In this document: positions 1 to 64,000 of the stretch, in pieces
Layout: each line of letters starts with the position of its first letter
Numbering within the stretch: the first letter of the stretch is position 1
DNA from: Candidatus Omnitrophota bacterium
GTDB taxonomy: Bacteria; Omnitrophota; Gorgyraeia; Pluralincolimonadales; Pluralincolimonadaceae
Reading direction: 5' to 3'
DNA: 64,000 bases
NCBI GenBank assembly: GCA_041651455.1
Contig: JBAZJG010000002.1
Coordinates: 49,431 to 113,430 of the forward strand
Translations under genes and position numbers: made by a program
Notes under the pieces: model-generated
What the model was told of the DNA's origin: nothing
Database searches by the model: none
What the model saw: only the letters and a program-made list of their open reading frames with translations

Positions 1-125
1 TCCGAAGTGTGCGCAGTTTTTTTGGCGAGAACGCCAAAAAAACAAGCGTTTACACGAGGAGAATGCTTTCACAAAATAGGAATTTACAGGCATGACAACC
101 ACTCATTACCGGTTCGTCACCATTG

Positions 126-158
126 ATACCTCACCCAATGTTTGGGTGAGGTATTTTA
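126..158 (+). terminator. Rho-independent terminator-like hairpin (12-bp stem atacctcaccca/tgggtgaggtat, 5-nt loop, then TTTT)
   Basis: Perfect inverted repeat read directly from the sequence, followed by a T-run. It lies immediately upstream of the AT-rich island. Confidence 0.6.
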
Positions 159-198
159 ATAAATTAGATAATTGCAGAAGTAAACGGAGGACCTAAAA

Positions 199-765
199 AT
201 GACAATTGATTGGTTAGCGGTTGCAACAATTGCAGCCCCAATTATTGCACTTTTTATCGGTGTCGCTATAGATCGATTTATCGAACAAAAACCAAAACTT
301 ATTGCATATTATACGCATGCTTCTGCTTTTAATACTGCCGGAAATAATCCAATAACTATTCATACTCATGGTATTATAATCAAGAATATTGGCAGAAAAT
401 CAGCAATGGATGTTCGAGTAAGGCATAATATTCTTCCTCAGAATTATAAAGTATATCCAATAGTTGATCATCATGTTCAAAATTTACCAGGCGGTGGATC
501 TGAAATTGTGTTTCCGATACTTGTTCAAAATGAGCAAGTATCGATATCTTATCTATATTTCCCGCCCCTAATATATAATCAAATTCACGCTGGTATTCGA
601 CACAGCGAGGGTTTTGCTTCTGAAGTCGCTGTTCTACCGACCCCACAATATCCAGATTGGATGAGAAGAGGGCTATATGTATTACTTATTTTGGGAAGCA
701 TCACATTCATATACATGTTTATTAAAGGGTGCTGTGTCGTAATAAAGTTACTAGCAAATATATAG
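199..765 (+). CDS. Hypothetical membrane protein (N- and C-terminal TM helices, beta-rich middle); island gene 1
   Basis: ORF with a GGAGG Shine-Dalgarno. Hydrophobic N-terminus (WLAVATIAAPIIALFIGVAI) and C-terminus (LYVLLILGSITFIYMFI). About 30% GC. Confidence 0.5.
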   Translation: MTIDWLAVATIAAPIIALFIGVAIDRFIEQKPKLIAYYTHASAFNTAGNNPITIHTHGIIIKNIGRKSAMDVRVRHNILPQNYKVYPIVDHHVQNLPGGGSEIVFPILVQNEQVSISYLYFPPLIYNQIHAGIRHSEGFASEVAVLPTPQYPDWMRRGLYVLLILGSITFIYMFIKGCCVVIKLLANI

Positions 766-806
766 GTACTAATAACGTAAGAAAATATAAAAATATCTAA
801 AATAAA

Positions 807-815
807 TGCTATAAT
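807..815 (+). promoter_or_regulatory. Extended -10 element TGcTATAAT upstream of island gene 2
   Basis: Exact TGnTATAAT match 23 nt upstream of the ATG at 838. Confidence 0.4.
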
Positions 816-837
816 ATAGAATATAAAAGAGGTAGTT

Positions 838-1221
838 ATGCAATCGCAATTCGCTTTTCTCTGCGACGCAGTAAATATAACACAAAATAATCTTTTTAAT
901 GTATTGGGAGGCGGAATTGAAAAATTTCATCTATCGCAGTTACCACAAAATAGACCAGTAGCTTTACTACTTAGAATTGAATATAATCCAATTACAGAGA
1001 ACGGAGATCATGTAATTGAAATAAGAATAATAGATTGTGATGGGCAAAATAAAATCTCTCCCGCCTTATTAAATGTTAGTTTTCCGCCGCAGGTAAGAAC
1101 ATTTAATATCGTAACCAACATGATTCCAAGGTTTGACAGATACGGAATGCATAGCGTTGAAGTGGCCGTAGACCGACATCATATAGTATCCATTCCTTTA
1201 AACGTTATAGAAAGAATCTAA
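838..1221 (+). CDS. Hypothetical protein (127 aa, beta-rich); island gene 2
   Basis: ORF with an AGAGG Shine-Dalgarno. AT-rich codon usage. No recognisable family. Confidence 0.5.
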   Translation: MQSQFAFLCDAVNITQNNLFNVLGGGIEKFHLSQLPQNRPVALLLRIEYNPITENGDHVIEIRIIDCDGQNKISPALLNVSFPPQVRTFNIVTNMIPRFDRYGMHSVEVAVDRHHIVSIPLNVIERI

Positions 1222-1276
1222 ATATTGCACATTTAAGGGCAATTACGTATTAATAAGAAGGGACAAGGAGGATTAG

Positions 1277-2041
1277 ATGGCTATAAAAGAGGTATTTATG
1301 AACCCAACCGTAAAAGAAGTAATATTTCAGATTCGATTTCCTAATTTGTTTTATATAGAAAATAAGATTGGCGAGATACAAACTAGAATTATGGAGAAAT
1401 TTCCAAAATCTGCACTCTTATTTAGAAGAAAATTACTTTTTGCTGATGTTGGCCCGGAAGGAAAAATCGAGGAAATTCCTTCAGTAGAAGGGCAGGGGAA
1501 GAAAATATGGAGGTTTAATTCAGATAATAATTTTCAGCTTAATATCTTAAGTGATTCATTGGACATTACTTCAAGCTATCACAAAACCTATAATCTTGGA
1601 GATGGCGACAAATTCAGAGATATCATAAAATATGTTATGGATAATTTTCTTGCCGTTGTGTCTTTACCTATAATTAATCGTATAGGATTACGATATGTTG
1701 ATGAATGTCCTGTGTTAGAAAAGACTAATTCAACATTTGCAAAATGGTATAACACCGCATTTCCATTAAGTAGATTTAGTATTGATAATGCAATAGAAAT
1801 GAGCTTTAATACAACCCTAAAACGATCAGAATATTGTATTCGTTATGTAGAGTCGTTAGCAAAGCATAAAAATAAGGAAGAATATAAATTAGTTCTTGAT
1901 TATGATGGATACGCGGTAAATATAAAGTCCAGCGAATATTTAAAAACTACGGATGAGCTTCATGATTTAATATCAAATGAATATGAAAACACCATTAAGG
2001 AGCCAGTGTACGAATATATGAGACATAAAAAGGAGGAATGA
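1277..2041 (+). CDS. Hypothetical protein, possibly TIGR04255-family-like (254 aa); island gene 3
   Basis: ORF with an AGGAGG Shine-Dalgarno. The N-terminal motif VKEVIFQIRFP recalls the (I/V)xEA(V/I)FE(L/I)RF start of TIGR04255 proteins, and the 250-260 aa length fits. This is from memory and was not checked against any database. Confidence 0.5.
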   Translation: MAIKEVFMNPTVKEVIFQIRFPNLFYIENKIGEIQTRIMEKFPKSALLFRRKLLFADVGPEGKIEEIPSVEGQGKKIWRFNSDNNFQLNILSDSLDITSSYHKTYNLGDGDKFRDIIKYVMDNFLAVVSLPIINRIGLRYVDECPVLEKTNSTFAKWYNTAFPLSRFSIDNAIEMSFNTTLKRSEYCIRYVESLAKHKNKEEYKLVLDYDGYAVNIKSSEYLKTTDELHDLISNEYENTIKEPVYEYMRHKKEE

Positions 2042-2044
2042 CAA

Positions 2045-2290
2045 ATGAATTATATAGATCAAGACATTGCGTATGGTATTAATGATAACGATGGAACTGG
2101 TAGTCATGACGACCAAATTGATTATAGGGTAGTATCCTATCCGTTTGATAGATATGAAATTAAAATTAAGATATCTAAGAATAATGAATTTTTAGGAATA
2201 GAGGAGGTTGGAATAAATAAAGAGTTCATGTCTTATCGGCAAAAATTATCTGTTAAGGGAGTGCACGATATTGATGAATTTTATAAGTAA
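2045..2290 (+). CDS. Hypothetical small acidic protein (81 aa); island gene 4
   Basis: ORF with an AGGAGG Shine-Dalgarno, starting 4 nt after the preceding stop (translationally coupled). Confidence 0.4.
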   Translation: MNYIDQDIAYGINDNDGTGSHDDQIDYRVVSYPFDRYEIKIKISKNNEFLGIEEVGINKEFMSYRQKLSVKGVHDIDEFYK

Positions 2291-2301
2291 TATGAAAAAC
2301 A

Positions 2302-2952
2302 ATGTTTTACTCAGATAAATGTGATAAAGAATTAAGATTCGGAGATGTATTAAAGGGCTTTATTTCAACAACGCCTTTCATTAAAGAGCCTATATTAAAG
2401 ATACCCCACAACGACTATAAAATAGATATTCAACTTCCAAGTTATTGTGTTGTATTGTCCCCCTGCTGCTCTATAAAAAAAAATAAAATTGATAAACAAA
2501 TATTGTTATCTCCGCTTATTCAAATTATCCCATCATTTTTTAATAACCAATATTTTATAGACGATTTAACGCGGATTAATCGAACAATGAATCCAGAGCA
2601 GACAGTAGCGAGGCATACATGGGAAGCATTGCCTACTGAGCAGAAACAGAAACGCTTAGAAAAAGGTGCAGGATATGCTTTTATAGAGTTATTTATATAT
2701 GAACCAAATGACTATTTCCCAAAGTATATTGTTAATAGGAAAGAGGGGAATATAGAGACAGGTTATTATATGATTGATTTTGGGAATACCTATAAAATTA
2801 ATTGTGAAGCATTGCAGGAAGGGCAGGAGGAAACCTTACTCGAGGCTAAATTGTGGCAACTATCCGTTAAGTCCAGACAAGAGCTGCGAGATAAAATTAC
2901 TTGTTATTATGGTAGAATTCCAGAAGAAGACAAAGCATTGATGGGAGACTAA
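2302..2952 (+). CDS. Hypothetical protein (216 aa); island gene 5
   Basis: ORF 12 nt after the previous stop, same strand, AT-rich. It carries Cys motifs (SPCCSIKK); no family recognised. Confidence 0.5.
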   Translation: MFYSDKCDKELRFGDVLKGFISTTPFIKEPILKIPHNDYKIDIQLPSYCVVLSPCCSIKKNKIDKQILLSPLIQIIPSFFNNQYFIDDLTRINRTMNPEQTVARHTWEALPTEQKQKRLEKGAGYAFIELFIYEPNDYFPKYIVNRKEGNIETGYYMIDFGNTYKINCEALQEGQEETLLEAKLWQLSVKSRQELRDKITCYYGRIPEEDKALMGD

Positions 2953-3141
2953 TTAGTATAATTATGTATATGATGGCGGATTCCCGCCATATGTACGCTC
3001 GCGCGGAGAGTTAAACGAAGTATTGTTATTCTCATCCGATTAATTCCATGCACCTTAAAACAAAGTCGCACTCTTGACTACACCAGTATCGGCATTGGCA
3101 AAGGTATAACTCACGAAATCTTAGACTAAGGAAGGCATAAA

Positions 3142-3555
3142 ATGAAAATAGTAAGAATACTCATCGCCGCAATAGCACTTTCGATCTTCGGCTTAATTAT
3201 CGGGGCAGTCACCTGCGGAGGCGTGTTCAATTGGGTATATAAGCTCGAGCCGACAAACGTCTGGAAGCCGATGGACGGCCCGCCGGGTATGGTATATCAC
3301 GTAGCCGGATTCATACTCAACGTAATACTCGCGGCTGTCTACGCTTTATTCCGTAAGGGCCTTCCCGGCAAGAACAGGCTGGTCAAGGGTCTTGTTTTCG
3401 GGTTATGCGTCTGGGCCGTCGGCATGCTGCCGGGAATGTTCGCGACATATTATTTCATGACGGTGGCTACCGAAGTCGTTATCTACTGGACTATACTGGG
3501 CCTGGTTGAATACCCCATCATGGGGCTGATAATCGCCGCCATATACGGCGAGTAG
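3142..3555 (+). CDS. Hypothetical integral membrane protein (4 predicted TM)
   Basis: ORF with GC-rich host-like codon usage and four hydrophobic segments. Confidence 0.5.
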   Translation: MKIVRILIAAIALSIFGLIIGAVTCGGVFNWVYKLEPTNVWKPMDGPPGMVYHVAGFILNVILAAVYALFRKGLPGKNRLVKGLVFGLCVWAVGMLPGMFATYYFMTVATEVVIYWTILGLVEYPIMGLIIAAIYGE

Positions 3556-3576
3556 GGAAAACCGAAAGGAGTACTA

Positions 3577-4146
3577 ATGTTCAGGAAAGCGGCATTATTT
3601 ATATTATTGGTAATGATGTTGGTCCCGATGTCGGTGCGCGCCGAGGAAAAACCCTTCCAGCTCGCGGTGGTAAATCCTCTCCAGCTCGTGCCGGAAGACC
3701 AGTCCATTAAAGGCGTAGGCCTCAACCTGCTCTACGGCTCCAATGAGAACTTCAGCGGCATAGACATCGGCCTCATAAACCACGTCAAGAGCCGCGCCAT
3801 CGGCCTGCAGTGGGGCGCCGCGAACGTGACGGAAGGCGATCTCAGCGGCATCCAGCTCGGTTTCGTGAACTGGACGACGGGCTACATGCACGGCGTGCAG
3901 CTTGGCGGACTGAACTTCTCGCAAGGCGACTCGCGCGGCATAGAGTGGGGCATAATGAACTACAGCAAGGACAGCTTCGGCGGGTTCCAGGGCGGTTTTT
4001 TCAACTACGCGGGTGAGATGCACGGCCTGCAGTTCGGCGTGATCAACGCGACGAAGAACCTCGACGGCCTCCAGATAGGCCTCGCGAACTACAACGGCAA
4101 CAAGAAGCCGATGGAGTTTATGGTATTGGTCAACTGGTCGTTCTAA
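3577..4146 (+). CDS. Secreted repeat protein (signal peptide plus about 8 tandem 15-aa xGxxxGxQxGxxNxx repeats)
   Basis: Signal peptide MFRKAALFILLVMMLVPMSVRA. Periodic G(I/V/L)Q(L/I/F)G...N(W/Y/F/A) units visible in the translation. Confidence 0.6.
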   Translation: MFRKAALFILLVMMLVPMSVRAEEKPFQLAVVNPLQLVPEDQSIKGVGLNLLYGSNENFSGIDIGLINHVKSRAIGLQWGAANVTEGDLSGIQLGFVNWTTGYMHGVQLGGLNFSQGDSRGIEWGIMNYSKDSFGGFQGGFFNYAGEMHGLQFGVINATKNLDGLQIGLANYNGNKKPMEFMVLVNWSF

Positions 4147-4158
4147 AAGGATGATACA

Positions 4159-4671
4159 ATGAAAAAGATCAAGGTTAAGATAGCAACGACCTTCGTATTT
4201 ATTGCGGTATTACTGATCTTGTGCTCAAATCTCCTTCGGGCAGAAGGCCTTGGGAGCCGCTTGGCAAACATTAAGACGCTTGAGGGTTATACGCTAAAGG
4301 CTGAATCCGACCGCGGGTGCTCGTATTACAATGAAAAGGAAGGAACTACGCTGATCATCGGGCTTGCCGGCGCTGACAAACAGGGATTCTCAAAACAGTT
4401 GCAGGATAAAAAGTTCGTAAAAGGGCTTATTGACGGCCAGGAGGACACTGGCAGGATAAAGATCGAAAGCCATAAGGTCATAGAGATTGAAAAGATCCCG
4501 ACTGTTGAATTTTCGGGAAAAATAGATGTTTCAGGGGGCGGGAGATGGTTGCCCGAAAGAAAGATCATATTTTCCAAAAGCGGACAGATATACAATATTT
4601 CCTTGATCGGGCCAAAAGAATATATAGAAAATCAAACGAACTTGTTAATCGAGATTGCGCAAAAGCTGTAG
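4159..4671 (+). CDS. Hypothetical secreted protein
   Basis: ORF with an N-terminal signal-like hydrophobic segment. Confidence 0.45.
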   Translation: MKKIKVKIATTFVFIAVLLILCSNLLRAEGLGSRLANIKTLEGYTLKAESDRGCSYYNEKEGTTLIIGLAGADKQGFSKQLQDKKFVKGLIDGQEDTGRIKIESHKVIEIEKIPTVEFSGKIDVSGGGRWLPERKIIFSKSGQIYNISLIGPKEYIENQTNLLIEIAQKL

Positions 4672-4683
4672 GGGGCGCATGCC

Positions 4684-4875
4684 GTGAAAAAAGCGGCCTT
4701 TGGAACACTATGGTTCATAATACTGCTTATCCTCGTTCCTCACCCTAACGTTGATGATTATGAGTATGCCAGGCTTGCAGGAAGGGTCGTAATAAACCTT
4801 GCTTTATTACCGGTGCTTATAGTGACGATAATGCTTGTTAAAAAGGGGAAATTGCCTGGAACAGGCTCAAAATAA
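4684..4875 (+). CDS. Small hypothetical membrane protein (63 aa)
   Basis: Short ORF with two hydrophobic segments; weak support. Confidence 0.3.
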   Translation: MKKAAFGTLWFIILLILVPHPNVDDYEYARLAGRVVINLALLPVLIVTIMLVKKGKLPGTGSK

Positions 4876-4958
4876 TAGTTATTGCAGTAGCCCCTAATTT
4901 GAGGTAAAATCTTTCCAATAGGGCGGCCGATCGTCGGCGCCTTAAAAAAGGAGGAAAC

Positions 4959-5129
4959 ATGGGGTACCAGGGTGGTGGCGGTGGTGGCGGATTCGGTGGG
5001 CCGAGGGAAATGCACAAGGCGACATGCGCGGACTGCAAAAAAGAATGCGAAGTCCCGTTCAAGCCGAGGGATGACCGTCCCGTGTATTGCAAGGACTGCT
5101 TCTCGAAGCGCAAGAACGAAGGACGTTAA
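4959..5129 (+). CDS. Small Gly-rich zinc-ribbon protein (56 aa; CxxC-x17-CxxC), missing from the ORF track
   Basis: ATG at 4959 with an AAGGAGG Shine-Dalgarno. Translation is MGYQGGGGGGGFGGPREMHKATCADCKKECEVPFKPRDDRPVYCKDCFSKRKNEGR, stop TAA at 5127-5129. A strong terminator follows. Confidence 0.6.
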   Translation: MGYQGGGGGGGFGGPREMHKATCADCKKECEVPFKPRDDRPVYCKDCFSKRKNEGR

Positions 5130-5160
5130 CGATACGCTGTTAATCAGCGAATAACAGGAT

Positions 5161-5196
5161 CCCCCTGCAATTAAAAGTTGCAGGGGGATTTTGTTT
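5161..5196 (+). terminator. Rho-independent terminator (10-bp GC-rich stem ccccctgcaa/ttgcaggggg, 7-nt loop, T-rich tail)
   Basis: Perfect hairpin read from the sequence, followed by ATTTTGTTTG. Confidence 0.8.
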
Positions 5197-5213
5197 GCGG
5201 TAAAATCAATACA

Positions 5214-6437
5214 ATGGAAAAAGGCAACGGTGTATCTTTTATCGACCGTATAACGGTCTCCCTGCTCGTGGTCGGAGGCATAATCGGCGCCGGGATACTC
5301 GCACTTCCCGTCAATACCGGCCTCGCGGGCTTCATCCCGTCACTGCTGAACCTGCTGCTCTTCGGCGCGGGCATGTTCTTTACCGCGAACGTGCTGGCGA
5401 GGGAAGCCGTGCTCGAGAAGACGGATAACTTCAACTACCCGAGCATGTACCGCAAATACCTCGGCGTGACCGGCAAGTGGGTGGCGACCGGCGCGAACCT
5501 CTTTTTGCTCTACGGACTGCTCGTCGCCTATATCACCGGCGGCTCCACGATAATATCGAACCTCTTCAATATCCCCGCGGAATACTACAGGCCGGTGACG
5601 ATAGGGTTCTTCTTCATCCTCGTGGGAATAATAGCGATGGGTTTGGGCGTTATCGTAAAGATAAACGCCGTATTCACGGTGCTGATGTTCACGACGTTCA
5701 TCGCGATAGTCGCGATGGGCATCCCGCACGTGAAGGCGCAGAACCTGACATACAAGGACCTGCAGTTCCTGCCGTGCACGGTGCCGATAATCGTGACCGC
5801 GTTCAATTTCCACAACGTGATACCTACCGTCTGCAAGTCGCTGAAATGGGACATCCTGCTTATCCTGAAGACGATACTCATCGGGATGGCCATCGGCTGC
5901 GCCATGTACGCGCTGTGGATGTTCGTCGGGATAGGCGCGTTGCCGGTGGAGGGAGGGGACGCGAGCCTTATCTTTGCCTTCGATAACAACCTGCCCGCTA
6001 CAATACCGCTGTCAAGGATGGTAGATAACGGGGCATTCCTCGTTATCGCGATGGTGTTTTCGCTGGTCGCGCTGAGCGCCTCATGCATAGCCAACAGCAC
6101 GGGCCTGCTCGCGTTCGTGGAAGACCTTATGTCGAATACGTTCGGCGTGCATAACAGGATGCTTTGCGTGGTCATCGCCTTTATCCCGCCGCTCATCATA
6201 TCGCTGATATTCCACGGCATCTTCCTTAAGGCGCTCAATATCGTCGGCGGCTTCGGCATAATCCTGCTGTTCGGCATACTGCCGAGCGTCATCGCGATAT
6301 CGAAGACGAAGGGCTGGCGGCGGGAGGTCGCGTTCCTGATAATGCTGGTCTTCCTCGCGTCATTCGTCTTCGAGATATTCCAGGAGACGGGGCTCTTGAG
6401 GATCAGGCCCGAGGTGGAGTACTACAAGGGCAATTGA
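5214..6437 (+). CDS. Amino acid permease (HAAAP/AAAP-type, about 11 TM)
   Basis: GIIGAGILALPVNTGLAGF motif and polytopic membrane profile. The ATG at 5214 is preferred over the track's TTG at 5178, which lies inside the terminator stem. Confidence 0.7.
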   Translation: MEKGNGVSFIDRITVSLLVVGGIIGAGILALPVNTGLAGFIPSLLNLLLFGAGMFFTANVLAREAVLEKTDNFNYPSMYRKYLGVTGKWVATGANLFLLYGLLVAYITGGSTIISNLFNIPAEYYRPVTIGFFFILVGIIAMGLGVIVKINAVFTVLMFTTFIAIVAMGIPHVKAQNLTYKDLQFLPCTVPIIVTAFNFHNVIPTVCKSLKWDILLILKTILIGMAIGCAMYALWMFVGIGALPVEGGDASLIFAFDNNLPATIPLSRMVDNGAFLVIAMVFSLVALSASCIANSTGLLAFVEDLMSNTFGVHNRMLCVVIAFIPPLIISLIFHGIFLKALNIVGGFGIILLFGILPSVIAISKTKGWRREVAFLIMLVFLASFVFEIFQETGLLRIRPEVEYYKGN

Positions 6438-6448
6438 GCGGCGAAGGC

Positions 6449-7750
6449 CTATGCGCGGCCGCTGCGCGAGGATTTTTCCTGCAGTATCTTTACTACCATC
6501 GGGTCCACCCCGAACATCCCCCTAAGCGAGACCATGCTGAGGTTGGCTATCGTCTCTTCCGGGGACTTGCCTAATACGCCGTCCTCCACGGATATCCCGT
6601 AACCAGCCAAAGCCATGAAAGCCGAGCGCATAGCCGTCTCGGCGCCGGTGACTATCTTCATCGAGCAGCCGGGCTTCGCGCCGTCGCAGATCATGCCGGT
6701 AAGGTCGCTGGCGACGTTATCCATCGCAAACGATATCTTCTTCATATCTATGCCGGCCTTCTGGTAGACGAGGGCTATCGCCGTAGAGATGCTGGCGGCT
6801 ATCGCGCAGCCGCAGATCACGGAGAGTTCGCCGAGGAAACATTTTATGTAGGAATTCACCGCGTGGCTTATCGCGATGCTCTCCTCGATGCGCGCCGGGT
6901 CGATCTTTTGGTCAGTCCCGACAAGGTAGGGGACTAATATCGTCAGCGCGCCCTGGTTGCCCGAACCGCCGGAAGTCATTACGGGTTCAGGCATGCCGCC
7001 CATTCGCGCGTCTACGGCGGCAGCGACGCGGATCTTGACCCTGTTAAAGAGATCGTTGCCAAGGAGGCCGCCCTTTACCATCTGCTCTATCTGGTAGCCG
7101 GTCCTCTTCATTCCGATGCCTTTTTCGGATATCGCCATGTTCATCTCGATGCCGCGGCGGATATGCGCGCGCATGCTTTCATCGAGTTTTACCGCCTCGC
7201 GCAGGACCTCCTCGAGCTTCATCTTCCTGAGGATGTCGTGGTGGTCCTTGGCTTTCTTGCCGGCGTGCGGGTGCGCGGCCAGGATCGACTTGCCCTCCTT
7301 TTCGAGGCAGGTAATGTTCGTGTGCCCTTCCGAGACGATGCAATGCACGCGGGAGCCGCCGCCTTCGGCGTATACCTCGACATGGAAGCTCTTTTCGTCC
7401 TCCTTGCAGGAATATTCTATAGCGCCTTTATTTATGAGTTCGCGCGCTTTTTTAAGCGTGTCGGGCGGGACCTCTTTAAGTATCTCGAGCCGCAGGGACG
7501 ATCTGGCGATGACCGCTCCGAGCGCCGCGGCTATCACATTGCCTTTCTCTCCGCCGCTGTTCGGGATAGTGACCGCCGCGCCGTTTTTGAACGTGCCGGC
7601 GTCTACGATGAGCTCGAGTTTTTCAACGGGCGCTTTCAGCTGCTCGACGGCCGCAGCCGCCGCGTAAGCGCAGGAGATCGGTTCGGTGCATCCGATGGCG
7701 GGGAAGACCTCGTTCGCGAATATCTCGTTGAGAAGATCTGTGTTTTTCAT
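6449..7750 (-). CDS. UPF0597/YhaM-family protein (serine dehydratase-like, L-cysteine desulfidase family)
   Basis: N-terminal EVFPAIGCTEPISCAYAAAAA and the overall length match the YhaM family. Confidence 0.75.
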   Translation of the reverse strand: MKNTDLLNEIFANEVFPAIGCTEPISCAYAAAAAVEQLKAPVEKLELIVDAGTFKNGAAVTIPNSGGEKGNVIAAALGAVIARSSLRLEILKEVPPDTLKKARELINKGAIEYSCKEDEKSFHVEVYAEGGGSRVHCIVSEGHTNITCLEKEGKSILAAHPHAGKKAKDHHDILRKMKLEEVLREAVKLDESMRAHIRRGIEMNMAISEKGIGMKRTGYQIEQMVKGGLLGNDLFNRVKIRVAAAVDARMGGMPEPVMTSGGSGNQGALTILVPYLVGTDQKIDPARIEESIAISHAVNSYIKCFLGELSVICGCAIAASISTAIALVYQKAGIDMKKISFAMDNVASDLTGMICDGAKPGCSMKIVTGAETAMRSAFMALAGYGISVEDGVLGKSPEETIANLSMVSLRGMFGVDPMVVKILQEKSSRSGRA

Positions 7751-7795
7751 GATTAAACTTTATCACGGGGAAAATTTTACGTCAAGGGAAGAAAG

Positions 7796-7804
7796 TGGTA
7801 TAAT
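7796..7804 (+). promoter_or_regulatory. Extended -10 promoter TGgTATAAT; near-leaderless start for the FMN reductase gene
   Basis: Exact TGnTATAAT match; the ATG at 7816 is only 11 nt downstream of the -10 hexamer. Confidence 0.5.
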
Positions 7805-7815
7805 CTGGAACTACG

Positions 7816-8388
7816 ATGGCAAAGAAAATACTCATCCTCAACGGAAGCCCAAAGAGGGGCGGGAATACCGAAATACTCGCCGGATGGTTCGCCGAAGGCG
7901 CGCGCTCAAAAAGCGAGGCGGTAGAGACCGTTCGCGTCGCGCCGCTGAAGTATAAAATCAGCGGATGCACGTCCTGCAGGAAGTGCCAGGAGATAAAAGA
8001 GTATGTATGCGTGATCAAGGACGACGCACGTCCCGTCCTGAGAAAAATGGCGAAAGCGGATGTTATAGTATTCGCGACGCCGCTTTATTTCTACGGGCCG
8101 AGCGCCCAGCTGAAAGTGCTGATAGACCGCATGTTCTCGCTCTATAAATGGGACAACGCGACCGACACTTACGAGTCACCTTTGAGGGGCAAGACGATGG
8201 TCCTGCTGTTGAGCGCGTATGAGGATGTCGGCCTGAAGAACGTGGAAGAGATGTTCAGGATAATAGCAGATTACAGCGAGATGAAGTTCTATTCCCTCCT
8301 CGTGCCGGATGCCCGCGAATCCGGTGATATCCTGAAGCTGAAAGGTGTCCGCGAAAAGGCCGCGGCCCTCGGGAAGAGAATGGCCTAA
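7816..8388 (+). CDS. NADPH-dependent FMN reductase / flavodoxin-like iron-sulfur flavoprotein
   Basis: KILILNGSPKRGGNTEIL and ADVIVFATPLYFYGPSAQLKVLIDR motifs, typical of FMN_red. Confidence 0.8.
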   Translation: MAKKILILNGSPKRGGNTEILAGWFAEGARSKSEAVETVRVAPLKYKISGCTSCRKCQEIKEYVCVIKDDARPVLRKMAKADVIVFATPLYFYGPSAQLKVLIDRMFSLYKWDNATDTYESPLRGKTMVLLLSAYEDVGLKNVEEMFRIIADYSEMKFYSLLVPDARESGDILKLKGVREKAAALGKRMA

Positions 8389-8400
8389 GCGCCTTACCAG

Positions 8401-9825
8401 ATGAAAAATAATAAAATTACGGCACATGAGAGGGGCAGCATAGGCGAGATGGTCGCCATCGCGCTGCCGATGGTCGTTTCGGCGTCCTGCGACACGATAA
8501 TGGTCTTTACCGACCGTCTTTTCCTGTCGCGGCTCGGGCCGGAGATGATGAACGCCGCTATGGGCGGCGGCCTGACGTCTTTTATGATGATGTCTTTCTT
8601 CCTCGGCCTTACGGGATATTCGACGGCGCTGGTTGCGCAATATCTCGGGGCAGGGAGGAAGAGGAACTGCGCGGGCGTCATATCGCAGGCGGCCATAATC
8701 TCGCTCGCGGCTTATCCTATAATACTGGCGCTCCGCCCTCTTGGACACATGCTGTTCGAGGCGGCGGGGACCGCGCCGTCCCAGCTTGTCCCGCAGAAAC
8801 TGTATTTCAATATACTGCTATGGGCGTCCGTAATAGGCCTGTTGAGGAACTCGATCAGCTCGTTCTTCTCCGGGACCGGGCGGACCGCCGTCGTGATGGC
8901 GTCTTCGCTGACCGCGATGGTCGTCAACGTCTGCCTGAATTATGTGCTGATATACGGCAAGTTCGGCGTGCCGGCCATGGGCATCCGCGGCGCGGCGTAC
9001 GGGACCGTCGCCGGAGGCCTCTGCGGCCTTGCCGTGCTCGCCGCTGTGTACTTCAGCAAGGAGAACCTCAAGGAGTTCCACATACCGGAAGCCCTGCGTT
9101 TCGACAGGGCAGTGATGAAAAAGCTCCTGCGCCTCGGGTCTTCGGTCGGCGCGGAGATGTTCCTGAATATCCTCGCGTTCAATACGATGGTCTTCATATT
9201 CTATTCGCGCGGCCCGGTGACAGCGACCGCCGCGACGGTCATGTTCAACTGGGATATGGTCTCGTTCGTCCCGCTTATCGGCGTGGAGATAGGGGTCACC
9301 AGTTTAGTCGGGCGCTGCATGGGCGCCGGCGACCCGGCTACCGCGCAGCGTTCGGTGCAATCGGGGCTGAAGCTCGGGCTGGCCTATTCGGCCGTCATCC
9401 TGGTGTTGTTCGCGGGGTTCCCCGGCATGCTCGTTAAGGTCTTCCGGCCCGAGGTCGCGGACAACATCTTCGCGGCCGCGGAGCCGACGGCCGTCTTCAT
9501 GGTGAGGCTCGCCTCGCTGTATGTGCTTGTCGAGGCCCTGCTCGTCGTGTATATCGGAGCGCTGAGGGGCGCGGGGGATACTCTATGGGCGATGGGGATG
9601 TCCGTGACGATGCATTGGGCGTCGGCAGGCGTCCTTGCGCTGATGTTGTCGACCGCAGGGGCCACGGCGGAAACCGCGTGGACGGTAATGGTGGCGATGT
9701 TCATACTTTTCTCAGGTATCGTCATCATGAGGTACAGGAGCGGCAAGTGGAAGTCGATAAAGGTCGTGCACCCGGAGCCGGTACTGATACCGGGCGAAAG
9801 TTTTCATGAAACGCCCGACATTTAA
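8401..9825 (+). CDS. MATE family multidrug efflux transporter
   Basis: 12-TM profile and MATE-like N-terminal motifs ([26 protein letters not shown]). Confidence 0.85.
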
Positions 9826-9860
9826 TGGTGTATAATAAGGAAAAAAGGAGAGCGGCTAAG

Positions 9861-10409
9861 ATGAAAAGGTCAATCGTTGCGGCGGCGATCATGGCGGCAT
9901 TTTTATTCATAAACACGAACGGAGGAGCGTTTGCTATGGAAGGAAAGACCGTAGTGCTGGAGACGACGCAGGGGAATATCGAGATAGAACTAATGCCCGG
10001 AATCGCGCCGAAAACATGCGAGAACTTCACGACGCTGGTCGAGAAGGGCTATTATAACGGCATAACATTCCACAGGGTAATAAAGGGCTTCATGATACAG
10101 GGCGGAGACCCGACGGGCACGGGAAGGGGCGGCGAGTCGTGCTGGGGCAAGCCGTTCGAGGACGAGGTAAGCAAGGACGTCGTCTTCGACAAGCCCGGGA
10201 TACTCGCGATGGCGAACGCCGGGCCGTGCACGAACGGAAGCCAGTTCTTTATCACGACGATTCCCACGCCGTGGCTTAACGGCAAGCACACGATATTCGG
10301 GAAGGTGACGGCCGGATACGACGTCGTACAGAAGATAGAGAACACGCCTACCGGCAAGTTCGACAAGCCGAAAACGGAACAGAAGATAATAAAGGCATAT
10401 ATTAAATGA
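9861..10409 (+). CDS. Peptidyl-prolyl cis-trans isomerase, cyclophilin type (secreted)
   Basis: Cyclophilin signature [23 protein letters not shown]. Signal peptide starts at the ATG at 9861, which has an AAGGAG Shine-Dalgarno; the track's start at 9825 adds 12 aa with no Shine-Dalgarno. Confidence 0.9.
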
Positions 10410-11296
10410 ATCCCGACGAGAGCAGCCAGTCGTACGCGGCGGGCGTATCGTTCTGGGGCTCTATAGCCCTTTTCGCCGTCTCGGCGGCGGCGGGCCTCGC
10501 GGTCGATTCCGTTACGCTACTGCTGGACGCTTCGGCAAGCCTCGTAATACTGGTCGTCGCGTTCATGATGAACTCGACGATAAAGAAGATACACAGCCCG
10601 CCCGATGAGATATTCAATTTCGGCTACGAGAAATACGAGCCGTTCACGGTCGTCATCCAGGGCGCACTGATAATCACCACCTGCGTAATAAGCATGAAGT
10701 TCGCCCTGCAGGACATACTGCACCATGAGGACATAAAGAATTACCAGATACCCCTGATCGCGTCCGGAATATCGGTGGTGGTGGGGACGTTCATAGCCGT
10801 ATTCATCGGGATCACCGCTAAAAGGACCCGTTCCTCGATGATGCATGCCGCGAGCATGCACTGGTTCATAGATACCGGGATGTCGGTAGGCATGTTAGGC
10901 GGTTTCTACCTGGGCTCTGTTCTGAAGCAGAGGGGTTATACCGAAATAACCCCGTTCATCGACCCCGCGATGGCGATAATGCTGGCGCTGGTCTTTATAC
11001 TGCCGCCTTTAAAGGCCATGAGGAGGAACCTTCTCGAGCTCCTCGACGCGGTCCCGTCCAGGGAGATAAGGGACAGGGTAAGGAAGGTGGTCGACGAATA
11101 CAAGCCGAAGATGTTCGGAGTCCACAGGGTCAGGACGAGGAAGGCGGGCGAGAAGGTTTTCGTTGAGGTGTGCTTCATAGTGAAGGAGAACATGACCCTG
11201 AATGAAGCCGAGGCGATCGCCTCGGCCTTCGAGAAGGACTTAAAGACCCACCTGCACCATATCGACGCAGTAGTCTACTTCAAGCCTACAAAATAG
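10406..11296 (+). CDS. Cation diffusion facilitator (CDF) family transporter
   Basis: Six TM segments plus a C-terminal cytoplasmic domain. Typical CDF layout ([14 protein letters not shown]...; [13 protein letters not shown]). Confidence 0.85.
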
Positions 11297-11309
11297 CAAA
11301 AATTCACCC

Positions 11310-11338
11310 TTGACGGAGCGTGCCTTAAGTGGTATATA
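11310..11338 (+). promoter_or_regulatory. Sigma70-type promoter: -35 TTGACG (11310-11315), 17-nt spacer, extended -10 TGgTATATA (11330-11338)
   Basis: Read from the sequence. The ATG at 11345 is 7 nt after the -10 box, implying a leaderless mRNA. Confidence 0.5.
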
Positions 11339-11344
11339 AAAGGT

Positions 11345-13810
11345 ATGCTCTGGTGCATACAGGTATATAACAGGAACAGGCGCGGCGCGGCCCTGATAAT
11401 GACGGTGGGGGTGCTCAGCATGCTCGTGCTCATAGGCGTCTCTTTCGCCGCCACCACGCAGGCCGTATACAGGCAGGCAAGGAATTACTCAAACTCCGTG
11501 AAGGCAAGATATCTCGCCGAAGCGGGTATAGCGAGGGCGGTGGCCGAGCTCCGCTGCGGAGCGGAAGGGGCGGTATCGGACGCGGTAGATACGCAGGCGG
11601 AGGGCTGGTATGCGGGATATTCCGCCGCTCTCGGCGGCGGCAGGTACCAGGTAAGCGGCACGGATTGCGCGGCGAGAATATATATAAACGATACCAACCC
11701 TAACCTCAGCGCCATGCTTGAAAACCTCACGGCGGCCCTCATATCCATGGGCGAGCCGCTTTCAGCCGGGGACGGCGCCGCGATAGTGTCGAACCGGCCG
11801 GCCGAAGGTTATATGAGCGAGCAGGAGGTGGAAGAGCCGTTCAGGCCCTACGTCACAGTCAGGGCGTTCCGGGATACGGCCGTCTATTCGAACGCTTCGC
11901 CTTTTCCGGCCGTACCGAGGGCGCCCGTAAACGTAAATACCGCTTCCAAGCCGGTGCTAAAGGCCGTCCTGTCCGGGATAGAAGCGACGCATACGTGCCC
12001 AAGGTGCGGAGGCGACGGGACGATATTCGCCGCAAGCGCGTGCCCGGATTGCGGAGGGACCGGCGGCCTCAGGATCACCCCCGCTGAAGCGGACGCGCTC
12101 GCGGACTACATAATCGCGAACCGCCCGTATTCGACATGGGGCCAATTCTACGGTTCGATAAAATCCTGCGCAAGTATGGGCGCGCAGGACGCGGACCTTG
12201 TGATGGCGAACGCGAACCCGAACGCGGGATTCGCGCCGGGGGCGCGCAATTACGGCTGGGCGTGCGGCGCGGGGCGTATCGGCAAGTATATAGACCCGGC
12301 GGACAACGGCCGCGGCCTTACAACCCACACGACGGAATTCTGTTTCAATTCGGGGGGATATTACGATATCGTCTCGACCGGGACGATAGAAGTGGGCGCG
12401 GGGACGGCCGCGGCTTCCAGGAGCATAAGGTCTGTCGTGAAGATATTCGATATATGGAGGCAGACCGCGCAGTCGGAATTCCAGTCGGGCGCCATGAGCG
12501 GCCTGCAGAGCTATCCGGAGCCGATAGGCGCGGGCATAGCGCCGGCGGCGTTCGACGGGCAGTTGATGCTCGCGACTAACGAGGACTCGTCCACCGCCAA
12601 TACGCTGCTGAGGGCAAGTTTCAACGACGGGCTCGACCTCGATTCGGCGGCGAATGCGAATATCGTCAGGGATCCCGCGAGCACCTGCTCCGTAGGGAGC
12701 GTCACTGATACGTCGGATCCGGGCAGTTTACTTCCGGACGGCGTATTCGTGAACAAAAAGTCCAACGATTACATATCGTTCATGGAGAGCTGGAGCGGCA
12801 CCTATAACATGGCGAAGGCGGACATGGGGACGCTTTCGCTCTGGGTCAAAGTCGTATCCGGCGGAGAGGTGTATTCGGGTATGAGCTTCTCCGGCTACGA
12901 GATAGATACGTACGGCAACGGCCACACGGACGGCGGCCCGCCGTGGGATTTTTCGCTGTTCGAGATACACCCGAGCGGCTTCATTCCCGGCTCTCCGTTC
13001 GGCGACTGGAACTGGTGGAGGCCCGGCTACGCGAACAGGACGGAGGTATGGTTCTACGAGCAGTGGGACGCGGCCCTGCCCGAGAGGCCTATCGGATTTA
13101 TCGGGTTCCAGGAGGTCGGAAGCGGCATCGGCGGAGGCAACGTCTCGCAGATAATGAGCACAGGCCGCGCGAGGAAGAACTGGGCGCCGGGCACGTGGCA
13201 CCATGTCGTCTTCACGTATGAATTGAGCAATCCAGCCGACCCGAACTGCATGACGGGGACGAAGAAGATATACATAGACGGCGCTGAGCCCCCGCATTAC
13301 GCCTATGATACGATATACCACCGGCTCAACGGGGACGTCCGCGACATTACCCTCGGCACGTCGGACATCAACAACAGCCATTCAGACGGCACCTATATAA
13401 TAGACGAGTTCAGGTCGGAGCACGCCTGCGCGACGGCCGCGCAGGTCATGGCGGAATTCGCTTCCGGCAGGTATTACGATAACAGCGACGCGGAATTCAC
13501 GTCGTCTGCGTTCAACGCGGGCACGGCGCGCATAGGCACGGTATCGTGGACGGAATACATGCCCGCGAGCGTCGCCGGAGGCGATATACAATTCGATATA
13601 GACAACGGCTCGGGGTGGCTCGGCGGGTATGCCGCGCGCAACAACCCCGCGGGATCCCCCGTTGGCGCGATGACCGCCGGGACGAACCTTATAAGGTACA
13701 AGGCGTATTTCGTGAATTCGGGCACGGGGCTTACCGATACCCCGGTCCTCGATGACGTGACCGTTACCTATTTAAAAAGGGCGGAAATACTGTACTCAAG
13801 GGAGGAATGA
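11345..13810 (+). CDS. GspK/PilX-like minor pseudopilin with a CxxC-x13-CxxC zinc-ribbon insert and a large concanavalin/LamG-like C-terminal region (821 aa)
   Basis: The N-terminus RRGAALIMTVGVLSMLVLIGVSFAA...ARYLAEAGIARAV resembles GspK. A helix-hairpin-helix PVNVNTASKPVLKAVLSGI as in GspK. Zinc-ribbon insert HTCPRCGGDG...CPDCGGTG. Confidence 0.6.
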   Translation: MLWCIQVYNRNRRGAALIMTVGVLSMLVLIGVSFAATTQAVYRQARNYSNSVKARYLAEAGIARAVAELRCGAEGAVSDAVDTQAEGWYAGYSAALGGGRYQVSGTDCAARIYINDTNPNLSAMLENLTAALISMGEPLSAGDGAAIVSNRPAEGYMSEQEVEEPFRPYVTVRAFRDTAVYSNASPFPAVPRAPVNVNTASKPVLKAVLSGIEATHTCPRCGGDGTIFAASACPDCGGTGGLRITPAEADALADYIIANRPYSTWGQFYGSIKSCASMGAQDADLVMANANPNAGFAPGARNYGWACGAGRIGKYIDPADNGRGLTTHTTEFCFNSGGYYDIVSTGTIEVGAGTAAASRSIRSVVKIFDIWRQTAQSEFQSGAMSGLQSYPEPIGAGIAPAAFDGQLMLATNEDSSTANTLLRASFNDGLDLDSAANANIVRDPASTCSVGSVTDTSDPGSLLPDGVFVNKKSNDYISFMESWSGTYNMAKADMGTLSLWVKVVSGGEVYSGMSFSGYEIDTYGNGHTDGGPPWDFSLFEIHPSGFIPGSPFGDWNWWRPGYANRTEVWFYEQWDAALPERPIGFIGFQEVGSGIGGGNVSQIMSTGRARKNWAPGTWHHVVFTYELSNPADPNCMTGTKKIYIDGAEPPHYAYDTIYHRLNGDVRDITLGTSDINNSHSDGTYIIDEFRSEHACATAAQVMAEFASGRYYDNSDAEFTSSAFNAGTARIGTVSWTEYMPASVAGGDIQFDIDNGSGWLGGYAARNNPAGSPVGAMTAGTNLIRYKAYFVNSGTGLTDTPVLDDVTVTYLKRAEILYSREE

Positions 13811-13813
13811 CAG

Positions 13814-14659
13814 ATGAGATACTGGATGATATCGATTGCGCTGGTGCTTATGGCCGTGAATACGGTATCGGCGGAGACGGGATCGGCTGTCGAGGGCTAT
13901 AGCCCCGCGGTTCCTCTGCCTTCAAAAATACCCGCGGAAGCCGGGATAAAGATATCGAAAGCCGCGATAGATTTTTCCGGCGGCGAATACCGCGTAAAAG
14001 TCAGCGGCAGCACCGGCCTTCCCGACAAGGCGAGGATATACGTCTTCCTGAAGAAGGGGGAGTTCCCGCTGGACTGCAAGATCGCGCGCGCGGAAGGAGG
14101 CAGGTTCTCGGCGGAGCTCGGGCCATTCCGGGTAAAACTTCCGATAGGCATATATATCGTGGAGGCGTCGCTGACGGCCGCGGAAACATCCGGCGCGAAA
14201 GACGTATATCGTCTCGTGGCCGGTAACCCCGAAGACGCGGTAAAAGAGGAAGAGTCCGGCAGGGCCGCGGTCTCGGCAAGCCTGGCTTCGGTCAGCGCGC
14301 TGTATGATGAACTCGAGCAGAAGCGCGCGCAATACAAGGACAGTTTCGACCCGGCTGAATGGAGGAGATGGTCGGAAGGGTGGGCTGTCCGCCTCAGGAA
14401 CGAACAGCAAACGGTCGATAACAACATAAAGCCGCTGTTGGCCGGCGATTATTCGGGCCCCGGACAGGCGCTTTCGCAGCTGATAAGGGACCTCGACCAG
14501 CTCGGAAGGGTGTATTCGTCCGAACTGGACGGTGGCGGCATCAAGGATGCCTACCCGTATGCCTTCAGGGACCCCGCGCAGCTCAGGGCGGTCATCAACG
14601 AAAGCCTTAAAAATAGCAAAAAAGTCGTATTGACAAACTGTGGCCTAAATGGTATATGA
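13814..14659 (+). CDS. Hypothetical secreted protein (281 aa), likely co-transcribed with the GspK-like gene
   Basis: Signal peptide MRYWMISIALVLMAVNTVSA; starts 4 nt after the previous stop. Confidence 0.45.
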   Translation: MRYWMISIALVLMAVNTVSAETGSAVEGYSPAVPLPSKIPAEAGIKISKAAIDFSGGEYRVKVSGSTGLPDKARIYVFLKKGEFPLDCKIARAEGGRFSAELGPFRVKLPIGIYIVEASLTAAETSGAKDVYRLVAGNPEDAVKEEESGRAAVSASLASVSALYDELEQKRAQYKDSFDPAEWRRWSEGWAVRLRNEQQTVDNNIKPLLAGDYSGPGQALSQLIRDLDQLGRVYSSELDGGGIKDAYPYAFRDPAQLRAVINESLKNSKKVVLTNCGLNGI

Positions 14660-14688
14660 ATGGTATACTAATGGTATTAATTGGTATA
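14650..14688 (+). promoter_or_regulatory. Four phased TGGTAT(A/T) boxes at 14650, 14661, 14672 and 14682 (10-11 bp period), ending in TGgTATAGTATAAT
   Basis: Direct repeats read from the sequence, sitting between the stop of the upstream gene and the PEP-CTERM gene. Confidence 0.5.
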
Positions 14689-14710
14689 GTATAATCCCAC
14701 ACGAAAGGAG

Positions 14711-15466
14711 GTGAAAAGATTGAAATATCTGATCGCATTGTTGGCATGCATGTTCGTATTCGCGGCTTCTCCCGAGGCCCACGCAGTCCTGAATTGGGCG
14801 GGAGAGGACACCGACGCGCCTTCTAACGCGCTGAACTGGAGCTACGGGTTCTCGCAGGGAGGCGACACGGTAGAGCTGGTCACGACGCCGGACGGCAACT
14901 GCGCGCCTTCGGTAACCACCGAAGCGCATTCGGGCGCCGAATCGGTCAAGTTCCACTGGACCCACACGAAGGACACGGTCAACTGGGGAACAAGGACAGC
15001 CCTGCAGGTTGGAAGCGACGGCAACGGCGGAGACAGCCTCGGCACCTCGATGATGTTCCACGATATCTCAACGGCGAGCAACCTGACCTTCTGGGTCAAG
15101 GGCGCGGTTGGCGGGGAACAGTTCAGGGTCGCCCTGAACAGCGGCTGGGAAGGATCGGCGTATCCGACCGACCAGACGAACCAGCTGCTCGTGAGCGGAG
15201 TGACAAGCTCATGGCAGCAGGTAGTGATGCCCCTGTCGGGATTCACGTACGATTTCCAGTACTCGGAGAATCCCGGCCCGATCGACCTGGCCCATTTGAC
15301 GGGCGTCAGGTTTGTCATAGAGTCGGGCGAGCCGACCGGCGAAGGGACGGTGTATATCGATGACATCTCGTTCGATACGCAGGCGGTCCCGGAACCCGCG
15401 AGCCTTCTTTTACTCGGCTCCGGCTTGAGCGGCATGTTGGTCTTTGTAAAGAAGCGTAAAGCATAA
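14711..15466 (+). CDS. Secreted CBM-like beta-sandwich domain protein with a C-terminal PEP-CTERM sorting signal
   Basis: Signal peptide. FWVKGAVGGEQFRVAL...IDDISF domain paralogous to those in the downstream glycoside hydrolase genes. C-terminus VPEPASLLLLGSGLSGMLVFVKKRKA. An alternative TTG start at 14720 has better Shine-Dalgarno spacing. Confidence 0.7.
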   Translation: MKRLKYLIALLACMFVFAASPEAHAVLNWAGEDTDAPSNALNWSYGFSQGGDTVELVTTPDGNCAPSVTTEAHSGAESVKFHWTHTKDTVNWGTRTALQVGSDGNGGDSLGTSMMFHDISTASNLTFWVKGAVGGEQFRVALNSGWEGSAYPTDQTNQLLVSGVTSSWQQVVMPLSGFTYDFQYSENPGPIDLAHLTGVRFVIESGEPTGEGTVYIDDISFDTQAVPEPASLLLLGSGLSGMLVFVKKRKA

Positions 15467-15521
15467 GCTCTCGTCCCCCAACGAGAAGGATCCGTCCGTC
15501 TCCCGAATCCTTTACGGCAGC

Positions 15522-15567
15522 TTGACAAATTCCCGCTATGTGGTATACATAAGGTATGGGTGGTATA
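15522..15567 (+). promoter_or_regulatory. Promoter for the regulator gene: -35 TTGACA (15522-15527), 16-nt spacer, TGgTATACA (15541-15549); second TGGTATATA box at 15561
   Basis: Read from the sequence. Confidence 0.45.
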
Positions 15568-15609
15568 TACCAATCCTAACCGAATATTGTATCTAAGAGG
15601 AGGCGGGAG

Positions 15610-16719
15610 ATGGACGGTAAGTTTGACAAGAAGAGGCCGATGCTCTTTTACCAGCAGTTCGCGGACATGATCAGGGACCAGATCAACAGGAACCGGTATA
15701 AACCGGGCGAATACATCCCTTCCGAAAGGCAGCTGAGCAAGGATTTCAAGCTCAACAGGATGACAGTCAGGAAGGGCATCGCGATGCTGGTGGAGGAAGG
15801 CCTGCTGCAGCCGTTCAGGGGGCGCGGGACTTTCGTTACGGGTTATCCCCAGCCCGGGAAGAAGACCCGGTCCAGGGATATCGGCTACGTCTTCATAAAG
15901 GATTTCAATTTTCCGCTTTCGAAGAATCCTTATTACACGGAGATCCTTGAAGGGGCGGAAGCCGAAGCTTCAAAACTGGATTATAAGTTCTTTCTAATGT
16001 CAGTAGATTACGATGAGAGCAAGCTCAGGGAGCTCGCGTCGCGCATAATCAGCGATAAGATAGGCGGGGCGGTCTTCGTAGGAAGGCTCGACGAGAAGGT
16101 CGAGGGGATAATAACCTCCCTCGCGAAACGCAAGATACCCGTCGTCGTCATAGACAGGTACGTGCCCTATAACGGCGTCAGCGCGGTGCTGACCGACAAC
16201 GCGAAGGGCGCGTATGACGCCGTGCAATACCTGGCTTCACTCGGCCACAGGGAAATAGGGTTCATAACGGGGCCGAAGTCGAACCAGGCGGTGCAGGAGA
16301 GGATCGGCGGATTCGAGAAAGCCGCCGGGGAACTCAAGCTCAAGGTGAAGGCGGAGCACACGGCCGAGAGCGACCTGCATATACACGGCGGATACCTCGC
16401 GATGAAGAAGATACTCGGGGCGCGCAAGTTCCCCACGGCGGTCTTCGCGATAAACGACGAGGCGGCGATAGGCGCGATGCGCGCGATACACGAGAAGGGG
16501 TTGAAAATCCCGAAGGACATATCGCTCGTAGGGTTCGACGACATCGAATGGGCCTCGCACACTATGCCCGGGCTTACTACCATCAAGATCTACAAAAAAG
16601 AGATCGGCGCCGCTGCCGTGAAGAAACTCACGGAGCAGATCGAGGATAAGGCCGCTCTACCGGTCAAGAACGTTATGCCGGTAAAGCTTGTCCTCAGGGA
16701 GAGCTGCGCCAATGCCTAA
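15610..16719 (+). CDS. Transcriptional regulator: GntR-type HTH N-terminus fused to a LacI/periplasmic-binding-protein-type sugar-binding domain
   Basis: HTH YIPSERQLSKDFKLNRMTVRKGIAMLVEEGLL. The C-terminal part has a LacI-like fold (VVVIDRY...AVFAINDEAAIGAMRAIHEKGLKIPKDISLVGFDD). Confidence 0.8.
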   Translation: MDGKFDKKRPMLFYQQFADMIRDQINRNRYKPGEYIPSERQLSKDFKLNRMTVRKGIAMLVEEGLLQPFRGRGTFVTGYPQPGKKTRSRDIGYVFIKDFNFPLSKNPYYTEILEGAEAEASKLDYKFFLMSVDYDESKLRELASRIISDKIGGAVFVGRLDEKVEGIITSLAKRKIPVVVIDRYVPYNGVSAVLTDNAKGAYDAVQYLASLGHREIGFITGPKSNQAVQERIGGFEKAAGELKLKVKAEHTAESDLHIHGGYLAMKKILGARKFPTAVFAINDEAAIGAMRAIHEKGLKIPKDISLVGFDDIEWASHTMPGLTTIKIYKKEIGAAAVKKLTEQIEDKAALPVKNVMPVKLVLRESCANA

Positions 16720-16737
16720 CATCTTGAGGAGATATAA

Positions 16738-19095
16738 ATGGGTAGTAAGCTGGATAAGTACGGTTATTTCGATAACGATAAGAAAGAATTCGTCATCACG
16801 AGGCCCGACACGCCTCTTCCGTGGATCAATTACCTCGGCTGCGAGCAGTATTGCGGCCTCATGTCGAACACCGCGGGCGGCTACAGCTTCTGGATAGACC
16901 CGCTCGAGAACAGGATACTGCGTTACAGGTATAATAATATCCCTTCCGACAGGGGCGGCAGGTACATCTACCTGAGGGACAACAAGTCCCGCGATTTCTG
17001 GTCCGCCTCGTGGCAGCCAGTCCTGAAAAGCCCCGATAAATACAAATACGAGTGCCGCCACGGCCTCGGGTATACCGTCATATCATCGGAATATTCCGGC
17101 ATAAAGACGAAGACATCATATTTCGTCCCGCTCGGGGAGAATCTCGAGATATGGATGATGGAGGTCGAGAACGCCTCGAAGAAAGACAGAGACCTTGACG
17201 TCATTTCTTTCGTGGAATTCTGCCTGCCGAACGCGCTCGAGGACATGACTAACTTCCAGGCGAACCTGAACACCGGCGAGACCGACTACGAGGACGGCAC
17301 CGTCTACAACATCAGCAAACACCGCGTTACGAAGGCGCATTTCTCGTTCTTTACCGTCGCCAACCAAAAGGTCAAGAGCTTCGACAGCAAACGCGACGAC
17401 TTCCTCGGGCCTTACGCCGACCTCAGCGCGCCGCGCGCCGTCGTGGAAGGCAAGGGCAAGAACGGCATCAGCTGCGGCTGGTCGCCGGTCGGGTCGCACA
17501 ATATAGGCCTTAAACTGAAGAAGGGCGAGTCGAAGACGGTGATATTCATCCTCGGCATCGCGCATTCGAGGAAAGAGGTCGACGGCTACAGGAAAAAATA
17601 TTCCACCAGGGCCAAAGTCCTCGACGCATTGAAAAACCTCAACGGGCACTGGGAGGAGAACCTCGACAAATTCAAGGTCGAGACGCCGGACGGCGACCTG
17701 GACCTGATGGCTAACATCTGGAACCAGTACCAGTGCCGCTCGACGTTCAACTGGTCGCGCTCGGCCTCGTACTATGAATCCGGCATCGGCCGCGGAATGG
17801 GTTTCCGCGATTCGAACCAGGACACGCTCGGTTTCGTGCATATGGTCCCGGAGAAGGTGAAGCAGAGGATAATCGACCTCGCCTCAACGCAGTTCGAGGA
17901 GGGCGACGCGCACCACCAGTATTCCCCGCTCACGAAGAAGGGCAGGGAGCGCGGATATTCCGACGACCACCTCTGGCTGATATATTCAGTCGCTGAATAT
18001 ATCAAGGAGACGGGAGATACCGGTTTTCTCTCCGAGACGATCCCTTACAATAATGATAAAAAAGGCACGCTGCTCGAACATCTCGAGAAGGCGATAGATT
18101 ATTCGGTCAAGAACACCGGGCCGCACGGCCTGCCGCTTTCCGGGTTCGCCGACTGGAACGACTGCCTTAACCTGCGCGGGCCTAACAACAAGGGCGAGTC
18201 GGTCCTGGTCGCGCAGATGCTCGTGCTGGCCGCGAAAGAGATGGCCGGCCTGCTGAAATTCGTGAAGGAGCCGAACAAGGCGGCGCGTTTCGACGAGATA
18301 GCGGAGCGCATGACGGAGAGGATAAACGAGGTTGCCTGGGACGGCGCGTGGTATGTCAGGGCTTACGACGACAACTCGAACGTGGTCGGCTCAAAAAAGA
18401 ACAAGGAAGGCAGGATATTCCTTGAGTCGCAGGGATGGGCCGTCATGTCGGGCGTGGCGCCGCAGGACAGGGCGATAAAGACGCTCGATTCGGTCGAAGA
18501 GCACCTTGCCACCGAGCACGGCGTCATCCTGCAGCAGCCGGCTTACAGCGATTACCATAAGAGTTTGGGCGACGTATCGTCATACCCGCCGGGGCTCAAG
18601 GAGAACGCCGGCATATTTTGCCATCCGAACCCGTGGGTCATGATAGCCGAATGCATCGCCGGGCGCGGCGACAGGGCGCTCTGGTATTACAAGGCGATAC
18701 TGCCGCCGTCTAAGGACCCGGATGTCCGCAGGGTAGAGCCGTATATCTATTGCCAGATGGTAGCCGGAAGGGACCATCCCGATTTCGGCGAGGGTAAGAA
18801 CTCGTGGCTTACCGGGACGTCGGCGTGGAATTTTGTCGCGGTCTCGAAGTATATAATCGGGATAAGGCCGGATTACGACGGACTTGTCGTAGACCCCTGC
18901 ATACCGGAAAAATGGGAGGGGTTCAGGGCGGCGAGGAAGTTCCGCAACGCCGTCTACGACATCTCGGTGGATAATCCCGGGCATGTCAGCAAGGGCGTAT
19001 CTTCGGTAAAGGTGGACGGGAAGTTCATAGAGGGGAACAAACTGCCCGTATTCAACGACGGCAAGAAGCATTCCGTCGAGATAACGATGGGCTAA
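16738..19095 (+). CDS. Cellobiose/cellodextrin phosphorylase (GH94)
   Basis: Near-collinear similarity to characterised cellobiose phosphorylases (FDNDKKEFVITRPDTPLPWINYLG, NTAGGYSF, IWNQYQC, SRSASYYESGIGRGMGFRDSNQD, GPHGLPL...ADWNDCLNL, NSWLTGTSAWNF, RPDYDGLVVDP). Confidence 0.9.
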   Translation: MGSKLDKYGYFDNDKKEFVITRPDTPLPWINYLGCEQYCGLMSNTAGGYSFWIDPLENRILRYRYNNIPSDRGGRYIYLRDNKSRDFWSASWQPVLKSPDKYKYECRHGLGYTVISSEYSGIKTKTSYFVPLGENLEIWMMEVENASKKDRDLDVISFVEFCLPNALEDMTNFQANLNTGETDYEDGTVYNISKHRVTKAHFSFFTVANQKVKSFDSKRDDFLGPYADLSAPRAVVEGKGKNGISCGWSPVGSHNIGLKLKKGESKTVIFILGIAHSRKEVDGYRKKYSTRAKVLDALKNLNGHWEENLDKFKVETPDGDLDLMANIWNQYQCRSTFNWSRSASYYESGIGRGMGFRDSNQDTLGFVHMVPEKVKQRIIDLASTQFEEGDAHHQYSPLTKKGRERGYSDDHLWLIYSVAEYIKETGDTGFLSETIPYNNDKKGTLLEHLEKAIDYSVKNTGPHGLPLSGFADWNDCLNLRGPNNKGESVLVAQMLVLAAKEMAGLLKFVKEPNKAARFDEIAERMTERINEVAWDGAWYVRAYDDNSNVVGSKKNKEGRIFLESQGWAVMSGVAPQDRAIKTLDSVEEHLATEHGVILQQPAYSDYHKSLGDVSSYPPGLKENAGIFCHPNPWVMIAECIAGRGDRALWYYKAILPPSKDPDVRRVEPYIYCQMVAGRDHPDFGEGKNSWLTGTSAWNFVAVSKYIIGIRPDYDGLVVDPCIPEKWEGFRAARKFRNAVYDISVDNPGHVSKGVSSVKVDGKFIEGNKLPVFNDGKKHSVEITMG

Positions 19096-19098
19096 CGC

Positions 19099-20223
19099 AT
19101 GAAGGAGACACAGATGAAGAAAGCGATGATCCTGGCAATGATACTGGCGGTACCGCGGTTGTGCATGGCCGCCGAATACGAGGCCGTATTCAAGGAGAAC
19201 ATGGGCAAGTACACATACGCGTACCCGTCCACGAGCACGATCGAGATAGCCGAGCAGGGCGCGAAGGACGGAAGGGCCTGCCTCATGCTTGTCCTCGACC
19301 ATAAGGAATACTCGGGCGGCGCTTTCGCGTTCAGCGACCCGATCGACGTTTCTTCGATAAAGGATACCGGCTCGCTCGAGTTCTGGATAAAGGGCGGCAA
19401 CGGCGGGGAGAGGCTTGAGGTCGCGCTCGTGAGCGAGCAGGCCGACGGCAAGAAGGCCGAGAGCGTGCTAAGCTTAAATTCCGTGAGCAGTGTCGACAAC
19501 AGGTGGAAGAAGGTAGAGATACCGCTGAAGCTCTTCCCGAAGAACGGCATCTACTGGGACGCGGATAAGGGCAAGGAGCTCCCGCTTGCGTTCGACTGGA
19601 AGAACGTGACCGAATTCAAGGTCCGGACGAGACCGACACAGGGCCAGGATGACATAAAGCTCTATTTCGACGACATCGTCTTCACGAAAGACGCGAAGCC
19701 GGGCGTCAACGCGCTTGTCGTGTTCGACGGGGCGTTCCCATCCTATACGTACGCGTATCCGGAGAGCGGAAGCAGGATAACCGTATCGGCCGGTGACGTA
19801 TTCGAGGGCAAGCCCTCGGCGAAGATATCGCTTAACGCGAAGGACTATTCGGGCGCCGCGTTCGCTTTCGGACCCGTTGACCTCAGCGGAATGCGCGAAG
19901 CGGGAGTCCTCGAGTTCATGATGAAGAGCGGCGCGGGCGGCGAGAAGGTGGAGATATGCCTCGTGCAGGCGGCAGAGCCGAAAGTCGAGACCGGCGTGAA
20001 CTTAAGCGGCATAAAACCGCTCACTACCGAATGGCAGAAATACGAGATACCGCTGAGCATGTTCCAGGACAGGGGCAAGTACTGGGACGAGGCCTCCAAG
20101 AAAGAGGTCGGCGCCGACGTGAAGAACTGGGACAAGATCGGCGAGATCAAGTTCAAGATAAGGAAGGACGAGAACAAAGAATGCTCCCTATACATAACGG
20201 ACGCAAAGTTCAGATTGCAGTAA
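19099..20223 (+). CDS. Secreted protein with two tandem CBM-like beta-sandwich domains
   Basis: Signal peptide; two copies of the LEFWIKGGNGGE...W.KVEIPL...YFDDIVF module. Confidence 0.6.
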   Translation: MKETQMKKAMILAMILAVPRLCMAAEYEAVFKENMGKYTYAYPSTSTIEIAEQGAKDGRACLMLVLDHKEYSGGAFAFSDPIDVSSIKDTGSLEFWIKGGNGGERLEVALVSEQADGKKAESVLSLNSVSSVDNRWKKVEIPLKLFPKNGIYWDADKGKELPLAFDWKNVTEFKVRTRPTQGQDDIKLYFDDIVFTKDAKPGVNALVVFDGAFPSYTYAYPESGSRITVSAGDVFEGKPSAKISLNAKDYSGAAFAFGPVDLSGMREAGVLEFMMKSGAGGEKVEICLVQAAEPKVETGVNLSGIKPLTTEWQKYEIPLSMFQDRGKYWDEASKKEVGADVKNWDKIGEIKFKIRKDENKECSLYITDAKFRLQ

Positions 20224-22478
20224 TAGCAGCGGCGGTATTGCTCTGTTCGTGCGCTAAGCAACCCGAGGTTGAATTCAAAGTGCGGGTTTTCGACGGTGAT
20301 ATGGCCGGCTGCCGCGATCATTGGGGCGACTCCTGGATAGGAAGCGGAAGCGGAAGCCGCGTCGACCGGGCCGACGACAAGATAAAACTGGCCGACCTTG
20401 GAAAAGAAGGGCCTGTCCCTGAGGGGCTTGCGCTCGATTTTTCCGGGGAGAACGTTAAGGGCGGCTGGTGGTCCGCTTGTCTGGCCCGGCCAATGTGGCA
20501 GGTGATGTCGCTCGATAATTACAGGGACAAGGGATACCTCGAGATCTGCGTGAAGGGCGCCTCCGGAGGGGAGGAGTTCATCATAGGGCTTGCCGACAAG
20601 AGCAAGCTTAAGAGGGAGGCGATGCTGCCTTCCTCCAGGTTCTTCGCGGTCACTACGCAATGGCAGCGCGTAAGGATACCCCTGTCGGAATTTGCCGCGG
20701 TAAAGCAAGCCCTCGATTTCGACAGGATATCGCACATCATAATCAGGAACGGGAACAAGCCGGGGAAATTCGCCTTTTACATTAAAGATGCGGCTTTCCG
20801 TTCGGAGCTCGTCGAGAAGTCCTACCCGCTCATCAAGGTGGACCAGGCGGGATACGCGCCGGCGGAAAAGAAGGTCGCCAAGGTATCCGGTATCGGGATA
20901 AAGGGCTACGGCGGCAGCAAATTCCGTTTGGTCGACGAGGATACGGGCAAGGAGGTCTTCTCCGGCAGGTTAAAGTACGTCTCGGGGCGCGATAGAGCGA
21001 CGGGCGACGCGGTTTTCGACGCGGATTTTACGGCGTTCGACAGGCCCGGGAGGTACAGGATAAGCGCAGGGAGCGCGGAGCTCAAGAGCCCCGTCTTTTG
21101 CATATCCGGTTCGGCATATGACACCGTGCTGCGCGATTCGCTGAGGATGTATTTTTACCAGAGGTGCGGCACGGCCCTTGAGGCCGGATGCGCCGGCAAA
21201 TGGACGCACGCCTCGTGCCATAACGACGACGCGTACCTGCTTTCCGACGAGACGAAAAAGATCGAGGCGGCGGGCGGCTGGCACGACGCGGGTGATTACG
21301 GGAAATATGTGGTCAACGGCGGCATAGCCGCGGGGACGCTGCTGGCGATATACGAGCTCCGTCCGGAGAACTTTTCCGACGGCCAGCTCGGGATACCGGA
21401 GAGCGGGAACTCCGTCCCCGATATCCTCGACGAGGCAAGATGGGAGATCGAGTGGTTCCTGAAGATGCAGAGGGAAGACGGCGCGGCCTGCCATAAGCTG
21501 GCCGGGGAATATGTCCCCGTCGACAGGTCGCCGGACCGGGACCAGGTAAAAAGGTTCATCATGGACATATCGACCCCTGCCACTGCGAACCTGGCCGCTG
21601 TCGCCGCTATAGCCTCGCGGACCTACGGCAAGCATGACCCGGTTTTTTCGAAGAGATGCCTGGATGCGGCCGAAAGGGCGTGGGCGTACCTGGAGTCCCA
21701 CCCTTCGAATTATCCGCCGAGGGGCTATTCCGATCCTGTTTTGGATAAGGGCGAAATTGACGGAGGCGATTACGGCGACGACCCGCAGGGAAAATGGACG
21801 CAGGGCGACAGGGACGAGAGGTTCTGGGCCGCCTGCGAGCTCTTCCGCGCGACGGGAAAAGACAGGTACCATGATTACATAAAAGCGAATTACGGGATAT
21901 TCAAGGCCGGCCACGCGATGAACTGGCAGCAGGTGCAGAACCTGGGCCTGTATTCATATTGCATGTCCGCGTCCGCCGATGCCTCGCTGAAGAAGGAGAT
22001 CATGAGGTCCCTCGGCAAATACGGCAAGGGCATATTGAAGGCCTCCCGCGCCAACGCTTACGGCAACGCGCTGCGCGGTTACGAGTATTACTGGGGCTCG
22101 AATACGGTAGCGCTGAATTACGGCGTCGACCTGATATACCTGTACGAGATGACCGGCGACCGCAGGTACAGGGACGCCGCGCTCGACCAGCTGCACTATA
22201 TACTCGGCAGGAACGTCTTCGGGCTGTCGATGGTAAGCGGCATCGGAGAGAAAAGTATAGAAAAATATTATCACACATGGTTTAATAATAGCGATTACGA
22301 CACATTGCCCCCGGGATTCATGGTCGGGGGGCCGAATGCCGATAATTTCAAGGTATCGCGGTATCCGGGGCGCTGCTACAAGAATGTCGGCTCCGATTTC
22401 ACCGTCGACGAGATAGCGGTAAATTACAATGCCCCGCTGGTCTTCGTATCGGGTTATTTCAAGGAGGATAAGAGATGA
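20181..22478 (+). CDS. GH9 endoglucanase (lipoprotein-like signal, N-terminal CBM-like domain, CelD_N Ig-like domain, GH9 catalytic domain)
   Basis: GH9 signatures GGWHDAGDYGKY and YYWGSN. The ATG at 20181 has a lipobox-like VLLCSC. The track's start at 19956 reads through the previous gene in another frame, and the real gene overlaps the upstream gene by 43 nt. Confidence 0.85.
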   Translation: MLPIHNGRKVQIAVIAAAVLLCSCAKQPEVEFKVRVFDGDMAGCRDHWGDSWIGSGSGSRVDRADDKIKLADLGKEGPVPEGLALDFSGENVKGGWWSACLARPMWQVMSLDNYRDKGYLEICVKGASGGEEFIIGLADKSKLKREAMLPSSRFFAVTTQWQRVRIPLSEFAAVKQALDFDRISHIIIRNGNKPGKFAFYIKDAAFRSELVEKSYPLIKVDQAGYAPAEKKVAKVSGIGIKGYGGSKFRLVDEDTGKEVFSGRLKYVSGRDRATGDAVFDADFTAFDRPGRYRISAGSAELKSPVFCISGSAYDTVLRDSLRMYFYQRCGTALEAGCAGKWTHASCHNDDAYLLSDETKKIEAAGGWHDAGDYGKYVVNGGIAAGTLLAIYELRPENFSDGQLGIPESGNSVPDILDEARWEIEWFLKMQREDGAACHKLAGEYVPVDRSPDRDQVKRFIMDISTPATANLAAVAAIASRTYGKHDPVFSKRCLDAAERAWAYLESHPSNYPPRGYSDPVLDKGEIDGGDYGDDPQGKWTQGDRDERFWAACELFRATGKDRYHDYIKANYGIFKAGHAMNWQQVQNLGLYSYCMSASADASLKKEIMRSLGKYGKGILKASRANAYGNALRGYEYYWGSNTVALNYGVDLIYLYEMTGDRRYRDAALDQLHYILGRNVFGLSMVSGIGEKSIEKYYHTWFNNSDYDTLPPGFMVGGPNADNFKVSRYPGRCYKNVGSDFTVDEIAVNYNAPLVFVSGYFKEDKR

Positions 22479-23071
22479 AAAAGGTCTTTTTGGCGGCCCT
22501 GATGCTGCTGCCGGCATCGGCCCTGTGCGCGGCGGTAGTTTACGGGATCTTCTCCGAGGAGATAGAGAAGGAAGGGACATATCATTATTCCTACCCGACG
22601 GACGGCACGAGCGAGATACGGACGACGAACATAGAGAAACATTCGGGGAATTATTCGATGAAGGTCACGCTTAACCCTTCCGGGTTTTCGGGCGCGGCTA
22701 TAGGTAATTACCCGCCGATGGACCTCGCGAAGTGCCGTGAAGCGGGCGCGCTGGAATTCTGGATAAAGGGCGAGAACGGCGGCGAAAAATGCGAGATACT
22801 GCTTCTCGACGACTCGAACAACGACGGCAACAAGACGGAAGCGGGAGTGGTCATAACGCCGAAGTATGTGACGATAACAAAAGATTGGCAGAAGGTCAGT
22901 ATCCCGCTGAAGGCGTTCCCGAACGACGGGCAGTACTGGGACGGCGGGAAGAACGTCAAGAATGCCGTCAATTGGAGCGAGATCGTGGAGTTCAAGGTCG
23001 CGAGCCGCCCCTATGACAAGAACGCCGGGTTCACGGTCTATATAGACGACGTGAACATAGTGATGCCATGA
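22475..23071 (+). CDS. Secreted single-domain CBM-like protein
   Basis: Signal peptide; LEFWIKGENGGEKCEILL...WQKVSIPL...YIDDVNI module. Confidence 0.6.
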   Translation: MKKVFLAALMLLPASALCAAVVYGIFSEEIEKEGTYHYSYPTDGTSEIRTTNIEKHSGNYSMKVTLNPSGFSGAAIGNYPPMDLAKCREAGALEFWIKGENGGEKCEILLLDDSNNDGNKTEAGVVITPKYVTITKDWQKVSIPLKAFPNDGQYWDGGKNVKNAVNWSEIVEFKVASRPYDKNAGFTVYIDDVNIVMP

Positions 23072-25950
23072 TAAAAAATATAAGATCTTTCCTCGCGATG
23101 GCCGTATGCGGCGCCTTCATGCTGCCGAACTCCGGGAACTGGTACACGAAGGACGATTCGCCGGACAAGGGCGCCTCCGTGATAAGCTTCAGGATCGACG
23201 AGAAGGCGGACGCAACAGGCGGCGACGGCTCGATAGCATTCGAATATTCCCTCGGGAAGGGCTTCCAGTGGCCGTATGTCCAGTTATTGTGCCCGCTTTC
23301 GCAGGATGGTGCCGCGGGCACCAAGGACCTCAGCGCGTATTCCGGCGTATCGCTCTGGATCAAGACCGAGGGGAAGACGCAGGTGAGGCTGGTAATATTC
23401 ACCGCTGAGGACGGCGTCACCGATATAAACAACAGCGGCACCTACAGGCACAACGAAGTATCAATAAAGACATCCGACAGGTTCGTCCAGTACAAGATAC
23501 CTTTCGAGCAGTTCAAGACCCCGCAGTGGTGGTTGAGCCAGCATGCCGGTGCGAAGAAACAGCCCGACTGGAGCAAATCGATAGAGTTCGCGGTAATGGA
23601 GGACGACAGCCTCTCCGCCGGCGCGGGCGAAAAGGGATGGATAGACGGGATAACCTTTTACAGGGGCCCGCTCGAGATAAGGGCCTCGTCGCCCGAGGAC
23701 AGGGAATCCGGGGTGAAAGCGGACGCGCCGGTCAAGATATCGTTCAATTTTCCCGTGACGACCGAAGAACTCCAAAAAAATTTCCGGCTCATAAAAGCGG
23801 ACCAGGGCGGCAAGCCCGTCGAGTGCGCGATAAACTTATCCGCTGACGGGCGGGAAGCGGTGTTTACTCCCGTGAAACCGCTCGATACCAAGAGCCGTTA
23901 TCTCTATAAGATATACAAGAGACTCGTGAACTTCACGACGGAATACGGCATCGGGAATATCTACGGCCGCGTGACCGGCGAGGACGGAAAGCCCGTCGCC
24001 GACGCGTCGGTAAGGACATATCCCGGCGATAAGAGGACGAGGACCGACAAGGACGGCAGGTACTATTTCGAGGGAGTGAACCTCGACAGGATATGCCTCT
24101 ACTGCGTGAAGGACGGCTATTATACGGGATTCGGCATGTTGCCGCTCGTGCCGAAGGAAGATTTCTACGTCGATTTCAGGCTTTCGGAAACCCCGAGGCG
24201 GGACGGGAAAGTCCAGCCGTACCTGTTCGGCGTGAATTTCAACGACTGGGAGACCGAAGGATATCTTCTGCCGGTAAAGGACAAGGTCAAGGCTGCGGGT
24301 TTCACGATAATGAGGTGGGGCGGCATCGGAAAGGACCTTATCGAGGTCGACGAGGCGAAGATAGACGAGTTCATCTCATACGCGAAAGCGGTAAGGGCGG
24401 AACCCGTCGTGCAGGTCAGGCTAATTAAGGGCAGCATCGAAGAGGCGGCCAAGGCGGTCAAATACTGCAATATAGCCAAGCGCTACAAGGTCAAATACTG
24501 GATAATCGGCAACGAGCCCGACTGGTATAACGAGAAGCAGTGGGGGCCTTACGGCGCGGAGGATTACTGCAGGGATTACCGCGCGTATTACAACGCGATG
24601 AAGGCCGTGGACCCGTCGATAAAGATAATGGGCCCCGAACTGACCGCGAAATACTACCTCGCCGCGCATGACAACTGGATAGAGCCGTTCCTCAGGGAAT
24701 GCGGCGATATAATAGATATCATCTCGATACACCTCTACCCGTACAGCGGCAAGCAGCCGCCCCAGCAGACGCTGATGGGCCTCGGCAATTACAGGCGCGT
24801 GATAGACAGCATCAGGCAGAAGACGCAGGAGATCGCCGGGCGCGAGATACCCATTGCGGTCACCGAGTATAACCTGACCTGGGACTGGCTCGCCGAAGGC
24901 GACGGCGCGAACAATTCGTTTTACGCGGGCCTCTACCTTGCCGACTTCCTCGGCGCGATGGCGGAGAAGCAGGTGTTCATCGCGAATTTCTGGGACATCA
25001 TGGAGAAGGGCACGATCGGGTTCCTCGAGCATGAGACGTTCAAGCCGTACCCGACCTATTACACGTTCATGATGTACAGGAATTTCCGCGGCGAGCTCAT
25101 AGATACCGCGACGGACAGGAAAGAGCTGAAGGTCTACGGCGCTAAGGACAAAAGCGGCAATGTGGTATTGATGGTCATCAATAAGAGCGGCAGCAGACAG
25201 GTCGAGGCGGAACTCGCCCCGGCGGCCCTGAAGAAAACGCAGGACAGGTATTTTTCATTCCCGCCGTATTCGCTTACATGCCTGAAGATAAGCTCCGGCG
25301 GCAGGTGCTCCGACGCGTGGCAGTATTCGAAGGAGATGTACGATAAGGACGAAGGCATGCTGTCGGGCAGGAAGCTTGTAAAAAAGACCGTGCTGAAAGA
25401 GCTTGTCCCTGCGGCCGTGCAGTCCGGGCCCGGGGCAGGCAAAGGCCTGATGGATGATTTCGAAAGCAGGGACTTCGTATCGCCGATGGGCGGCGCATGG
25501 ATACCGGAAGACGACTCGGTCAACGGCGGCGATTCGACTTCGAAGATATCGCTCTCCGAAGGCAACGGCAGCGCGTCCGGTCTGAGGTTCGAATACACGC
25601 TCGGCGAGAAGTTCAACAACAGGTATTCCATCTGCGCGGCGGTATTCGACGGTCCGGTGGACATCTCGAAGTACAAGAAGATGGTTTTTTGGGCCAAAGG
25701 GACGGAAAAGGCCTTCAAGATAAAGGTCTGCTCCGCCTCCGTAGGCGATTATGATTACCACGGCACTACCATCACTCCCTCCGAGGGCTGGAAAGAGTAT
25801 TCTATAGCCCTGTCATCCCTCAAACAGGAAGGCTGGGGCAGAAAAACAGGTATTGACCTCACGCAGGTAAACAAGATACAATTTGAGTCAGGCACGAAGA
25901 CCGCCGGTGACGAGGGTTTCATTGTCGTTGACGATATCCGTTTCAAATAA
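23068..25950 (+). CDS. Multidomain glycoside hydrolase, clan GH-A TIM barrel (GH5/30/39/44-like), with an N-terminal CBM-like domain, Ig-like and carboxypeptidase-regulatory-like domains and a C-terminal CBM-like domain
   Basis: MRWGG...WIIGNEPD (acid/base) and IAVTEYN (nucleophile) motifs. GRVTGEDGKPVADASV...DKDGRY CarbopepD_reg-like segment. The exact family cannot be resolved by eye. Confidence 0.65.
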   Translation: MIKNIRSFLAMAVCGAFMLPNSGNWYTKDDSPDKGASVISFRIDEKADATGGDGSIAFEYSLGKGFQWPYVQLLCPLSQDGAAGTKDLSAYSGVSLWIKTEGKTQVRLVIFTAEDGVTDINNSGTYRHNEVSIKTSDRFVQYKIPFEQFKTPQWWLSQHAGAKKQPDWSKSIEFAVMEDDSLSAGAGEKGWIDGITFYRGPLEIRASSPEDRESGVKADAPVKISFNFPVTTEELQKNFRLIKADQGGKPVECAINLSADGREAVFTPVKPLDTKSRYLYKIYKRLVNFTTEYGIGNIYGRVTGEDGKPVADASVRTYPGDKRTRTDKDGRYYFEGVNLDRICLYCVKDGYYTGFGMLPLVPKEDFYVDFRLSETPRRDGKVQPYLFGVNFNDWETEGYLLPVKDKVKAAGFTIMRWGGIGKDLIEVDEAKIDEFISYAKAVRAEPVVQVRLIKGSIEEAAKAVKYCNIAKRYKVKYWIIGNEPDWYNEKQWGPYGAEDYCRDYRAYYNAMKAVDPSIKIMGPELTAKYYLAAHDNWIEPFLRECGDIIDIISIHLYPYSGKQPPQQTLMGLGNYRRVIDSIRQKTQEIAGREIPIAVTEYNLTWDWLAEGDGANNSFYAGLYLADFLGAMAEKQVFIANFWDIMEKGTIGFLEHETFKPYPTYYTFMMYRNFRGELIDTATDRKELKVYGAKDKSGNVVLMVINKSGSRQVEAELAPAALKKTQDRYFSFPPYSLTCLKISSGGRCSDAWQYSKEMYDKDEGMLSGRKLVKKTVLKELVPAAVQSGPGAGKGLMDDFESRDFVSPMGGAWIPEDDSVNGGDSTSKISLSEGNGSASGLRFEYTLGEKFNNRYSICAAVFDGPVDISKYKKMVFWAKGTEKAFKIKVCSASVGDYDYHGTTITPSEGWKEYSIALSSLKQEGWGRKTGIDLTQVNKIQFESGTKTAGDEGFIVVDDIRFK

Positions 25951-25979
25951 CGGAACTTTCCAGGTCGAAAACTGTCTAA

Positions 25980-26522
25980 ATGGGTGAAGAGAGCATAAAT
26001 TTCGATGAGCTGGTCCTTGAGCATAAGGACAAGGTCTTCAATTTGTGCTACCGTTTCCTCGGCAATTACGAGGAAGCCGACGATTGCGCGCAGGAGACCT
26101 TCGTAAAAGTATACCGCTCTTTGAAGGACTTCAGACGGGAGTCGTCCGTCTCGACGTGGATCTACAGGATAGCGGTAAATACCTGCAAGAACAGGGTCGC
26201 GTCGGCGCAGTACCGCCGCAGCAGGAACATGGTCCGGCTCGACGAGCCGAAAGAGACCGACGACGGCGCCAGGCCTGTGGAGATAGGCGACGAGAAGCTC
26301 TCCCCGGCGACGGAGGCCGACAGGAAGGAAAAGGGAGAGCTGATACAGGAAGCGATAGATTCCCTGCCGCGCGACCAGAAGTCGGTGGTCATATTGCGCG
26401 ATATCGAGGGGCTCTCTTATGAGGCAGTCGCCGAAGCGACGGGCCTGAACCTCGGGACCGTGAAGTCGAAGCTGGCGAGAGCCAGGCAGGAATTAAGGGA
26501 AAAACTGAAGGGGCTGGTATAG
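25980..26522 (+). CDS. RNA polymerase sigma-70 factor, ECF subfamily
   Basis: Region 2 (ETFVKVYRSLKDF...WIYRIAVNTCKN) and region 4 (SYEAVAEATGLNLGTVKSKLARAR) motifs. Confidence 0.85.
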   Translation: MGEESINFDELVLEHKDKVFNLCYRFLGNYEEADDCAQETFVKVYRSLKDFRRESSVSTWIYRIAVNTCKNRVASAQYRRSRNMVRLDEPKETDDGARPVEIGDEKLSPATEADRKEKGELIQEAIDSLPRDQKSVVILRDIEGLSYEAVAEATGLNLGTVKSKLARARQELREKLKGLV

Positions 26523-27272
26523 ATGGATAACAAAGACAAGAGGGATATGCTGCCGGAGGACGAATACCTGAAGCGGATGAGTTCCCTGCCGAAGGTAAAG
26601 GCCCCGGATGATTTCCTGCAGAAGGTGCGCGCGCGGATCGAAAAGCGCCCGCTCCGCGAAAGGATAATAGACGCCCTTTTTGTCCCGTTCAGGATAAAGA
26701 TACCGCTCGAGGTAGCGGCCGTGACGGCGATGCTGTTGCTCGTGATGTCCAGCCTCGATGTGGTCAAGCCGTCGAAGCAGCTTGCGTCCGTGCCGAAGTC
26801 GGATGTAGAGACGGCGGTCGTCGGGAAGGCGGACGATTATAAATATCAGGAATATGCGGATAAGGTCGAATCCGGCGCCGCGCCCGCGGAAAAACCTGCG
26901 GCAACAGAAGCCCTTAAAATGAAGAAGGTTGAATTCAAAGAATCCCGGTTGTGCGAGGGGGAGTCCTCCTCTGTGTGCGCGGATTCGGCGGAGCCGGCGC
27001 CCAGATCATCCAAAGGATTTTTCCGCGCGGACGTCATGCCCGCCATAACCGGATATATCAAGTCATCTCAGGGCGCCATTACCCATATAGAGACCGACAA
27101 GAACACCGGCCTGCCGCTGTATATAGACGCCGAGATACCCGCCGCTAACTATGAATCGTTCAAGAAGAAGCTGGAAGACCCCGCCATATCCCGCAATATT
27201 AAGATAGAGCCCATCCTGAAGGAAGCCCCGCAGGGAATCAATATAATCCAAATCCGCATTTTTATGATATAA
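26523..27272 (+). CDS. Putative anti-sigma factor (single TM)
   Basis: Adjacent to and coupled with the ECF sigma gene; short cytoplasmic N-terminus, one TM (PLEVAAVTAMLLLVMSSL), periplasmic C-terminus. Confidence 0.5.
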   Translation: MDNKDKRDMLPEDEYLKRMSSLPKVKAPDDFLQKVRARIEKRPLRERIIDALFVPFRIKIPLEVAAVTAMLLLVMSSLDVVKPSKQLASVPKSDVETAVVGKADDYKYQEYADKVESGAAPAEKPAATEALKMKKVEFKESRLCEGESSSVCADSAEPAPRSSKGFFRADVMPAITGYIKSSQGAITHIETDKNTGLPLYIDAEIPAANYESFKKKLEDPAISRNIKIEPILKEAPQGINIIQIRIFMI

Positions 27273-27292
27273 TCTATAAAACGGAGGTCTGC

Positions 27293-27874
27293 ATGAAAAA
27301 GCTGGCATTCGCGCTTTTAGCGCTGGCGGTATGTTCTTTCGCGTCGGACGCGTTTTCGCAGGAGTTCGAGGCGGATATGGTAAACACCACCCGGGGCGGC
27401 GTTTATAACGCCCATATCAACGTGGGCAAGGACAAGATGCGGATGCAGACCGACGATAATATCGTCATATCGAGGATGGATAAGGGCGTAGCCTGGATGC
27501 TCGTCCCGGCGCAAAAGATATATATGGAAGAGACGATAGACCCGAAGAACATGCAGGTCACTTCCGAGAAGGTCAACGGCGAGGTCAACAGGGAGCGCCT
27601 CGGCGCCGAGACGATAAACGGGGTAAAAGCCGACAAATATAAGGTCACCTATGATGTAAACGGCATGGAAGGCACGATGTACCAGTGGATAGCGCCGTCG
27701 TTGAACATGCCGGTAAGAAGCGAAGCCGGCGACGGGAGCTGGACGGTCGAATATACCAACATCAAAACGGGCCCGCAGGACGCGTCGCTCTTCGAGATCC
27801 CCGCGGGTTACAATAAAATGGATGCGTATAACATGGGCGACCTAATGAAAGGGATGACAAATGAAGAAGAATAA
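27293..27874 (+). CDS. Hypothetical secreted protein (193 aa)
   Basis: Signal peptide MKKLAFALLALAVCSFA; overlaps the GH3 start by 14 nt, so probably in the same transcript. Confidence 0.5.
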   Translation: MKKLAFALLALAVCSFASDAFSQEFEADMVNTTRGGVYNAHINVGKDKMRMQTDDNIVISRMDKGVAWMLVPAQKIYMEETIDPKNMQVTSEKVNGEVNRERLGAETINGVKADKYKVTYDVNGMEGTMYQWIAPSLNMPVRSEAGDGSWTVEYTNIKTGPQDASLFEIPAGYNKMDAYNMGDLMKGMTNEEE

Positions 27875-30383
27875 CCCGCTCGTTTATTTTCTCGCTTTTG
27901 CGTTAGCGGCATCTTCCGCCGCATGCAGTGCTGCCCCCGCGGGTAGCGTCGATGCCGCGACCGAAAAGAATATAGACGGCATTATCAGCAAGATGACTAT
28001 ACAGGAGAAAGTAAAGCTTATCGCCGGCAACGAGATGGAGACCTACGCGATAAACAGGGCCGGGATACCGCAGCTGAAGATGTGCGACGGCCCGCTCGGC
28101 GTCCGCCACGGGCAGGCGACCGCGTTCCCGTCATCCGTATCGCTTGCCGCGGCATGGAACCCCGAGACGGCCTACGAGGTGTCCTCGGCGCTGGCCGACG
28201 AGGCGAAAGCCAGGGGAAGGAACATGTCTCTCGCACCGTGCATAAACATACACAGGGTGCCGATGGGCGGAAGGAATTTCGAGAGTTTCGGGGAAGACCC
28301 TTACCTTACCTCGCGTATGGCAGTCGCGTACATAAAAGGACTCCAGGACAAGAATGTCGTCGCGACGGTAAAGCATTACGCCTGCAATAACCAGGAATGG
28401 GAGCGCGGCACGATAGATACGATAGTCGACGAACGGGCGCTGCGCGAGATATACCTGCCAGGGTTCGAGGCCGCTATCAAAGAGGGCGGTTCGTGGTCGA
28501 TAATGGCCGCCTATAACAAGGTCAACGGCTGGCATTGCACCGAGAACGATTACCTCATCAACCAGATACTGAAGAAAGAGTGGGGCTTCAAGGGTTTCCT
28601 TGTCTCGGACTGGAACGCCACGCACAGCACGGTAAACTGCGCGAATAACGGCATGGACCTCGAGATGCCGAAAGGGGATTTCTTCAACGATAAGCTCGTC
28701 GATGCCGTGAAGAAGGGCGAGGTCAAGGAGTCCGTCATAGACGATAAAGTGCGCAGGCTCCTGAGGGTCATGTACTGGCTCGGGCTGTTCGACACAGGCA
28801 GACCGGAAGATAAAGGGTCCATAGACACGCCCCGGCACAGGCAGATAGTCCGCGAAGCCGGGCGCGAAGGTATAGTGCTGCTGAAGAACGAAGGCGGGAT
28901 ACTTCCTATCGACATCACCAAGGTCAAGTCGATAGCCGTGATAGGGCCGAACGCGGCCGTCTGCAGGTTCGGCGGCGGCGGAAGTTCGGAGATGAGCCCG
29001 TTCTATTCGGTAAGCCCTCTTGACGGGCTGAAGAAGAAGACCGAAGGGAAAGTCACGATAAATTACGCGCTCGGATGCAAATTCGACGGCGAGATGTCGC
29101 CGATCGACCCGAAATATGTCTACACGATGTATAACGGCAAGAAAGAGAACGGTTTCCTCGGGGAATATTTCAATAACAGGGACCTGAACGGGACCCCCGC
29201 GGTCAGGAGGATCGACAAGCAGATAAACTTCACCTGGGGCGGGTCCGCGCCCGACGGCAAACTGCCCGCGGACAATTTTTCCGTAAGGTGGACGGCGAAG
29301 ATCGTCCCGCCGAAGACCGCCAAATACGACATAAGCTTGATGAGCGACGACGGCTCGCGGCTCTTCCTGGACGGGAAAGAGATCATAAGTAACTGGCGCG
29401 ACCACGGCGAAGAGACGAAGACCGCCTCGGTCATGTTCGAAGCGGGAAAGGAATACGACCTGAGGGTGGAATTTTACGAGAACGGCGGGATGGCCTCCGC
29501 AAGGATAGGATGGGATACGCAGGAAGAGATGATGAACGAAGCCGTGGAGGCCGCGAAGAAGTCCGATATAGCGATAGTATTCGCAGGACTGTCGAAGCAT
29601 TACGAAGGCGAAGGATGGGACAGGCCTTCGATGCAGCTTCCGGCCGGCCAGGATGATTTGATAAGCAAGATCGCCGACACCAACAAGAACACGATAGTGG
29701 TACTGAACTCGGGCGCTGCGGTGCTTGTCAGGGGCTGGATAGACAAGGTCCCCGCGCTGGTCGAGGCGTGGTATCCCGGCCAGGAGGGCGGCAATTCCAT
29801 CGCTGATGTGCTTACCGGCGATTACAACCCGTCCGGCAAGCTGCCTACGTCGTTCCCGAAACGCTGGGAGGATTGTTCCGCATACCCGACGTATCCCGGC
29901 AAGAACGGCAAGACGTTCTACTCGGACGGGATATTCGTCGGATACAGGCATTTCGAGAAGGAAGGCAAGGAGGCCGAGTTCCCGTTCGGCCACGGCCTTT
30001 CGTATACGACGTTCGAATATTCTAACATGAAGGTGTCGCCCGAGAGGATATCCGACGGGAATATCAGCGCGGAGGTCAGTTTTGACCTGAAGAACACCGG
30101 CCCGCGCGCGGGAGCGGAAGTGGCGCAGATGTATATAAGGGACGTGGAAGCAAGCGTCGAGAGGCCCGTCAAGGAGCTTAAGGGTTTCAGGAGGGTGTTC
30201 CTCGAGCCCGGCGAGACCGTGCGCGTCACTTTCAAGATTGACAAGAGGTCGCTCGCTTTTTATGACGTGAAAGGCAAGGACTGGCTCGCCGAACCGGGCG
30301 AATTCGAGGTGCTCGTGGGCAGCTCGTCGCGCGACATAAAGCTCAAGAAATCCATTGAGCTGCAGAAGGGCAAGCTCATCTGA
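27861..30383 (+). CDS. GH3 beta-glucosidase with an inserted PA14 domain
   Basis: GH3 N- and C-terminal domain motifs (GFKGFLVSDW, SGAAVLV...VEAWYPGQEGG). PA14 segment GEYFNNRDLNGTPAVRRIDKQINFTWGG...FSVRWT. Confidence 0.9.
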   Translation: MKKNNPLVYFLAFALAASSAACSAAPAGSVDAATEKNIDGIISKMTIQEKVKLIAGNEMETYAINRAGIPQLKMCDGPLGVRHGQATAFPSSVSLAAAWNPETAYEVSSALADEAKARGRNMSLAPCINIHRVPMGGRNFESFGEDPYLTSRMAVAYIKGLQDKNVVATVKHYACNNQEWERGTIDTIVDERALREIYLPGFEAAIKEGGSWSIMAAYNKVNGWHCTENDYLINQILKKEWGFKGFLVSDWNATHSTVNCANNGMDLEMPKGDFFNDKLVDAVKKGEVKESVIDDKVRRLLRVMYWLGLFDTGRPEDKGSIDTPRHRQIVREAGREGIVLLKNEGGILPIDITKVKSIAVIGPNAAVCRFGGGGSSEMSPFYSVSPLDGLKKKTEGKVTINYALGCKFDGEMSPIDPKYVYTMYNGKKENGFLGEYFNNRDLNGTPAVRRIDKQINFTWGGSAPDGKLPADNFSVRWTAKIVPPKTAKYDISLMSDDGSRLFLDGKEIISNWRDHGEETKTASVMFEAGKEYDLRVEFYENGGMASARIGWDTQEEMMNEAVEAAKKSDIAIVFAGLSKHYEGEGWDRPSMQLPAGQDDLISKIADTNKNTIVVLNSGAAVLVRGWIDKVPALVEAWYPGQEGGNSIADVLTGDYNPSGKLPTSFPKRWEDCSAYPTYPGKNGKTFYSDGIFVGYRHFEKEGKEAEFPFGHGLSYTTFEYSNMKVSPERISDGNISAEVSFDLKNTGPRAGAEVAQMYIRDVEASVERPVKELKGFRRVFLEPGETVRVTFKIDKRSLAFYDVKGKDWLAEPGEFEVLVGSSSRDIKLKKSIELQKGKLI

Positions 30384-31339
30384 TGTTGATACGCGAATAC
30401 GTATCGCTTACGCTGTTCCTTTGCGTAGTGCTTGCCGTATATATCAAAGAAGCGTCGCTTATACTGAAGCTTATATTCCATAAGCTGGGCAGGCGGCAGG
30501 GGCCTTCCGGGTTCCTGTCCAAGCCGGCCGTTGCGGTGCACATCGTATCCCTCATAGGCATATTATGCATACTGTATGCCATGTTCATAGAGCCGCAATG
30601 GATAGAAGTCAAGAGGGTGGAACTGACCACGCCCAAACTGTCCAAAGCGCATATCAGGATAATCCAGATATCCGATATGCATTGCGATCCAGGCGACAGC
30701 AGGGACATGAAGGCCGCCGCGACCATCAATTCCCTTAAGCCCGACGTGGTCGTCTTTACGGGCGATGCCCTGAATACTGAGAAGGCGATGCCGGTTTTCA
30801 AGGCCGCGATGAAGGCGATAAAGGCCCCGTGGAAATTCGCCGTCACGGGAAATTTCGATTATTGGTTCATGCGCGGCAAGGACCTCTTCGGCGGCACGGG
30901 TTTCAAGGCCCTGGACAGGGAGACCGTGAAGCTGACGAAAGACGGAGAGTCGGTATACATCACCGGGCTTGATTTCGGGGAATGGAGGAGATGGCCGGAA
31001 GTCCTCAGCAAGGTCCCGCGCGGCAAATACAGCATATTCCTGTACCATAAGCCCGATCTCATCGAGGATATAAAGGGAAAAGTGAACGTCGACCTCTACC
31101 TTTGCGGGCATACACACGGCGGGCAGATCGCGCTCCCTGTCTACGGCGCGATAATCACGTTCGCGAAATACGGGAAGAGGTATGAGGCGGGGGAGTATAA
31201 GGTCGGCGGTACGGTCCTCTACGTGAACAGGGGGCTCGGGCTGGAAGGCAAGGCGCCGATCAAGGCGAGGTTCTTCGCCCGCCCGGAGATAACCGTGTTC
31301 GATATCAAGCCGGAGTCCAGGCCGGAGGCCAAGGAATGA
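30383..31339 (+). CDS. Membrane-anchored metallophosphoesterase (calcineurin-like, YkuE-type)
   Basis: ISDMHCD, VVFTGDALN and LCGHTHGGQIALP motifs. Confidence 0.8.
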   Translation: MLIREYVSLTLFLCVVLAVYIKEASLILKLIFHKLGRRQGPSGFLSKPAVAVHIVSLIGILCILYAMFIEPQWIEVKRVELTTPKLSKAHIRIIQISDMHCDPGDSRDMKAAATINSLKPDVVVFTGDALNTEKAMPVFKAAMKAIKAPWKFAVTGNFDYWFMRGKDLFGGTGFKALDRETVKLTKDGESVYITGLDFGEWRRWPEVLSKVPRGKYSIFLYHKPDLIEDIKGKVNVDLYLCGHTHGGQIALPVYGAIITFAKYGKRYEAGEYKVGGTVLYVNRGLGLEGKAPIKARFFARPEITVFDIKPESRPEAKE

Positions 31340-32115
31340 AAGCCGTCAAGTTCATGCTGAGGACCGCGTTGATCTTCGGTATCATGTTGTTCGCGGCCTC
31401 GTTCGTACTGAAAGACGAACTGCCCCCGAAGGATATGATATTGAAGGAGCTTCTGAGGAAGCCGGTACAGTCCGAAACAGACGCCGGGACATTCGACAAG
31501 AAAATGGGGGATTATACCTATACGATCAAGCCGAAGTACGATTATGAGCTTTACGGCCTGATTGTGTCGTACCACCACAGCTCGGTCTTCTGGGACATGG
31601 AGCATAAGGAGTGGCAGGACTACCTGAACAATAAGGATATAGGTGTCGTCTGGGGGGACAACATAAGCACCGGCGTATACCGCGATATGAAATTTACGAG
31701 CGGAAGCTGGACGCTGTATTGGGACGTAAAGTTCGGGACTATGCCGACGAAACAGCAGGATATATATACGAATTTCAACGCGTCAAGCATATCGAATAAC
31801 CATGTCCTCGCTGCGAACGACAAAATAGCGGCACTGATAATGAGCGCCGGTAAAGGCGACCAGATATGGATGAAGGGCTATCTCGTCGATTATACCACCC
31901 CGAGCTGGCAGGGCTCCTGGCGCGAATCGAGCGTTTCGAGGGATGATACCGGCTCGCATGCGTGCGAGGTCGTATACGTGACGGATTTCAAGATACTCAG
32001 GAAGGCGGACCAGGGCTGGCGCGCGGCATATGAGATGTCGAAATTATTGATGTTATCATCGCTGGTTTTATATATAATAGCGTTCAGCATAGAAGCGTTC
32101 ATGACGGGCAGGTAA
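31336..32115 (+). CDS. Hypothetical membrane-anchored protein (N- and C-terminal TM)
   Basis: ORF overlapping the phosphoesterase stop by 4 nt; no recognised family. Confidence 0.45.
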
Positions 32116-32134
32116 ACCAAAAGGAGATAATAAG

Positions 32135-32713
32135 ATGGGGAAATCACTGAAAGGCACACAGACGGAAAAGAACTTATTGGCAGCTTTCGCGGGGGAATCG
32201 CAGGCGAGGAACAGATACACGTATTTCGCGAGCGCCGCCAAGAAGGAAGGGTACGAGCAGATATCCGCGATATTCCTCGAGACCGCCGAGAACGAAAAAG
32301 AGCACGCGAAGGTTTTCTTCAAGTACCTCGAGGGAGGGGACGTCGAGATAACGGCGTCATATCCCGCGGGCATGATCAAGGACACGAAAGCGAACCTCGA
32401 GCACGCCGCCGCCGGCGAGAACCTTGAATGGACGACACTCTACGCCGATTTCGGGAAGACGGCCGCTCAGGAAGGGTTCCCGGAGGTCGCGCGTTCCTTC
32501 GAGCATATCTCGAAGGTCGAGCGTTTCCATGAGGCGAGATACAGGAAGCTCGCAAGCAATATAGCCAACGGCGAGGTCTTCAAGAAGAAGGCGCCGGTCA
32601 AATGGCACTGCAGGAACTGCGGCTATGTGGTCGAGGGAGCCGAAGCACCGAAGGAATGCCCGGCCTGCAAACATCCGCAGCCGTATTACGAGGTCCTGGC
32701 CGAAAACCTCTAA
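32135..32713 (+). CDS. rbr: Rubrerythrin
   Basis: Ferritin-like diiron motifs ([10 protein letters not shown]) plus a C-terminal rubredoxin-like CRNCGY...CPACKHP. Confidence 0.9.
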
Positions 32714-33543
32714 AATTTATAGCAGCTCTTTATCTGGAAGTACTGCCCCTTGGGCGAGTTCCCGGTGTAGGCGTCATAAAGGTACGTGAACGAGAAACTC
32801 ATCCCCCTGATGCGCGTGTAGATATCCCCTCCGACGGAAAGCGTCCTGCGCTCGCTGCCGGCGGCCTTTATGCCGTTGCGCCTCTGCTCCCGGCTCATCA
32901 TCCAGTTGACCGACGGACCGAGTTTCAGGTTTTTCATCACGTTATAGCCGAGAAGGTATTGCAGGTGCAGTTCGTCGCCCGGGGCGATATCCTTGTCATT
33001 CTCAAGCCGGAAGTAATATTTTACCGCGGCATCCATGCTGAAATCGTTTATCGTCTTGCTGAAGAATACCACGGGCCTTATATCGACCTGGTGCGTCCCG
33101 TAATTCGTGCTCTTGTCCGAGGCGTATTCGCCGGTCGGCAGCTTAATGAAGAGCATCGGAAGGACATCGGCCTCCTTTATGGGAAGGAAATATCCGGCGC
33201 CCGCCGTAGCGTCGCCGAGGCCCCATGAATTCTTGTCTGTCGAGTCGACCCGCAGGCCGCCGGCGGGAAGCAGCGCCGTAACGACGAAGTCCGGGGAATA
33301 ATAACAGAAACGCAGGAGCTCCTCGGCTTTCAACAGCCCGTAACCTTTCTTTATAGCGCGGCCGTCTGAGCCGGTGACCTTGTCTGCCGTATAGACAGAG
33401 GAGTAGGTCAGGAAGTAAAGGCCCTTCGGCGCGCGGGCGCCGTCATAGAAGTTTACGGCGTGGGAGATATCTGGTATCATAATAATACAGGCGGCAGCTG
33501 TCAGGGCATACGCTACGGCGTAAGCCGGGGCATTATTACGCAT
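32710..33543 (-). CDS. Outer-membrane beta-barrel channel, MetA-pathway/phenol-degradation-like transporter family
   Basis: Signal peptide at [19 protein letters not shown]; beta-strand-rich; C-terminal F; family resemblance. Start trimmed to the ATG at 33543, which has a GGAGG Shine-Dalgarno. Confidence 0.55.
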
Positions 33544-33574
33544 TGTAAACCTCCTATATATTAATAGGTTTACA
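33544..33574. promoter_or_regulatory. 9-bp perfect inverted repeat TGTAAACCT-N13-AGGTTTACA in the divergent promoter region
   Basis: Read from the sequence, between the minus-strand outer-membrane channel gene and hemW. Confidence 0.35.
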
Positions 33575-33597
33575 ATTATATTACAACCGGGTGAAAT

Positions 33598-34725
33598 ATG
33601 CAAAAAATATCGCTGTATGTCCACATCCCCTTCTGCGCGAGGAAGTGCGCTTATTGCGACTTCTACAGCGTCGTATATGATGAAACGGCCGCGGACGCCT
33701 ACATCAGCGTACTTTGCGCGCAGATAAGCAAGATAGACAGGCCCGTATCAACCATATTCATCGGCGGGGGGACGCCGACGGTGCTCGGGATCCCGGCAAT
33801 GAAAAAACTGCTTCGCTGCCTCATGAAGCTTCCGGCGGAAGGCGCGGAGTTCACGGTTGAGGCGAACCCGGAGAGCCTGACCGCCGATAAGATAAAAATG
33901 TTCCTTGATGAAGGCGTAAACAGGATCAGTATCGGCGTGCAGTCGTTCCGCGACGATAAGCTCAGGAAACTCGGACGCATACATGATTCGAGGAAGGCCA
34001 GGAACTCGGTCCTCGCGGCCGCGAAGAGGGGCTTCAGGAACATAAACGCGGACCTGATCTTCGGGGCGCCCGGCGAGACCTTCGATGAGTGCGCCGAGGA
34101 ATTCGACGAAGCGGCGGGGCTGCCCGTGACCCATATATCGTGCTATTGCCTCTCGTATGAGAAGGGCACGCCGTTGTACGAAGCCAGGAAGAAGGGCGAC
34201 GTTGCCCCGGTTGAGGATGAATACGCGGCGCAGATGTATTCCTACGCAATGGATTTCCTCCCTAAGAGGGGTTTCGGGCATTACGAGGTCTCGAATTTCG
34301 CGAAGAAAGGGTATGCCTGCAGGCATAATATCAACTACTGGGAGAACAACGAATATATCGGGCTCGGCGCGTCGGCGGTGACTTATTGCGGCGGCGACAG
34401 GATGAGGTATATCCCGGATGTAAAAGAGTATATAGAGAAGGTCTCTTCGGGCGGACGGGCGTTCGTCTCGTCGGAGCGCCTTATCGGCGAGCGTAAGGCG
34501 AGGGAGACCGCGGCCGTGAAGATCAGGACCGCGGAAGGGATAAATTTCCGCCGGTTCAGGGAGAAGACCGGATGCGACCTAATGAAGCTCGAACCGGGTG
34601 CTATACGCAAGCTCTGCGAGGCGGGGCTCGTGAGGTTCACGAAGTCAAAAGGCAGGAAGACGGGCATCGCGCTGACGAAGAGGGGCTTTCTCTTCTGCGA
34701 TACCGTATCGAGCGAGCTGTTGTAG
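33598..34725 (+). CDS. hemW: Radical SAM heme chaperone HemW (coproporphyrinogen III oxidase-like)
   Basis: LYVHIPFCARKCAYCDF radical-SAM motif and HemN_C-like C-terminus. Confidence 0.85.
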   Translation: MQKISLYVHIPFCARKCAYCDFYSVVYDETAADAYISVLCAQISKIDRPVSTIFIGGGTPTVLGIPAMKKLLRCLMKLPAEGAEFTVEANPESLTADKIKMFLDEGVNRISIGVQSFRDDKLRKLGRIHDSRKARNSVLAAAKRGFRNINADLIFGAPGETFDECAEEFDEAAGLPVTHISCYCLSYEKGTPLYEARKKGDVAPVEDEYAAQMYSYAMDFLPKRGFGHYEVSNFAKKGYACRHNINYWENNEYIGLGASAVTYCGGDRMRYIPDVKEYIEKVSSGGRAFVSSERLIGERKARETAAVKIRTAEGINFRRFREKTGCDLMKLEPGAIRKLCEAGLVRFTKSKGRKTGIALTKRGFLFCDTVSSELL

Positions 34726-34790
34726 GGGGCATTGAATCTGCCGGTCTCCTGTGATATAATCGTAAACACTTAAAATAACGGAGGTAGACA

Positions 34791-35414
34791 ATGCATTCCA
34801 TCGCCATGAGCGAAAGGTTCTTGAAGGCAAGGCACGGCATATTCAGCTGGAGGTACCACCTCGCGACCGCGGAAAAGCTCGCACTGTCGTTCGCGATGGC
34901 GTGCGCTATCGCGCTGCTCGCGCAGGTCAGGATACCTCTGGCGTGGACGCCCGTGCCTATAACCGGGTCTACGCTCGGAGCGGTCTTTGCGGGCGTGCTG
35001 CTCGGGAACGTCTGGGGCGGGATAAGCATGCTCGTGTACCTTACGCTCGGCGCCGCGGGGCTCCCGGTATTCACGGGGTTCAAGGGAGGCACGGAGGTAT
35101 TCCTCGGTCCGACCGCGGGCTACCTGCTCGGGTTCGTCATCACCGCGTTCGCGATGGGGTATATTACCGATAATTTTACGAAGGCGAGGAAGTTCCTGCC
35201 GATGCTGATGATCATGCTCGCGTTCAACGCGCTGATACTCGCGCTCGGTTCGTTATATCTGGGCATTTGGGTGCACGCGGCAACGGGCCGCGCCGCGGGC
35301 GTTTCAGAGGCGCTCTGGATGGGGGCGATACCCTTCATACCGGGCGACGTGGTAAAATCCTTCGCCGCGGCCGCCATAGCGGGATTGATAACCCCCAAGG
35401 AGTCATATAAATAA
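34791..35414 (+). CDS. bioY: Biotin transporter BioY
   Basis: BioY family profile (PVPITGSTLGAVFAGVLLG...GPTAGYLLGF). Preceded by a TGaTATAAT extended -10 at 34762-34770. Confidence 0.8.
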   Translation: MHSIAMSERFLKARHGIFSWRYHLATAEKLALSFAMACAIALLAQVRIPLAWTPVPITGSTLGAVFAGVLLGNVWGGISMLVYLTLGAAGLPVFTGFKGGTEVFLGPTAGYLLGFVITAFAMGYITDNFTKARKFLPMLMIMLAFNALILALGSLYLGIWVHAATGRAAGVSEALWMGAIPFIPGDVVKSFAAAAIAGLITPKESYK

Positions 35415-35419
35415 TAAAG

Positions 35420-36772
35420 ATGCAGAAGAACGCCATACTTAAAGCCATAGAGGGTTTCTTTAAGTTTGGGGAGAACAGGACAGATCTCAAGACAGAGGCC
35501 ATCGCCGGGATAACGACGTTCATGACGATGGCCTATATTATTTTCGTCAACCCGGCGATGATATCGCAGGCCGGGATGGATTTCGGTTCCGCGATGACGG
35601 CGACCTGCGCGGCCGCGGCCTTCGCGACGATAATGATGGGCCTTTACGCGAATTATCCCATTGCGCTGGCCCCGGGGATGGGCGAGAACGCGTTCTTCAC
35701 TTATACGGTCTGCATCACGATGGGCATACCCTGGCAGGTGGCCCTCGGGTGCGTCTTCATCACCGGCGTCCTGTTCATCATACTTACGCTTACGAACATC
35801 AGGCAGATGCTCATCGAGGCGATCCCGGCTGCGATAAGGTCGTCGATCGCGTGCGGCATAGGCCTGCTGATAGCTTTTGTGGGGCTCAAGGACGCGGGGA
35901 TCATCGTCGCGCAACCCGCTACATTCGTGACGCTCGGCGACCTCGTGAGCAAACCGACCGCCCTCGCGGTGTTCGGGCTCATACTTACGAGCGTGATGCT
36001 CGTAAAGAAGGTAAGGGGAGCGATGCTGTGGGGGATCCTCGTGACCGCCGTCGTCGGCATACCGCTCGAGATCGTCAAATACCAGGGCTTCATGTCGCCG
36101 CCGCCGTCGATGGCGCCGACCTTCATGCAGATGGACGTGTTAGGCGCGCTGAAGATGGGCCTGTTGACGGTCATCTTCATATTCCTGTTCATGGATATCT
36201 TCGATACGGTCGGGACGCTCGCCGGCGTCGCGGAGCTCGGCGGTTTCATGAAGAACGGCAAGATGCCCCGCGTCGGCAGGGCGATGCTCTCCGATGCCGC
36301 CGGCACATGCGTCGGCGCGGCATTCGGCACCCCGACGGTCACGAGCTATATCGAGAGCGCCTCCGGCATAAGCAGCGGCGGGCGGACCGGGTTTACGAGC
36401 GTCGTGACCGCCATGTTTTTCATCGCGGCGATGTTCTTCTCGCCGCTCGTCAGGATGGTCGGCGGCGGGGTGGAGGTCTCCAAGGGCGTTTTCCTTTATC
36501 CCGTGACGGCGCCCGCGCTCATAATCGTCGGCTGCATGATGATGCAATCCATTACGAAGATCGACTGGAAAGATTACACCGAAGCCATACCCGCGTTCCT
36601 CGTAATGATAATGATGCCCTTGACCTTCAGCATCGCCTCGGGCGTCGCGATCGGCTTCATAAGCTTTGCCGCCATCAAATTCTTCAGCGGCAAGGGCCGG
36701 GACGTCTCCTGGCTCGTTTACATCCTCGCCGCGCTCTTCGTTCTCCGCTTCATCTACCTCCAAGCCAAGTAG
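35420..36772 (+). CDS. NCS2/AzgA-family purine (adenine/guanine/hypoxanthine) permease
   Basis: AzgA/PbuG-like N-terminus (TEAIAGITTFMTMAYIIFVNP) and about 13 TM. Confidence 0.8.
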   Translation: MQKNAILKAIEGFFKFGENRTDLKTEAIAGITTFMTMAYIIFVNPAMISQAGMDFGSAMTATCAAAAFATIMMGLYANYPIALAPGMGENAFFTYTVCITMGIPWQVALGCVFITGVLFIILTLTNIRQMLIEAIPAAIRSSIACGIGLLIAFVGLKDAGIIVAQPATFVTLGDLVSKPTALAVFGLILTSVMLVKKVRGAMLWGILVTAVVGIPLEIVKYQGFMSPPPSMAPTFMQMDVLGALKMGLLTVIFIFLFMDIFDTVGTLAGVAELGGFMKNGKMPRVGRAMLSDAAGTCVGAAFGTPTVTSYIESASGISSGGRTGFTSVVTAMFFIAAMFFSPLVRMVGGGVEVSKGVFLYPVTAPALIIVGCMMMQSITKIDWKDYTEAIPAFLVMIMMPLTFSIASGVAIGFISFAAIKFFSGKGRDVSWLVYILAALFVLRFIYLQAK

Positions 36773-36867
36773 GGAGCCATCCTCCGGGGGGACACCCTCG
36801 CAAAACAATTTGAAAGAAAACCATCTCCTTTTTCGTCTATTACGTATAAACAGAAAGGAGATTTGCC

Positions 36868-37452
36868 ATGCCAAGAAAACCCAGATGCCTGGTTGATGGC
36901 GGTTACTATCACATTATGAGCAGGGGACATAATAAATGTAAGTTATTCCATACCAGGAAGGATTATGAAAAATACAAGAGTTTGATAATTGAGCATAAAC
37001 GGACATTCCCCTGCGATATATACCATTATTGCCTGATGCCAAACCATGTCCATATCTTACTGAAAATTATGAATGGACGTAACTTGCCGGAACTCATGCA
37101 GCATATAAATCAGGAGTATGCAAGATATAGCAAAAGAAAACATGAAACTGTCGGCAATCTTTTTCAAGGGCGATACAAAGGTCTAATAATAGAAACAGAA
37201 GGATATCTTCTCGAATGCGGCAGGTATATTGAAAGGAATCCATTAAAAGCGGGACTTGAGACAGACCCGTCGCGATATATGTTTTCCAGCTATAGGTTCT
37301 ACGCGAAAGGGGAGGAGGATGATATGTTAACTCCCAATCCTCTTTTTGCGGAATTGTCTAGGTCCGAAGAAGAAAGGAGGAGAATCTACTCGGAATATGT
37401 GCTTAAAGAGAGGATGGAAGAGCATGTCAGAGACAGCAACTCTGGACCATAA
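36868..37452 (+). CDS. REP-associated tyrosine transposase (Y1 HuH, TnpA_REP)
   Basis: YHIMSRGH...YCLMPNHVHILL (HuH motif)...GRYIERNPLKAGL...Y motifs typical of IS200-like REP-associated transposases. Confidence 0.85.
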   Translation: MPRKPRCLVDGGYYHIMSRGHNKCKLFHTRKDYEKYKSLIIEHKRTFPCDIYHYCLMPNHVHILLKIMNGRNLPELMQHINQEYARYSKRKHETVGNLFQGRYKGLIIETEGYLLECGRYIERNPLKAGLETDPSRYMFSSYRFYAKGEEDDMLTPNPLFAELSRSEEERRRIYSEYVLKERMEEHVRDSNSGP

Positions 37453-37467
37453 GGAGCAAATGGAGGC

Positions 37468-37495
37468 CGAGGGTGTCCCCCCGGAGGATGGCTCC
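37468..37495 (-). repeat. REP element (inverted copy of 36773-36800)
   Basis: Exact reverse complement of the upstream 28-mer. Confidence 0.8.
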
Positions 37496-37507
37496 TTCTC
37501 TTTTTTC

Positions 37508-37540
37508 TTGACAAGTTATTGTGATTATGATAACTATAAT
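37508..37540 (+). promoter_or_regulatory. MerR-type-like promoter: -35 TTGACA (37508-37513), long 21-nt spacer containing the palindrome AGTTAT-N10-ATAACT (37514-37535), -10 TATAAT (37535-37540)
   Basis: Read from the sequence. A second identical-arm palindrome lies at 37568-37589 in the 5' leader of the downstream MerR-like gene. Confidence 0.45.
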
Positions 37541-37567
37541 ACAAAATATATGAATCATAAGAATAGC

Positions 37568-37589
37568 AGTTATGGTAATTACAATAACT
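37568..37589 (+). promoter_or_regulatory. Second AGTTAT-N10-ATAACT operator-like palindrome
   Basis: Arms identical to those of the palindrome at 37514-37535. Confidence 0.4.
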
Positions 37590-37613
37590 CTGTGAGGGAA
37601 GAAGCTCTATAAT

Positions 37614-37883
37614 ATGGGCCTAAAGCAGAAGCTTATATCCGCGCAGGAGATCATCAAGAAGTACGGCATAACCTACCAGACCGTAAACCACTATACGAAT
37701 TTCGGGCTCATCAACGTAATCACGAAAAAATCGAACGTCAGGCTCTACGACGAGGAAGAGGTGGACCGCCGCCTCACGAAGATAATCCAGCTCGCCGGGG
37801 CGGGCTTCCCGCTGCGGCTTATAAGGAAGACGTTAAACGACGAGCTCGCGGTGAAGGTCAACACCGGGACGGGTGGAGCATGA
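37614..37883 (+). CDS. Small MerR-family-like HTH protein (89 aa)
   Basis: ISAQEIIKKYGITYQTVNHYTNFGLI matches the MerR N-terminal HTH pattern (IxEvaxxxGvsxxTlRyYexxGLl). Confidence 0.55.
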   Translation: MGLKQKLISAQEIIKKYGITYQTVNHYTNFGLINVITKKSNVRLYDEEEVDRRLTKIIQLAGAGFPLRLIRKTLNDELAVKVNTGTGGA

Positions 37884-38749
37884 GCTACTTCAAGATACTG
37901 GGATTGGAGAAAGAGCCGTTCTCGACAAGCCCCGACCCTGAGTTCTTCTACCAGTCGCCGGAGCATAAGTCGGCGCTCTACCGGCTGCGCATCGCGATAG
38001 AGCTCAGAAGGGGCCTAAGCCTTGTGCTCGGAGATGTCGGGACCGGCAAGACGACATTGAGCAGGAAGCTCTCGCAACTCCTGTCCGAAGACCCGGGCCT
38101 CGTTATGGCGATGGTCCTTAATCCCGTATATGAATCTGAAAAGCAATTCTTGGCAGACCTTTCGGAGCGCTTCCATATTGTGGTGGATTCGGGGAATGGG
38201 AGCGCTCCAACGTTATTGGACTACATGAAGTCGTTCGAGAAGTTCCTGTTCGAGCAGGGGGTCCAGCAGGACAAGACGGTAGTCCTGCTCATCGACGAAT
38301 CCCAGAAGCTCAGCGACCCGTGCATGGAGATCCTGCGCGCGCTGCTGAACTACGAGACGAACGAATACAAGATCCTGCAGCTCGTGCTTATGGGGCAGAT
38401 GGAGCTGCTGCCCCGGATAAGCAGGATAAACAACATCTGGGACAGGATAGCGGTCAAGTATTTCATTAATCCGCTAGAGGAGGACGAGGTACGGGAGCTC
38501 ATAAACTTCCGCCTGCGGATGGCCGGGTACGTCTCGAGGCAGCCGCTCTTTGACGACGCGGCCATAAGGGCGGTCTTTAACCATACGCAGGGATATCCTC
38601 GCAAGATCGCGATGCTCTGCCACGACGCGCTCGAATACACGGTGATGTACAACAGGCACTGCGTCGACAGGCAGGTCATACATGACCTTATTCAACGCGA
38701 GATGAAAGCGGTGCAGGCGTTCCGCTATGTCTCGCAGGCGGCGGGCTGA
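37880..38749 (+). CDS. ExeA/GspA/MshM-like AAA+ ATPase (secretion/pilus assembly)
   Basis: Walker A LGDVGTGKTTL and Walker B VVLLIDESQ; ExeA-like length and layout. Confidence 0.8.
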   Translation: MSYFKILGLEKEPFSTSPDPEFFYQSPEHKSALYRLRIAIELRRGLSLVLGDVGTGKTTLSRKLSQLLSEDPGLVMAMVLNPVYESEKQFLADLSERFHIVVDSGNGSAPTLLDYMKSFEKFLFEQGVQQDKTVVLLIDESQKLSDPCMEILRALLNYETNEYKILQLVLMGQMELLPRISRINNIWDRIAVKYFINPLEEDEVRELINFRLRMAGYVSRQPLFDDAAIRAVFNHTQGYPRKIAMLCHDALEYTVMYNRHCVDRQVIHDLIQREMKAVQAFRYVSQAAG

Positions 38750-38750
38750 T

Positions 38751-39425
38751 ATGGCCGATACCGTATCTCCCGAAGAGAAGCTCTTTAATATAATCAAGGA
38801 AGGGAAGGATTCCGGCTCCGGCGGTGGAGTTTCAAAACCGAAGAATTCCTCGGCAATACTCGGGGGGATAAAGAAATTCTTCGGATCTTTGAAACTTCAC
38901 CCCGGCGCTAATAAGCAGGACGCTGCGGCGGCATCCGCGGCGCCCCGGATCGACATAGACCCGGGATCGGTAAACAGGGTGCTGTCGATAGTCCTGCTGG
39001 CGGTCGCGAGCTTCTTCGTATATTACCTTTTCAGCACGCGGCCCGATGCGGATAAGATAATAAAGTCCGTCCCGAAAACGGATACGGCCCTGAAGGCCGA
39101 GGTCGAGAGATTCGCTCCGCTGGAATCGTACCTCGCGGAGGCCAGGAGGAGGAACATCTTCAAACCGGTCCCGAAGGACGAGGGCAAAGCGACTCCGACA
39201 TCGAGAGAGGCGATGGAAAAACTGAAAGAAGCCGCCCGTGACCTGAAGGTCGTCGGGATCTCCTGGGGAGAGACCCCGAAAGCGCTGCTCCGCAGCGAAA
39301 AGGACAAGACGACATATTTCCTGAAACAGGGCCAGCAGGTCGGGACGATGGACGTGGATATAAGGACGATAACTAAGCAGAAAGTAACGATAGGATACAA
39401 GGCGGAAGAGTATGAGCTGCCTTAA
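38751..39425 (+). CDS. Bitopic membrane protein, candidate GspB/PilP-like partner of the ExeA-like ATPase
   Basis: Single TM (VLSIVLLAVASFFVYYLF) with a beta-rich periplasmic C-terminus; placed between exeA-like and secretin genes. Start trimmed to M9 to avoid overlap. Confidence 0.4.
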   Translation: MADTVSPEEKLFNIIKEGKDSGSGGGVSKPKNSSAILGGIKKFFGSLKLHPGANKQDAAAASAAPRIDIDPGSVNRVLSIVLLAVASFFVYYLFSTRPDADKIIKSVPKTDTALKAEVERFAPLESYLAEARRRNIFKPVPKDEGKATPTSREAMEKLKEAARDLKVVGISWGETPKALLRSEKDKTTYFLKQGQQVGTMDVDIRTITKQKVTIGYKAEEYELP

Positions 39426-39438
39426 AGGAGAAGCAAAT

Positions 39439-41043
39439 ATGAAAAGATTCGCAGGGTACGCGTTAATGGCCGCGGCGTTGCTGGTCGCCGCCGCGGCGGC
39501 ATGCCAATGGCCGCTCCCGCTTTCGGCGCAGAGCATTTCGGGCGAGCCGCGGAAGACGCTTTCGCAGTATGATTTCGAGGGGCTCTCGAAGAAGGTCTCC
39601 CTCGACCTGCGCGCGATGGACATGGTCGACGTCCTGAAGTTCCTCGCTATAGAGGGCAACCTGAATATCGTCGCCGGCAAGGAGGTCACCGGTCCGGTCA
39701 GCCTGCTGATAAATGATGTGGCCATAGGCGACGCGCTCGAGATGATACTCGCGCTGAACAATTTCGCGTATGAGGTGCAGGGCGGCATAATCAAGATAAT
39801 GCCTGCGAAGGACTACAAAGCGCTTTACGGCGTCGACTTCTACGACCAGAAGAAGACCGTGATACGCCGGCTGAAATACGCGTCCGCGAAGAACGTGGCG
39901 ACGATGATGGGAAGCGTCAAGAGCGACATCGGCAAGATAATCTACGACGATTCGACCGGGACTATAGTCATGATAGACACGCCCGCGAAGATCGCGGAGA
40001 TGGAGGAGATAATTAACGCGTCCGAGATGCCGACCGTCACGAGGATCCTGCCTACCGAGACGAAGGTCTTCGAGCTCAAGTACGCGCTCGCGGACAATAT
40101 TAAGGAGGAGGTCTCTAAGTCGCTGACCACGGATATCGGGACGATGCGCCTCGACAAGAGGACCAACACTATAGTAGTGACCGACCTGCCGCACCAGATG
40201 AAGAAGATAGAGACGGTCATAAACGCGTTCGACAGGAAGACGAGGGAGGTCTTTATCGAGGCGAAGATCGTAGAGGTCACGCTCTCCGACATGTTCCAGT
40301 GGGGAATCGACTGGAGCTATATATCGCAGTATACGCGCAAGATAAACGGGGAGAACAGGAGCTACCGAATAACTCCCGAGGCGAACCTTCCCATCGGGCT
40401 GACCGGCACATACGGCCAGCTGACGCTCGCCTCGATAAACACGGCGAACCTCGCGATGACCCTGCAGGCGCTTGATACCGTCGGCGAGACGAAGATACTT
40501 TCGAACCCGCACCTGACCGTCGAGGAGAACAGGGAAGCGACTATCAAGGTCATAGAGAAGCAGCCATACCAGCTCGAGACGACGACCACCGCTTCCGGAG
40601 GCACCACGACGACCTCGAAGAACTACGAGTTCGTGGACGTCGGCGTCACGCTCAATGTCAAGCCGCTTATAAACGAGGACGGTTTCATCAGCATGGTCAT
40701 AAAGCCCGAGGTCAGCTCGATATCGACCTGGTACGGCGGGGCCGCGCAGGCGGCGGGCTCGGTCCCTGTAGTCAAGTCCGCGAACGCCGAGACGACGGTC
40801 ACGATAAAGGACGGCGTCAGCATAATCATCGCCGGCCTTATCAAGGATAACAAGACGAAGACGGTCAACAAGCTGCCGGTCCTCGGCGACCTGCCGCTCG
40901 TGGGGCTGCTCTTCAAGAACATCAGCGATGACATCCGCAGGACGGAGACGGTCGTATTCCTAACGCCTAGGATAGTGCACGGCGACCAGCCGTTCCTGAT
41001 GGAGAGGGACACTGCGAAACCGACAAAGGGAATAAGAGAATAA
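39439..41043 (+). CDS. Secretin (GspD/PilQ/MshL family)
   Basis: Signal peptide from the ATG at 39439, which has an AAAGGAG Shine-Dalgarno. C-terminal secretin motif VNKLPVLGDLPLVGLLFKN...TETVVFLTPRIV. Confidence 0.85.
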   Translation: MKRFAGYALMAAALLVAAAAACQWPLPLSAQSISGEPRKTLSQYDFEGLSKKVSLDLRAMDMVDVLKFLAIEGNLNIVAGKEVTGPVSLLINDVAIGDALEMILALNNFAYEVQGGIIKIMPAKDYKALYGVDFYDQKKTVIRRLKYASAKNVATMMGSVKSDIGKIIYDDSTGTIVMIDTPAKIAEMEEIINASEMPTVTRILPTETKVFELKYALADNIKEEVSKSLTTDIGTMRLDKRTNTIVVTDLPHQMKKIETVINAFDRKTREVFIEAKIVEVTLSDMFQWGIDWSYISQYTRKINGENRSYRITPEANLPIGLTGTYGQLTLASINTANLAMTLQALDTVGETKILSNPHLTVEENREATIKVIEKQPYQLETTTTASGGTTTTSKNYEFVDVGVTLNVKPLINEDGFISMVIKPEVSSISTWYGGAAQAAGSVPVVKSANAETTVTIKDGVSIIIAGLIKDNKTKTVNKLPVLGDLPLVGLLFKNISDDIRRTETVVFLTPRIVHGDQPFLMERDTAKPTKGIRE

Positions 41044-41062
41044 GGTGAAGGAGGTGTTGAAT

Positions 41063-42094
41063 ATGAGGAAGGATTTCGCGCTTTTGCTGCTGTGTTTCAT
41101 GCTTACAGCGCATGCCGCGGGTGCCGACGACATCGATGACGTCATAAACAGGAACCTCACGATGCGGCAGCAGGTAGACGCGCTCGAGACAAAATGTTCG
41201 TCGCTCGAGAACGAGAGGGACGTGCTGATCTCGAGGGTAAAGGAGCTGCAGAGGAAGAACGACCTCCTCGCAAGAGGCGAGGCCGCCAAGGGCATAACGG
41301 TGACCCCGGCGGAGCTAAATGAGCTCAAGAAGAAGCTCGACGACGCCTCGAAGAAACTCTCCTCGGTCATGAAGGAGAGGGAAGCGATGCAGAAGGACCT
41401 CGATAAGGCCCAGAAGCAGCTCTCCGACATGGATAAGAAGATCGCCGCCGAGGTCCAGAAGAGGATCAAGGACATAAAGGCCGTGCCGGCGGGTTCCGAC
41501 AGGTCCGAGGCGATAAGGGCGCTTCAGCAGGAGAACGCCGCGCTGCAGGACGAGATAAACAGGCTGAAGGACGCGCTTAAAAAACAGGGGCAGCCGGCTG
41601 CCGGGCCGGGCAGCGACGTGAAGCCGGTGAAGACAAGGCAGCCGCAGGCGGACGCGGGGGATATCTCACAGGCCGAGGTCCTAAAGGTGCAGCTCGACAA
41701 GCTCGAGTCAGACCTGAAGAACGCGCAGAAGAACGCGGACGACGCGAAGAAGGAGAAGCAGGCCGCGGCGGCGCAGGCGAAGAAGATGAAGATAAAAACG
41801 GACAAGGAGAGGCTCGACATGCATTTCAACCTTGCGGTCGTCTATGAGAAGAACGGCATGTATGCCGACGCAGAACGGGAGTATTACAAGTGCCTCCAGA
41901 TAGACCCGAACGACGCGGAAGTCCATTACAACCTCGGCATTCTCTATGACGACAGGATGAACAAAACGAGCGCCGCGCTCGTGCATTACAAGAGGTACCT
42001 CGAGCTGAGGCCGAAGGGAGAGAGCTCGGAGGAAGTAAGGCAGTGGATATTCAACGCCGAACAGGAGGCGAGGTTGGGAGTGGAAGCGAGATAG
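41063..42094 (+). CDS. Secreted coiled-coil plus TPR protein (MshN/PilF-like pilus-assembly candidate)
   Basis: Signal peptide, long coiled coil, and C-terminal TPR repeats (AEREYYKCLQIDPNDAEVHYNLGILY). Confidence 0.55.
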   Translation: MRKDFALLLLCFMLTAHAAGADDIDDVINRNLTMRQQVDALETKCSSLENERDVLISRVKELQRKNDLLARGEAAKGITVTPAELNELKKKLDDASKKLSSVMKEREAMQKDLDKAQKQLSDMDKKIAAEVQKRIKDIKAVPAGSDRSEAIRALQQENAALQDEINRLKDALKKQGQPAAGPGSDVKPVKTRQPQADAGDISQAEVLKVQLDKLESDLKNAQKNADDAKKEKQAAAAQAKKMKIKTDKERLDMHFNLAVVYEKNGMYADAEREYYKCLQIDPNDAEVHYNLGILYDDRMNKTSAALVHYKRYLELRPKGESSEEVRQWIFNAEQEARLGVEAR

Positions 42095-43282
42095 ATGAAG
42101 ACAAGCTTCGCGGTATTATACGCCTTGGTCATAATAATCCCGACGGCGCTGCTTGCGTATTTCGGGCTGCTGGCGGTGCGAAGCGAGAAGTCGATCGTCG
42201 AGAGGAACATGATGCAGAAGTACGAGGCGATGGCAGGCCTCGTGGAAGGCGAGTTCAATAAAGCGCTTTCGGAGGCGCAGAAGGACCTTCTCGATAACCC
42301 GAAATACGTCGAGCATATGATCATAGAGCAGTCGGCGATATTCAAGGAAGACGTCGCGATACTCGACATGAACGGTAAGTCGCTCAGCGACGAAAGGGGA
42401 TCGGGACCGGTCTTCGTAAAGCAGGTAAAGGGATTTCCGTACCAGATAGCGGTATACGAGCGTTACCCGGTGGTCCTCAGCAAGATAAACGAAAGGCGGC
42501 AGAACCTATCCTTATATATCGGCATCATATATATATCCGCGTTCATGATATTGAGCGGGGCATTCGTGACGCTCTGGGCATTGTCGAGGCAGTGGAACCT
42601 GGCGCACATGAAGAACGAGTTCGTCTCGCACCTCGCGCATGACCTGCGCAGGCCGCTTACTTCGATACGCATGTTCTCCGAGATGCTGAAGACCGGGCGT
42701 GTCGCGGACGACGGGAAAAGAGCGGAATATTACGGCATAATATCGAACGAAAGCGAGAAACTCACGTTGCTCGCGAACAATATACTCGATTTTTCGCGCA
42801 TAGAGATGGGGCGCAAGAATTACAGGATAAAGAAGGAAGACATCGCGCGCATAGTCAACGAGACGGTGGACAGGTTCAGGTCGTATATGGTCGACGTCCC
42901 GCGCCAGGTCTCCGTGGACATCGAGGAAGGCCTTCCGCCGGTAAACGCCGACGAGAGCGCGATATCGCAGGTCGTGATGAACCTGCTCACGAATGCGGCG
43001 AAATATTCCTCGCAGGACAGCATCATCAGCGTTAAAGTCGCGCGGACGGACAGGAGCGTCGCGGTCAGCGTCGTCGACCACGGCATAGGCGTCCCGAAGG
43101 GCGAGTTGAAGAGGATATTCAGGAAGTATTACCGCGTCGAGCAGGACAAGGTCTCATCCACCGAGGGAAGCGGCCTCGGGCTCACGCTCGTAAAGTATAT
43201 CGCGGAAGCCCACGGCGGGCAGATACGCGCGGAGAGCGAAGAAGGAAAGGGCAGCAGGTTCACGCTGATATTACCGGTATGA
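42095..43282 (+). CDS. Sensor histidine kinase (2 TM, HisKA plus HATPase_c)
   Basis: H-box FVSHLAHDLRRPLTSI; N, G1 and G2 boxes (NLLTNAAKY, DHGIGVP, GSGLGL). Confidence 0.85.
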   Translation: MKTSFAVLYALVIIIPTALLAYFGLLAVRSEKSIVERNMMQKYEAMAGLVEGEFNKALSEAQKDLLDNPKYVEHMIIEQSAIFKEDVAILDMNGKSLSDERGSGPVFVKQVKGFPYQIAVYERYPVVLSKINERRQNLSLYIGIIYISAFMILSGAFVTLWALSRQWNLAHMKNEFVSHLAHDLRRPLTSIRMFSEMLKTGRVADDGKRAEYYGIISNESEKLTLLANNILDFSRIEMGRKNYRIKKEDIARIVNETVDRFRSYMVDVPRQVSVDIEEGLPPVNADESAISQVVMNLLTNAAKYSSQDSIISVKVARTDRSVAVSVVDHGIGVPKGELKRIFRKYYRVEQDKVSSTEGSGLGLTLVKYIAEAHGGQIRAESEEGKGSRFTLILPV

Positions 43283-43306
43283 GGGTGTCCCCCTTGAGGA
43301 TGGCTC
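43281..43306 (+). repeat. REP-like element copy (gagggtgtcccccttgaggatggctc)
   Basis: Differs at two positions from the 37469-37494 copy; sits at the stop of the kinase gene. Confidence 0.6.
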
Positions 43307-43312
43307 TGAAGA

Positions 43313-43987
43313 ATGCATAAGATACTGGTAGTCGAAGATGACAGGAACATACTGAAGGGGCTCGTCGACAACCTTGAGATGGAGGGCTATAAGGTCGTGA
43401 CGGCTCCGGACGGCGAGGCCGCGCTCAGGAAGGCGAAAGAGGCCGCGCCTGACCTGGTCATACTCGATATCATGATGCCGAAGATGAACGGTTTCGACGT
43501 ATGCCGGCAGCTTAAGGCGAAAGGCAGCACATTGCCTATAATAATACTCAGCGCGAAGGCGCAGGAAGCCGATAAAGTGCTCGGCCTCGAACTCGGAGCC
43601 GACGATTATGTTACTAAGCCCTTCAGCCCCAGGGAACTGCTTGTCAGGATAAAGGCGGTGTTGAGGAGGGCCGGCGCCCCGGCAAAGGTCAAGGACGTCT
43701 ATGATCTTGGCGGCATCAGGATAGATTTCAGCAAATACCTTATATATAAGGAAGGTAAAGAGGAGAAGCTCACCGCCGCGGAATATAAGATACTGAAACT
43801 GCTTATTGCCAACGAGGGTGAGCCGGTCAGCAGGCACACGATACTGGCGGAGATCTGGGGCGAGGACGTCACATCCCGCACGGTCGATACCCATATCTGG
43901 AGCCTGAGGGAGAAGATGGAGGAGGATCCGGGGAAGCCGAAGCACATCATCACGGTGCACAGGATAGGGTATAAGTTCGTGGAATAA
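43313..43987 (+). CDS. Response regulator, OmpR/PhoB family
   Basis: Receiver motifs (DLVILDIMMP) plus a winged-helix Trans_reg_C (TVDTHIWSLREKM). Confidence 0.9.
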   Translation: MHKILVVEDDRNILKGLVDNLEMEGYKVVTAPDGEAALRKAKEAAPDLVILDIMMPKMNGFDVCRQLKAKGSTLPIIILSAKAQEADKVLGLELGADDYVTKPFSPRELLVRIKAVLRRAGAPAKVKDVYDLGGIRIDFSKYLIYKEGKEEKLTAAEYKILKLLIANEGEPVSRHTILAEIWGEDVTSRTVDTHIWSLREKMEEDPGKPKHIITVHRIGYKFVE

Positions 43988-44007
43988 TAGATTATTACGG
44001 AGGATGC

Positions 44008-44880
44008 ATGAGGCGGATACTATTTTTTATTATGATGTTTATTGCTTTAGGGTGGCTCCGAGCGGGATGGTCCCTTCCGGGGGACGCTGCGCAGCCCCAG
44101 GATTATGTCGTGGCGACGGTCGGGAATGAGAAGATAATGTTCTCAGAGATACAAAAAGCGGCGGAGGGGCTGAACAGGTTCCTGAAAGAGAACTTTAGCG
44201 GGTACAGGGAATACAGGCTGGATTTTATCAGGCAGTATGTGGCCAGGTATGCCTTGGCAAAGAAGGCGCTCAGGGAAGGCCTGGACAAAGATAAGGATGT
44301 CCAATACTCCATCGAGCAATCGAGGAGGACGATACTATCCGATAAGCTGATTTCGGAACGGTTAAATAAAGTGGAATTCACGCAGGAAGACGTAAAAAAA
44401 TATTATGAAGAGAACAAGGAGCGTTACAAAACCCCCGAAAAAGTGAAATTGAGCTATATAAAGAAGAGCGGCAAGGCTGAAGCGGAGAAGATATCCGCGC
44501 GGCTGAATAAAGGGGAGAGCTTCGAAAAGGTCGGCCGTAAGGAGATCGTCAAGCTGGACAAGTGGATATCCGCAGGTTCGCTGCCGGAAGTGCCGGACCT
44601 GCTGAATATCGACCAGGCCTCGCTTAACCGGGTGGTATCGCTCGGCGTAGGAGGGTGCAGCCAGGTCATAACGATACCGGAAGGCCTTGCCCGGAAGGAG
44701 ATGTACTTCATATTCCGCGTTGACGCAAAAGAGGCGGCGAAGGATAGGCCGCTCGAGGAAATCAGGGGACAGGCCGAACTCGAATATGCGGGTATGTTAA
44801 GGAACAAGATCGTGAACGAAGTCATTATGGAAACCTTTAAGGAAGAGAAGGTCTCCATAAACGAAAAGGAAATAAAATAA
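44008..44880 (+). CDS. Periplasmic peptidyl-prolyl isomerase/chaperone, SurA/PpiC (parvulin)-like
   Basis: Signal peptide, SurA_N-like helical region and a parvulin-like segment; moderate resemblance only. Confidence 0.5.
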   Translation: MRRILFFIMMFIALGWLRAGWSLPGDAAQPQDYVVATVGNEKIMFSEIQKAAEGLNRFLKENFSGYREYRLDFIRQYVARYALAKKALREGLDKDKDVQYSIEQSRRTILSDKLISERLNKVEFTQEDVKKYYEENKERYKTPEKVKLSYIKKSGKAEAEKISARLNKGESFEKVGRKEIVKLDKWISAGSLPEVPDLLNIDQASLNRVVSLGVGGCSQVITIPEGLARKEMYFIFRVDAKEAAKDRPLEEIRGQAELEYAGMLRNKIVNEVIMETFKEEKVSINEKEIK

Positions 44881-44905
44881 AGGTGTCCCCCGGGTGCATG
44901 GCCCC
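44881..44905 (+). repeat. REP-like element copy (aggtgtcccccgggtgcatggcccc)
   Basis: Shares the GGTGTCCCCC core with the other REP copies; immediately follows the stop codon. Confidence 0.5.
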
Positions 44906-44911
44906 GAAAAC

Positions 44912-44933
44912 CTTGACAGTTTCTTGACAGTTT
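44912..44933 (+). repeat. Tandem duplication of an 11-bp -35-like box (CTTGACAGTTT x2) upstream of the giant gene
   Basis: Read from the sequence. Confidence 0.5.
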
Positions 44934-45000
44934 ATTGAGATGGGGATGACAACAAAATACGAAGGATATGGCATGCTTGTAGCAGACAAAGGAGCTTACA

Positions 45001-48000
45001 ATGAATAAGCCGAAAACAGGGCAAGGTTACCGGTTTACTACAGTTGTATTGAGCTCGATACTTCTGCTGCTGAGCAGCGCCTATCTTTATATGGTATGGG
45101 CGGTAGAGACGAAGGCATGGGATTTCGCGACCGCTTCGGATTATACCGTGTACAAAGGAGACGGCAGCGAGGATACCGATAACGACTATATAATTGTCGA
45201 CGAAGGCGTCGCGAAGCTAGTCGCGCAGCTCGAGACGGAAAGCGACGACAGCCTTTCCGAATACGCGCAGGGCACGAAGTCATCCACGGTGACCGGCCCG
45301 GACACGAGCCTTGTCCTTACAAAGTCAGGCGGGGTGTATAATTCCACCGGCGAATACACATCGCGGGTTTTTGACGGCGGGGCAGGCGGGAACGTATGGA
45401 CGGCAGTAAAATCCTCTACATTTAACACGAATAACCGGGGCGGAGTTAGATGGGCTTTCGAGAACGGCCCGCTTACCGGATATGCCGTACTTTTGAACCG
45501 CGGAACGCAGTTCGATGCTAGTGCTATTTATTCCCCGTCCGTCATCAAAGACGGCGAGACATATAAGATGTGGTACACAGGAAATGTAAATAGCGTCTAT
45601 CGTATTGGTTATGCCACGTCCACCGACGGTTTGAACTGGACAAGGGTCGATGGGCCTCAGCAATATCTCTCCGTAATTAATATTTCGACAGACAGATTTG
45701 ATAAAAACCACGCAGGTTTTCCGTCCGTCATCAAAGACGGCGAGACATATAAGATGTGGTATTCGGGCTATAACGGCGAGTTCTGGCGCGTAGGCTACGC
45801 GACCTCCCCGGACGGGATAAACTGGACCAAATACGACGGCCCGGAAGCCGATTTGTCGGTACTGGACGTGAGTCTAGGCAGGTTCGACAGCGCCCATGCC
45901 TATGCCCCTACCGTCATAAAAGACGGTTCCGTTTACAGAATGTGGTATATGGGATTTGACGGAGACATCTATCGCATAGGCTACGCGACATCCCCTGACG
46001 GGATAAACTGGACCAAGGTTAACGGATATATGAGCGGCGGGGCGGTACTTGAGCCGGGACTCGACTTCGAATCGGGAGTCGTATATTATCCGTGCGTAAT
46101 AAAAGACGGATCATTTTATAAGATGTGGTATTACCAGACAGGGGTGATCAATTATGCCTTTTCCCCGGATGGGATAACATGGACAAAGGTAAACGGCCTA
46201 GCAAGAGTAGGAGGCGTCCTGGAGTACTATAGCCCTTACCAATTCTGCTCTAACTACTGCTCCTATCCGTGCGTAATAAAAGACGGTTCCACCTACAAGA
46301 TGTGGCCAGGCGGTAACGGCGTGGCTTTTGGCTATGCGACCAGCACGGAAGATACGATAGATACGACCTGGACGTATTTCCAGGTTCGATCCGGAACGAC
46401 GGCGAATCTGACCGATGGTTTTGTCGGGCCGGACGGCACGAGTGCCACTTACTATCCCGGCAATTACCACAAACTGGTTTCTGCGGGAAATTTTAACACT
46501 TCCCATCGCTACGCGCAGTTCAAGTTGTATATGTATACTTCAGGCGGCGGGCTCAATACCCCGGTCGTGGATTGGGCGGGTTTTACGGGCACTAAGGTAA
46601 ACCGTATAGACGATACGCTTTCGGATTTCAGTTCCGGGAGCTTTACGTCAAACACGACCACCCTTCCGGTCTCGGTCCAGACGCCTTTTGTCGGGTTGGC
46701 GCAAAAGGATAACGGCGAATACAACGCGGTCGGGTCATATACCAGCCGCGTATTCGACGGAGGGGACGGGGCCGTGTGGAACTCCATCGCGTGGACGAAA
46801 GGCATGAGCGCCATAGACCCGTCGGAAGAGACCGGGCTTGTGGGGTTGTATCACTTTGACAGCAGTGCCGCCGACTCGTCGGGACACGGGAACGACGGGA
46901 CGTGGACCGGTGCGCCCGCATATGATACTACGAACCAAAGGTTCGGCACGGGATGTTTTAAAAATAATGGCGGGGCTAATTATATAACGCTCCCGCTGTC
47001 CGATACCCTGAAGAGGATGGACGCTTTCACGTTTTCTTACTGGACCATGTATGATTTCGGCGAGAACAGTGCATTTTCGGTGGGGCTTTATGATAGCAGG
47101 AACACAAGCAAACAGGATATTTCCATTCAATCCTATGTAAACAGTGCGTATTTGTACGCCAGGGACAGGCAGCTTAACGCATTTGTCCACCTGACTAGCA
47201 GCTATCAATTATCATACTGGCTCTCGTACTATAAGGAATGGCAGCATATCGCCGTGACGTGGGACGGCGGGCCTGTTCCCCAGTCATTTGCCGTATATGT
47301 AAACGGCATCCAGCTCAACGTTGACTCCAAATATATTACCGATTCCTACAGCGCTTTCTACAAAATAAGGGAACTGCTATATCCTATCGAAATAGGCCAT
47401 TGCTATACTCCGAGCGCAGACAGGTATTTTTCGGGCTATGCGGACGAGATTGCGATATATAACAGGGCGCTCTCGGCCGATGAGATACTGAGGTTATACC
47501 AGAAGGGTGCCGGCATAAAGTTCCAGTGCCGCTCGTCTGCGACAAACCCTCCGACCGGGAATTTCGTAGGCCCGGACGGGACCGCGAACACGTATTACAG
47601 TACGGCGGCAGGTTCGAATTTCGGCGCCGAGATACCAGCCAACAGGTATTTCCAGTACAAGGCATATTTCGAGGGCTGCAATAGCAATACACCCGCGCTC
47701 GAGAGCGTGAAGGTGACGTATAACACTTCTTCGGATTTCACGGATGACAGCCGCAGCGAATTTGACGAAGGAAGCTACGACAACTCAAAGACGAAGTGCC
47801 ATTTGCCGGGAGTCTCCATCGAGAATACATATAAGGCAGGCGTGCTCCCGACGCCGGACGACGATCCGGGGCTTATAGCGCTCTATCATTTTGACGGGGA
47901 TCTCGTTGACGCGTCGGGTAACGGCCACAACGGCACGCTATATGACCCGAATAATTACATGCTATTCTTACCCAACTCGAAGGTAGGTTCATACGCATTT

Positions 48001-51000
48001 TATCATGGAAGCCAAAGCTATACGTATTATGCCAATCTCGGAACGATCGATACACCCGCGGATATGTCGATATCTTTCTGGTATAGGCCGGTTGGGACAG
48101 CGAGCGGTCCGCGCATACTCAGTGATTACAGTTCGGTAACAGGAAAATTCCAGAAGGATATAAGCTTCAACGCCGGAGACAGGCTCTGCTTTTCCCAATA
48201 TCATTCCGACGGTTCAGCCGTAAACGTTTATGCGGATTATGTAAGTATGAACAAATCTTTCCGCTGGCAGCATGTCGCTATCATAAGGGATGATACCGCG
48301 AAATCCATCAGGCTTTATGCCGATGGAAAGCTTGTCGGCACGTCCTATTATCCGGGAAAGACGGTCCTGCCGATCTCGGACGCCGGGGACCTGTATATAG
48401 GGCAGTACGGCAATCTTGTATCAAATTCTTACCAGTATATTTGCAGTATCGATGAGCTTGCCATATACAACCGTGTCTTGACCGAAGAAGAGATAATGAG
48501 TAAAGCGGGCATGCAGTATGTGCCGGGGGAAGGCAAGACATTTGCTTCAAGGACAATGGATGCCGGCCTTGCTGTCGACTGGAGCCGGGTCCTTTGGGGC
48601 GAGAATACATCCGGCTACGGCAACGGCCTGAACGGGACGCCGGTAACGGGCCAGGAGATCCAGGCCGACGAAAAGGGCCTTGTAGGATTATGGCACTTGA
48701 ACGGAGATTGGATCGATGTCATGGGCAGGAGGAACGGCACCCGTTATGGCACTACGGCCTTTGATTCGACGGGACAGAAGCTTGGTTCTGCGTGCGACAC
48801 GTTTGACGGAAGCACTCAGAGCGTGCTTTTCGGGAATATCGGGAGCACTATAAGGACGGTAGAATTTTGGCTTAATTCTACAAGTTATAATTGCTCGGTC
48901 ATGGAACTCAAGGATAACGATAACTATATAGGTATAGGGTATGTATCCTACTCTGATACGCGATATATAAAATTGACCGGCACGCCGTTGAGCTCGGGAA
49001 CCATCTATGTAAACGGGGATGTATACGGGCAGGCGAAGATAAATCCCGGCTGGAACCATGTCGTTATCGTTACGACCTCAGACATACCGGCCTCATCTAT
49101 GAGGCTCGGTGAAGCAGCCAACGTCTATTATAACGGCAAGCTCGATGAAGTTGCCGTATACAACCGTATTCTTTCACAAAGCGAGGCGAGGCAGCATTAT
49201 TTCGACCAGACCGGCGACGGCGGGCTGGTAGCCTTGTGGCATATGGACAACGACTGGACTGATGCCACCGGCAAGGGCCATGACGGTACCGCTTACAACG
49301 GAGCAACCTTTACCTCTGATTCAAAATTCGGAGCGGCGGCTGGAAGCTTTGACGGGACGGACGATTACGTAGTATTCAATGATGCCGATTTCCCGAAATA
49401 TTCCGGCGTGATGACCATCGAGGGATGGTTCAAGACTACCGCGGCGGCCAACCAGGCGATATTTTCCTATGGGACACCTGCGAATTCATTCAGCGTCCTT
49501 CTCTATATAGACGGCTCCAACACTCTCAGCAGTTACGCTTACTGCGTGCAGAGTCCGACCTTAGGGACCAGTTACACTAATATCCAGGCTAACGATGGGC
49601 AATGGCACCATTTTGCGGATGTCATGAGGTTCTACGACAGGCAAACCTCGGGCACGAGGATGTACCATTTCTTATATTTCGACGGGGAATACAGGAGTCA
49701 GTCTATTTGCTATACCTTGAGGGATACCGGAAGCGGCATATGGGTCGGTGCCCGCCCGGACGGGACGATGCCGTTTAACGGAAGCCTGGATGAGATAGCC
49801 GTATACAGCAGGTATTTGCATGGGCAGGAGATTGCGGACCACTACCTGCGCGGTGTGAACGATATAAAGATGCAGGTCTCGACTGACGGAGGAACTACCT
49901 GGAAAGACAACGAGGGCAGCGCCGGTAGCTATATAACCGAGACGCCCGCGTCGCTTAGCCTCGGCGGTCCTTCGCAGACCATAAAGTACCGCGCGACGCT
50001 ATCAACAACCGATTACAGGTACAGCCCGTTACTGAGGGGCGTAGATTTCAGCAAAGCGAGCTACCCGACCGACGACCCGTACGTGATACCCGATGCCGGG
50101 CAGGAGTATATAGGCTACCTGACATCGTTCACGCAGACGGTAGGCTCGAGGAACCTGGGCACGATCAAATACCTGCTTTCGAACGACGACGGTTCGACCT
50201 GGTACCGCTGGGACGGCTCCAACTGGGTCTCGACGACGTCAGGTTATGTCGCCGCAAATACGGCATCCGATATCAACACGAATATAGGGCAGTTCTACGA
50301 AGACGTCGGCGCCGGGACTCTCAACTTCAAGGCGTTCCTGCATTCAGACGGCATACAGCCCGTAGAGCTCGATAACGTGAGCCTCGGATATGCCCCGGGC
50401 AAGATAACGGTCACGACGCCGAACGGCGGCGAAACACTGCTGTCGGGCGGTTACGCCGATATCAAATGGACCGCCGCGGGTACCATAGCAAGCGATACGT
50501 GGGACCTCGCATATTCCACGGACGGCGGCTCGAATTGGACTCCTATAGCCGCCAACCAGTCAATAGCGGCCGTGGAAGGTGTATATACGTACAACTGGAG
50601 CAGCATACCTAATGTCCAATCGGTTACCACAAAGGTCAAGGTCACTAACAACGCGGAGAACAGCATACACGATGCTTCTAATGCCAACTTCACGCTGGCG
50701 CTCGGTTTCCAGGTGACCGCGCCGAACGGCGGGGAGAAATGGTATGTAGGCTCGAGCGGTAATAATATCCAGTGGAAGTCCTCGAGCGGCATGGGCACGA
50801 CGGTGCGACTGTATTACACGCTCAACGGCACCGATTATACCGCTATAACGACAAGCACGTCTAACCAGTATTCGGGCGTCAACACATACGCGTGGACGAT
50901 AGGTTCTTCGGCCTCGGACGACGGCCTTTATTCGGAAACCGCGAAGATAAAGGTGACGAACCAGAGCGGGCAGAATGAGGACGCCTCCGACGCCGTATTC

Positions 51001-54000
51001 ACCATGGCGGGCATGAAGCTTATCCAGCCGAACGGGAGCGAGCAGATAAAGAGGGGCGGAAGCTATGAGATACAGTGGAAGTCTGCCGGCGCCGGCAGTA
51101 CGGTAAAGCTGGAATATTCCACCGACAGCGGCGAGACCTGGAACACGATCACCGAGAGCGAATCCAATTCCGCCGGCACAGACAGCTATGAATGGAACGT
51201 TCCGGCCGGTTGCGAACTCTCCTCAGAGGCGAAAGTAAGGATAACTTCAAACAGCGACGCGAACCTGACGGACGCCTCGGACGGGATCTTCACGATCGCC
51301 GACCTTATTGTAAACTCCCCGAACGGCGGAGAGATATGGCAGGCGGGCAGTACGTCGAACCCGGTAACATGGGTTTTTGTCGGCTCTGCCGGCGTCGGAA
51401 AGGTTACGGTATCCTACTCTACCGACAGCGGCTCGACGTGGACGGTATACAATAATAATGTCGATAACCAGCAGGGGCCGAACAGCTACAACTGGACAGT
51501 CCCGTTCGCCCCGTCGGACAATATCAGGGTCAAGGTTGTGGACAATACGTCCGGCTCGACGATGGCGGACAGCTCCGACGGCAATTTCAGCATAGCGGGC
51601 GTTAAGGTGACGCTGCCGAACGGCTCAGAGACATACGGCATCGACAGCGCGAACTTCATCAGGTGGTCCGCAAATAACGCGAGCGATACCGGTGCGATCT
51701 ATTATTCGGTGGACGGCGGTTCTACTTGGAGCGCATCCCCGATAGTAGGAGCCGAAGAGGTATTGCTGAGCCAGGGCGCTACCGGTTTCAGCTGGACGCC
51801 TTCGAACGATCCGGGAACGGTTCCGACGGTCCAGGCGAGGGTCAAGGTTGTCGCGTTGACGCCGGCATCCGATGCGAATCCTCCGGTGCCGTTGACGCTG
51901 CCGATGGAAGACAGCTCTGACGCGAACTTTACTATACGGGGCCTGAGGGTCACGGCGCCGGCATTGAACGCCAGCTGGCTGCTGGGAAGCTCGCATGATA
52001 TCCAGTGGACCTCTGCAGGCACGACCGCCGAGACCGCCACATTGTACTATTCCGTCATCGGCGATTTCTCGGACCAGGTAGCCATAACGGCGACGCCTGT
52101 CACTAATAATGAGATATATCCCGGCAATAACAGCTATACATGGAATATTGGAGCGTCGGTCACCCCGTCGGCGACAGCGAAGATAAAGGTGACGGCGGGC
52201 GCTTATAACGCCCTGTCCCCGGCCTTCACATTGAAGGGCATAAAGGTCACTGCGCCGGCATCGGGCGCGACCGTGACACAGAACGTCGCTTCCTCGGTGA
52301 TATGGAGTTCGGCAGGGATTGACGGCAACGTCAACATATATTACAGCAGCGACAACGGCTCCACCTATTCAGAGACGCCTATAAACGCATCGCCGATAAA
52401 CATCACAGCCGGCACATATTCCTGGACGCCGAACACGGCGATACTGACTCCTTCAACGTCCGCGAAACTCAAGATACAGGTTGTCTCCGGTTCTGATTCG
52501 GGGCTTTTCGCGGAATCGGCGCAATTCACCCTGAAAGGCATAAAGATAAGCGCGCCTGCGGCCGGGACGACATGGGAACTGGGCCAGACCCAGAGCATAA
52601 CATGGACCGCGGCGGGGGTGGGCTCCACATGCAATATATATTACGCGGCTGACGGGACGAATTTCACAAGTACCGTCAATAGCTCGGCCGTACTGCTCTC
52701 CGCCGGGACATATTCCTGGACTATCCCGGCGTCGATTACGCCGTCGAACGGCACCGCGAAGATCAGGATAACCTCTGATACGAACGTTTCCTCGAGTTCC
52801 GGAGCGTTCACGATAAAAGGTATCAAGGTTACGAACCCTACCGCCACCACGATATGGGAAGTCGGGGAATCCGTGACGATATCGCACGCGGTTGTCGGAG
52901 CATTGAGCGCCCTTAATGTATATTACGTGAAAGACGGGATCGAGACCCAGATAGGCACGGTTATGCCTAACAGCAGTTTCCCCTGGGTCGTCACTGCCGA
53001 CGCGGAGGGGCCCGGTATCATAATCAGATTGAAGAGCTTCATGCCGAATTATACCGGCGACTCCCCGGCGTTTCAGATAGTCGGCGAGGCGTCTCTGGCC
53101 GTCAGCGAGCCGTCAGCAGCGTCCTCGTGGAAGGTCTCGGAGACGAATACCATAACCTGGACGAGGAGCGGCAGCACCGAAAGGACGTTTACCGTGGAGT
53201 ATGACGATAACGCGGCTTTCACCTCGCCCACGCCGATAACCGGCACGCCGGCGTATGACGGCGCGGGGCTATACAGCTTGGATTGGGCTGTCCCGGATAA
53301 CGTAGGTACGTGCTACATAAAGGTCACCGATACCGGAAATTCCAATATTACGGATATCTCCGAGGCGTTTAAGATAATACCGAAGTTCAGGGTCAATATA
53401 CCCAACGGCGGCGAGACGCTCTACGCGCTCAAGCCCGGTACGACCGTCAACTGGGGAACGACCGGAAGCGCGGGCACAGTGGACCTGTATTATTCGACGG
53501 ATACGCCCCTGTACGAGACATGGACAAAGATCAATTCCACGGCTATCCCCGATAACGGGACTGGGACCGTGGAGAGGATAACCAGCTACTCCTGGACCGT
53601 TCCGAATATCCAGAGTACTGTTGTCAAGATAAAGGTCCAGGCGAGCAGCGCGGGCCTGTCCGGGGCCTACGATGTCTCGGACGACGTGTTTACAATCAAG
53701 TATTATAAGGTTACATGGAACGTGAAGAGCGCGACGACCGGGGATCATCTCGACAAGCTCTTCGTCATAGATTCATCCGGTTGGTCGGAAGCAGACCTCA
53801 CTTCGCCGATCGAGCGTTATTACCCGTACGGCGATTCATACAACACGAACTGGTCGAGGGCGGACTATTTCGATAAGGCCGAACGCGGATGGGAGACCGA
53901 CCAGGACAACAAAGTGATCAATATAACGATGAGCGAGTCCTCGCTGGCGCCCGAATACCATGTCATGAGCAACTTCTCGTATAACGCCTCGCAGGACAAG

Positions 54001-55644
54001 TTCCTTATCAACTCCTGGGTCGAGAGGGGCGGCGTAATACTGGCAAAGCCCTCGTCGTGCGTAGTCCATATTTATGACGCGTCGGGCGGCCCGATACAGC
54101 AGCTTACGGCGACAACGTATGACGCGAACGGCGTCTTCTGGCAGGAATGGCCGACGACGAACCTTGACCAGAACGCGATGTATTTCGCGAAGGTCGACAT
54201 CGTCTACTCGGGAGAGACATATTCGTCGGGTTTGAGCTATTCGCTTAACATACCGAAGGCGATAGCGGGCCTCGGCACGACAGTCGCCCAGCAGCTCACG
54301 GACCTGCAGACGGCGATAGGCACGGACCTCGCCACACAGACGACCGCGATAGGCGCGAAGATAGACACGCTCGAGACATCCATAGGAACGAACCTCGACG
54401 CGAAGATCAGCACCGTCAAGACGGATATCGCGGCGGTCAAGACGGTCGTTGACAAGATATCGGAGGATGTAGGCGCGATCGGAGGCGACCTCGCCACGCC
54501 GATATCCGAAGCGGTCGCCGAAGACCTCGCAGCGCAGCTTGCGAAAGGCATCCAGGCCGAGATACTCACGAGGCCGACATCCGCGGGATTCGGCACTGCT
54601 ACAGATATCAGGTTCAGGACCGCGACCGGCATGTCGCCGACCATAACAGTTTACGACGCTAATAATGTCGCGAGGATCGCGGCGGCGGCGATGGTAGAGG
54701 TCGGCACCACCGGTATCTATGAATACGCGCTGACGCCTCAGAGCGCATGGGGCGCGGGCGAATATACGGTGGTCTGCGAAGAGCCCACTAAGAACGCGAT
54801 AGACAGCATGGTGCTCAGCGTCTCCGAGAGCGTTGGGGCGGGCGCAGGCACCGACGAAGGCATGGTCAACTCGATCAACGCGACGGTCACGACGATAGAT
54901 TCGAACGTGAAGACGATGCTTTCCAAGGTCAACACCCTTCCGGATGACACGACCGACGTAGGCACGTCCGTTTCGAGCCTGCTCGCTACGGTCGGCAAGA
55001 CCACCGATGCGGCCGGCACCAATACGCTGTTCGGGAAGATAGCTTCGGCGCAGGGCGATATAACTGCCTTTAAGGCCGATATAACCAATTATGTCGACGG
55101 GGTCGAAACGACGCTCGGCACGACGGCCGATGCCGCCGGGACGAATACGGTCTACGGCAAGATAAGGTCGCTCGAACAGACGCTCAGCGCTTTGGGCCCG
55201 GACGGGGCAAAGGCTAACAAGGAGCTCCTTGCGGCGAAGGACCAGGCCGCGGCGGCCTCCAAGGCGGCTGAGGACATAAAGAAGATGATAGCGGCGGGCG
55301 GCAAGAATGCCGAAGCTTACGGAGCACTGCAGAAACTTGCCGGAGACCTCGCGAAACTGCAGGCCGCAAACTCCAGGATAGGCAGCTCGGTGACCGCTGA
55401 TTCTATCACCGATTTTATCAGGGACACAAGGGCGAAACTCGCGCAGGTCGCGATGAAGGAGGGCTACGATAACCTCGTCCCCGAGACCGGCGAAGTCGGC
55501 CAGGTCAACCTTACAGAGGAAGCCGATGTCGAAGACCTCAGGAACAACATGACCGAACTCAAGGCCCTGCTGTCGCAGGTCAGGAGCCTGCTCGACAAAC
55601 AGGTCAACGCGCCTGTCGTCAAGAGCTGGATAGAAGGCAAATAA
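45001..55644 (+). CDS. Giant (3547 aa) membrane-anchored surface protein. Five-bladed propeller-like repeats, about four LamG/concanavalin-like domains, about 14 Ig-like PNGGE...W repeats (Kre9/KNH-like), and a C-terminal coiled-coil/fibre-like region
   Basis: N-terminal TM. Five P(S/T/C)VIKDG.(T/S)YKMWY...IGYATSPDGINWTK blades. G(L/V)(V/I)(G/A)L(Y/W)H(F/L/M)(D/N)(G/D/S)...(G/D)...GHNGT LamG-like starts repeated four times. Repeated (V/I)TAPNGGE.W..G....I.W...G and LYYS.DGG.TW modules. Ala/Thr-rich heptad-like C-terminus. Confidence 0.8.
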   Translation: MNKPKTGQGYRFTTVVLSSILLLLSSAYLYMVWAVETKAWDFATASDYTVYKGDGSEDTDNDYIIVDEGVAKLVAQLETESDDSLSEYAQGTKSSTVTGPDTSLVLTKSGGVYNSTGEYTSRVFDGGAGGNVWTAVKSSTFNTNNRGGVRWAFENGPLTGYAVLLNRGTQFDASAIYSPSVIKDGETYKMWYTGNVNSVYRIGYATSTDGLNWTRVDGPQQYLSVINISTDRFDKNHAGFPSVIKDGETYKMWYSGYNGEFWRVGYATSPDGINWTKYDGPEADLSVLDVSLGRFDSAHAYAPTVIKDGSVYRMWYMGFDGDIYRIGYATSPDGINWTKVNGYMSGGAVLEPGLDFESGVVYYPCVIKDGSFYKMWYYQTGVINYAFSPDGITWTKVNGLARVGGVLEYYSPYQFCSNYCSYPCVIKDGSTYKMWPGGNGVAFGYATSTEDTIDTTWTYFQVRSGTTANLTDGFVGPDGTSATYYPGNYHKLVSAGNFNTSHRYAQFKLYMYTSGGGLNTPVVDWAGFTGTKVNRIDDTLSDFSSGSFTSNTTTLPVSVQTPFVGLAQKDNGEYNAVGSYTSRVFDGGDGAVWNSIAWTKGMSAIDPSEETGLVGLYHFDSSAADSSGHGNDGTWTGAPAYDTTNQRFGTGCFKNNGGANYITLPLSDTLKRMDAFTFSYWTMYDFGENSAFSVGLYDSRNTSKQDISIQSYVNSAYLYARDRQLNAFVHLTSSYQLSYWLSYYKEWQHIAVTWDGGPVPQSFAVYVNGIQLNVDSKYITDSYSAFYKIRELLYPIEIGHCYTPSADRYFSGYADEIAIYNRALSADEILRLYQKGAGIKFQCRSSATNPPTGNFVGPDGTANTYYSTAAGSNFGAEIPANRYFQYKAYFEGCNSNTPALESVKVTYNTSSDFTDDSRSEFDEGSYDNSKTKCHLPGVSIENTYKAGVLPTPDDDPGLIALYHFDGDLVDASGNGHNGTLYDPNNYMLFLPNSKVGSYAFYHGSQSYTYYANLGTIDTPADMSISFWYRPVGTASGPRILSDYSSVTGKFQKDISFNAGDRLCFSQYHSDGSAVNVYADYVSMNKSFRWQHVAIIRDDTAKSIRLYADGKLVGTSYYPGKTVLPISDAGDLYIGQYGNLVSNSYQYICSIDELAIYNRVLTEEEIMSKAGMQYVPGEGKTFASRTMDAGLAVDWSRVLWGENTSGYGNGLNGTPVTGQEIQADEKGLVGLWHLNGDWIDVMGRRNGTRYGTTAFDSTGQKLGSACDTFDGSTQSVLFGNIGSTIRTVEFWLNSTSYNCSVMELKDNDNYIGIGYVSYSDTRYIKLTGTPLSSGTIYVNGDVYGQAKINPGWNHVVIVTTSDIPASSMRLGEAANVYYNGKLDEVAVYNRILSQSEARQHYFDQTGDGGLVALWHMDNDWTDATGKGHDGTAYNGATFTSDSKFGAAAGSFDGTDDYVVFNDADFPKYSGVMTIEGWFKTTAAANQAIFSYGTPANSFSVLLYIDGSNTLSSYAYCVQSPTLGTSYTNIQANDGQWHHFADVMRFYDRQTSGTRMYHFLYFDGEYRSQSICYTLRDTGSGIWVGARPDGTMPFNGSLDEIAVYSRYLHGQEIADHYLRGVNDIKMQVSTDGGTTWKDNEGSAGSYITETPASLSLGGPSQTIKYRATLSTTDYRYSPLLRGVDFSKASYPTDDPYVIPDAGQEYIGYLTSFTQTVGSRNLGTIKYLLSNDDGSTWYRWDGSNWVSTTSGYVAANTASDINTNIGQFYEDVGAGTLNFKAFLHSDGIQPVELDNVSLGYAPGKITVTTPNGGETLLSGGYADIKWTAAGTIASDTWDLAYSTDGGSNWTPIAANQSIAAVEGVYTYNWSSIPNVQSVTTKVKVTNNAENSIHDASNANFTLALGFQVTAPNGGEKWYVGSSGNNIQWKSSSGMGTTVRLYYTLNGTDYTAITTSTSNQYSGVNTYAWTIGSSASDDGLYSETAKIKVTNQSGQNEDASDAVFTMAGMKLIQPNGSEQIKRGGSYEIQWKSAGAGSTVKLEYSTDSGETWNTITESESNSAGTDSYEWNVPAGCELSSEAKVRITSNSDANLTDASDGIFTIADLIVNSPNGGEIWQAGSTSNPVTWVFVGSAGVGKVTVSYSTDSGSTWTVYNNNVDNQQGPNSYNWTVPFAPSDNIRVKVVDNTSGSTMADSSDGNFSIAGVKVTLPNGSETYGIDSANFIRWSANNASDTGAIYYSVDGGSTWSASPIVGAEEVLLSQGATGFSWTPSNDPGTVPTVQARVKVVALTPASDANPPVPLTLPMEDSSDANFTIRGLRVTAPALNASWLLGSSHDIQWTSAGTTAETATLYYSVIGDFSDQVAITATPVTNNEIYPGNNSYTWNIGASVTPSATAKIKVTAGAYNALSPAFTLKGIKVTAPASGATVTQNVASSVIWSSAGIDGNVNIYYSSDNGSTYSETPINASPINITAGTYSWTPNTAILTPSTSAKLKIQVVSGSDSGLFAESAQFTLKGIKISAPAAGTTWELGQTQSITWTAAGVGSTCNIYYAADGTNFTSTVNSSAVLLSAGTYSWTIPASITPSNGTAKIRITSDTNVSSSSGAFTIKGIKVTNPTATTIWEVGESVTISHAVVGALSALNVYYVKDGIETQIGTVMPNSSFPWVVTADAEGPGIIIRLKSFMPNYTGDSPAFQIVGEASLAVSEPSAASSWKVSETNTITWTRSGSTERTFTVEYDDNAAFTSPTPITGTPAYDGAGLYSLDWAVPDNVGTCYIKVTDTGNSNITDISEAFKIIPKFRVNIPNGGETLYALKPGTTVNWGTTGSAGTVDLYYSTDTPLYETWTKINSTAIPDNGTGTVERITSYSWTVPNIQSTVVKIKVQASSAGLSGAYDVSDDVFTIKYYKVTWNVKSATTGDHLDKLFVIDSSGWSEADLTSPIERYYPYGDSYNTNWSRADYFDKAERGWETDQDNKVINITMSESSLAPEYHVMSNFSYNASQDKFLINSWVERGGVILAKPSSCVVHIYDASGGPIQQLTATTYDANGVFWQEWPTTNLDQNAMYFAKVDIVYSGETYSSGLSYSLNIPKAIAGLGTTVAQQLTDLQTAIGTDLATQTTAIGAKIDTLETSIGTNLDAKISTVKTDIAAVKTVVDKISEDVGAIGGDLATPISEAVAEDLAAQLAKGIQAEILTRPTSAGFGTATDIRFRTATGMSPTITVYDANNVARIAAAAMVEVGTTGIYEYALTPQSAWGAGEYTVVCEEPTKNAIDSMVLSVSESVGAGAGTDEGMVNSINATVTTIDSNVKTMLSKVNTLPDDTTDVGTSVSSLLATVGKTTDAAGTNTLFGKIASAQGDITAFKADITNYVDGVETTLGTTADAAGTNTVYGKIRSLEQTLSALGPDGAKANKELLAAKDQAAAASKAAEDIKKMIAAGGKNAEAYGALQKLAGDLAKLQAANSRIGSSVTADSITDFIRDTRAKLAQVAMKEGYDNLVPETGEVGQVNLTEEADVEDLRNNMTELKALLSQVRSLLDKQVNAPVVKSWIEGK
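45535..45575 (+). repeat. 41-bp exact direct repeat (second copy at 45721-45761) inside the propeller region of the giant gene
   Basis: ccgtccgtcatcaaagacggcgagacatataagatgtggta occurs twice, 186 bp apart. Confidence 0.8.
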
Positions 55645-55650
55645 AGCAAT

Positions 55651-55679
55651 GGGGACACCCTGTCTCTCAGGATGTCCCC
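55651..55679 (+). repeat. Palindromic REP-like element (GGGGACACCCT-N7-AGGATGTCCCC) just after the giant gene's stop
   Basis: Imperfect 11-bp hairpin with arms related to both halves of the REP copies that flank the transposase. Confidence 0.6.
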
Positions 55680-55695
55680 GATAACGGAGGATGAA

Positions 55696-56265
55696 ATGCG
55701 TAAAATTTTTTTAACCACTTTCTCATTTCTTTTAATAATGACGGTAGTTTCTTCCGCGGCGGCCGCGGAGGTAGTGCTGAAGATACGCGCGGTAAACCCG
55801 CTGGAGAAGCCGGCGGAGACGGTCGTCAAGGAATACCTGCCGAAGGGCGTTACGGCAAAGGACGTCATAAACAAGGGTAAGTTTAAGATAGAATACGACA
55901 AGGCGAAAGACCTGTATTATGCCGAGCAGAAAGTCACACTAAAGCCCAAGGAGGTCCTTGTCCTGCAGGTCGAGGTGAAGGACGTATGGGTCGTGCCGGC
56001 GAAGAAGATCGACGCGCTGAGGGCGGAAGCGAAAAAGGCATACGCATCCAAGCCCGCAGACGCAAAGGGCTCAAAGACCGCGGATGACCTTTTCGCCGAG
56101 ATAAACAAGACGCTCGACAAAGTGGAAGCGCGCCAGCCGCAGAACACGATAGCGAAGGCGGGCGCGGAAGCGCATATGGAAGAATACTGGAAGGACGTCG
56201 AATCGATAAAACAGGCGGAGTCGGACATTAAACTCGTGAAGCTCCTGAATGAAAAAAAGAAATAG
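55696..56265 (+). CDS. Secreted protein carrying one copy of an uncharacterised roughly 150-aa periplasmic domain (paralogous to the sensor domains of the downstream diguanylate cyclase)
   Basis: Start moved to the ATG at 55696, which has a GGAGG Shine-Dalgarno. Signal peptide. VVLKIRAVNP...YLPKGV...D.W.V core shared with 56249..58132. Confidence 0.5.
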   Translation: MRKIFLTTFSFLLIMTVVSSAAAAEVVLKIRAVNPLEKPAETVVKEYLPKGVTAKDVINKGKFKIEYDKAKDLYYAEQKVTLKPKEVLVLQVEVKDVWVVPAKKIDALRAEAKKAYASKPADAKGSKTADDLFAEINKTLDKVEARQPQNTIAKAGAEAHMEEYWKDVESIKQAESDIKLVKLLNEKKK

Positions 56266-58132
56266 CTTACTGATCATAGCGCTTATGATGTGGGCTTCGG
56301 CGGCTCAGGCGGGCGTCGTCCTGAAGATGACCGCCGAGAACCCTTCCCAGTACGAATCGCGCGATGTCTCGGTAAGGTCGTTCCTGCCTTCGGGTGTGAA
56401 ACCGGAGAATATAATAAATAACGGCGGGCTTGAGGTCGCCTATGACGTCAAGCAGGGGAAATATTATGTCTTCAAGGACGTAAAGCTCGGCCCGGAAGAG
56501 AGCGTGACCTACGAAATAGAGGTCGAGGACATATGGAGGGTAGATGAGGCGTATCTCGCCTCGCTGACCGCGCATGCGAGGGACCTCTCCGAAAAGCTCA
56601 GGAGGACGGAATATTCTGCGGTCGCCTCAAAGCTTAATGAGATAGTGGCTTCCGATGCCGCCGCGATACTGAAAAAACAGGATGCGTCGGGCACCGATAA
56701 GGTCGCGCCGGTCGAGCATATAAACGCCTACGAGGCGAATAAGGCCCTGCTCGACAAGATGCGCAAGGATATAGGGACGATGGAGAACCTCGTGATAGGG
56801 CTCGGGAAGGACGCCGGAAAGATAATGGGCGAAAGCTCAACGGGTTCGCGTTCGCTCGATGAGGTTTCCGCCGAGGCGGGCAGGAGCATAGAGTCCTCCG
56901 GCCTTGTCGGACAATCATCGCCGGGTACCGGAAAGCCAAAGACAATAACGCTCAAGATAGAGGTAACCAACCCGTCGAGAACGGAAGCCCGCAGGATCCC
57001 GGTTAATTATTACCTTCCTCCCGAGATCCGCAAAGATGATATAGTCGACGCGAAAGAACTCGAGCCGCGCCTTGATATCGAGAGGTCGGTATATTATATG
57101 CACCATCCCGGCGTGGAGCTCGGTCCAGGCGAGAGCAGGGTCTTCGAGATAACGGTGAAGGACAAATGGTCGGTAAGCGAACAGGTCCTACAAGCGCTCA
57201 AGAAGCAGGCGGAGGCCCTTACGGAGCTTGCCTCCTCGACGAAGGCCGATCCTGCGGTGGAAGCCCTTGCGAAGGAAGTGACGGAAAAGATAGACGCCAT
57301 ACTCGGGAAACAGGCGTCGCTGTCCGACACGTCGGAATATTACTCGCAGCAGCAGCAGGTCGCCGAGATACAGAGGTCGATAGGGAAGATGGAAGGGCTT
57401 TTGAAACAGGCCGGCGTCAGCGAAGAGCGCCTCAAGAAGATCCAGGATATTATGATAAAGGGCAGGTCCGATTACGGCACGGGCCCCGACCCTAAGGGCG
57501 TAAAGATGCTCGCGGGCACGATATTCAAGGGCAAGGCGCCGTCCACCGCCACGACCTGGAAGATAATATATATTATCCTCATATGTCTCGGCGTCATGAG
57601 CGCGGTATTCTACTTCTCGCAGGTAGAGCAGAGGCAGATGACGCTCTTCGACCAGCTGACAGGCGCATTCTCGAGGAAATACATAAACGAGAAGATAAGG
57701 GAGGAGGTAAAAGTCGCGAAAGCCGCAGGGATCGAATGTTCGCTGCTGCTGATAGACGTCGATAAGTTCAAGAACATCAACGACACTTACGGGCACGCGG
57801 TCGGCGACGTCATACTAAAGGAGTTCGTCATCGCGCTCAGGAAAAGCATACGCGCCACAGACCCCGTCGGAAGGTTCGGCGGCGATGAGTTCCTCGTCGT
57901 GCTCCCGACGGCGAACAAGGTAAAGGCGGCTGATATTGCCGAGAGCATTCGGAAAACCATCGAGGGTCACATAATAAAGATGGAGGACAAGGCCTACAGC
58001 GTCACCTCGAGCATCGGCGTCGCGACATATCCCGGCGACGCGGGTACGGCTGACGACCTCTTCAATAAGGCGGACAAGGCGATGTACGATTCGAAGGCGA
58101 AAGGCGGGAACGCGGTGACCGCGAATGTTTAA
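56249..58132 (+). CDS. Diguanylate cyclase (GGDEF) with a periplasmic sensor region built from two copies of the same uncharacterised domain, then one TM
   Basis: Signal peptide; VVLKMTAENP... and TLKIEVTNP... repeats; TM IIYIILICLGVMSAVFYF; GGDEF domain with GGDEF motif (RFGGDEFLVV). Confidence 0.85.
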   Translation: MKKRNSLLIIALMMWASAAQAGVVLKMTAENPSQYESRDVSVRSFLPSGVKPENIINNGGLEVAYDVKQGKYYVFKDVKLGPEESVTYEIEVEDIWRVDEAYLASLTAHARDLSEKLRRTEYSAVASKLNEIVASDAAAILKKQDASGTDKVAPVEHINAYEANKALLDKMRKDIGTMENLVIGLGKDAGKIMGESSTGSRSLDEVSAEAGRSIESSGLVGQSSPGTGKPKTITLKIEVTNPSRTEARRIPVNYYLPPEIRKDDIVDAKELEPRLDIERSVYYMHHPGVELGPGESRVFEITVKDKWSVSEQVLQALKKQAEALTELASSTKADPAVEALAKEVTEKIDAILGKQASLSDTSEYYSQQQQVAEIQRSIGKMEGLLKQAGVSEERLKKIQDIMIKGRSDYGTGPDPKGVKMLAGTIFKGKAPSTATTWKIIYIILICLGVMSAVFYFSQVEQRQMTLFDQLTGAFSRKYINEKIREEVKVAKAAGIECSLLLIDVDKFKNINDTYGHAVGDVILKEFVIALRKSIRATDPVGRFGGDEFLVVLPTANKVKAADIAESIRKTIEGHIIKMEDKAYSVTSSIGVATYPGDAGTADDLFNKADKAMYDSKAKGGNAVTANV

Positions 58133-58352
58133 CGTCTCCGTAATGGACCACGCCCAGGTGATATTCGAGGGCAAGGCCGCGAGCGTGATCCTTCCGGGAG
58201 ATTACGGCGAGTTCGAGATCCTTGATTTCCACAGGCCCATATTGAGTCTCCTCAAAAGAGGCATAATAATGATAGACGGGGTAAGTTTCCCGGTGGCAAA
58301 GGGTATCGCAAGGTTCCATAAGAACGAATTGGTAGCATTAGTGGAGCTCTGA
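58125..58352 (+). CDS. atpC: F-type ATP synthase epsilon subunit (N-terminal beta-sandwich domain only, 75 aa)
   Basis: Pattern VIFEGKAASVILPGDYGEFEILDFHRPILSLLKRGII matches the epsilon N-terminal domain. Confidence 0.65.
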   Translation: MFNVSVMDHAQVIFEGKAASVILPGDYGEFEILDFHRPILSLLKRGIIMIDGVSFPVAKGIARFHKNELVALVEL

Positions 58353-58353
58353 C

Positions 58354-58566
58354 ATGCGCAATTTCATAATAATACTCGTTATGTTCGTCGTGATACTCGG
58401 CCCTTCCGCCGTGATAGCGGCAATAGGGTTCGCCGCGATACGCGCGCTCGGGCGCAACCCGTCGGCCGCGCCGAAGATACTACCCGCGATGATAATTGCG
58501 CTGCTTTTCGCTGAAGCGATAGCGGTCATAGCGATGCTGATAATGTTCCAACTGTTCGGAAAATAG
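58354..58566 (+). CDS. atpE: F-type ATP synthase c subunit (70 aa, 2 TM, conserved carboxylate in FAEAIA)
   Basis: Two-helix hairpin with an RNPSAAPK loop and an E in helix 2. Confidence 0.65.
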   Translation: MRNFIIILVMFVVILGPSAVIAAIGFAAIRALGRNPSAAPKILPAMIIALLFAEAIAVIAMLIMFQLFGK

Positions 58567-58578
58567 CCGGAGGACTGG

Positions 58579-59292
58579 ATGGAGATACTTATCCCTATGA
58601 TAATATTGCAGGTCGTGACGTTCGCCGCGCTCGTCTTCGTCCTGCGTAAGCTTATGTATTCCGCTTCGGCCGAAGAGGCGAAACGGCTCAAGCAGATGGA
58701 AGAGGAGTACCTGAGGCGCACGCAGGACCTCGCCGCCAAGATGGAATCGGTGGACAAGGAATACAAGGCCAAGGTCACGATAGCCGAAGAGGAGGCTCGC
58801 CGCCTGAGGGAAGAGGCGAAGGTGGAGGCCGAGAAGATAAAGGAAGAATCGCTTACCAAGGCGCGCGACGAGAGCGAGCGAATAGTCAACCAGGCGGTAA
58901 ATACCCGCAGCAAGATAAAGCAGGAGATAGAATCGCAGGTGCAGTCGAAGGTGCTCGACACCTCGCGCAAGCTTGTCGCGAAGGTGCTCTCTTCAAAACA
59001 GCTGAAGCTGATGCACGAAGGCCTTATCGAGGAGCTTATTTCCGAGCTCGAGAAGGCCGACGGGAGGAAACTCACCGAAGCCCCGGACAGGGGCGAAGTA
59101 TCTGTCCCGTATGAGATGGGCAAGGAATGGGTCGATAAGATAGCCGCCGCGGTCTCGAAGAAGGCGGGCAGGAAGGTCTCGCTCTCCGAAAAGACCGACA
59201 AAGACGTCGTGGCCGGCGCGGTCATAAAACTCGGGAGCATAATCATAGACGGGAGCATCACCGGAAGATTAAAGGATGCCTATACAGACTGA
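58579..59292 (+). CDS. atpF: F-type ATP synthase b subunit with a delta-like C-terminal segment
   Basis: N-terminal TM plus a long charged coiled coil. C-terminus VVAGAVIKLGSIIIDGSITGRL resembles the C-terminus of delta/OSCP. Confidence 0.6.
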   Translation: MEILIPMIILQVVTFAALVFVLRKLMYSASAEEAKRLKQMEEEYLRRTQDLAAKMESVDKEYKAKVTIAEEEARRLREEAKVEAEKIKEESLTKARDESERIVNQAVNTRSKIKQEIESQVQSKVLDTSRKLVAKVLSSKQLKLMHEGLIEELISELEKADGRKLTEAPDRGEVSVPYEMGKEWVDKIAAAVSKKAGRKVSLSEKTDKDVVAGAVIKLGSIIIDGSITGRLKDAYTD

Positions 59293-60742
59293 AGCGATCA
59301 AGATACGCGAGGTCGGGCAGATACGCGAGATAAAGAAGGATATCGCGAAGGTGACCGGCCTTGAAAACTGCATGAACGGGCAGCTCGTCGACATAACGGA
59401 GAACTCAAAGGGCATGGTAATGGGTTTCGTCAACGACGAGGTACCCGTCCTGCTGCTCGGCAAGACCGACGAGGTGCGTGTAGGCGACAACGTATACAGC
59501 AGGATGGAGCCGTTCAAGATACCCGTCGGGGAAAATTTCATCGGGCGGGCGGTCAACGCGCTCGCGGAGCCGATGGACGGCAGGGGCCCGATAGAGCCGG
59601 GCGGGCATTATTCAGTGTTCAGGGACGCGCCGTCCGTGCTCGAGAGGGTGCCGATAACCGAGACGTTCGAGACAGGCGTGCTTATAATCGATTCGACGAT
59701 ACCGATCGGCAGGGGCCAGAGGGAGCTCATCATCGGCGACAGGATGACCGGCAAGACCGCAATATGCACCGACGCGATAATAAACCAGAAGGGCAAGGAT
59801 ATTATCTGCATATACTGCTGCGTCGGCCGCGCCTATTCGACGCTCGAGAGGATAGCCGAGACACTTAAAAATTCCGGTGCGATGGATTACACGATGATCG
59901 TCGCCGCGACGGCATCGTGCTCCGCCGGAGAACAGTACCTTGCCCCGTATACCGCCTGCGCGCTCGGCGAGTATTTCATGGACAAGGGAAAGCACGTCTT
60001 TGTCGTCTTCGACGATCTCACGAAGCATGCATGGATATACAGGCAGATATCGCTGCTGCTGGAGCGCCCGCCCGGACGCGAGGCGTATCCCGGCGACGTC
60101 TTCTATCTGCATTCCCAGCTCATGGAGCGCGCCGGAAAGCTTAGCCCCGAATGCGGCGGCGGGTCGATGACGTTCTTTCCCATAGTCGAGACCCTGCAGG
60201 GCGACGTGACCGGATATATATCCTCCAACCTCGTCTCGATGACGGACGGCCAGGTATATCTTAATACCCAGCTTTTCAACGAGGGGTTCAAGCCCGCCGT
60301 GGACGTCGGGCTTTCGGTATCCAGGATCGGCAACAAGGCGCAAAGCCCCGCGATGAGGGAGTTGTCCGCGATGCTGCGGCTCGAATACATACAATACAAC
60401 GAACTGCTGAAGATCACGCGCTTCAAGACCGGCACCTCCGACGAAGTAAACGTGCGCCTTAAGCACGGCGAGGCGCTGACACACCTGTTCGCGCAGAACA
60501 GGAACGACCCCTATCCCGCCGTAAAGGAGCTCGTGCTGCTCTATGCGCTCAGGCGCAACGTCCTAGACGTATTGTCAAAGGCGGAGATAACGGATTTCAA
60601 GGACAGGATACTGGGTTTCGCTCAGAAAGAGTACCCGTCGCTGGTTGGGGAGATAGCGGAGAAGAAAGAGCTTACGCCGGAGATAAAGAAGGCCCTAAAC
60701 GACTGTATCGTCGCTTTCTTCAAAGGGAAGGGCGGGAAATAG
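59276..60742 (+). CDS. atpA: F-type ATP synthase alpha subunit
   Basis: Walker A GDRMTGKT and alpha-subunit motifs (REAYPGDVFYLHSQLLERA). Confidence 0.9.
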   Translation: MPIQTEAIKIREVGQIREIKKDIAKVTGLENCMNGQLVDITENSKGMVMGFVNDEVPVLLLGKTDEVRVGDNVYSRMEPFKIPVGENFIGRAVNALAEPMDGRGPIEPGGHYSVFRDAPSVLERVPITETFETGVLIIDSTIPIGRGQRELIIGDRMTGKTAICTDAIINQKGKDIICIYCCVGRAYSTLERIAETLKNSGAMDYTMIVAATASCSAGEQYLAPYTACALGEYFMDKGKHVFVVFDDLTKHAWIYRQISLLLERPPGREAYPGDVFYLHSQLMERAGKLSPECGGGSMTFFPIVETLQGDVTGYISSNLVSMTDGQVYLNTQLFNEGFKPAVDVGLSVSRIGNKAQSPAMRELSAMLRLEYIQYNELLKITRFKTGTSDEVNVRLKHGEALTHLFAQNRNDPYPAVKELVLLYALRRNVLDVLSKAEITDFKDRILGFAQKEYPSLVGEIAEKKELTPEIKKALNDCIVAFFKGKGGK

Positions 60743-62982
<2,240 letters not shown>

Positions 62983-62983
62983 A

Positions 62984-64000
62984 ATGGCGTTAAGGCTCGG
63001 CGATATACTTGTGGAAAAGAAGATCATAACCGCCTATGAGCTCGAGCAGGCGGTAAAGGAGCAGCAGAAGACGAAGGAGCCCCTCGGCTCCGTGCTCGTC
63101 AGGATGGGCTTCATATCCGAAAGGCAGCTGCTGCAGATACTCGCCGAACAGCAGGGGATATCCTTCGTCGAGTTCAAGGACATCAGGATAGACGAGAATG
63201 CCGTCAAGAGCGTGCCCGCGAAGTTCGCGGTGCACTACAAGGTCATGCCGATAGCGATAGACGGGCACCTTCTAACGATCGCGACGTCGAACCCGTTCGA
63301 CATGTGGCCGGTAGACGACCTCGAGACGAACCTCGGTTTCCGCGTCGAGCGCGTGCTCTCGTCGTCGTCGGATATCCTCGAGATGATACGCAAATATTAC
63401 GGCGTCGGCGCCGACACGATCGAGAAGATACTCGCCGAGGAGTCCAAGGAGAGCAGGGCCGAAGAGGCGCAGCCGGAGAAGGTCGAGGACCTCACGAAGA
63501 TGGCGACGGACGCGTCGGTCATCAAGCTCGTGAACCAGATACTCCAGCAGGCGATAAACGACAGGGCGACCGACATCCATATCGAGAGGTTCAGGGAAGA
63601 CCTGCGCCTCAGGTACAGGATAGACGGTATTCTATACGATACGCAGATAGCGGGGGAGATCAGGTACCTCTATAACGCGATAATATCGAGGATAAAGATC
63701 ATGTCGGGGCTCAATATTATCGAGCGCCGCATCCCGCAGGACGGCCGCGCGAAGGTCAAGATCGGCAGCGAGGAATACGACCTGCGCATCTCGATACTCC
63801 CGACGCTCTACGGCGAGAATATCGTTATAAGGATACTGCCGACGACGATGCTCTTTAACATATCGCAATTGGGCCTCTCGAAGCAGTACCGGGAGATATT
63901 CGAACAGCTGCTGAAGAAGCCGCACGGCATCATCTTCCTGACCGGCCCGACGGGAAGCGGCAAGACGACGACCCTCTACGCGTGCCTCAGCATGCTCAAC
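62984..64000 (+). CDS. Type II secretion / type IV pilus assembly ATPase (GspE/PilB/MshE family), 3' partial; N-terminal T2SSE_N domain with an MshEN-like RLGxxLVxxxIIT motif
   Basis: ATG at 62984. T2SSE_N-like N-terminus; Walker A GPTGSGKTTT near the window end. The gene is not in the ORF track because it runs off the window. Confidence 0.85.
   Translation, partial: MALRLGDILVEKKIITAYELEQAVKEQQKTKEPLGSVLVRMGFISERQLLQILAEQQGISFVEFKDIRIDENAVKSVPAKFAVHYKVMPIAIDGHLLTIATSNPFDMWPVDDLETNLGFRVERVLSSSSDILEMIRKYYGVGADTIEKILAEESKESRAEEAQPEKVEDLTKMATDASVIKLVNQILQQAINDRATDIHIERFREDLRLRYRIDGILYDTQIAGEIRYLYNAIISRIKIMSGLNIIERRIPQDGRAKVKIGSEEYDLRISILPTLYGENIVIRILPTTMLFNISQLGLSKQYREIFEQLLKKPHGIIFLTGPTGSGKTTTLYACLSMLN

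Follow-up and report, generated by a model that had tools for sequence, protein, structure and literature searches.

Several tripartite toxin-antitoxin (TA) systems are known, including omega-epsilon-zeta, paaR-paaA-parE and TAC (M. tuberculosis TAC and CmdTAC), in which three genes are co-transcribed and a third component regulates or stabilises the TA pair. The usual position of the antitoxin is that of a small protein encoded directly upstream of the toxin gene. In archaea, few TA or defence systems have been tested. A split effector has been described for type II Gabija, where the MazF-like domain of GajC is split by five inserted helices (Liu-DS1; Nucleic Acids Res 2026, gkag308, PMC13069673). 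The partner of GajC is the UvrD-type helicase GajB, and reports of the pair come mostly from Pseudomonadota and Thermodesulfobacteriota (PMC13069673).

We analysed a 64,000-nucleotide stretch of Candidatus Omnitrophota DNA (the window) with a five-gene island, g1 to g5, at its left end. The best explanation of our data is that three of these genes, g3-g4-g5 (1277-2952), form a self-contained operon that is the functional core of the island.

Features of the island and its edges (positions are those of the window)
Feature	Position	Strand	Description	Basis
Left hairpin	126..154	+	Perfect 13-bp stem (126-138/142-154) downstream of tRNA-Asn; marks the island's left edge	Inverted-repeat search
Island	156..3138	.	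Low GC (33%), strain-variable, at a tRNA-Asn hotspot; patchwork made up of g1, g2 and the g3-g4-g5 cassette	GC, GC3, relatives
g1	199..765	+	188 aa; TM segment at each end; outside the cassette	Hydropathy
g2	838..1221	+	127 aa; DUF6941 (PF22091)	Pfam, E 3e-17
g3	1277..2041	+	254 aa; TIGR04255 family; first and best-conserved cassette gene	NCBIfam HMM
g4	2045..2290	+	81 aa; mildly acidic, pI 4.7; middle cassette gene	ORF, present in 50/50 trio loci
g5	2302..2952	+	216 aa; predicted MazF/CcdB-type barrel, interrupted by five inserted helices (residues 77-121)	Predicted structure
Right hairpin	2973..2990	+	7-bp GC-rich hairpin ATGGCGG-attc-CCGCCAT, 20 nt past the g5 stop	Read from sequence

A low-GC island at a strain-variable tRNA-Asn site

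The original prediction described a segment of about 30% GC against 58-60% for the DNA to its right. The low-GC island is confirmed, with 33.2% GC at 156-3138, but the remaining window has a GC content of 55.7%. In 3-kb windows of this remainder the standard deviation is 2.0 and the minimum 50.8, placing the island approximately 11 standard deviations from the window mean and excluding chance. GC3 ranges from 0.23 to 0.30 across g1-g5, compared to 0.54-0.82 in the next host genes.

Comparison with relatives moved both borders from where they had been predicted (a compositional break at about 2995 on the right, and a left border outside the window). In relative L075, homology continues until window position 155, is lost, and is regained at 3139 with different cargo, setting the right border at 3138/3139 and the left border at about 155/156. 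In relatives L074, L076 and L077, divergence begins at the 3' end of a tRNA-Asn gene. This gene occupies 2886-2961 of L001, a contig reaching further left, and ends 31 nt left of window position 1; the left border is therefore at most 31 nt outside the window. Flanks of strains with differing cargo at this site are 86-92% identical. One relative carries an XRE and IrrE/M78 pair as alternative cargo, and L076 carries a large serine recombinase and primase-type element at the same tRNA-Asn. The tRNA-Asn site is a strain-variable integration hotspot. Since the island adjoins a tRNA gene, differs in GC (33% vs 56%) and lies where L074-L077 diverge (at the tRNA or the hairpin), with other cargo in relatives, we classify it as a tRNA-associated island. 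As had been proposed, it is foreign, horizontally acquired DNA. Of the marks of integration named for the sequence to the left (integrase, tRNA, att repeat), the tRNA is present; no recombinase ORF was detected within 1-3138, and the direct repeats flanking the island are unconvincing, being matches of chance size only.

The five ORFs are all on the same strand, as described. They are closely packed, with gaps of 72, 55, 3 and 11 nt in order, but none overlaps, as some had been thought to do. A strong GGAGG ribosome-binding site, predicted for each gene, is found only upstream of g1, g3 and g4; the g2 site is GAGG, and none is obvious for g5. The predicted extended -10 element (TGCTATAAT) is found at 807-815, but such matches are not enriched in the AT-rich stretch. 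Likewise, the proposed terminator at 126-158 does contain a perfect stem, but has a weak T tail and was not called by the terminator scan. Since this hairpin is conserved in L075, it belongs to the host DNA. The right hairpin is without a T run and was also not called by the scan; it possibly marks the end of the operon. No known ncRNA or type III-style RNA antitoxin was detected by Rfam and TRF. An identical g1-g5 block is also present on L002, a contig from another run, but at strain level this is the same sequence and no independent case.

Linkage and spread of the g3-g4-g5 cassette

When all five proteins were searched against Pfam, NCBIfam, PHROGs and PADLOC, TIGR04255 (g3) and DUF6941 (g2) were the sole matches, and the claim that none of the five belongs to a housekeeping family holds. 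For PADLOC-DB 2.0, the defence-system check that had been suggested, no model matched any of g1-g5 at E <= 1.

The genes g3, g4 and g5 are direct neighbours in conserved order at 50 of 50 genome loci with enough contig, always with g4 in the middle. At most loci the gaps within the trio measure -14 to +12 nt, indicating translational coupling. Clustering of 386 flanking ORFs revealed no fourth conserved gene. In particular, neither g1 nor g2 is present at any of the 50 loci, so the anticipated co-occurrence of all five genes is restricted to the trio. A toxin- or defence-like module is present in the island, as predicted, but it is not a unit of five genes. More generally, an island defined by composition need not coincide with a functional module: only three of these five genes belong together.

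The other two genes are separate passengers and not members of the cassette. The predicted membrane protein, g1, is hydrophobic at residues 1-29 and 157-188 and has no family match in Pfam, NCBIfam, PADLOC or PHROGs. Its 187 homologues, mostly from Omnitrophota, constitute a solo gene family; in three independent contexts they occur without a DUF6941 gene and without g3-g4-g5, and a scan of viral contigs was essentially empty. Since g1 was not found at the 50 trio loci and its own contexts lack the trio, we consider it unrelated cargo. A small membrane protein had been cited as a typical feature of defence cassettes, but g1 never accompanies the trio elsewhere. The g2 protein matches DUF6941 with 63.6 bits (gathering score 27; residues 4-123 align to profile positions 1-124 of 125). 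It is absent from all other loci examined (trio loci and g1-homologue contexts), has no match among phages, plasmids or viral contigs, and its sequence has none in the PDB. Literature searches found no paper on DUF6941.

The cassette is distributed across about 15 bacterial phyla and many archaea, among them ANME methanotrophs, Bathyarchaeia and a cultured Asgard archaeon, Promethearchaeum syntrophicum MK-D1, whose copy lies at about 965.3-966.9 kb of NZ_CP042905.2. For 14 of 47 g3 sequences and 13 of 47 g5 sequences, the closest relative belongs to the other domain. The g3 proteins of a KSB1 bacterium and a Methanophagales archaeon are 82% identical, and the g3 and g5 pairs are concordant. 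In nearly all hosts the cassette has a lower GC content than its flanks. The trio is thus strictly linked, and has been transferred repeatedly and recently between bacteria and archaea as a unit. The three proteins retain their full lengths at 40-65% identity in approximately 50 distant hosts, a pattern that clearly points to purifying selection. Some cassette copies are frameshifted, with g3 and/or g5 broken and g4 intact.

Elsewhere, the cassette is found as single insertions among housekeeping genes. Annotation of 150 immediate neighbours with Pfam and PADLOC gave mostly housekeeping functions, with a mild excess of restriction-modification (RM), integrase and TA genes. Among the genes beside certain copies of the trio are HipA, integrases and RM genes of type IIG or type I. 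Searches with g3 and g5 found hardly any copies of the cassette in plasmids, phages or viral contigs. The exceptions are one g3-like gene (26% identity) in an archaeal virus, and g3 on three viral contigs, one copy of which is truncated.

Candidate roles of the cassette proteins

The N-terminus of g3 had been likened to TIGR04255, and this was borne out by a full-length match to the family model (76.5 bits, cut-off 30; E 2.8e-21; residues 8-246 align to profile positions 3-249 of 252) and by its NCBI name, "TIGR04255 family protein". Its predicted structure is an alpha+beta platform with a pseudo-repeat. A profile search with g3 against PDB sequences found no match, a family-wide scan of g3 homologues gave no consistent weak Pfam match, and the searches run detected neither an RHH/HTH regulator nor a SecB-like chaperone. 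An initial match of g3 to DUF4474 was rejected, as it fails to recur in g3 relatives. We found no paper on TIGR04255 in literature searches. The protein is a candidate sensor, regulator or enzyme.

As predicted, g4 is acidic. It contains the conserved motifs GTG, YPFDKYEI and HDVxEFY. It has no match in Pfam, NCBIfam, PHROGs or PADLOC, 23 of its homologues gave none in a family-wide Pfam scan, and its profile against the PDB gave nothing below E 0.6. It matches none of the known antitoxin families MazE/AbrB, CcdA, RHH, Phd/YefM and HTH-XRE. We consider g4 a candidate antitoxin or adaptor.

The predicted structure of g5, which contains six cysteines (a Cys-containing protein had been predicted), has a CcdB/MazF-type barrel fold. 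By DSSP, the modelled helices at residues 77-81, 83-87, 89-93, 104-109 and 112-121 lie between strands 66-71 and 130-133. No sequence counterpart to this fold was detected. Neither g5 nor 30 of its homologues matched any Pfam family at E <= 10, including MazF/PemK (PF02452) and CcdB (PF01845), and the g5 profile had no match among PDB sequences. Alignment of the g5 family by hhalign to MazF/Kid/ChpBK/EndoA (a reference alignment confirmed against the PDB at approximately E 1e-49) gave a probability of 0.1%. Furthermore, a profile search of 1.84 billion representatives found no bridge from g5 to MazF or to fusions, and returned a closed family of 366 proteins. Invariant residues are R12, D15, C55 and DLTRINR. 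By eye, the strand equivalent to the MazF RP-motif strand reads (F/Y)xVVLSPCCSI and has no preceding Arg. Judging from the model, g5 is a candidate toxic effector.

We consider the chances about even that g3-g4-g5 is a new tripartite toxin-antitoxin or abortive-infection module. In such a module, g5 would be a growth-arresting effector, acting most likely on nucleic acid as MazF does. The g4 protein, translated just upstream of g5, would be a protein inhibitor of g5, and g3 would be a third component controlling g4/g5, either as a sensor or trigger for the release of g5 or by regulating the operon. We infer each of these roles: the toxicity of g5, its neutralisation by g4, and the part played by g3. 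The decay pattern, in which g4 always stays intact, is suggestive and favours a TA system, with too few events for significance. Also in its favour are the strict linkage and coupled operon structure of the trio, the mobility, low GC and insertion sites of the cassette, the modelled g5 fold and the position of g4 directly upstream of g5. Counted against it, g5 shows no sequence link to MazF, PemK or CcdB and lacks the MazF Arg at the corresponding strand by eye, g4 matches no antitoxin family, no DNA-binding domain was detected in g3, g4 or g5, PADLOC gave no match, defence or mobile genes are only mildly enriched among neighbours, and plasmids, phages and viral contigs hardly carry the cassette.

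A narrower version of this explanation is that the trio is a dedicated anti-phage system and not an addiction-type TA module. By analogy with GajB-GajC of type II Gabija, g3 would sense infection and activate the split-MazF g5, with g4 as an adaptor or brake. The g5 architecture fits the description of GajC, the distribution is patchy, cross-domain and low in GC, the hotspot holds conflict-type cargo in relatives (the XRE and IrrE/M78 pair and the integrative element), and some neighbours are RM (type IIG, type I), HipA or integrase genes. However, PADLOC gives no match, neighbours are mostly housekeeping genes, the cassette has no helicase or other recognised sensor domain, and the likeness of g5 to GajC is one of described architecture. 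We hold the anti-phage explanation, in the sense that the trio serves biologically in defence, only tentatively. Defence is suggested mainly by the g5 fold and, given the lack of a PADLOC match and the mostly housekeeping neighbours, it stays a suggestion. It is also possible, and in our view well short of probable, that g3-g4-g5 is an unrecognised three-component conflict or immune system of Bacteria and Archaea, in which the TIGR04255 protein acts as the sensor for, or enzymatically controls, a split-MazF effector; if true, this would be the first function for TIGR04255.

An explanation with no conflict role is improbable. The trio would then be an accessory operon, for example for nucleic-acid or small-molecule modification, with g3 as an ATP-using enzyme of glutamine-synthetase/guanidino-kinase fold and the g5 barrel as a binding domain. 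Insertion directly 3' of tRNA-Asn, the recombinase and primase-type element of L076 at the same tRNA, and the lack of an integrase or flanking direct repeats are consistent with the island being a decayed remnant of an integrative element, its leftover cargo without present function. This is very unlikely, as all five ORFs are intact and the trio is clearly under purifying selection in approximately 50 distant hosts. As an account of how the DNA arrived, and not of what the cassette does, a remnant is compatible with g3-g4-g5 being the functional core. Finally, all five genes could be one defence system, in which g1 (as membrane protein) and the small proteins act with g3-g5. The common strand, low GC, close spacing and identical block on L002 fit such a system. 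However, L002 adds no independent support, g1 and g2 are missing from 50 other trio loci, and g1 homologues stand alone in three unrelated contexts, making a five-gene system extremely improbable.

TIGR04255 is a curated family that is routinely assigned in annotation, and one large branch of it is strictly linked to a protein of predicted toxin fold and a small partner. This linkage gives the family a concrete, testable role. Since the cassette has repeatedly crossed between bacteria and archaea, its function must work in both cell types, which is unusual and would be useful for comparing archaeal TA and defence mechanisms.

Comparison with known systems

As in other tRNA-linked genomic islands and defence hotspots, insertion is directly 3' of a tRNA, composition is foreign, relatives hold alternative cargo, and one relative bears an element with a recombinase. 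Unlike them, this copy lacks an integrase or att repeat, is only 3 kb, and consists of three unrelated units.

Compared to MazEF, Kid-Kis and CcdAB, g5 has double the length, and its model adds the five inserted helices and further helices at the C-terminus. Sequence and profile comparisons show no similarity, and by eye no MazF catalytic Arg motif was seen. The g4 protein is unrelated to MazE, Kis and CcdA and has no detectable DNA-binding domain, and an obligatory third gene (TIGR04255) is a feature of the cassette. Relative to tripartite TA systems, no search identified g3 as an RHH/HTH regulator or as a SecB-like chaperone, and the toxin fold and families differ; the cassette likewise has three genes, and its order of large, small and toxin-like resembles regulator-antitoxin-toxin.

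With GajC of type II Gabija, compared by description and not by sequence, the g5 model shares its layout of five helices inserted in the barrel. No GajB-type helicase was found in the island or beside the cassette at other loci; the partners are instead a TIGR04255 protein and an 81-aa protein, and the hosts are anaerobic sediment bacteria and archaea. If the trio is the three-component conflict system considered above, it would provide a second, helicase-independent context for a GajC-type effector. The cassette would also carry the split-MazF effector architecture beyond Gabija-like systems.

Limits and composition of the island

An exact-protein look-up identified L001, a 19.8-kb ENA contig that covers the left end of the window and a further 2,992 nt to its left; NCBI lists the island proteins under locus tags WC481_01390 to WC481_01410 of a Candidatus Omnitrophota MAG. 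The left flank in L001 carries genes for a ferredoxin and for the alpha and beta subunits of a 2-oxoacid:ferredoxin oxidoreductase, followed by tRNA-Asn(GTT). With the beta subunit as query, a metagenome scan recovered four relatives with 86-92% nucleotide identity in the flanks. In L074, L076 and L077, similarity to the window flank ends exactly at the tRNA 3' end. In L075 it runs past a hairpin to window position 155 and picks up again at 3139, 3 nt before the ATG of a gene for a 137-aa membrane protein; at the same site, L075 carries a different 2.7-kb low-GC cargo (3340-6061) that includes an XRE-type HTH_3 protein paired with an IrrE/Peptidase_M78 protein, together with unknowns. Because the relatives diverge at the tRNA end or at 155, L075 rejoins at 3139 and the cargo differs, the island spans approximately 156-3138 and sits at a strain-variable tRNA-Asn hotspot. 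Its left boundary, originally placed outside the window, therefore lies inside it or at most 31 nt outside.

The insert at tRNA-Asn in L076 (2360-8405) is an integrative element, with a large serine recombinase overlapping the tRNA end, then a sigma-like gene and a gene for an NrS-1-type primase-polymerase. tRNA-Asn(GTT) serves this Omnitrophota lineage as an integration hotspot. Of the integrase, tRNA or att repeat to be sought near the left edge, the tRNA was found, but ORF and repeat inspection of 156-3138 detected neither a recombinase nor convincing att repeats. A perfect 12-bp inverted repeat (GTTTTTTTGGCG / CGCCAAAAAAAC, 16-43) between the tRNA and the 126-154 hairpin is host-side and common to L075. 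A second strain-variable patch (~4145-4868, 42-48% GC) has other sequence in the close relative L075.

The DNA around g1-g5 is 29-37% GC. Over the limits set by comparison with relatives (156-3138), GC is 33.2%, against 55.7% for the other 61 kb of the window (3-kb windows outside the island: sd 2.0, minimum 50.8), and GC3 is 0.23-0.30 in g1-g5 compared to 0.54-0.82 in the next host genes. On these figures, the foreign composition is real and far beyond chance. The original prediction was right about an abrupt low-GC island, but the host is nearer 56% than 58-60%. The five ORFs share the + strand and are close-packed, though none overlaps another. A strong GGAGG-type site was described for every ORF, but a GGAGG precedes only g1, g3 and g4. 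The supposed clean terminator at 126-158 contains a perfect hairpin (126-154), but its T tail is weak and a terminator scan did not call it.

Features in and near the island (window coordinates unless stated)
Feature	Position	Strand	Remarks
tRNA-Asn(GTT)	L001 2886-2961		ends 31 nt before window position 1
g1	199-765	+	ORF call
g2	838-1221	+	ORF call; DUF6941
g3	1277-2041	+	ORF call; full-length TIGR04255 member
g4	2045-2290	+	ORF call
g5	2302-2952	+	ORF call
170-aa ORF	4159-4671		in second strain-variable patch
63-aa ORF	4684-4875		in second strain-variable patch
56-aa ORF	4959-5129		Gly-rich N-terminus, two CxxC pairs (zinc-ribbon-like)

Linkage and host range of g3-g4-g5

An alignment of g3 homologues was scanned against one genome per species (185,579 species), yielding 57 loci to which the five window proteins were compared by tblastn. 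g3 is followed immediately by homologues of g4 and then g5 in 50/50 loci with enough contig (g4 of L039 was seen only at a relaxed threshold and that of L024 by ORF inspection). Intergenic distances are mostly -14 to +12 nt. No homologue of g1 or g2 was detected by tblastn at any g3-g4-g5 locus of the 57-locus set, and clustering of 386 flanking ORFs revealed no further conserved neighbour. g1 has 187 homologues, mostly in Omnitrophota; in three independent contexts, one of them beside a prophage-like block, it stands alone. Since the trio is collinear at all 50 loci, g1 and g2 never accompany it and g1 occurs alone elsewhere, the island is a mosaic of two unrelated single genes and one conserved three-gene operon. 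Thus co-occurrence in unrelated genomes, suggested as a check on a five-gene module, holds for g3-g4-g5 but not for g1 and g2.

As predicted, g1 has hydrophobic segments at both ends. A homologue with 59% identity from the window's own ENA sample (L072, 6001-12603) lies at the border of a prophage-like block that contains MerR-type regulators, Phage_rep_O and a TerL terminase. Members of this two-TM family may travel as passenger genes of phages or islands, e.g. for superinfection exclusion.

Among the 57 loci, archaeal g3 hosts include Bathyarchaeia, Methanophagales/ANME, Pacearchaeota, Methanomethyliaceae, Methanosarcina, Methanocellaceae and Promethearchaeum syntrophicum MK-D1; bacterial hosts include KSB1, Chloroflexota, Zixibacteria, Chlorobium, Ignavibacteria, many Planctomycetota, Marinimicrobia, Desulfatiglandales, Firmicutes, Gastranaerophilales and others. 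In nearly all hosts, the cassette has a GC content about 5 to 24 points lower than its flanks, and it nears host GC only in high-GC Planctomycetota. The nearest relative belongs to the other domain of life for 14/47 g3 and 13/47 g5 sequences, and g3 of a KSB1 bacterium is 82% identical to that of a Methanophagales archaeon. In both g3 and g5, a cassette from Neomarinimicrobiota shares 80% identity with archaeal ones, showing that the unit transfers whole. The trio behaves as a mobile, selfish unit. On long contigs it stands singly amid housekeeping genes, e.g. adjoining alaS or downstream of ruvB. Defence and mobile genes are only thinly scattered among 150 immediate neighbours (integrases (3), type IIG RM (2), a type I methyltransferase, HipA and XRE-type HTH proteins; the rest housekeeping), and searches of plasmids, phages and viral contigs found it nearly absent. 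Frameshifts affect g3 and/or g5, but not g4, in a few copies, too few events for significance.

In a Phycisphaeraceae genome (L047), the cassette (8001-9639) lies ~400 nt downstream of tRNA-Asn(GTT) (7532-7604), a second, independent link to that tRNA. An archaeal virus, Caudoviricetes sp. vir080 (L154; BK063677.1, 51298-53145; host Methanobacteriales), has a gene for a distant TIGR04255-like protein, 26% identical to g3 across 95% of g3. Overlapping 160-aa, 137-aa and 66-aa genes without family match come after it and could represent another set of partners for the family. In IMG/VR UViG_3300046697_000117 (L157, 8001-8834), unrelated DNA truncates a g3 homologue at about residue 243, and neither g4 nor g5 is present; either an insertion or a junction has broken up the cassette. 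An ORF upstream resembles a DNA C5-methyltransferase, as assigned by eye from sequence.

The three proteins

The suggested resemblance of the 254-aa protein to TIGR04255 was borne out. g3 is the best-conserved trio protein, with many invariant charged residues, a pattern compatible with an enzyme or with a specific binding surface. Its predicted model (pLDDT 86) is an alpha+beta platform with a pseudo-repeat; Foldseek returned nothing significant (top match YwmB, E 4e-3). A 19-nt near-identical repeat (TATAAAAGAGGTAGTTATG / TATAAAAGAGGTATTTATG) occurs at 822-840, ending in the g2 start codon, and at 1282-1300, inside g3 codons 3-8, where it provides an alternative RBS and an ATG at 1298. The start at 1277 appears likelier, because homologues keep residues upstream of 1298.

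g4 is about 80 aa and mildly acidic (pI 4.7), as expected, with a variable N-terminus and conserved GTG, YPFDKYEI and HDVxEFY motifs. It matched no antitoxin family or solved structure.

The g5 profile, run against 1.84 billion representatives, defines a closed family: 366 proteins of about 200-230 aa each. The family (30 members) had no match in Pfam, g5 had none among PDB sequences, and hhalign gave a probability of 0.1% against a manually entered MazF alignment that was validated against PDB. At the level of sequence, there is no signal between g5 and MazF. The fold predicted for g5, a MazF/CcdB-type barrel split by a five-helix insertion, is of a type known almost only from toxins. Invariant residues are R12, G14, D15, P54, C55, the DLTRINR motif (in the insertion), R192, R196 and K198. 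Since the MazF 'RP' motif is not among them, g5 may act by a mechanism other than that of MazF.

Interpretation and comparison with known systems

Strict association of the trio, translational coupling, cross-domain mobility, foreign composition, variable insertion sites and a toxin-type fold together suggest a tripartite toxin-antitoxin or abortive-infection module, a reading of the whole that we put at an even chance. In such a module g5 would be the effector, g4 (from its position) the likely inhibitor, and g3 the controller, whether sensor, regulator or modifying enzyme. Anti-phage defence as the biological role is a tentative and rather doubtful proposal; no PADLOC model matched any of the five island proteins. 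That the trio is an accessory operon with no conflict role, g3 being an enzyme, is improbable. A system made of all five genes, with g1 and g2 missing from every other trio locus compared, is essentially excluded. We found no literature on TIGR04255 or DUF6941; linkage in the trio offers a first testable role for TIGR04255. As a cassette common to bacteria and archaea, including an Asgard isolate, the putative module is a candidate system worth interest.

The cassette may be likened to a MazEF/CcdAB-type module with a third gene added. However, g5 falls outside those families by sequence, g4 is not among known antitoxins, and the searches made with g3 pointed to neither a DNA-binding regulator nor a SecB-like chaperone. 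By predicted layout, the closest experimentally supported counterpart is GajC, the split-MazF effector of type II Gabija, but the GajC partner genes are entirely different from those of the cassette. In the GajC system, replacing the beta1-beta2 loop led to loss of anti-phage defence (PMC13069673).

Follow-up and report, generated by a model that had tools for sequence, protein, structure and literature searches.

The function of type IV-class filaments is set by their tip minor pilins. The closest known relative of the protein described here is GspK/XcpX, the tip minor pseudopilin of the type II secretion system (T2SS; PDB 5vtm_X, model 9a1f_T), but our target is about 2.5 times larger, with about 420 extra C-terminal residues (LamG plus beta-sandwich) and a predicted Cys4 knuckle insert. 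Unlike GspK/XcpX, it is encoded outside any pseudopilin operon, in a glycan locus with a dedicated secreted partner; five to six target paralogs are found per genome, and the target scores 33 bits against an NCBIfam cut-off of 130 bits.

Minor pilins with lectin modules have been described in other filaments. Streptococcus sanguinis has one in PilC, a minor type IV pilin of modular build that carries a ConA-like lectin (PDB 7oa7/7oa8; PMC9934059). The target likewise combines a pilin moiety with a C-terminal ConA-like lectin/glucanase-fold module, but no sequence homology between it and PilC was detected. PilC differs in having Glu5 and a very short pilin moiety and in belonging to a monoderm type IV pilus locus. 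It is not the K subunit but owes its stability to the I-like PilA, and it binds sialylated and sulfated glycans of the host. The ETEC pair CofB-CofJ (PMC6048534) consists of a type IVb tip minor pilin with a lectin-type domain and a secreted partner, the C-terminal beta-domain of the pilin working with the co-encoded secreted protein. The likeness to our locus lies in the gene pairing alone; CofB-CofJ is of type IVb with a trimeric tip.

The Verru_Chthon cassette protein A (TIGR02600) of PVC-group bacteria has about 1300 aa and a GspK-like N-terminus and is found with three prepilin-type proteins. The H, I and J proteins of Omnitrophota match cassette proteins D, B and C, and the target N-terminus matches A, with 21.7 bits (cut-off 332.3) over residues 14-76 only; this is short of a full-length match, and the remainder of the target is unrelated in sequence to protein A. 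We know of no function for this cassette.

Two further systems are functional analogies only. PilY1/PilC of type IVa pili is a large adhesin shown at the filament tip on a minor-pilin complex (PMC9934059); PilVWX carry PilY1, which itself is no pilin, whereas the adhesin-like module of the target is fused to the K subunit itself. SusD and SGBPs of Bacteroidota polysaccharide utilisation loci (PULs) are per-locus binding proteins encoded beside enzymes, a regulator and an importer; they are lipoproteins acting with the TonB-dependent SusC, whereas the candidates here are a pseudopilin and PEP-CTERM proteins. Complete Omnitrophota genomes are reported to be devoid of the Sus/TBDR architecture (2026 preprint, 10.64898/2026.06.07.730766). 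Our search of the literature on Omnitrophota pseudopilins and on GspK combined with LamG and PULs found no account of an arrangement such as the one reported here, in which the gene at the head of a cellulose locus appears to encode an oversized GspK-type filament cap fused to a domain of the sugar-binding type.

The K-like gene, its promoter and its family

The window (the whole 64-kb stretch of DNA analysed) contains the following features at the start of the K-like gene:

11310..11338, + strand, putative sigma-70-type promoter: -35 TTGACG (11310-11315), 17-nt spacer, extended -10 TGG-TATATA (11330-11338)
11345..13810, + strand, K-like CDS (GspK-type modular minor pseudopilin), 821 aa, stop TGA 13808-13810, from the ORF list

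The reading frame given in the initial annotation agrees exactly with the ORF list, and its proposal that the gene has a sigma70 promoter of its own is supported by comparison of five orthologous loci (77-96% protein identity), in which the -35 TTGA and the string GTGGTATA.AA.AGGTATG are invariant and the spacer varies. The consensus promoter scan did not report the -35/-10 site at 11310-11338 because its rule demands T at position 6 of the -10 element; we kept the site because it is conserved across orthologs. The ATG lies 6 nt after the end of the -10 element and no Shine-Dalgarno sequence is present upstream at a usable distance, so that a leaderless mRNA start, as suggested initially, is plausible on sequence grounds. 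An alternative promoter may lie at 11362, where GGTATATAA occurs a second time; with a start at the next in-frame Met after it, the protein would lose its leader and Gly-1. Positions 10000-16000 gave no match to Rfam.

The family of the target comprises at least 969 clusters at E <= 1e-30 (50% identity clusters), mostly from Omnitrophota MAGs, and its members are almost all annotated as "hypothetical protein". The architecture of the target recurs in 69 close clusters as well as in this wider family, indicating that it is not due to chance.

The N-terminus and the GspK-like body

The N-terminal half of the protein has three features:

11345..11386, + strand, class III (prepilin-type) leader, aa 1-14 MLWCIQVYNRNRRG, predicted prepilin-peptidase cut after Gly14
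11387..12544, + strand, GspK-like body, about aa 15-400: alpha1 helix to aa 71, pilin beta-sheet, inserted alpha-domain
11924..11971, + strand, helix-hairpin-helix (HhH) motif PVNVNTASKPVLKAVL, aa 194-209, Pfam T2SSK

The target begins MLWCIQVYNRNRRG|AALIMTVGVLSMLVLIGV, which reads as a class III signal, a short basic leader with Gly at its end and some 20 hydrophobic residues behind it. Of 58 family members, 55 have Gly14 (Gly-1), with K/R-K/R just before it, and positions +1 to +5 of the mature protein are [VI]-A-[LI]-[IL]-[LIM] in the family leader alignment. Position +5 is Met in the target and L, I, M, F, V or A across the family, never Glu, as is characteristic of K; the H, I and J genes of relatives carry G-F/L-T-L-I/V-E. 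Judging from this column conservation, a class III signal is likelier than a Sec/SPase I signal, and a prepilin-like cleavage is predicted as initially expected.

GspK was the best NCBIfam match for aa 13-92 (E 4e-8, aligned to profile positions 2-80), with weaker N-terminal matches to Verru_Chthon_A, PilV and PilX_N; against the GspK equivalog NF037980 the target reaches 33.1 bits and thus stays below the 130-bit cut-off. Pfam T2SSK (PF03934) scores 28.3 bits (gathering 24.2), covering profile positions 1-18 of 63 only, at the HhH motif named in the initial annotation, where N196, N198 and T199 are invariant in the family. A sequence-only profile search of the PDB gave marginal matches alone (ComEA HhH, E 0.0017; XcpK, E 0.019 over 19 residues), so fold comparison was needed. 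The AlphaFold2 model of all 821 aa (pLDDT 84, pTM 0.83) has the GspK fold, with pilin alpha1 and beta-sheet and an inserted alpha-domain carrying the HhH, and alpha1 continues unbroken for 57 residues after Gly14, as in pilins. Profile, fold, conserved Gly-1 and the lack of Glu5 together uphold the assignment of the N-terminus to the GspK-type tip minor pseudopilins.

The C-terminal modules

The initial annotation described a C-terminal region of about 450 aa with concanavalin/LamG-like character. The predicted structure divides it into two units:

12755..13480, + strand, LamG/concanavalin-A-like jelly-roll, about aa 471-712, proposed ligand-specificity module
13481..13807, + strand, C-terminal beta-sandwich, aa 713-821, ending ...TPVLDDVTVTYL..., model strands 716-820 with pLDDT >90

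Laminin_G_3 (PF13385) matches aa 606-701 with 23.7 bits, just below the gathering threshold of 27.6, and the YIDG (643-646) and DITLGT (667-672) motifs noticed earlier both fall within this match. In the structure comparison the closest folds were carbohydrate-binding domains, namely AbnA domain 4, CBM40 and the PilC lectin, in agreement with the initial description of this end as lectin-like. PA14 and CBM_4_9 are carbohydrate-binding modules, and these are found in place of LamG in the operon-encoded paralogs.

LamG is the most conserved part of the target among orthologs (91-94% identical, dN/dS 0.02-0.045) and the most divergent among paralogs (16-25% identity), whose GspK bodies are 45-50% identical. 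This pattern may be a signature of specificity. The C-terminal sandwich, to which no specific fold could be assigned, is mostly 45-60% identical (30-61%) to that of the dispersed members of about 800 aa and 26-40% identical to that of the members of about 1000 aa; the TPVLDDVTVTYL motif at the C-terminus is also present in operon-encoded K-like proteins.

Partner gene, cellulose locus and distribution of the paralogs

A CDF transporter gene lies upstream of the K-like gene and a gene for a secreted (Sec-signal) protein downstream, as the initial annotation stated. The downstream features are:

13800..13805, + strand, Shine-Dalgarno sequence GGGAGG preceding the partner gene, within the 3' end of the K-like CDS, from the sequence
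13814..14659, + strand, conserved partner gene encoding a Sec-signal protein of 281 aa, beta-sandwich at 46-136, four-helix bundle at 139-277
14711..15466, + strand, PEP-CTERM-anchored CBM11/CBM30-like protein, Pfam PEP-CTERM 26.1 bits (above gathering), CBM_11 and CBM30 sub-threshold
15610..30383, + strand, cellulose/cellodextrin utilisation genes, from Pfam, in the same order in loci L001, L002, L005 and L011

The last of these encode a GntR-PBP regulator, a GH94 phosphorylase, CBM30 proteins, GH9, a GH39-like/CIA30 protein, an ECF sigma/anti-sigma pair and GH3. The partner start follows the K stop by 3 nt here and by 0 nt, or with overlap, in relatives, so the two genes are in all appearance translationally coupled. 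The initial description of the gene as an orphan does not hold: the partner adjoins K-like genes in almost every locus examined, and the K-like gene, the partner and the PEP-CTERM CBM protein together head the cellulose-utilisation locus, here and in orthologs.

That no other pseudopilin, GspF or GspE gene is adjacent was confirmed for the entire window, where searches turned up neither a pseudopilin gene apart from the target nor a gene for GspE/F or a prepilin peptidase. Scanning the same 64 kb by regex and HMM detected no canonical G-F-T-L-I-E prepilin and no further K-like gene, and returned the target and its partner only; the target is thus not placed after gspH-gspI-gspJ in a secretion/pilus cluster within the window. 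The partner pseudopilins are encoded elsewhere, as had been supposed, and the expected GspH/I/J set is present in the sister genome (93.8% nucleotide identity over 19 kb), which encodes H-I-J-K1-K2-K3 (H/I/J at 3277-4728 of L048) and three further dispersed K-like genes in cellulose, mannan-type and GH26/GH94 loci.

Paralogs of about 1000 aa fill the K slot of GspH-I-J-K operons (L006/L008, L009, L023, L025, L048), and more divergent members of 673-1045 aa are found in the same setting (L032, L037, L039-L041, L043, L044). Such operon paralogs lie directly 3' of the GspH-, GspI- and GspJ-like G-F-T-L-I-E prepilin genes in Omnitrophota and Auribacterota. Dispersed K-like genes are found in cellulose loci (the window, L001/2/5/11-15), in mannan-type loci (L004, L018, L024, L029-31; the L029 copy at 9845-12301) and beside GH116/GH94 (L007), GH2/GH5-CBM6 (L016), GH94/GH16 (L019) and GH26-CBM9/GH94 (L035), and one is outside any glycan locus (L010); this association with CAZymes is given as raw neighbourhood counts in CAZyme-rich genomes. 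A PEP-CTERM protein of about 200-270 aa is encoded within 3 kb of 18 of the 22 dispersed K-like genes, and the dispersed copies form a module of PEP-CTERM CBM protein, K-like gene and coupled secreted partner. A single H-I-J set was found against five to six K-like paralogs per genome.

Proposed function and alternatives

On balance, we regard the target as a locus-specific, glycan-binding tip of the GspK type with a lectin-like module, and the pilus-tip adhesin of the initial annotation is the best-supported of the readings that were weighed. The class III signal would insert the protein in the inner membrane and prepilin peptidase would remove the 14-residue leader after Gly14. The mature protein, being without Glu5, would have to be the top subunit, docked on a GspI-GspJ(-GspH) platform whose genes lie in another part of the genome, and would there nucleate the filament, with the LamG/ConA-like jelly-roll and the beta-sandwich binding a ligand at the filament tip. 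The gene would be co-transcribed and translationally coupled with that of the secreted partner. The cellulose/cellodextrin locus that it heads, together with the gene for a PEP-CTERM carbohydrate-binding protein, makes a beta-glucan-type polysaccharide the most likely ligand. A protein ligand is conceivable too, as LamG folds also bind proteins (neurexins, neurotoxin Hc). The K copies heading different polysaccharide clusters suggest interchangeable, substrate-specific tips, the K of each locus matching the filament to the substrate under degradation.

We also considered a wider scheme, speculative and in our estimate rather unlikely, in which Omnitrophota and related lineages without SusC/D-type systems would use one filament machine that combines a single GspH-I-J base with swappable K tips encoded in the polysaccharide loci. 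Each tip would have a different lectin module and would come with a secreted partner and a PEP-CTERM binding protein of its own. Once a glycan locus was induced, the filament would receive the tip suited to that substrate; it could catch polysaccharide chains and bring them to the cell surface or periplasm by retracting through the secretin. If true, this would be a pilus-based functional counterpart of glycan capture by Bacteroidota PULs, with a mechanism akin to DNA uptake by competence pili. In the main reading too, lectin-fused K caps spread over polysaccharide loci would be a simple route to several specificities with one machine, and they would give a testable handle on polysaccharide acquisition by Omnitrophota, an abundant, uncultured phylum in which outer-membrane glycan capture of the Sus type is reportedly missing. 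The family is large (at least 969 clusters) and unannotated, so a correct functional label would propagate widely.

Other roles can be imagined for a tip of this composition. The LamG and beta-sandwich modules might bind the exported proteins of the locus (CBM30 proteins, GH9, the partner) and drive their passage through the secretin of a T2SS, each glycan locus bringing its own secretion adaptor instead of an adhesin. This is somewhat unlikely in our view: the top structural neighbours (AbnA domain 4, CBM40, the PilC lectin) and the PA14 and CBM_4_9 modules of the operon paralogs all bind carbohydrates, and we know of no T2SS with substrate-specific K paralogs. Adhesion to prey or host is more doubtful still; here the lectin would bind cell-wall or capsule polysaccharides of other microbes, and the neighbouring glycoside hydrolases would digest prey or host glycans, not plant cellulose. 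A predatory or host-dependent way of life has been proposed for Omnitrophota, whose secretion/pilus loci, giant adhesin-like proteins and glycoside hydrolases have been tied to predation as a hypothesis (bioRxiv 10.1101/2023.11.21.568195; 10.64898/2026.06.07.730766), and a 3547-aa LamG-rich giant ORF is present in the window behind a secretin module (37880-42094). That ORF, however, is 31 kb from the K-like gene. The genes around the latter make up a coherent set for cellodextrin catabolism (GH9, CBM30, GH94 phosphorylase, GH3), and some paralogs are located in mannan-/laminarin-type sets with ABC sugar importers, as in ordinary polysaccharide foraging.

The protein might also act outside any filament, its N-terminus being a mere inner-membrane anchor or a Sec signal that signal peptidase I cleaves near SFA35; it would then bind or sense glycans for the locus in the periplasm or at the surface. 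The S-F-A at 33-35 fits the -3/-1 rule, no pseudopilin gene of the window lies near the K-like gene, and regulator and ABC/CAZyme genes adjoin, as would be expected for a sensor or binding protein. We consider the Sec/SPase I signal less likely because the putative -1 position is V, T, I or L in 22 of 58 members, against the class III Gly-1 in 55; the continuous alpha1 after Gly14 and the retention of the entire GspK fold, including the I/J docking surfaces, at 45-50% identity with the H-I-J-K operon paralogs likewise leave the non-filament role a low probability. The least credible alternative, to which we give almost no weight, is that the gene is left over from a pseudopilin operon, decaying or domesticated and without present function; the initial annotation had allowed for a domesticated fragment. 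The gene is isolated from other pseudopilin genes inside the window, but its 821-codon frame is full length and unbroken, and its dN/dS of 0.07-0.09 against four orthologs (dS up to 2) shows strong purifying selection and rules out a domesticated fragment. Moreover, partner, promoter and synteny are all conserved among the orthologs, hundreds of clusters share the architecture, and the gene is one of the five to six paralogs per genome.

The probable zinc-knuckle insert

One further feature interrupts the GspK-like body:

11996..12064, + strand, DnaJ-type double CxxCxGxG, aa 218-240, motif coordinates, sub-threshold match to Pfam DnaJ_CXXCXGXG

Both motifs of the zinc ribbon proposed initially are present (CPRCGGDG at 218-225 and CPDCGGTG at 233-240, with 24 aa from the start of the HhH motif to the insert), and the spacer has to be corrected from 13 to 7 residues (TIFAASA). 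Pfam PF00684 (DnaJ_CXXCXGXG) gives E 3.4e-4 and 21.3 bits against a gathering threshold of 32.7. The insert is probably a Cys4 zinc knuckle, as predicted from the motif; its cysteines could form disulfides instead, the protein being exported. A functional link to the adjacent CDF zinc transporter was considered and rejected: the transporter gene is a neighbour in the closest orthologs alone (L001, L011) and is not adjacent in L002 or L005. The insert is not peculiar to the target, being found at the same position in about half of the family, including H-I-J-K operon paralogs: two CxxC occur there in 33 of 69 family clusters and in none of the rest, and the strict double CxxCxGxG in 21. The AlphaFold2 model confidence at the CxxCxGxG insert is 66-84.

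Gene, putative promoter and immediate neighbours

The ORF list contains the 821-aa GspK-like (K-like) gene as the initial annotation had described it, and the CDF gene upstream and the secreted-protein gene downstream that were named there were both found. The features located are listed below.

Features at the K-like gene (window positions; aa, residues of its product)
10406-11296: CDF cation-efflux gene, upstream
11310-11315 and 11330-11338: putative promoter, -35 TTGACG, 17-nt spacer and TGG-TATATA, ending 6 nt 5' of the ATG
11345-13810 (+): K-like gene, 821 aa
aa 194-209: HhH motif PVNVNTASKPVLKAVL
aa 218-225 and 233-240: two CxxCxGxG motifs
aa 643-646: YIDG
aa 667-672: DITLGT
13814-14659: 281-aa Sec-signal protein (the partner), downstream
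14711-15466: PEP-CTERM protein with CBM11/CBM30-like similarity, after the partner

The gap between the CxxCxGxG motifs is 7 residues, not 13 as stated initially. The HMM/regex scan detected no canonical G-F-T-L-I-E prepilin encoded in the whole 64-kb window, in agreement with the earlier claim that no pseudopilin gene adjoins the K-like gene.

The promoter elements proposed initially are present and conserved in five orthologous loci, which all share the -35 TTGA and the block GTGGTATA.AA.AGGTATG but differ in the spacer; a consensus scanner omitted this promoter, since its rule allows only T as the final base of the -10 element. The K-like gene has no Shine-Dalgarno sequence at a usable distance 5' of its ATG, in contrast to the partner gene (GGGAGG 8 nt 5' of the ATG), and therefore the leaderless start, also proposed initially, is plausible but not proven.

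Two identical copies of GGTATATAA in direct orientation lie on either side of the start codon (11331-11339 and 11362-11370). With up to one mismatch this 9-mer is over-represented in the window (28 matches versus 11.7 expected) and may be a local extended -10 consensus or an operator. A 6-bp hairpin, GTATGC-N6-GCATAC (11343-11360), which orthologs keep only in part, contains the ATG. The palindrome GGTATATACC (15562-15571) lies just 5' of the GntR-PBP regulator gene.

A probable divergent GspK-type modular pseudopilin

The K-like protein is very probably a modular pseudopilin of the GspK type that bears a module with a LamG fold. The GspK-like N-terminus claimed initially was borne out: the best NCBIfam match is GspK (residues 13-92 to model positions 2-80, E 4e-8), although its 33 bits are far below the equivalog cut-off of 130 bits, and the second, Verru_Chthon cassette protein A, covers the N-terminus only. 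Pfam T2SSK is above the gathering score on the HhH, while Laminin_G_3 (606-701) and DnaJ_CXXCXGXG (213-240) narrowly miss their thresholds. Of the 58 family sequences aligned, 55 have Gly14, with K/R-K/R just before it and [VI]-A-[LI]-[IL]-[LIM] after it, and none of the 58 has Glu at +5; this conserved pattern points to a class III signal of the kind that K-type pseudopilins have. An SPase-I site at SFA35 also fits, but is not conserved, because the -1 residue is V/T/I/L in 22 of the 58 members.

AlphaFold2, run with 58 homologs, gave a confident model (mean pLDDT 84, pTM 0.83), with an unbroken helix at 3-71, a mixed alpha/beta part to about 400 and all-beta domains beyond. Structure prediction had been suggested in the initial annotation for the C-terminal part, which is all-beta in the model; Foldseek matched the model to neurotoxin Hc (E 2e-7) and to XcpK in the XcpGHIJK filament model 9a1f_T (E 1.4e-5, target-normalised TM 0.61). 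The last 109 residues form a beta-sandwich conserved family-wide, ...TPVLDDVTVTYL..., with no specific fold assignable to it.

By fold and signal the protein is of the GspK type, but it departs from canonical GspK in its curated equivalog score and in its location outside an H-I-J-K (GspH/GspI/GspJ/GspK-like) cluster, and it carries about 420 added residues; for these reasons we class it as a divergent, modular GspK-type protein, not as a GspK equivalog.

The word-indexed search detected 69 clusters (630-1380 aa), nearly all the named ones from Candidatus Omnitrophota MAGs, and the exhaustive profile search of 1.84 billion representatives detected 969 proteins at E <= 1e-30 and 3944 at E <= 1e-10, with some members from MAGs labelled Planctomycetota or Auribacterota. 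Two CxxC motifs stand at the zinc-ribbon position, 24 residues after the HhH start, in 33 of the 69 clusters (strictly CxxCxGxG in 21), and the pair is missing in 36; the insert is lineage-variable and no peculiarity of this protein. Overall dN/dS was 0.07-0.09 against four orthologs (96-77% protein identity), and most of the top 150 profile-search matches were full-length, which speaks against the 'domesticated fragment' suggested initially.

The taxon labels of some related records look inconsistent. Loci up to 94% nt-identical to the window belong to 'uncultured Planctomycetia bacterium (binchicken)' MAGs (GTDB records with this label: L012, L015, L017, L020, L026, L029, L035), and the remaining close relatives are all labelled Candidatus Omnitrophota.

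Operon and dispersed copies

We scanned 48 loci around family members by HMM/regex for prepilin, K-like and partner genes, with gene calls for a subset. Operon K-like members (about 1000 aa, plus more divergent ones of 673-1045 aa) come directly after three to five prepilin genes with G-F/L-T-L-I/V-E N-termini that match GspH, GspI/PilV and GspJ/T2SSJ models. In the window-related Omnitrophota clade the order is H-I-J-K1(PA14)-partner-partner-K2-partner-K3; the operon begins about 190 nt past the 23S-5S rRNA genes, and downstream of it lie fusA, yebC and ruvCAB. This neighbourhood (L048 1-4728; L008, L009, L023, L025) is a housekeeping one, not beside GspD/E/F.

Dispersed members of about 770-870 aa, including the window's gene, have no prepilin neighbour and are followed by a partner homolog at 0-3 nt or overlapping, L007 being the sole exception among the loci examined. 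Of the 22 dispersed loci scanned, a set to which a clade of about 720-740 aa and a few longer or truncated members also belong, 18 have a PEP-CTERM protein (200-270 aa) no more than 3 kb from K; at three of the other four, K starts about 200 nt or less from the contig end, so that the upstream region is invisible.

The MAG GCA_964650515.1 (93.8% nt identity to the window over 19 kb) has the ortholog L012, the operon L048 and the dispersed L029 and L035, that is, six K-like genes versus one H-I-J set seen, and the MAG of the 85% ortholog has the same inventory (L013, L024, L025, L038). Pseudopilins with which it would pair, which the initial annotation proposed to look for, are thus encoded in this sister MAG, and with its regular partner and several paralogs the gene is not the 'orphan' it had been called.

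Many partner-family proteins, not including the window's, have an additional domain of about 45 aa at the N-terminus (I-x-L-K-N-G-R-x-x-E-G-x-I...; L009 7717-8733, L006 3792-4784, L004 12431-13510) matching NCBIfam Lepto_7_Nterm (LA_0442/LA_0875 N-terminal domain). The 720-740-aa clade (L035 9926-12861, L038, L033, L034) lacks the usual partner; its next gene, with overlapping stop and start, encodes an unrelated protein of about 240 aa without a Pfam match, and the upstream PEP-CTERM CBM11 protein and GH26-CBM9/GH94 neighbours are kept.

Association with polysaccharide loci

The window's K-like gene and its orthologs (L001, L002/3, L005, L011-L015) stand at the head of a conserved cellulose-locus set of a GntR-PBP regulator, GH94 cellobiose/cellodextrin phosphorylase, CBM30 proteins, GH9 and a GH39-like/CIA30 protein, with GH3 added in the window. 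Other dispersed paralogs have different sets.

Gene sets at other dispersed K-like loci
L004, L018, L024, L029-31: mannan-type; GH113, GH130, DUF5060, GH2, ABC sugar importer, LacI
L007: GH94, GH116, Mann_GBD, ABC importer
L016: GH2, GH5-CBM6, LacI
L019: GH94, SBP, GH16
L035, L038: GH26-CBM9, GH94, GH2-like

One dispersed paralog (L010) lies outside any such CAZyme locus. Judged on the loci examined, the link to CAZyme loci is consistent and striking but short of statistical proof.

The listed start of the GH9 ORF (19956-22478, +) overlaps the preceding CBM30 gene, with an Arg-rich low-complexity beginning, and is probably too far upstream; the real start looks like an internal Met ahead of a lipobox-like ...AAVLLCSC.

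A candidate specificity module

In the cellulose-locus orthologs with 85% and 77% overall identity, LamG (471-712) is 94% and 91% identical to that of the window's protein, the GspK body 81% and 68%, and the C-terminal sandwich 90% and 83%. More distant cellulose-locus homologs have 44-48%, 49% and 50-58%, respectively, and paralogs from other loci 16-25%, 45-50% and mostly 45-60% (30-61%). The dN/dS minimum is in LamG (0.02-0.045), versus 0.12-0.16 in the GspK body. LamG is so the most constrained domain among orthologs and the most diverged between paralogs, a pattern one expects of a putative ligand-specificity module on a common scaffold. Operon paralogs have other carbohydrate-binding-type modules in its place (PA14 and, weakly, CBM_4_9).

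Functional model and alternatives

Beyond the observed architecture, fold, family membership, neighbourhoods and selection pattern, we lean towards a model of a locus-specific glycan-binding filament tip. The K-like protein would be inserted in the inner membrane, lose its 14-residue leader after Gly14 and, lacking Glu5, cap the GspI-GspJ(-GspH) complex from the rRNA-proximal operon and prime the filament. LamG and the beta-sandwich would come to lie at the filament tip, where they would bind a ligand of the beta-glucan type. Each K paralog would be expressed along with its own glycan locus; competition among them for one shared base would make the tips interchangeable and matched to the substrate. 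The pilus-tip adhesin proposed initially holds as the best-supported reading.

LamG folds also bind proteins and the cellulose-locus enzymes have Sec signals, consistent with a K tip that selects locus-encoded exoproteins for secretion instead of binding polysaccharide, which we consider rather unlikely. A role outside filaments, as a membrane-anchored or SPase-I-released glycan binder or sensor, has a small probability, since Gly-1 is conserved, alpha1 is of pilin length and the GspK fold is kept. Binding of prey or host cell glycans would match the hypothesis that ties the secretion loci and giant proteins of Omnitrophota to predation (bioRxiv 10.1101/2023.11.21.568195, 10.64898/2026.06.07.730766). 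We regard this reading as quite improbable, since the catabolic sets for cellodextrin, mannan and laminarin are coherent and speak for ordinary foraging. A decaying remnant is hardly credible, being contradicted by the dN/dS and conservation.

The filament-tip model accords with the general notion that effectors are displayed at filament tips by complexes of the H-I-J-K type (PMC9934059). Its proposed tip-borne lectin-like module would parallel that of S. sanguinis PilC, an experimentally characterised modular minor pilin with a glycan-binding ConA-like module, which models place at the tip of the pilus (PMC9934059). Lectin-bearing modular pilins are thus already known from PilC, and oversized GspK-like proteins are already catalogued as Verru_Chthon cassette protein A. 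In the searchable literature we found no description of the combination seen here, in which a lectin-fused K cap has 5-6 paralogs per genome and several of the copies, each with a dedicated secreted partner and a PEP-CTERM CBM protein, have moved to head different polysaccharide-utilisation loci. The protein class is recognisable; one base with many locus-specific lectin tips would be an unexpected and directly testable genomic logic.

Other features of the window

The first 1500 aa of a giant 3547-aa ORF (45001-55644, +) include three stretches of Laminin_G_3 along with regions that resemble sialidase-N and GH130. Upstream (37880-44880) are an AAA_22 (ExeA/MshM-like) gene, an unknown gene, a secretin (STN+Secretin_N+Secretin), a TPR/coiled-coil gene, a two-component system and a Rotamase_2 PPIase. 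Giant genes with this layout have been reported from Omnitrophota, with T2SS/T4P-like loci and class III signal genes nearby, but that work does not describe the combination of K caps and glycan loci (bioRxiv 10.1101/2023.11.21.568195, 10.64898/2026.06.07.730766). An IS200-like Y1 transposase gene (36868-37452, +) lies between a permease gene and the secretin module. Positions 1-4000 have a GC of 0.34-0.43 versus about 0.56 elsewhere and four ORFs of 188-254 aa without a Pfam match; parts of this low-GC stretch (3142-4144) are conserved in the related MAG loci L012 and L015.

Follow-up and report, generated by a model that had tools for sequence, protein, structure and literature searches.

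What a carbohydrate-binding module (CBM) that recurs seven times among glucanase genes does for the cell, and why one of its copies should end in a PEP-CTERM sorting signal, are the questions raised by a locus of Candidatus Omnitrophota. The locus lies in the 64-kb stretch of DNA analysed here as a whole (the window), and its features are given below; P2a and P2b denote the two modules of P2, P3n that at the N-terminus of the GH9 enzyme, and P5n and P5c those at the two ends of P5.

11345-13810, + strand: GspK-like minor pseudopilin with a LamG-type domain (NCBIfam T2SS_GspK over residues 13-92; Pfam T2SSK, Laminin_G_3)
13814-14659, + strand: 281-aa secreted protein of unknown function
14711..15466, + strand: P1, 251-aa PEP-CTERM carbohydrate-binding protein (PF07589, TIGR02595), with a signal peptide (residues 1-25, 14711-14785), a CBM30/CBM11-like beta-sandwich (residues 26-224, 14786-15382) and the PEP-CTERM tail (residues 225-251, 15383-15463)
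15610..16719, + strand: regulator with a GntR-type HTH and a LacI-type sugar-binding domain (Pfam GntR and Peripla_BP_1/3/4)
16738..19095, + strand: GH94 cellobiose/cellodextrin phosphorylase (Pfam Glyco_hydro_94, 534.7 bits; GH94_b-supersand, 271 bits)
19099..20223, + strand: P2, 374-aa secreted non-catalytic protein with two tandem CBM30-like modules (19171-19698 and 19699-20220)
20181..22478, + strand: P3, GH9 endoglucanase, with CBM30 (20256-20816), Ig-like CelD_N (~20823-21077) and GH9 (~21117-22448) domains
22475..23071, + strand: P4, 198-aa secreted non-catalytic protein with a single CBM30-like module (22535-23068)
23068..25950, + strand: P5, 960-aa multidomain enzyme, with a CIA30/CBM11-like module (23128-23682), Big_5 (~23668-23916), CarboxypepD_reg (~23959-24183), a clan GH-A (beta/alpha)8 catalytic region (~24337-25233) and a C-terminal CIA30-like module (25453-25947)
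25980-26522, + strand: ECF sigma factor, embedded in the locus (Pfam Sigma70_r2, Sigma70_r4_2)
26523-27272, + strand: putative anti-sigma membrane protein, likewise embedded (weak DUF2275 match)
27293-27874, + strand: DUF4412 protein (Pfam DUF4412)
27861-30383, + strand: secreted GH3 beta-glucosidase with a PA14 insert (Glyco_hydro_3, Glyco_hydro_3_C, PA14, Fn3-like)

The module spans ~170 residues, and all seven copies fall in one register in a MAFFT alignment (LEFWxKG..GGE ... W(Q/K)xV.IPL..F ... DW ... YIDDIxF), which bears out the initial annotation as to their positions and shared consensus; they are carried by five proteins, not six as had been counted. Similarity between copies is far above chance. 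In all-vs-all BLASTP, P2a, P2b and P4 are 37-38% identical to one another (E 1e-28 to 1e-36; 37% and 1e-32 for P2a vs P2b), P3n matches these three at about 1e-10, P1 matches P4, P3n and P2a at 1e-8, and P5c matches P5n at 1e-7. An HMM made from the four core copies, with the other three left out, recovered P1 at 3.9e-13 and matched both P5 copies weakly (0.021 and 0.88). When the window was translated in six frames and searched with an HMM of the seven copies, no eighth was found. When families were compared with the core modules by hhalign, that of P1 gave a probability of 99.1% (E 1e-18) and that of P5n 36% (E 3.7e-4). On sequence grounds P1 is a divergent member of the CBM30-like group. 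The proposed paralogous family of seven consequently holds as a tight CBM30-like group of five, while the two P5 copies are a far more distant CIA30/CBM11-like pair.

That the module is a CBM-type beta-sandwich is supported, and the group is a known one, CBM30/CBM11. The Pfam CBM30 threshold is passed by four copies, namely the two in P2 (79.7 bits over two stretches; CBM_11, 44.6 bits), P3n, and P4 (60.9 bits; CBM_11, 34.6 bits), and a profile of the seven modules matched the PDB entries of CBM30 (1WMX/2C24, 2.4e-12) and CBM11 (1V0A, 2e-7). Beta-glucan and xyloglucan are bound by both families, which are classed as type B (PMC10992016). P1 itself scores below the 27-bit Pfam cutoff (CBM_11, 22.8; CBM30, 22.0), which counts against the scheme proposed below. 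Structure prediction, suggested earlier as a check, yielded no unrelated fold: the AF2 model of P1, of moderate quality (pLDDT 59, pTM 0.60), is matched best in Foldseek by CBM11 (1V0A/6R31; E 9e-9, TMt 0.70-0.74) and then by CBM30, and P5n gave the same order. CBM11 of C. thermocellum Lic26A-Cel5E is thus the top structural match for both models, at a sequence identity of only 14-18%, the likeness being one of fold and profile.

The closest precedent for P3 (Pfam GH9, 290 bits; CBM30, 71.5 bits; CelD_N, 60.9 bits) is CelJ, or Cel9D-Cel44A, of Clostridium thermocellum (PDB 1WMX, 1WZX, 2C24), whose CBM30-GH9 architecture has been described (PMC10992016). Four copies here share its Pfam family, the type-B beta-jelly-roll CBM30, and P3 has the same CBM30-Ig-GH9 order. 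P3n aligns with the CelJ CBM30 crystal structure 1WMX at 2.2e-22 (phmmer), the alignment continuing beyond the CBM to the beginning of the Ig-like domain and including the GWW…W aromatic cluster. The best GH9 structures for P3 are 3X17, 5U2O and 6DHT, and its N-terminus carries a possible lipoprotein signal (…AAVLLCSCAKQ). In contrast with CelJ, there is no dockerin, cellulosome or GH44/CBM44 half here, and the module also makes up secreted proteins of its own and forms part of a PEP-CTERM protein. Among the seven copies only the GH9-borne one has the aromatic cluster, and ligand specificity is therefore not simply transferable to the others.

MAGs from at least three Candidatus Omnitrophota lineages share the gene arrangement of the entire locus, and over three divergence tiers the order is P1, regulator, (GH94), P2, GH9, (GH94), P4, P5, with GH94 before P2 in the window and in related loci L001 and L007-L010, and after GH9 in L004-L006. 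The GntR/LacI-type regulator is always immediately downstream of P1 (L001-L010), P2 is kept in all related loci, and the GspK-like pseudopilin and 281-aa secreted protein directly upstream of P1 are kept there in L001 and L007-L010 (tblastn synteny). With GH9, GH94, GH3 and clan GH-A enzymes present, the claim that the module is a recurring element of a beta-glucan locus stands. The genes of the locus include no evident sugar transporter, which counts against the proposed scheme.

The PEP-CTERM signal announced for one copy is genuine, both curated models being passed by the P1 tail AVPEPASLLLLGSGLSGMLVFVKKRKA (residues 225-251; PF07589, 26.1 bits, cutoff 20.7; TIGR02595, 27.1 bits, cutoff 16). 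No second such tail was found in the window. Lack of its conservation in orthologues had been named beforehand as a refutation, and this did not come about; all those found (48-98% identity), which NCBI names ‘carbohydrate binding domain-containing protein [Candidatus Omnitrophota bacterium]’, retain VPEP, the hydrophobic helix and the basic end. As read from this signature, the tail probably pins P1 to the cell surface. Where P1 would act is another matter, since production of exopolysaccharide is classically linked to PEP-CTERM proteins (PMC1569441; PMC9850573). P1 might be a matrix or floc protein, like PepA of floc-forming bacteria, that is sent to the exopolysaccharide layer of its own cell and binds that polymer, its position in a glucan locus being incidental or serving biofilm formation on particles. 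Its best whole-protein NCBIfam match is indeed floc_PepA, at 30.5 bits, far under the cutoff of 80, but the shared tail accounts for most of that score. P1 is also the most divergent CBM30-like copy, without the CelJ aromatic cluster, and is encoded upstream of the regulator, alongside pseudopilin-like genes and not among the enzymes. However, P1 lies directly ahead of the same regulator and glucanase genes in all the lineages found, even at 48% identity, and its family is clearly homologous to the CBM30-like modules encoded here; this reading is accordingly considered unlikely.

Capture of glucan at the surface by P1 would depend on an exosortase, and neither the window nor those contigs with P1 that were examined yielded one, which counts against it. 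Exosortase-EpsI operons are common in Omnitrophota, and many exosortase clusters bear the name Candidatus Omnitrophota. In one locus (L011), an exosortase (TIGR02602, 148 bits, cutoff 105.55) is followed by EpsI and then directly by two PEP-CTERM proteins, the first P1-like and the second GH26-like. The exosortases located sit in MAGs (DAOVKU01, CAZQVU01, JBAZFB01, JAQTMX01, JAQUPL01) other than those bearing P1 (DJVC01, CAZYUB01, JAQUSA01, CAZAEH01, JBAYMW01, JBAZFY01, JBAZJS01); metagenome assembly ERZ27247363 holds both a P1 orthologue and the exosortase of L011. The missing gene would suit an unprocessed C-terminal membrane anchor, P1 then being a periplasmic cellodextrin-binding protein tethered to the inner membrane and feeding an unidentified transporter. 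So would the single PEP-CTERM gene in 64 kb, where multiples are usual (PMC1569441), and the ordinary signal peptides that are all P2 and P4 carry, as befits periplasmic CBM proteins. Yet PEP-CTERM genes are normally scattered over the genome, as are the 21 of Akkermansia (PMC3048395), and the phylum has the operons with adjoining P1-like cargo. Furthermore, V-P-E-P is invariant across all P1 orthologues while the helix sequence drifts, which argues for recognition by an enzyme and not for mere hydrophobicity. The anchor reading is quite improbable.

Surface display by way of the exosortase pathway had been called unusual, which holds in part. Among the best 150 representative relatives of the P1 module, PEP-CTERM was found in only two clusters, indicating that the combination with a CBM is rare, and almost no literature on PEP-CTERM-tagged CBMs was found. 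Typical cargo of the sorting system (EpsH, XrtA; Haft et al., 2006, PMC1569441) is of low complexity and without recognizable domain, whereas here it is a recognizable CBM in a catabolic locus. On the other hand, the organism in which the signal was discovered, Verrucomicrobium spinosum, belongs to the PVC group (Planctomycetes-Verrucomicrobia-Chlamydiae superphylum; PMC1569441), exosortase operons of Omnitrophota, with XrtA-like exosortases and EpsI, adjoin PEP-CTERM cargo, and a Microbulbifer cellulase cluster includes a PEP-CTERM protein (PMC7409859).

The catalytic part of P5 has weak best PDB matches (GH51 at 8.5e-13, then GH79, GH39 and GH44), and Pfam detects Big_5, CarboxypepD_reg and GH39 (29.9 bits, cutoff 26). 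P5c passes the threshold of CIA30 (47.4 bits, residues 811-948), and NCBI names an orthologous P5 N-terminal fragment ‘CIA30 family protein’. The AF2 model of P5n (pLDDT 70.6), built on an alignment mostly of its own paralogues, is matched best by CBM11 (1.3e-8), then CBM30 and CIA30/NDUFAF1. It is very unlikely that some modules, above all these two, are galactose-binding-like superfold domains with a structural or protein-protein interaction role that bind no carbohydrate, as the CIA30 and not CBM assignment of P5c, the lack of a Pfam match and weak relatedness of P5n, and the complex I assembly factor NDUFAF1 among the fold matches might suggest, since CBM11 and CBM30 top the P5n matches, the two modules flank a glycoside hydrolase, and Fibrobacter succinogenes Cel51A has an analogous layout, CBM30-CBM30-CBM11-GH51 (PMC6851124).

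The non-cellulosomal system of F. succinogenes, also Gram-negative, has several CBM30/CBM11 copies, some in tandem, a stand-alone non-catalytic secreted CBM30 protein (FSU_2007), and in Cel51A a clan GH-A enzyme that carries CBMs (PMC3079729; PMC6851124). Fibrobacter anchors its cargo by basic terminal domains and T9SS signals, whereas here one CBM has a PEP-CTERM tail and none a T9SS tail. In the polysaccharide utilization loci of Bacteroidota, surface glycan-binding proteins (SGBPs) are non-catalytic and encoded beside enzymes and a sensor or regulator. Like them, P1 is non-catalytic, enzyme-adjacent and presumed to be displayed at the surface for substrate capture; unlike in those loci, there is no SusC/SusD pair or TonB receptor, the fold family differs, and the anchor is a PEP-CTERM tail instead of a lipid-modified N-terminus.

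In the scheme that we favor, expression would be controlled by the GntR/LacI-type regulator together with the ECF sigma pair. P1 would be exported by Sec, retained by its PEP-CTERM helix, and cut by exosortase at or near VPEP, reaching the cell surface or exopolysaccharide layer, where the cleft of its beta-sandwich may hold single glucan chains and so keep the cell on its substrate. Chains would be cut by two enzymes, the GH9 endoglucanase with its CBM30 and Ig-like domains and the clan GH-A enzyme with its flanking modules, the released oligomers being bound or handed on by the non-catalytic P2 (tandem) and P4 (single). GH3 would trim them, and GH94, which has no signal peptide and is therefore read as cytoplasmic, would phosphorolyze cellobiose or cellodextrins. 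On balance the region appears to be a conserved locus for utilization of beta-1,4-glucan (cellulose, cellodextrin, mixed-linkage glucan or xyloglucan) with a recurring type-B CBM of the CBM30/CBM11 group, a largely ordinary combination of parts, each of them already known.

Seven copies of a CBM-like module are distributed over five proteins, P1 to P5, not over six as counted in the initial annotation. Their genes lie in a co-directional, tightly packed array on the + strand, at about 11.3-32.7 kb, which includes the following features:

11345-13810, +, GspK-like pseudopilin with a LamG-type domain
13814-14659, +, 281-aa secreted protein, no family assigned
14711-15466, +, P1, one module and a PEP-CTERM tail
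15610-16719, +, regulator with a GntR HTH and a LacI-type sensor domain
16738-19095, +, GH94 cellobiose/cellodextrin phosphorylase
19099-20223, +, P2, two modules (P2a and P2b)
20181-22478, +, P3, GH9 enzyme with an N-terminal module
22475-23071, +, P4, one module
23068-25950, +, P5, clan GH-A enzyme with a module at each end (P5n and P5c)
3' of P5, +, ECF sigma factor, then a putative anti-sigma protein
3' of the ECF sigma/anti-sigma pair, +, DUF4412 protein
3' of the DUF4412 gene, +, GH3 beta-glucosidase with a PA14 insert

The seven copies can be aligned in a single register, in which they show the consensus initially proposed for them. When the whole window, translated in six frames, was searched with an HMM built from the seven, no eighth copy was found. 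As leave-out tests revealed, the set is graded, not uniform. The pairwise similarities lie far beyond chance: P2a, P2b and P4 share 37% identity (E 1e-28 to 1e-36), the N-terminal module of the GH9 enzyme matches these three at ~1e-10, P1 matches three of the other copies at ~1e-8, and P5c matches P5n at 1e-7 (BLAST). A profile built on P2a, P2b, P4 and the P3 N-terminal module, the four core copies, recovered P1 at 3.9e-13 and the two P5 copies at 0.021 and 0.88. When orthologues were included, hhalign joined the P1 family to the core at 99.1% (E 1e-18) and the P5n family to the core, in register, at 36% (E 3.7e-4); between the P5n and P1 families, the hhalign match was not significant and its register was wrong.

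In Pfam, four copies exceed the CBM30 cutoff (PF21582, 27 bits), namely the P2 pair with 79.7 bits in total, the N-terminal module of P3 with 71.5 and P4 with 60.9; there are secondary matches to CBM_11 (cutoff 27 bits). P1 falls slightly under both cutoffs (CBM30 22.0 and CBM_11 22.8 bits), and its orthologues P0004-P0008 carry precomputed PF21582 matches. Neither end-module of P5 reaches the CBM30 cutoff in Pfam; P5c scores 47.4 bits with CIA30 (PF08547, cutoff 24 bits), and P5n has no Pfam match. The latter is tied to the CIA30/CBM11-like group by its BLAST match to P5c and by its fold, and the NCBI name of an orthologous fragment also points to that group.

Compared with known structures, the seven-copy profile matches the CBM30 of C. 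thermocellum CelJ (1WMX, 2C24) at 2.4e-12 and the CBM11 structures 1V0A and 2LRO at 2e-7. The GH9-borne module alone matches 1WMX at 2.2e-22, in an alignment that extends into the Ig-like domain, and P3 thus shares the CBM30-Ig-GH9 layout of CelJ, an enzyme with type-B binding of beta-glucan and xyloglucan (PMC10992016). The GWW…W aromatic cluster of the CelJ CBM30 is kept in this module; the aligned stretch reads YSG(G/A)AFAF or FSGAAIGNY in P2 and P4, and FHWTHT…NW in P1. The predicted structure of P1 is a beta-sandwich of moderate quality from a shallow alignment (pLDDT 59, pTM 0.60), with CBM11 as its best match (E 9e-9, TMt 0.70-0.74) and CBM30 chains ranked below (E 2e-7 to 6e-7, TMt 0.60-0.68). 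The P5n model (pLDDT 70.6, pTM 0.73) has the same ranking, with CBM30 at ~2e-6 to 5e-6, followed by the CIA30 protein NDUFAF1; its homologue search returned a single protein, so that the shallow alignment consisted mostly of paralogues, which weakens this fold result. Together, the Pfam, structure-profile and predicted-fold matches argue against an unrelated fold for the modules. The catalytic region of P5 (24337-25233) is matched weakly by structures from GH51, GH79, GH39 and GH44 (8.5e-13 at best) and clears the Pfam GH39 cutoff by a small margin (29.9 vs 26 bits); it may come from a poorly described GH family.

P1 starts with a signal peptide, MKRLKYLIALLACMFVFAASPEAHA/V, read straight off the sequence, and its C-terminus is AVPEPASLLLLGSGLSGMLVFVKKRKA. 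The tail is laid out as VPEP-ASLLLLGSGLSGMLVFV-KKRKA, that is, a PEP motif, a hydrophobic helix and a basic cluster, and it scores above cutoff with both PF07589 (26.1, cutoff 20.7) and TIGR02595 (27.1, cutoff 16). It is the one PEP-CTERM tail in the 64-kb window; the median number of PEP-CTERM proteins per genome is eight (Haft 2006, PMC1569441). An exact-sequence look-up of P1 returned no record, and orthologues were used in its place. Nine homologues were found, eight of which are orthologues at 48-96% identity. The tail, on which the predicted anchoring of P1 had been based, is conserved: in the homologues P0001-P0009 and in L001-L010, related loci from other assemblies, VPEP is present without exception and the helix and the basic end are retained. 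Assignment of P1 to the floc_PepA family was rejected (30.5 bits vs a cutoff of 80), since the shared tail supplies most of that score.

The locus itself is also conserved. Matches at 87-98% identity in genome collections come from MAGs whose titles read Candidatus Omnitrophota or "uncultured Planctomycetia", and the NCBI name of the P1 orthologues is "carbohydrate binding domain-containing protein", with Candidatus Omnitrophota bacterium as the organism. The gene order P1, regulator, (GH94), P2, GH9, (GH94), P4, P5 has been retained across three tiers of divergence, at ~90%, ~50% (L001-L003) and ~48% (L004-L006), the GH94 gene being located 5' of P2 in the window, L001 and L007-L010 and 3' of GH9 in L004-L006. 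Because the module occupies identical positions in each tier, the copies are old paralogues, each with its own line of orthologues. The number of small single-module proteins per locus ranges from 0 to 2. A 214-aa protein with neither a Pfam hit nor a module match takes the place of P4 in L001-L003 (L001 14421-15065), and two single-module CBM30 proteins are found in L004-L005 (L004 17973-19216). With the P3 start set at 20181, as in the initial annotation, the gene shares its first 43 nt with the end of P2 (20181-20223); its longest ORF begins at 19956, the P2/P3 overlap is also present in L007, and the gene call in L004 begins past the P2 stop. Scanning 11-30.5 kb for promoters and terminators was uninformative, with fewer sites than in shuffled controls.

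The GspK-like minor pseudopilin has a Cys-rich CxxCxGxG stretch besides its LamG-type domain. It is paired with the 281-aa protein directly 5' of P1 in L001 (6356-9879) and L007-L010 as well, and another prepilin-type gene (N_methyl/SBP_bac_10) is at its site in L004-L006. It could be a pseudopilus-tip adhesin tied to the glucan locus. Further 3', the genes at 37880-42094 (+) resemble a cluster for an outer-membrane channel of a type II secretion or pilus-related kind; they encode an AAA_22 ATPase, a small membrane protein, a secretin (Secretin, Secretin_N, STN) and a TPR/coiled-coil protein. The envelope is thereby confirmed as diderm, and the cluster is a possible route for enzyme export.

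Where the exosortase that would process P1 is encoded has been addressed at several scales. There is none in the window, where all multi-pass membrane ORFs were checked (Trp/Tyr permease, MatE, cation efflux protein, BioY, xanthine/uracil-type permease), and none within 10 kb of the P1 orthologues. A second Omnitrophota PEP-CTERM protein (P0009/P0175), 38% identical to P1, carries a module of the same family, found at 1.4e-8 by an HMM made from the window copies only. In one MAG (locus L011), its gene is directly 3' of those for an exosortase (PF09721 match; TIGR02602 148 bits, cutoff 105.55) and EpsI, and is followed by a gene whose product is GH26-like and has a PEP-CTERM motif. This operon is located at 8333-11838 of JGI 3300037067 Ga0378408_0001252; in the GH26-like protein, the motif is followed by a helix, with no basic cluster, and the sequence ends …LFSPLFLLD. 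Exosortase and EpsI genes occur in L011, L015 and L017, the arrangement (286-290-aa protein)-TPR-exosortase-EpsI is repeated in other lineages, and many exosortase clusters bear the name Candidatus Omnitrophota. Among the MAGs looked up, none held both P1 and an exosortase, the assemblies being different; one metagenome assembly, ERZ27247363, contains the L011 exosortase together with a P1 orthologue. Given the Omnitrophota exosortase loci and this shared assembly, the phylum has the system; for this genome it is unproven.

How rare the combination of a CBM with a PEP-CTERM tail is was assessed by searching 1.84 billion representative proteins with a profile of the P1 domain devoid of its tail. 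It has 1579 relatives at E<=1e-3, mostly large multi-copy secreted proteins. For the best 150 of them, tails were counted roughly with regular expressions: two have PEP-CTERM ends (P0009 and the P1 cluster), ~11 have T9SS-like and ~3 dockerin-like tails. Literature searches on PEP-CTERM or exosortase in Omnitrophota, and on PEP-CTERM together with a CBM, GH or CAZyme, yielded no work on a protein of this kind; the one related item is a line in a Microbulbifer genome announcement on a cellulase cluster that contains a PEP-CTERM protein (PMC7409859). The pairing, initially described as unusual, is thus rare among the best relatives but unsurprising for this part of the tree, since Verrucomicrobium spinosum is where PEP-CTERM was first recognised (PMC1569441) and Akkermansia has 21 PEP-CTERM proteins and EpsH (PMC3048395).

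Several other features of the window were recorded. A giant ORF of 3547 aa (45001-55644, +) has a hydrophobic segment at its N-terminus and four Laminin_G_3 (concanavalin-like) domains. It is in line with reports of giant secreted proteins in Omnitrophota, which recent work interprets as predatory or cell-wall-targeting effectors (10.1101/2023.11.21.568195, 10.64898/2026.06.07.730766). It is flanked by genes for a histidine kinase (42095-43282, +) and a membrane GGDEF diguanylate cyclase (56249-58132, +). An IS200-like Y1 transposase is encoded at 36868-37452 (+; Pfam Y1_Tnp, 56 bits). Positions 1-4000 have a G+C content of 0.34-0.43 vs 0.51-0.60 elsewhere, with small ORFs that are unknown or DUF-only (DUF6941; weak DUF6789/DUF1761), and might be foreign DNA or reflect a join made in assembly.

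The observation made in the initial annotation was confirmed, and its interpretation is borne out in part. P1 is probably an exosortase-sorted surface glucan-binding protein: it would be sorted by exosortase to the surface and bind glucan there, in partnership with the GH9 and clan GH-A enzymes, both of which bear CBMs, the GH3 enzyme and the cytoplasmic GH94. That its CBM-like domain instead binds the cell's own matrix or EPS appears unlikely, and that P1 stays in the inner membrane as an unprocessed tether, quite unlikely. Non-carbohydrate roles for the CIA30-like pair in P5 are very improbable. As a surface glucan-binding protein, P1 would have a functional likeness to the surface glycan-binding proteins of Bacteroidota, but the locus differs by its anchor and by having no SusC/D pair. 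Pfam scans of the ORFs at 9.8-34.7 kb revealed no SusC/SusD or TonB-dependent receptor, and a Bacteroidota-type polysaccharide utilisation locus was rejected for lack of SusC/D. Similarly, no protein of the locus matches dockerin or cohesin, and with both absent a cellulosome was rejected. The locus is closest to the non-cellulosomal Gram-negative strategy of Fibrobacter succinogenes, whose proteins include Cel51A (CBM30-CBM30-CBM11-GH51) and a CBM30 protein that is secreted and stands alone (PMC3079729, PMC6851124).

All components are from described families with NCBI names that are already sensible, so the gain is incremental, and the domain pairing is mildly uncommon. The fate and function of PEP-CTERM cargo proteins are poorly defined by experiment, and most of these proteins have no recognisable domain. 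P1 is a PEP-CTERM cargo with a recognisable CBM in a conserved beta-glucan locus, which makes its ligand testable. The L011 operon with its CBM30-like and GH26-like PEP-CTERM proteins, together with the fixed place of P1 in a beta-glucan locus, hints at a broader, rather doubtful possibility, that Omnitrophota routinely display glycan-binding and -cleaving modules at the cell surface via the exosortase/PEP-CTERM pathway; this would be the counterpart of sortase-anchored cellulosomes and T9SS-anchored enzymes. If that is true, P1 would be among the few PEP-CTERM cargoes with a predictable, assayable ligand, and would provide a handle on the destination and attachment partner of an exosortase cargo. 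At least one Omnitrophota lineage has a complete-looking cellulose/cellodextrin route (GH9, clan GH-A enzyme, GH3, GH94), a point of relevance to inferences on carbon cycling, given that recent studies of the phylum have in large part centred on giant proteins interpreted as effectors.
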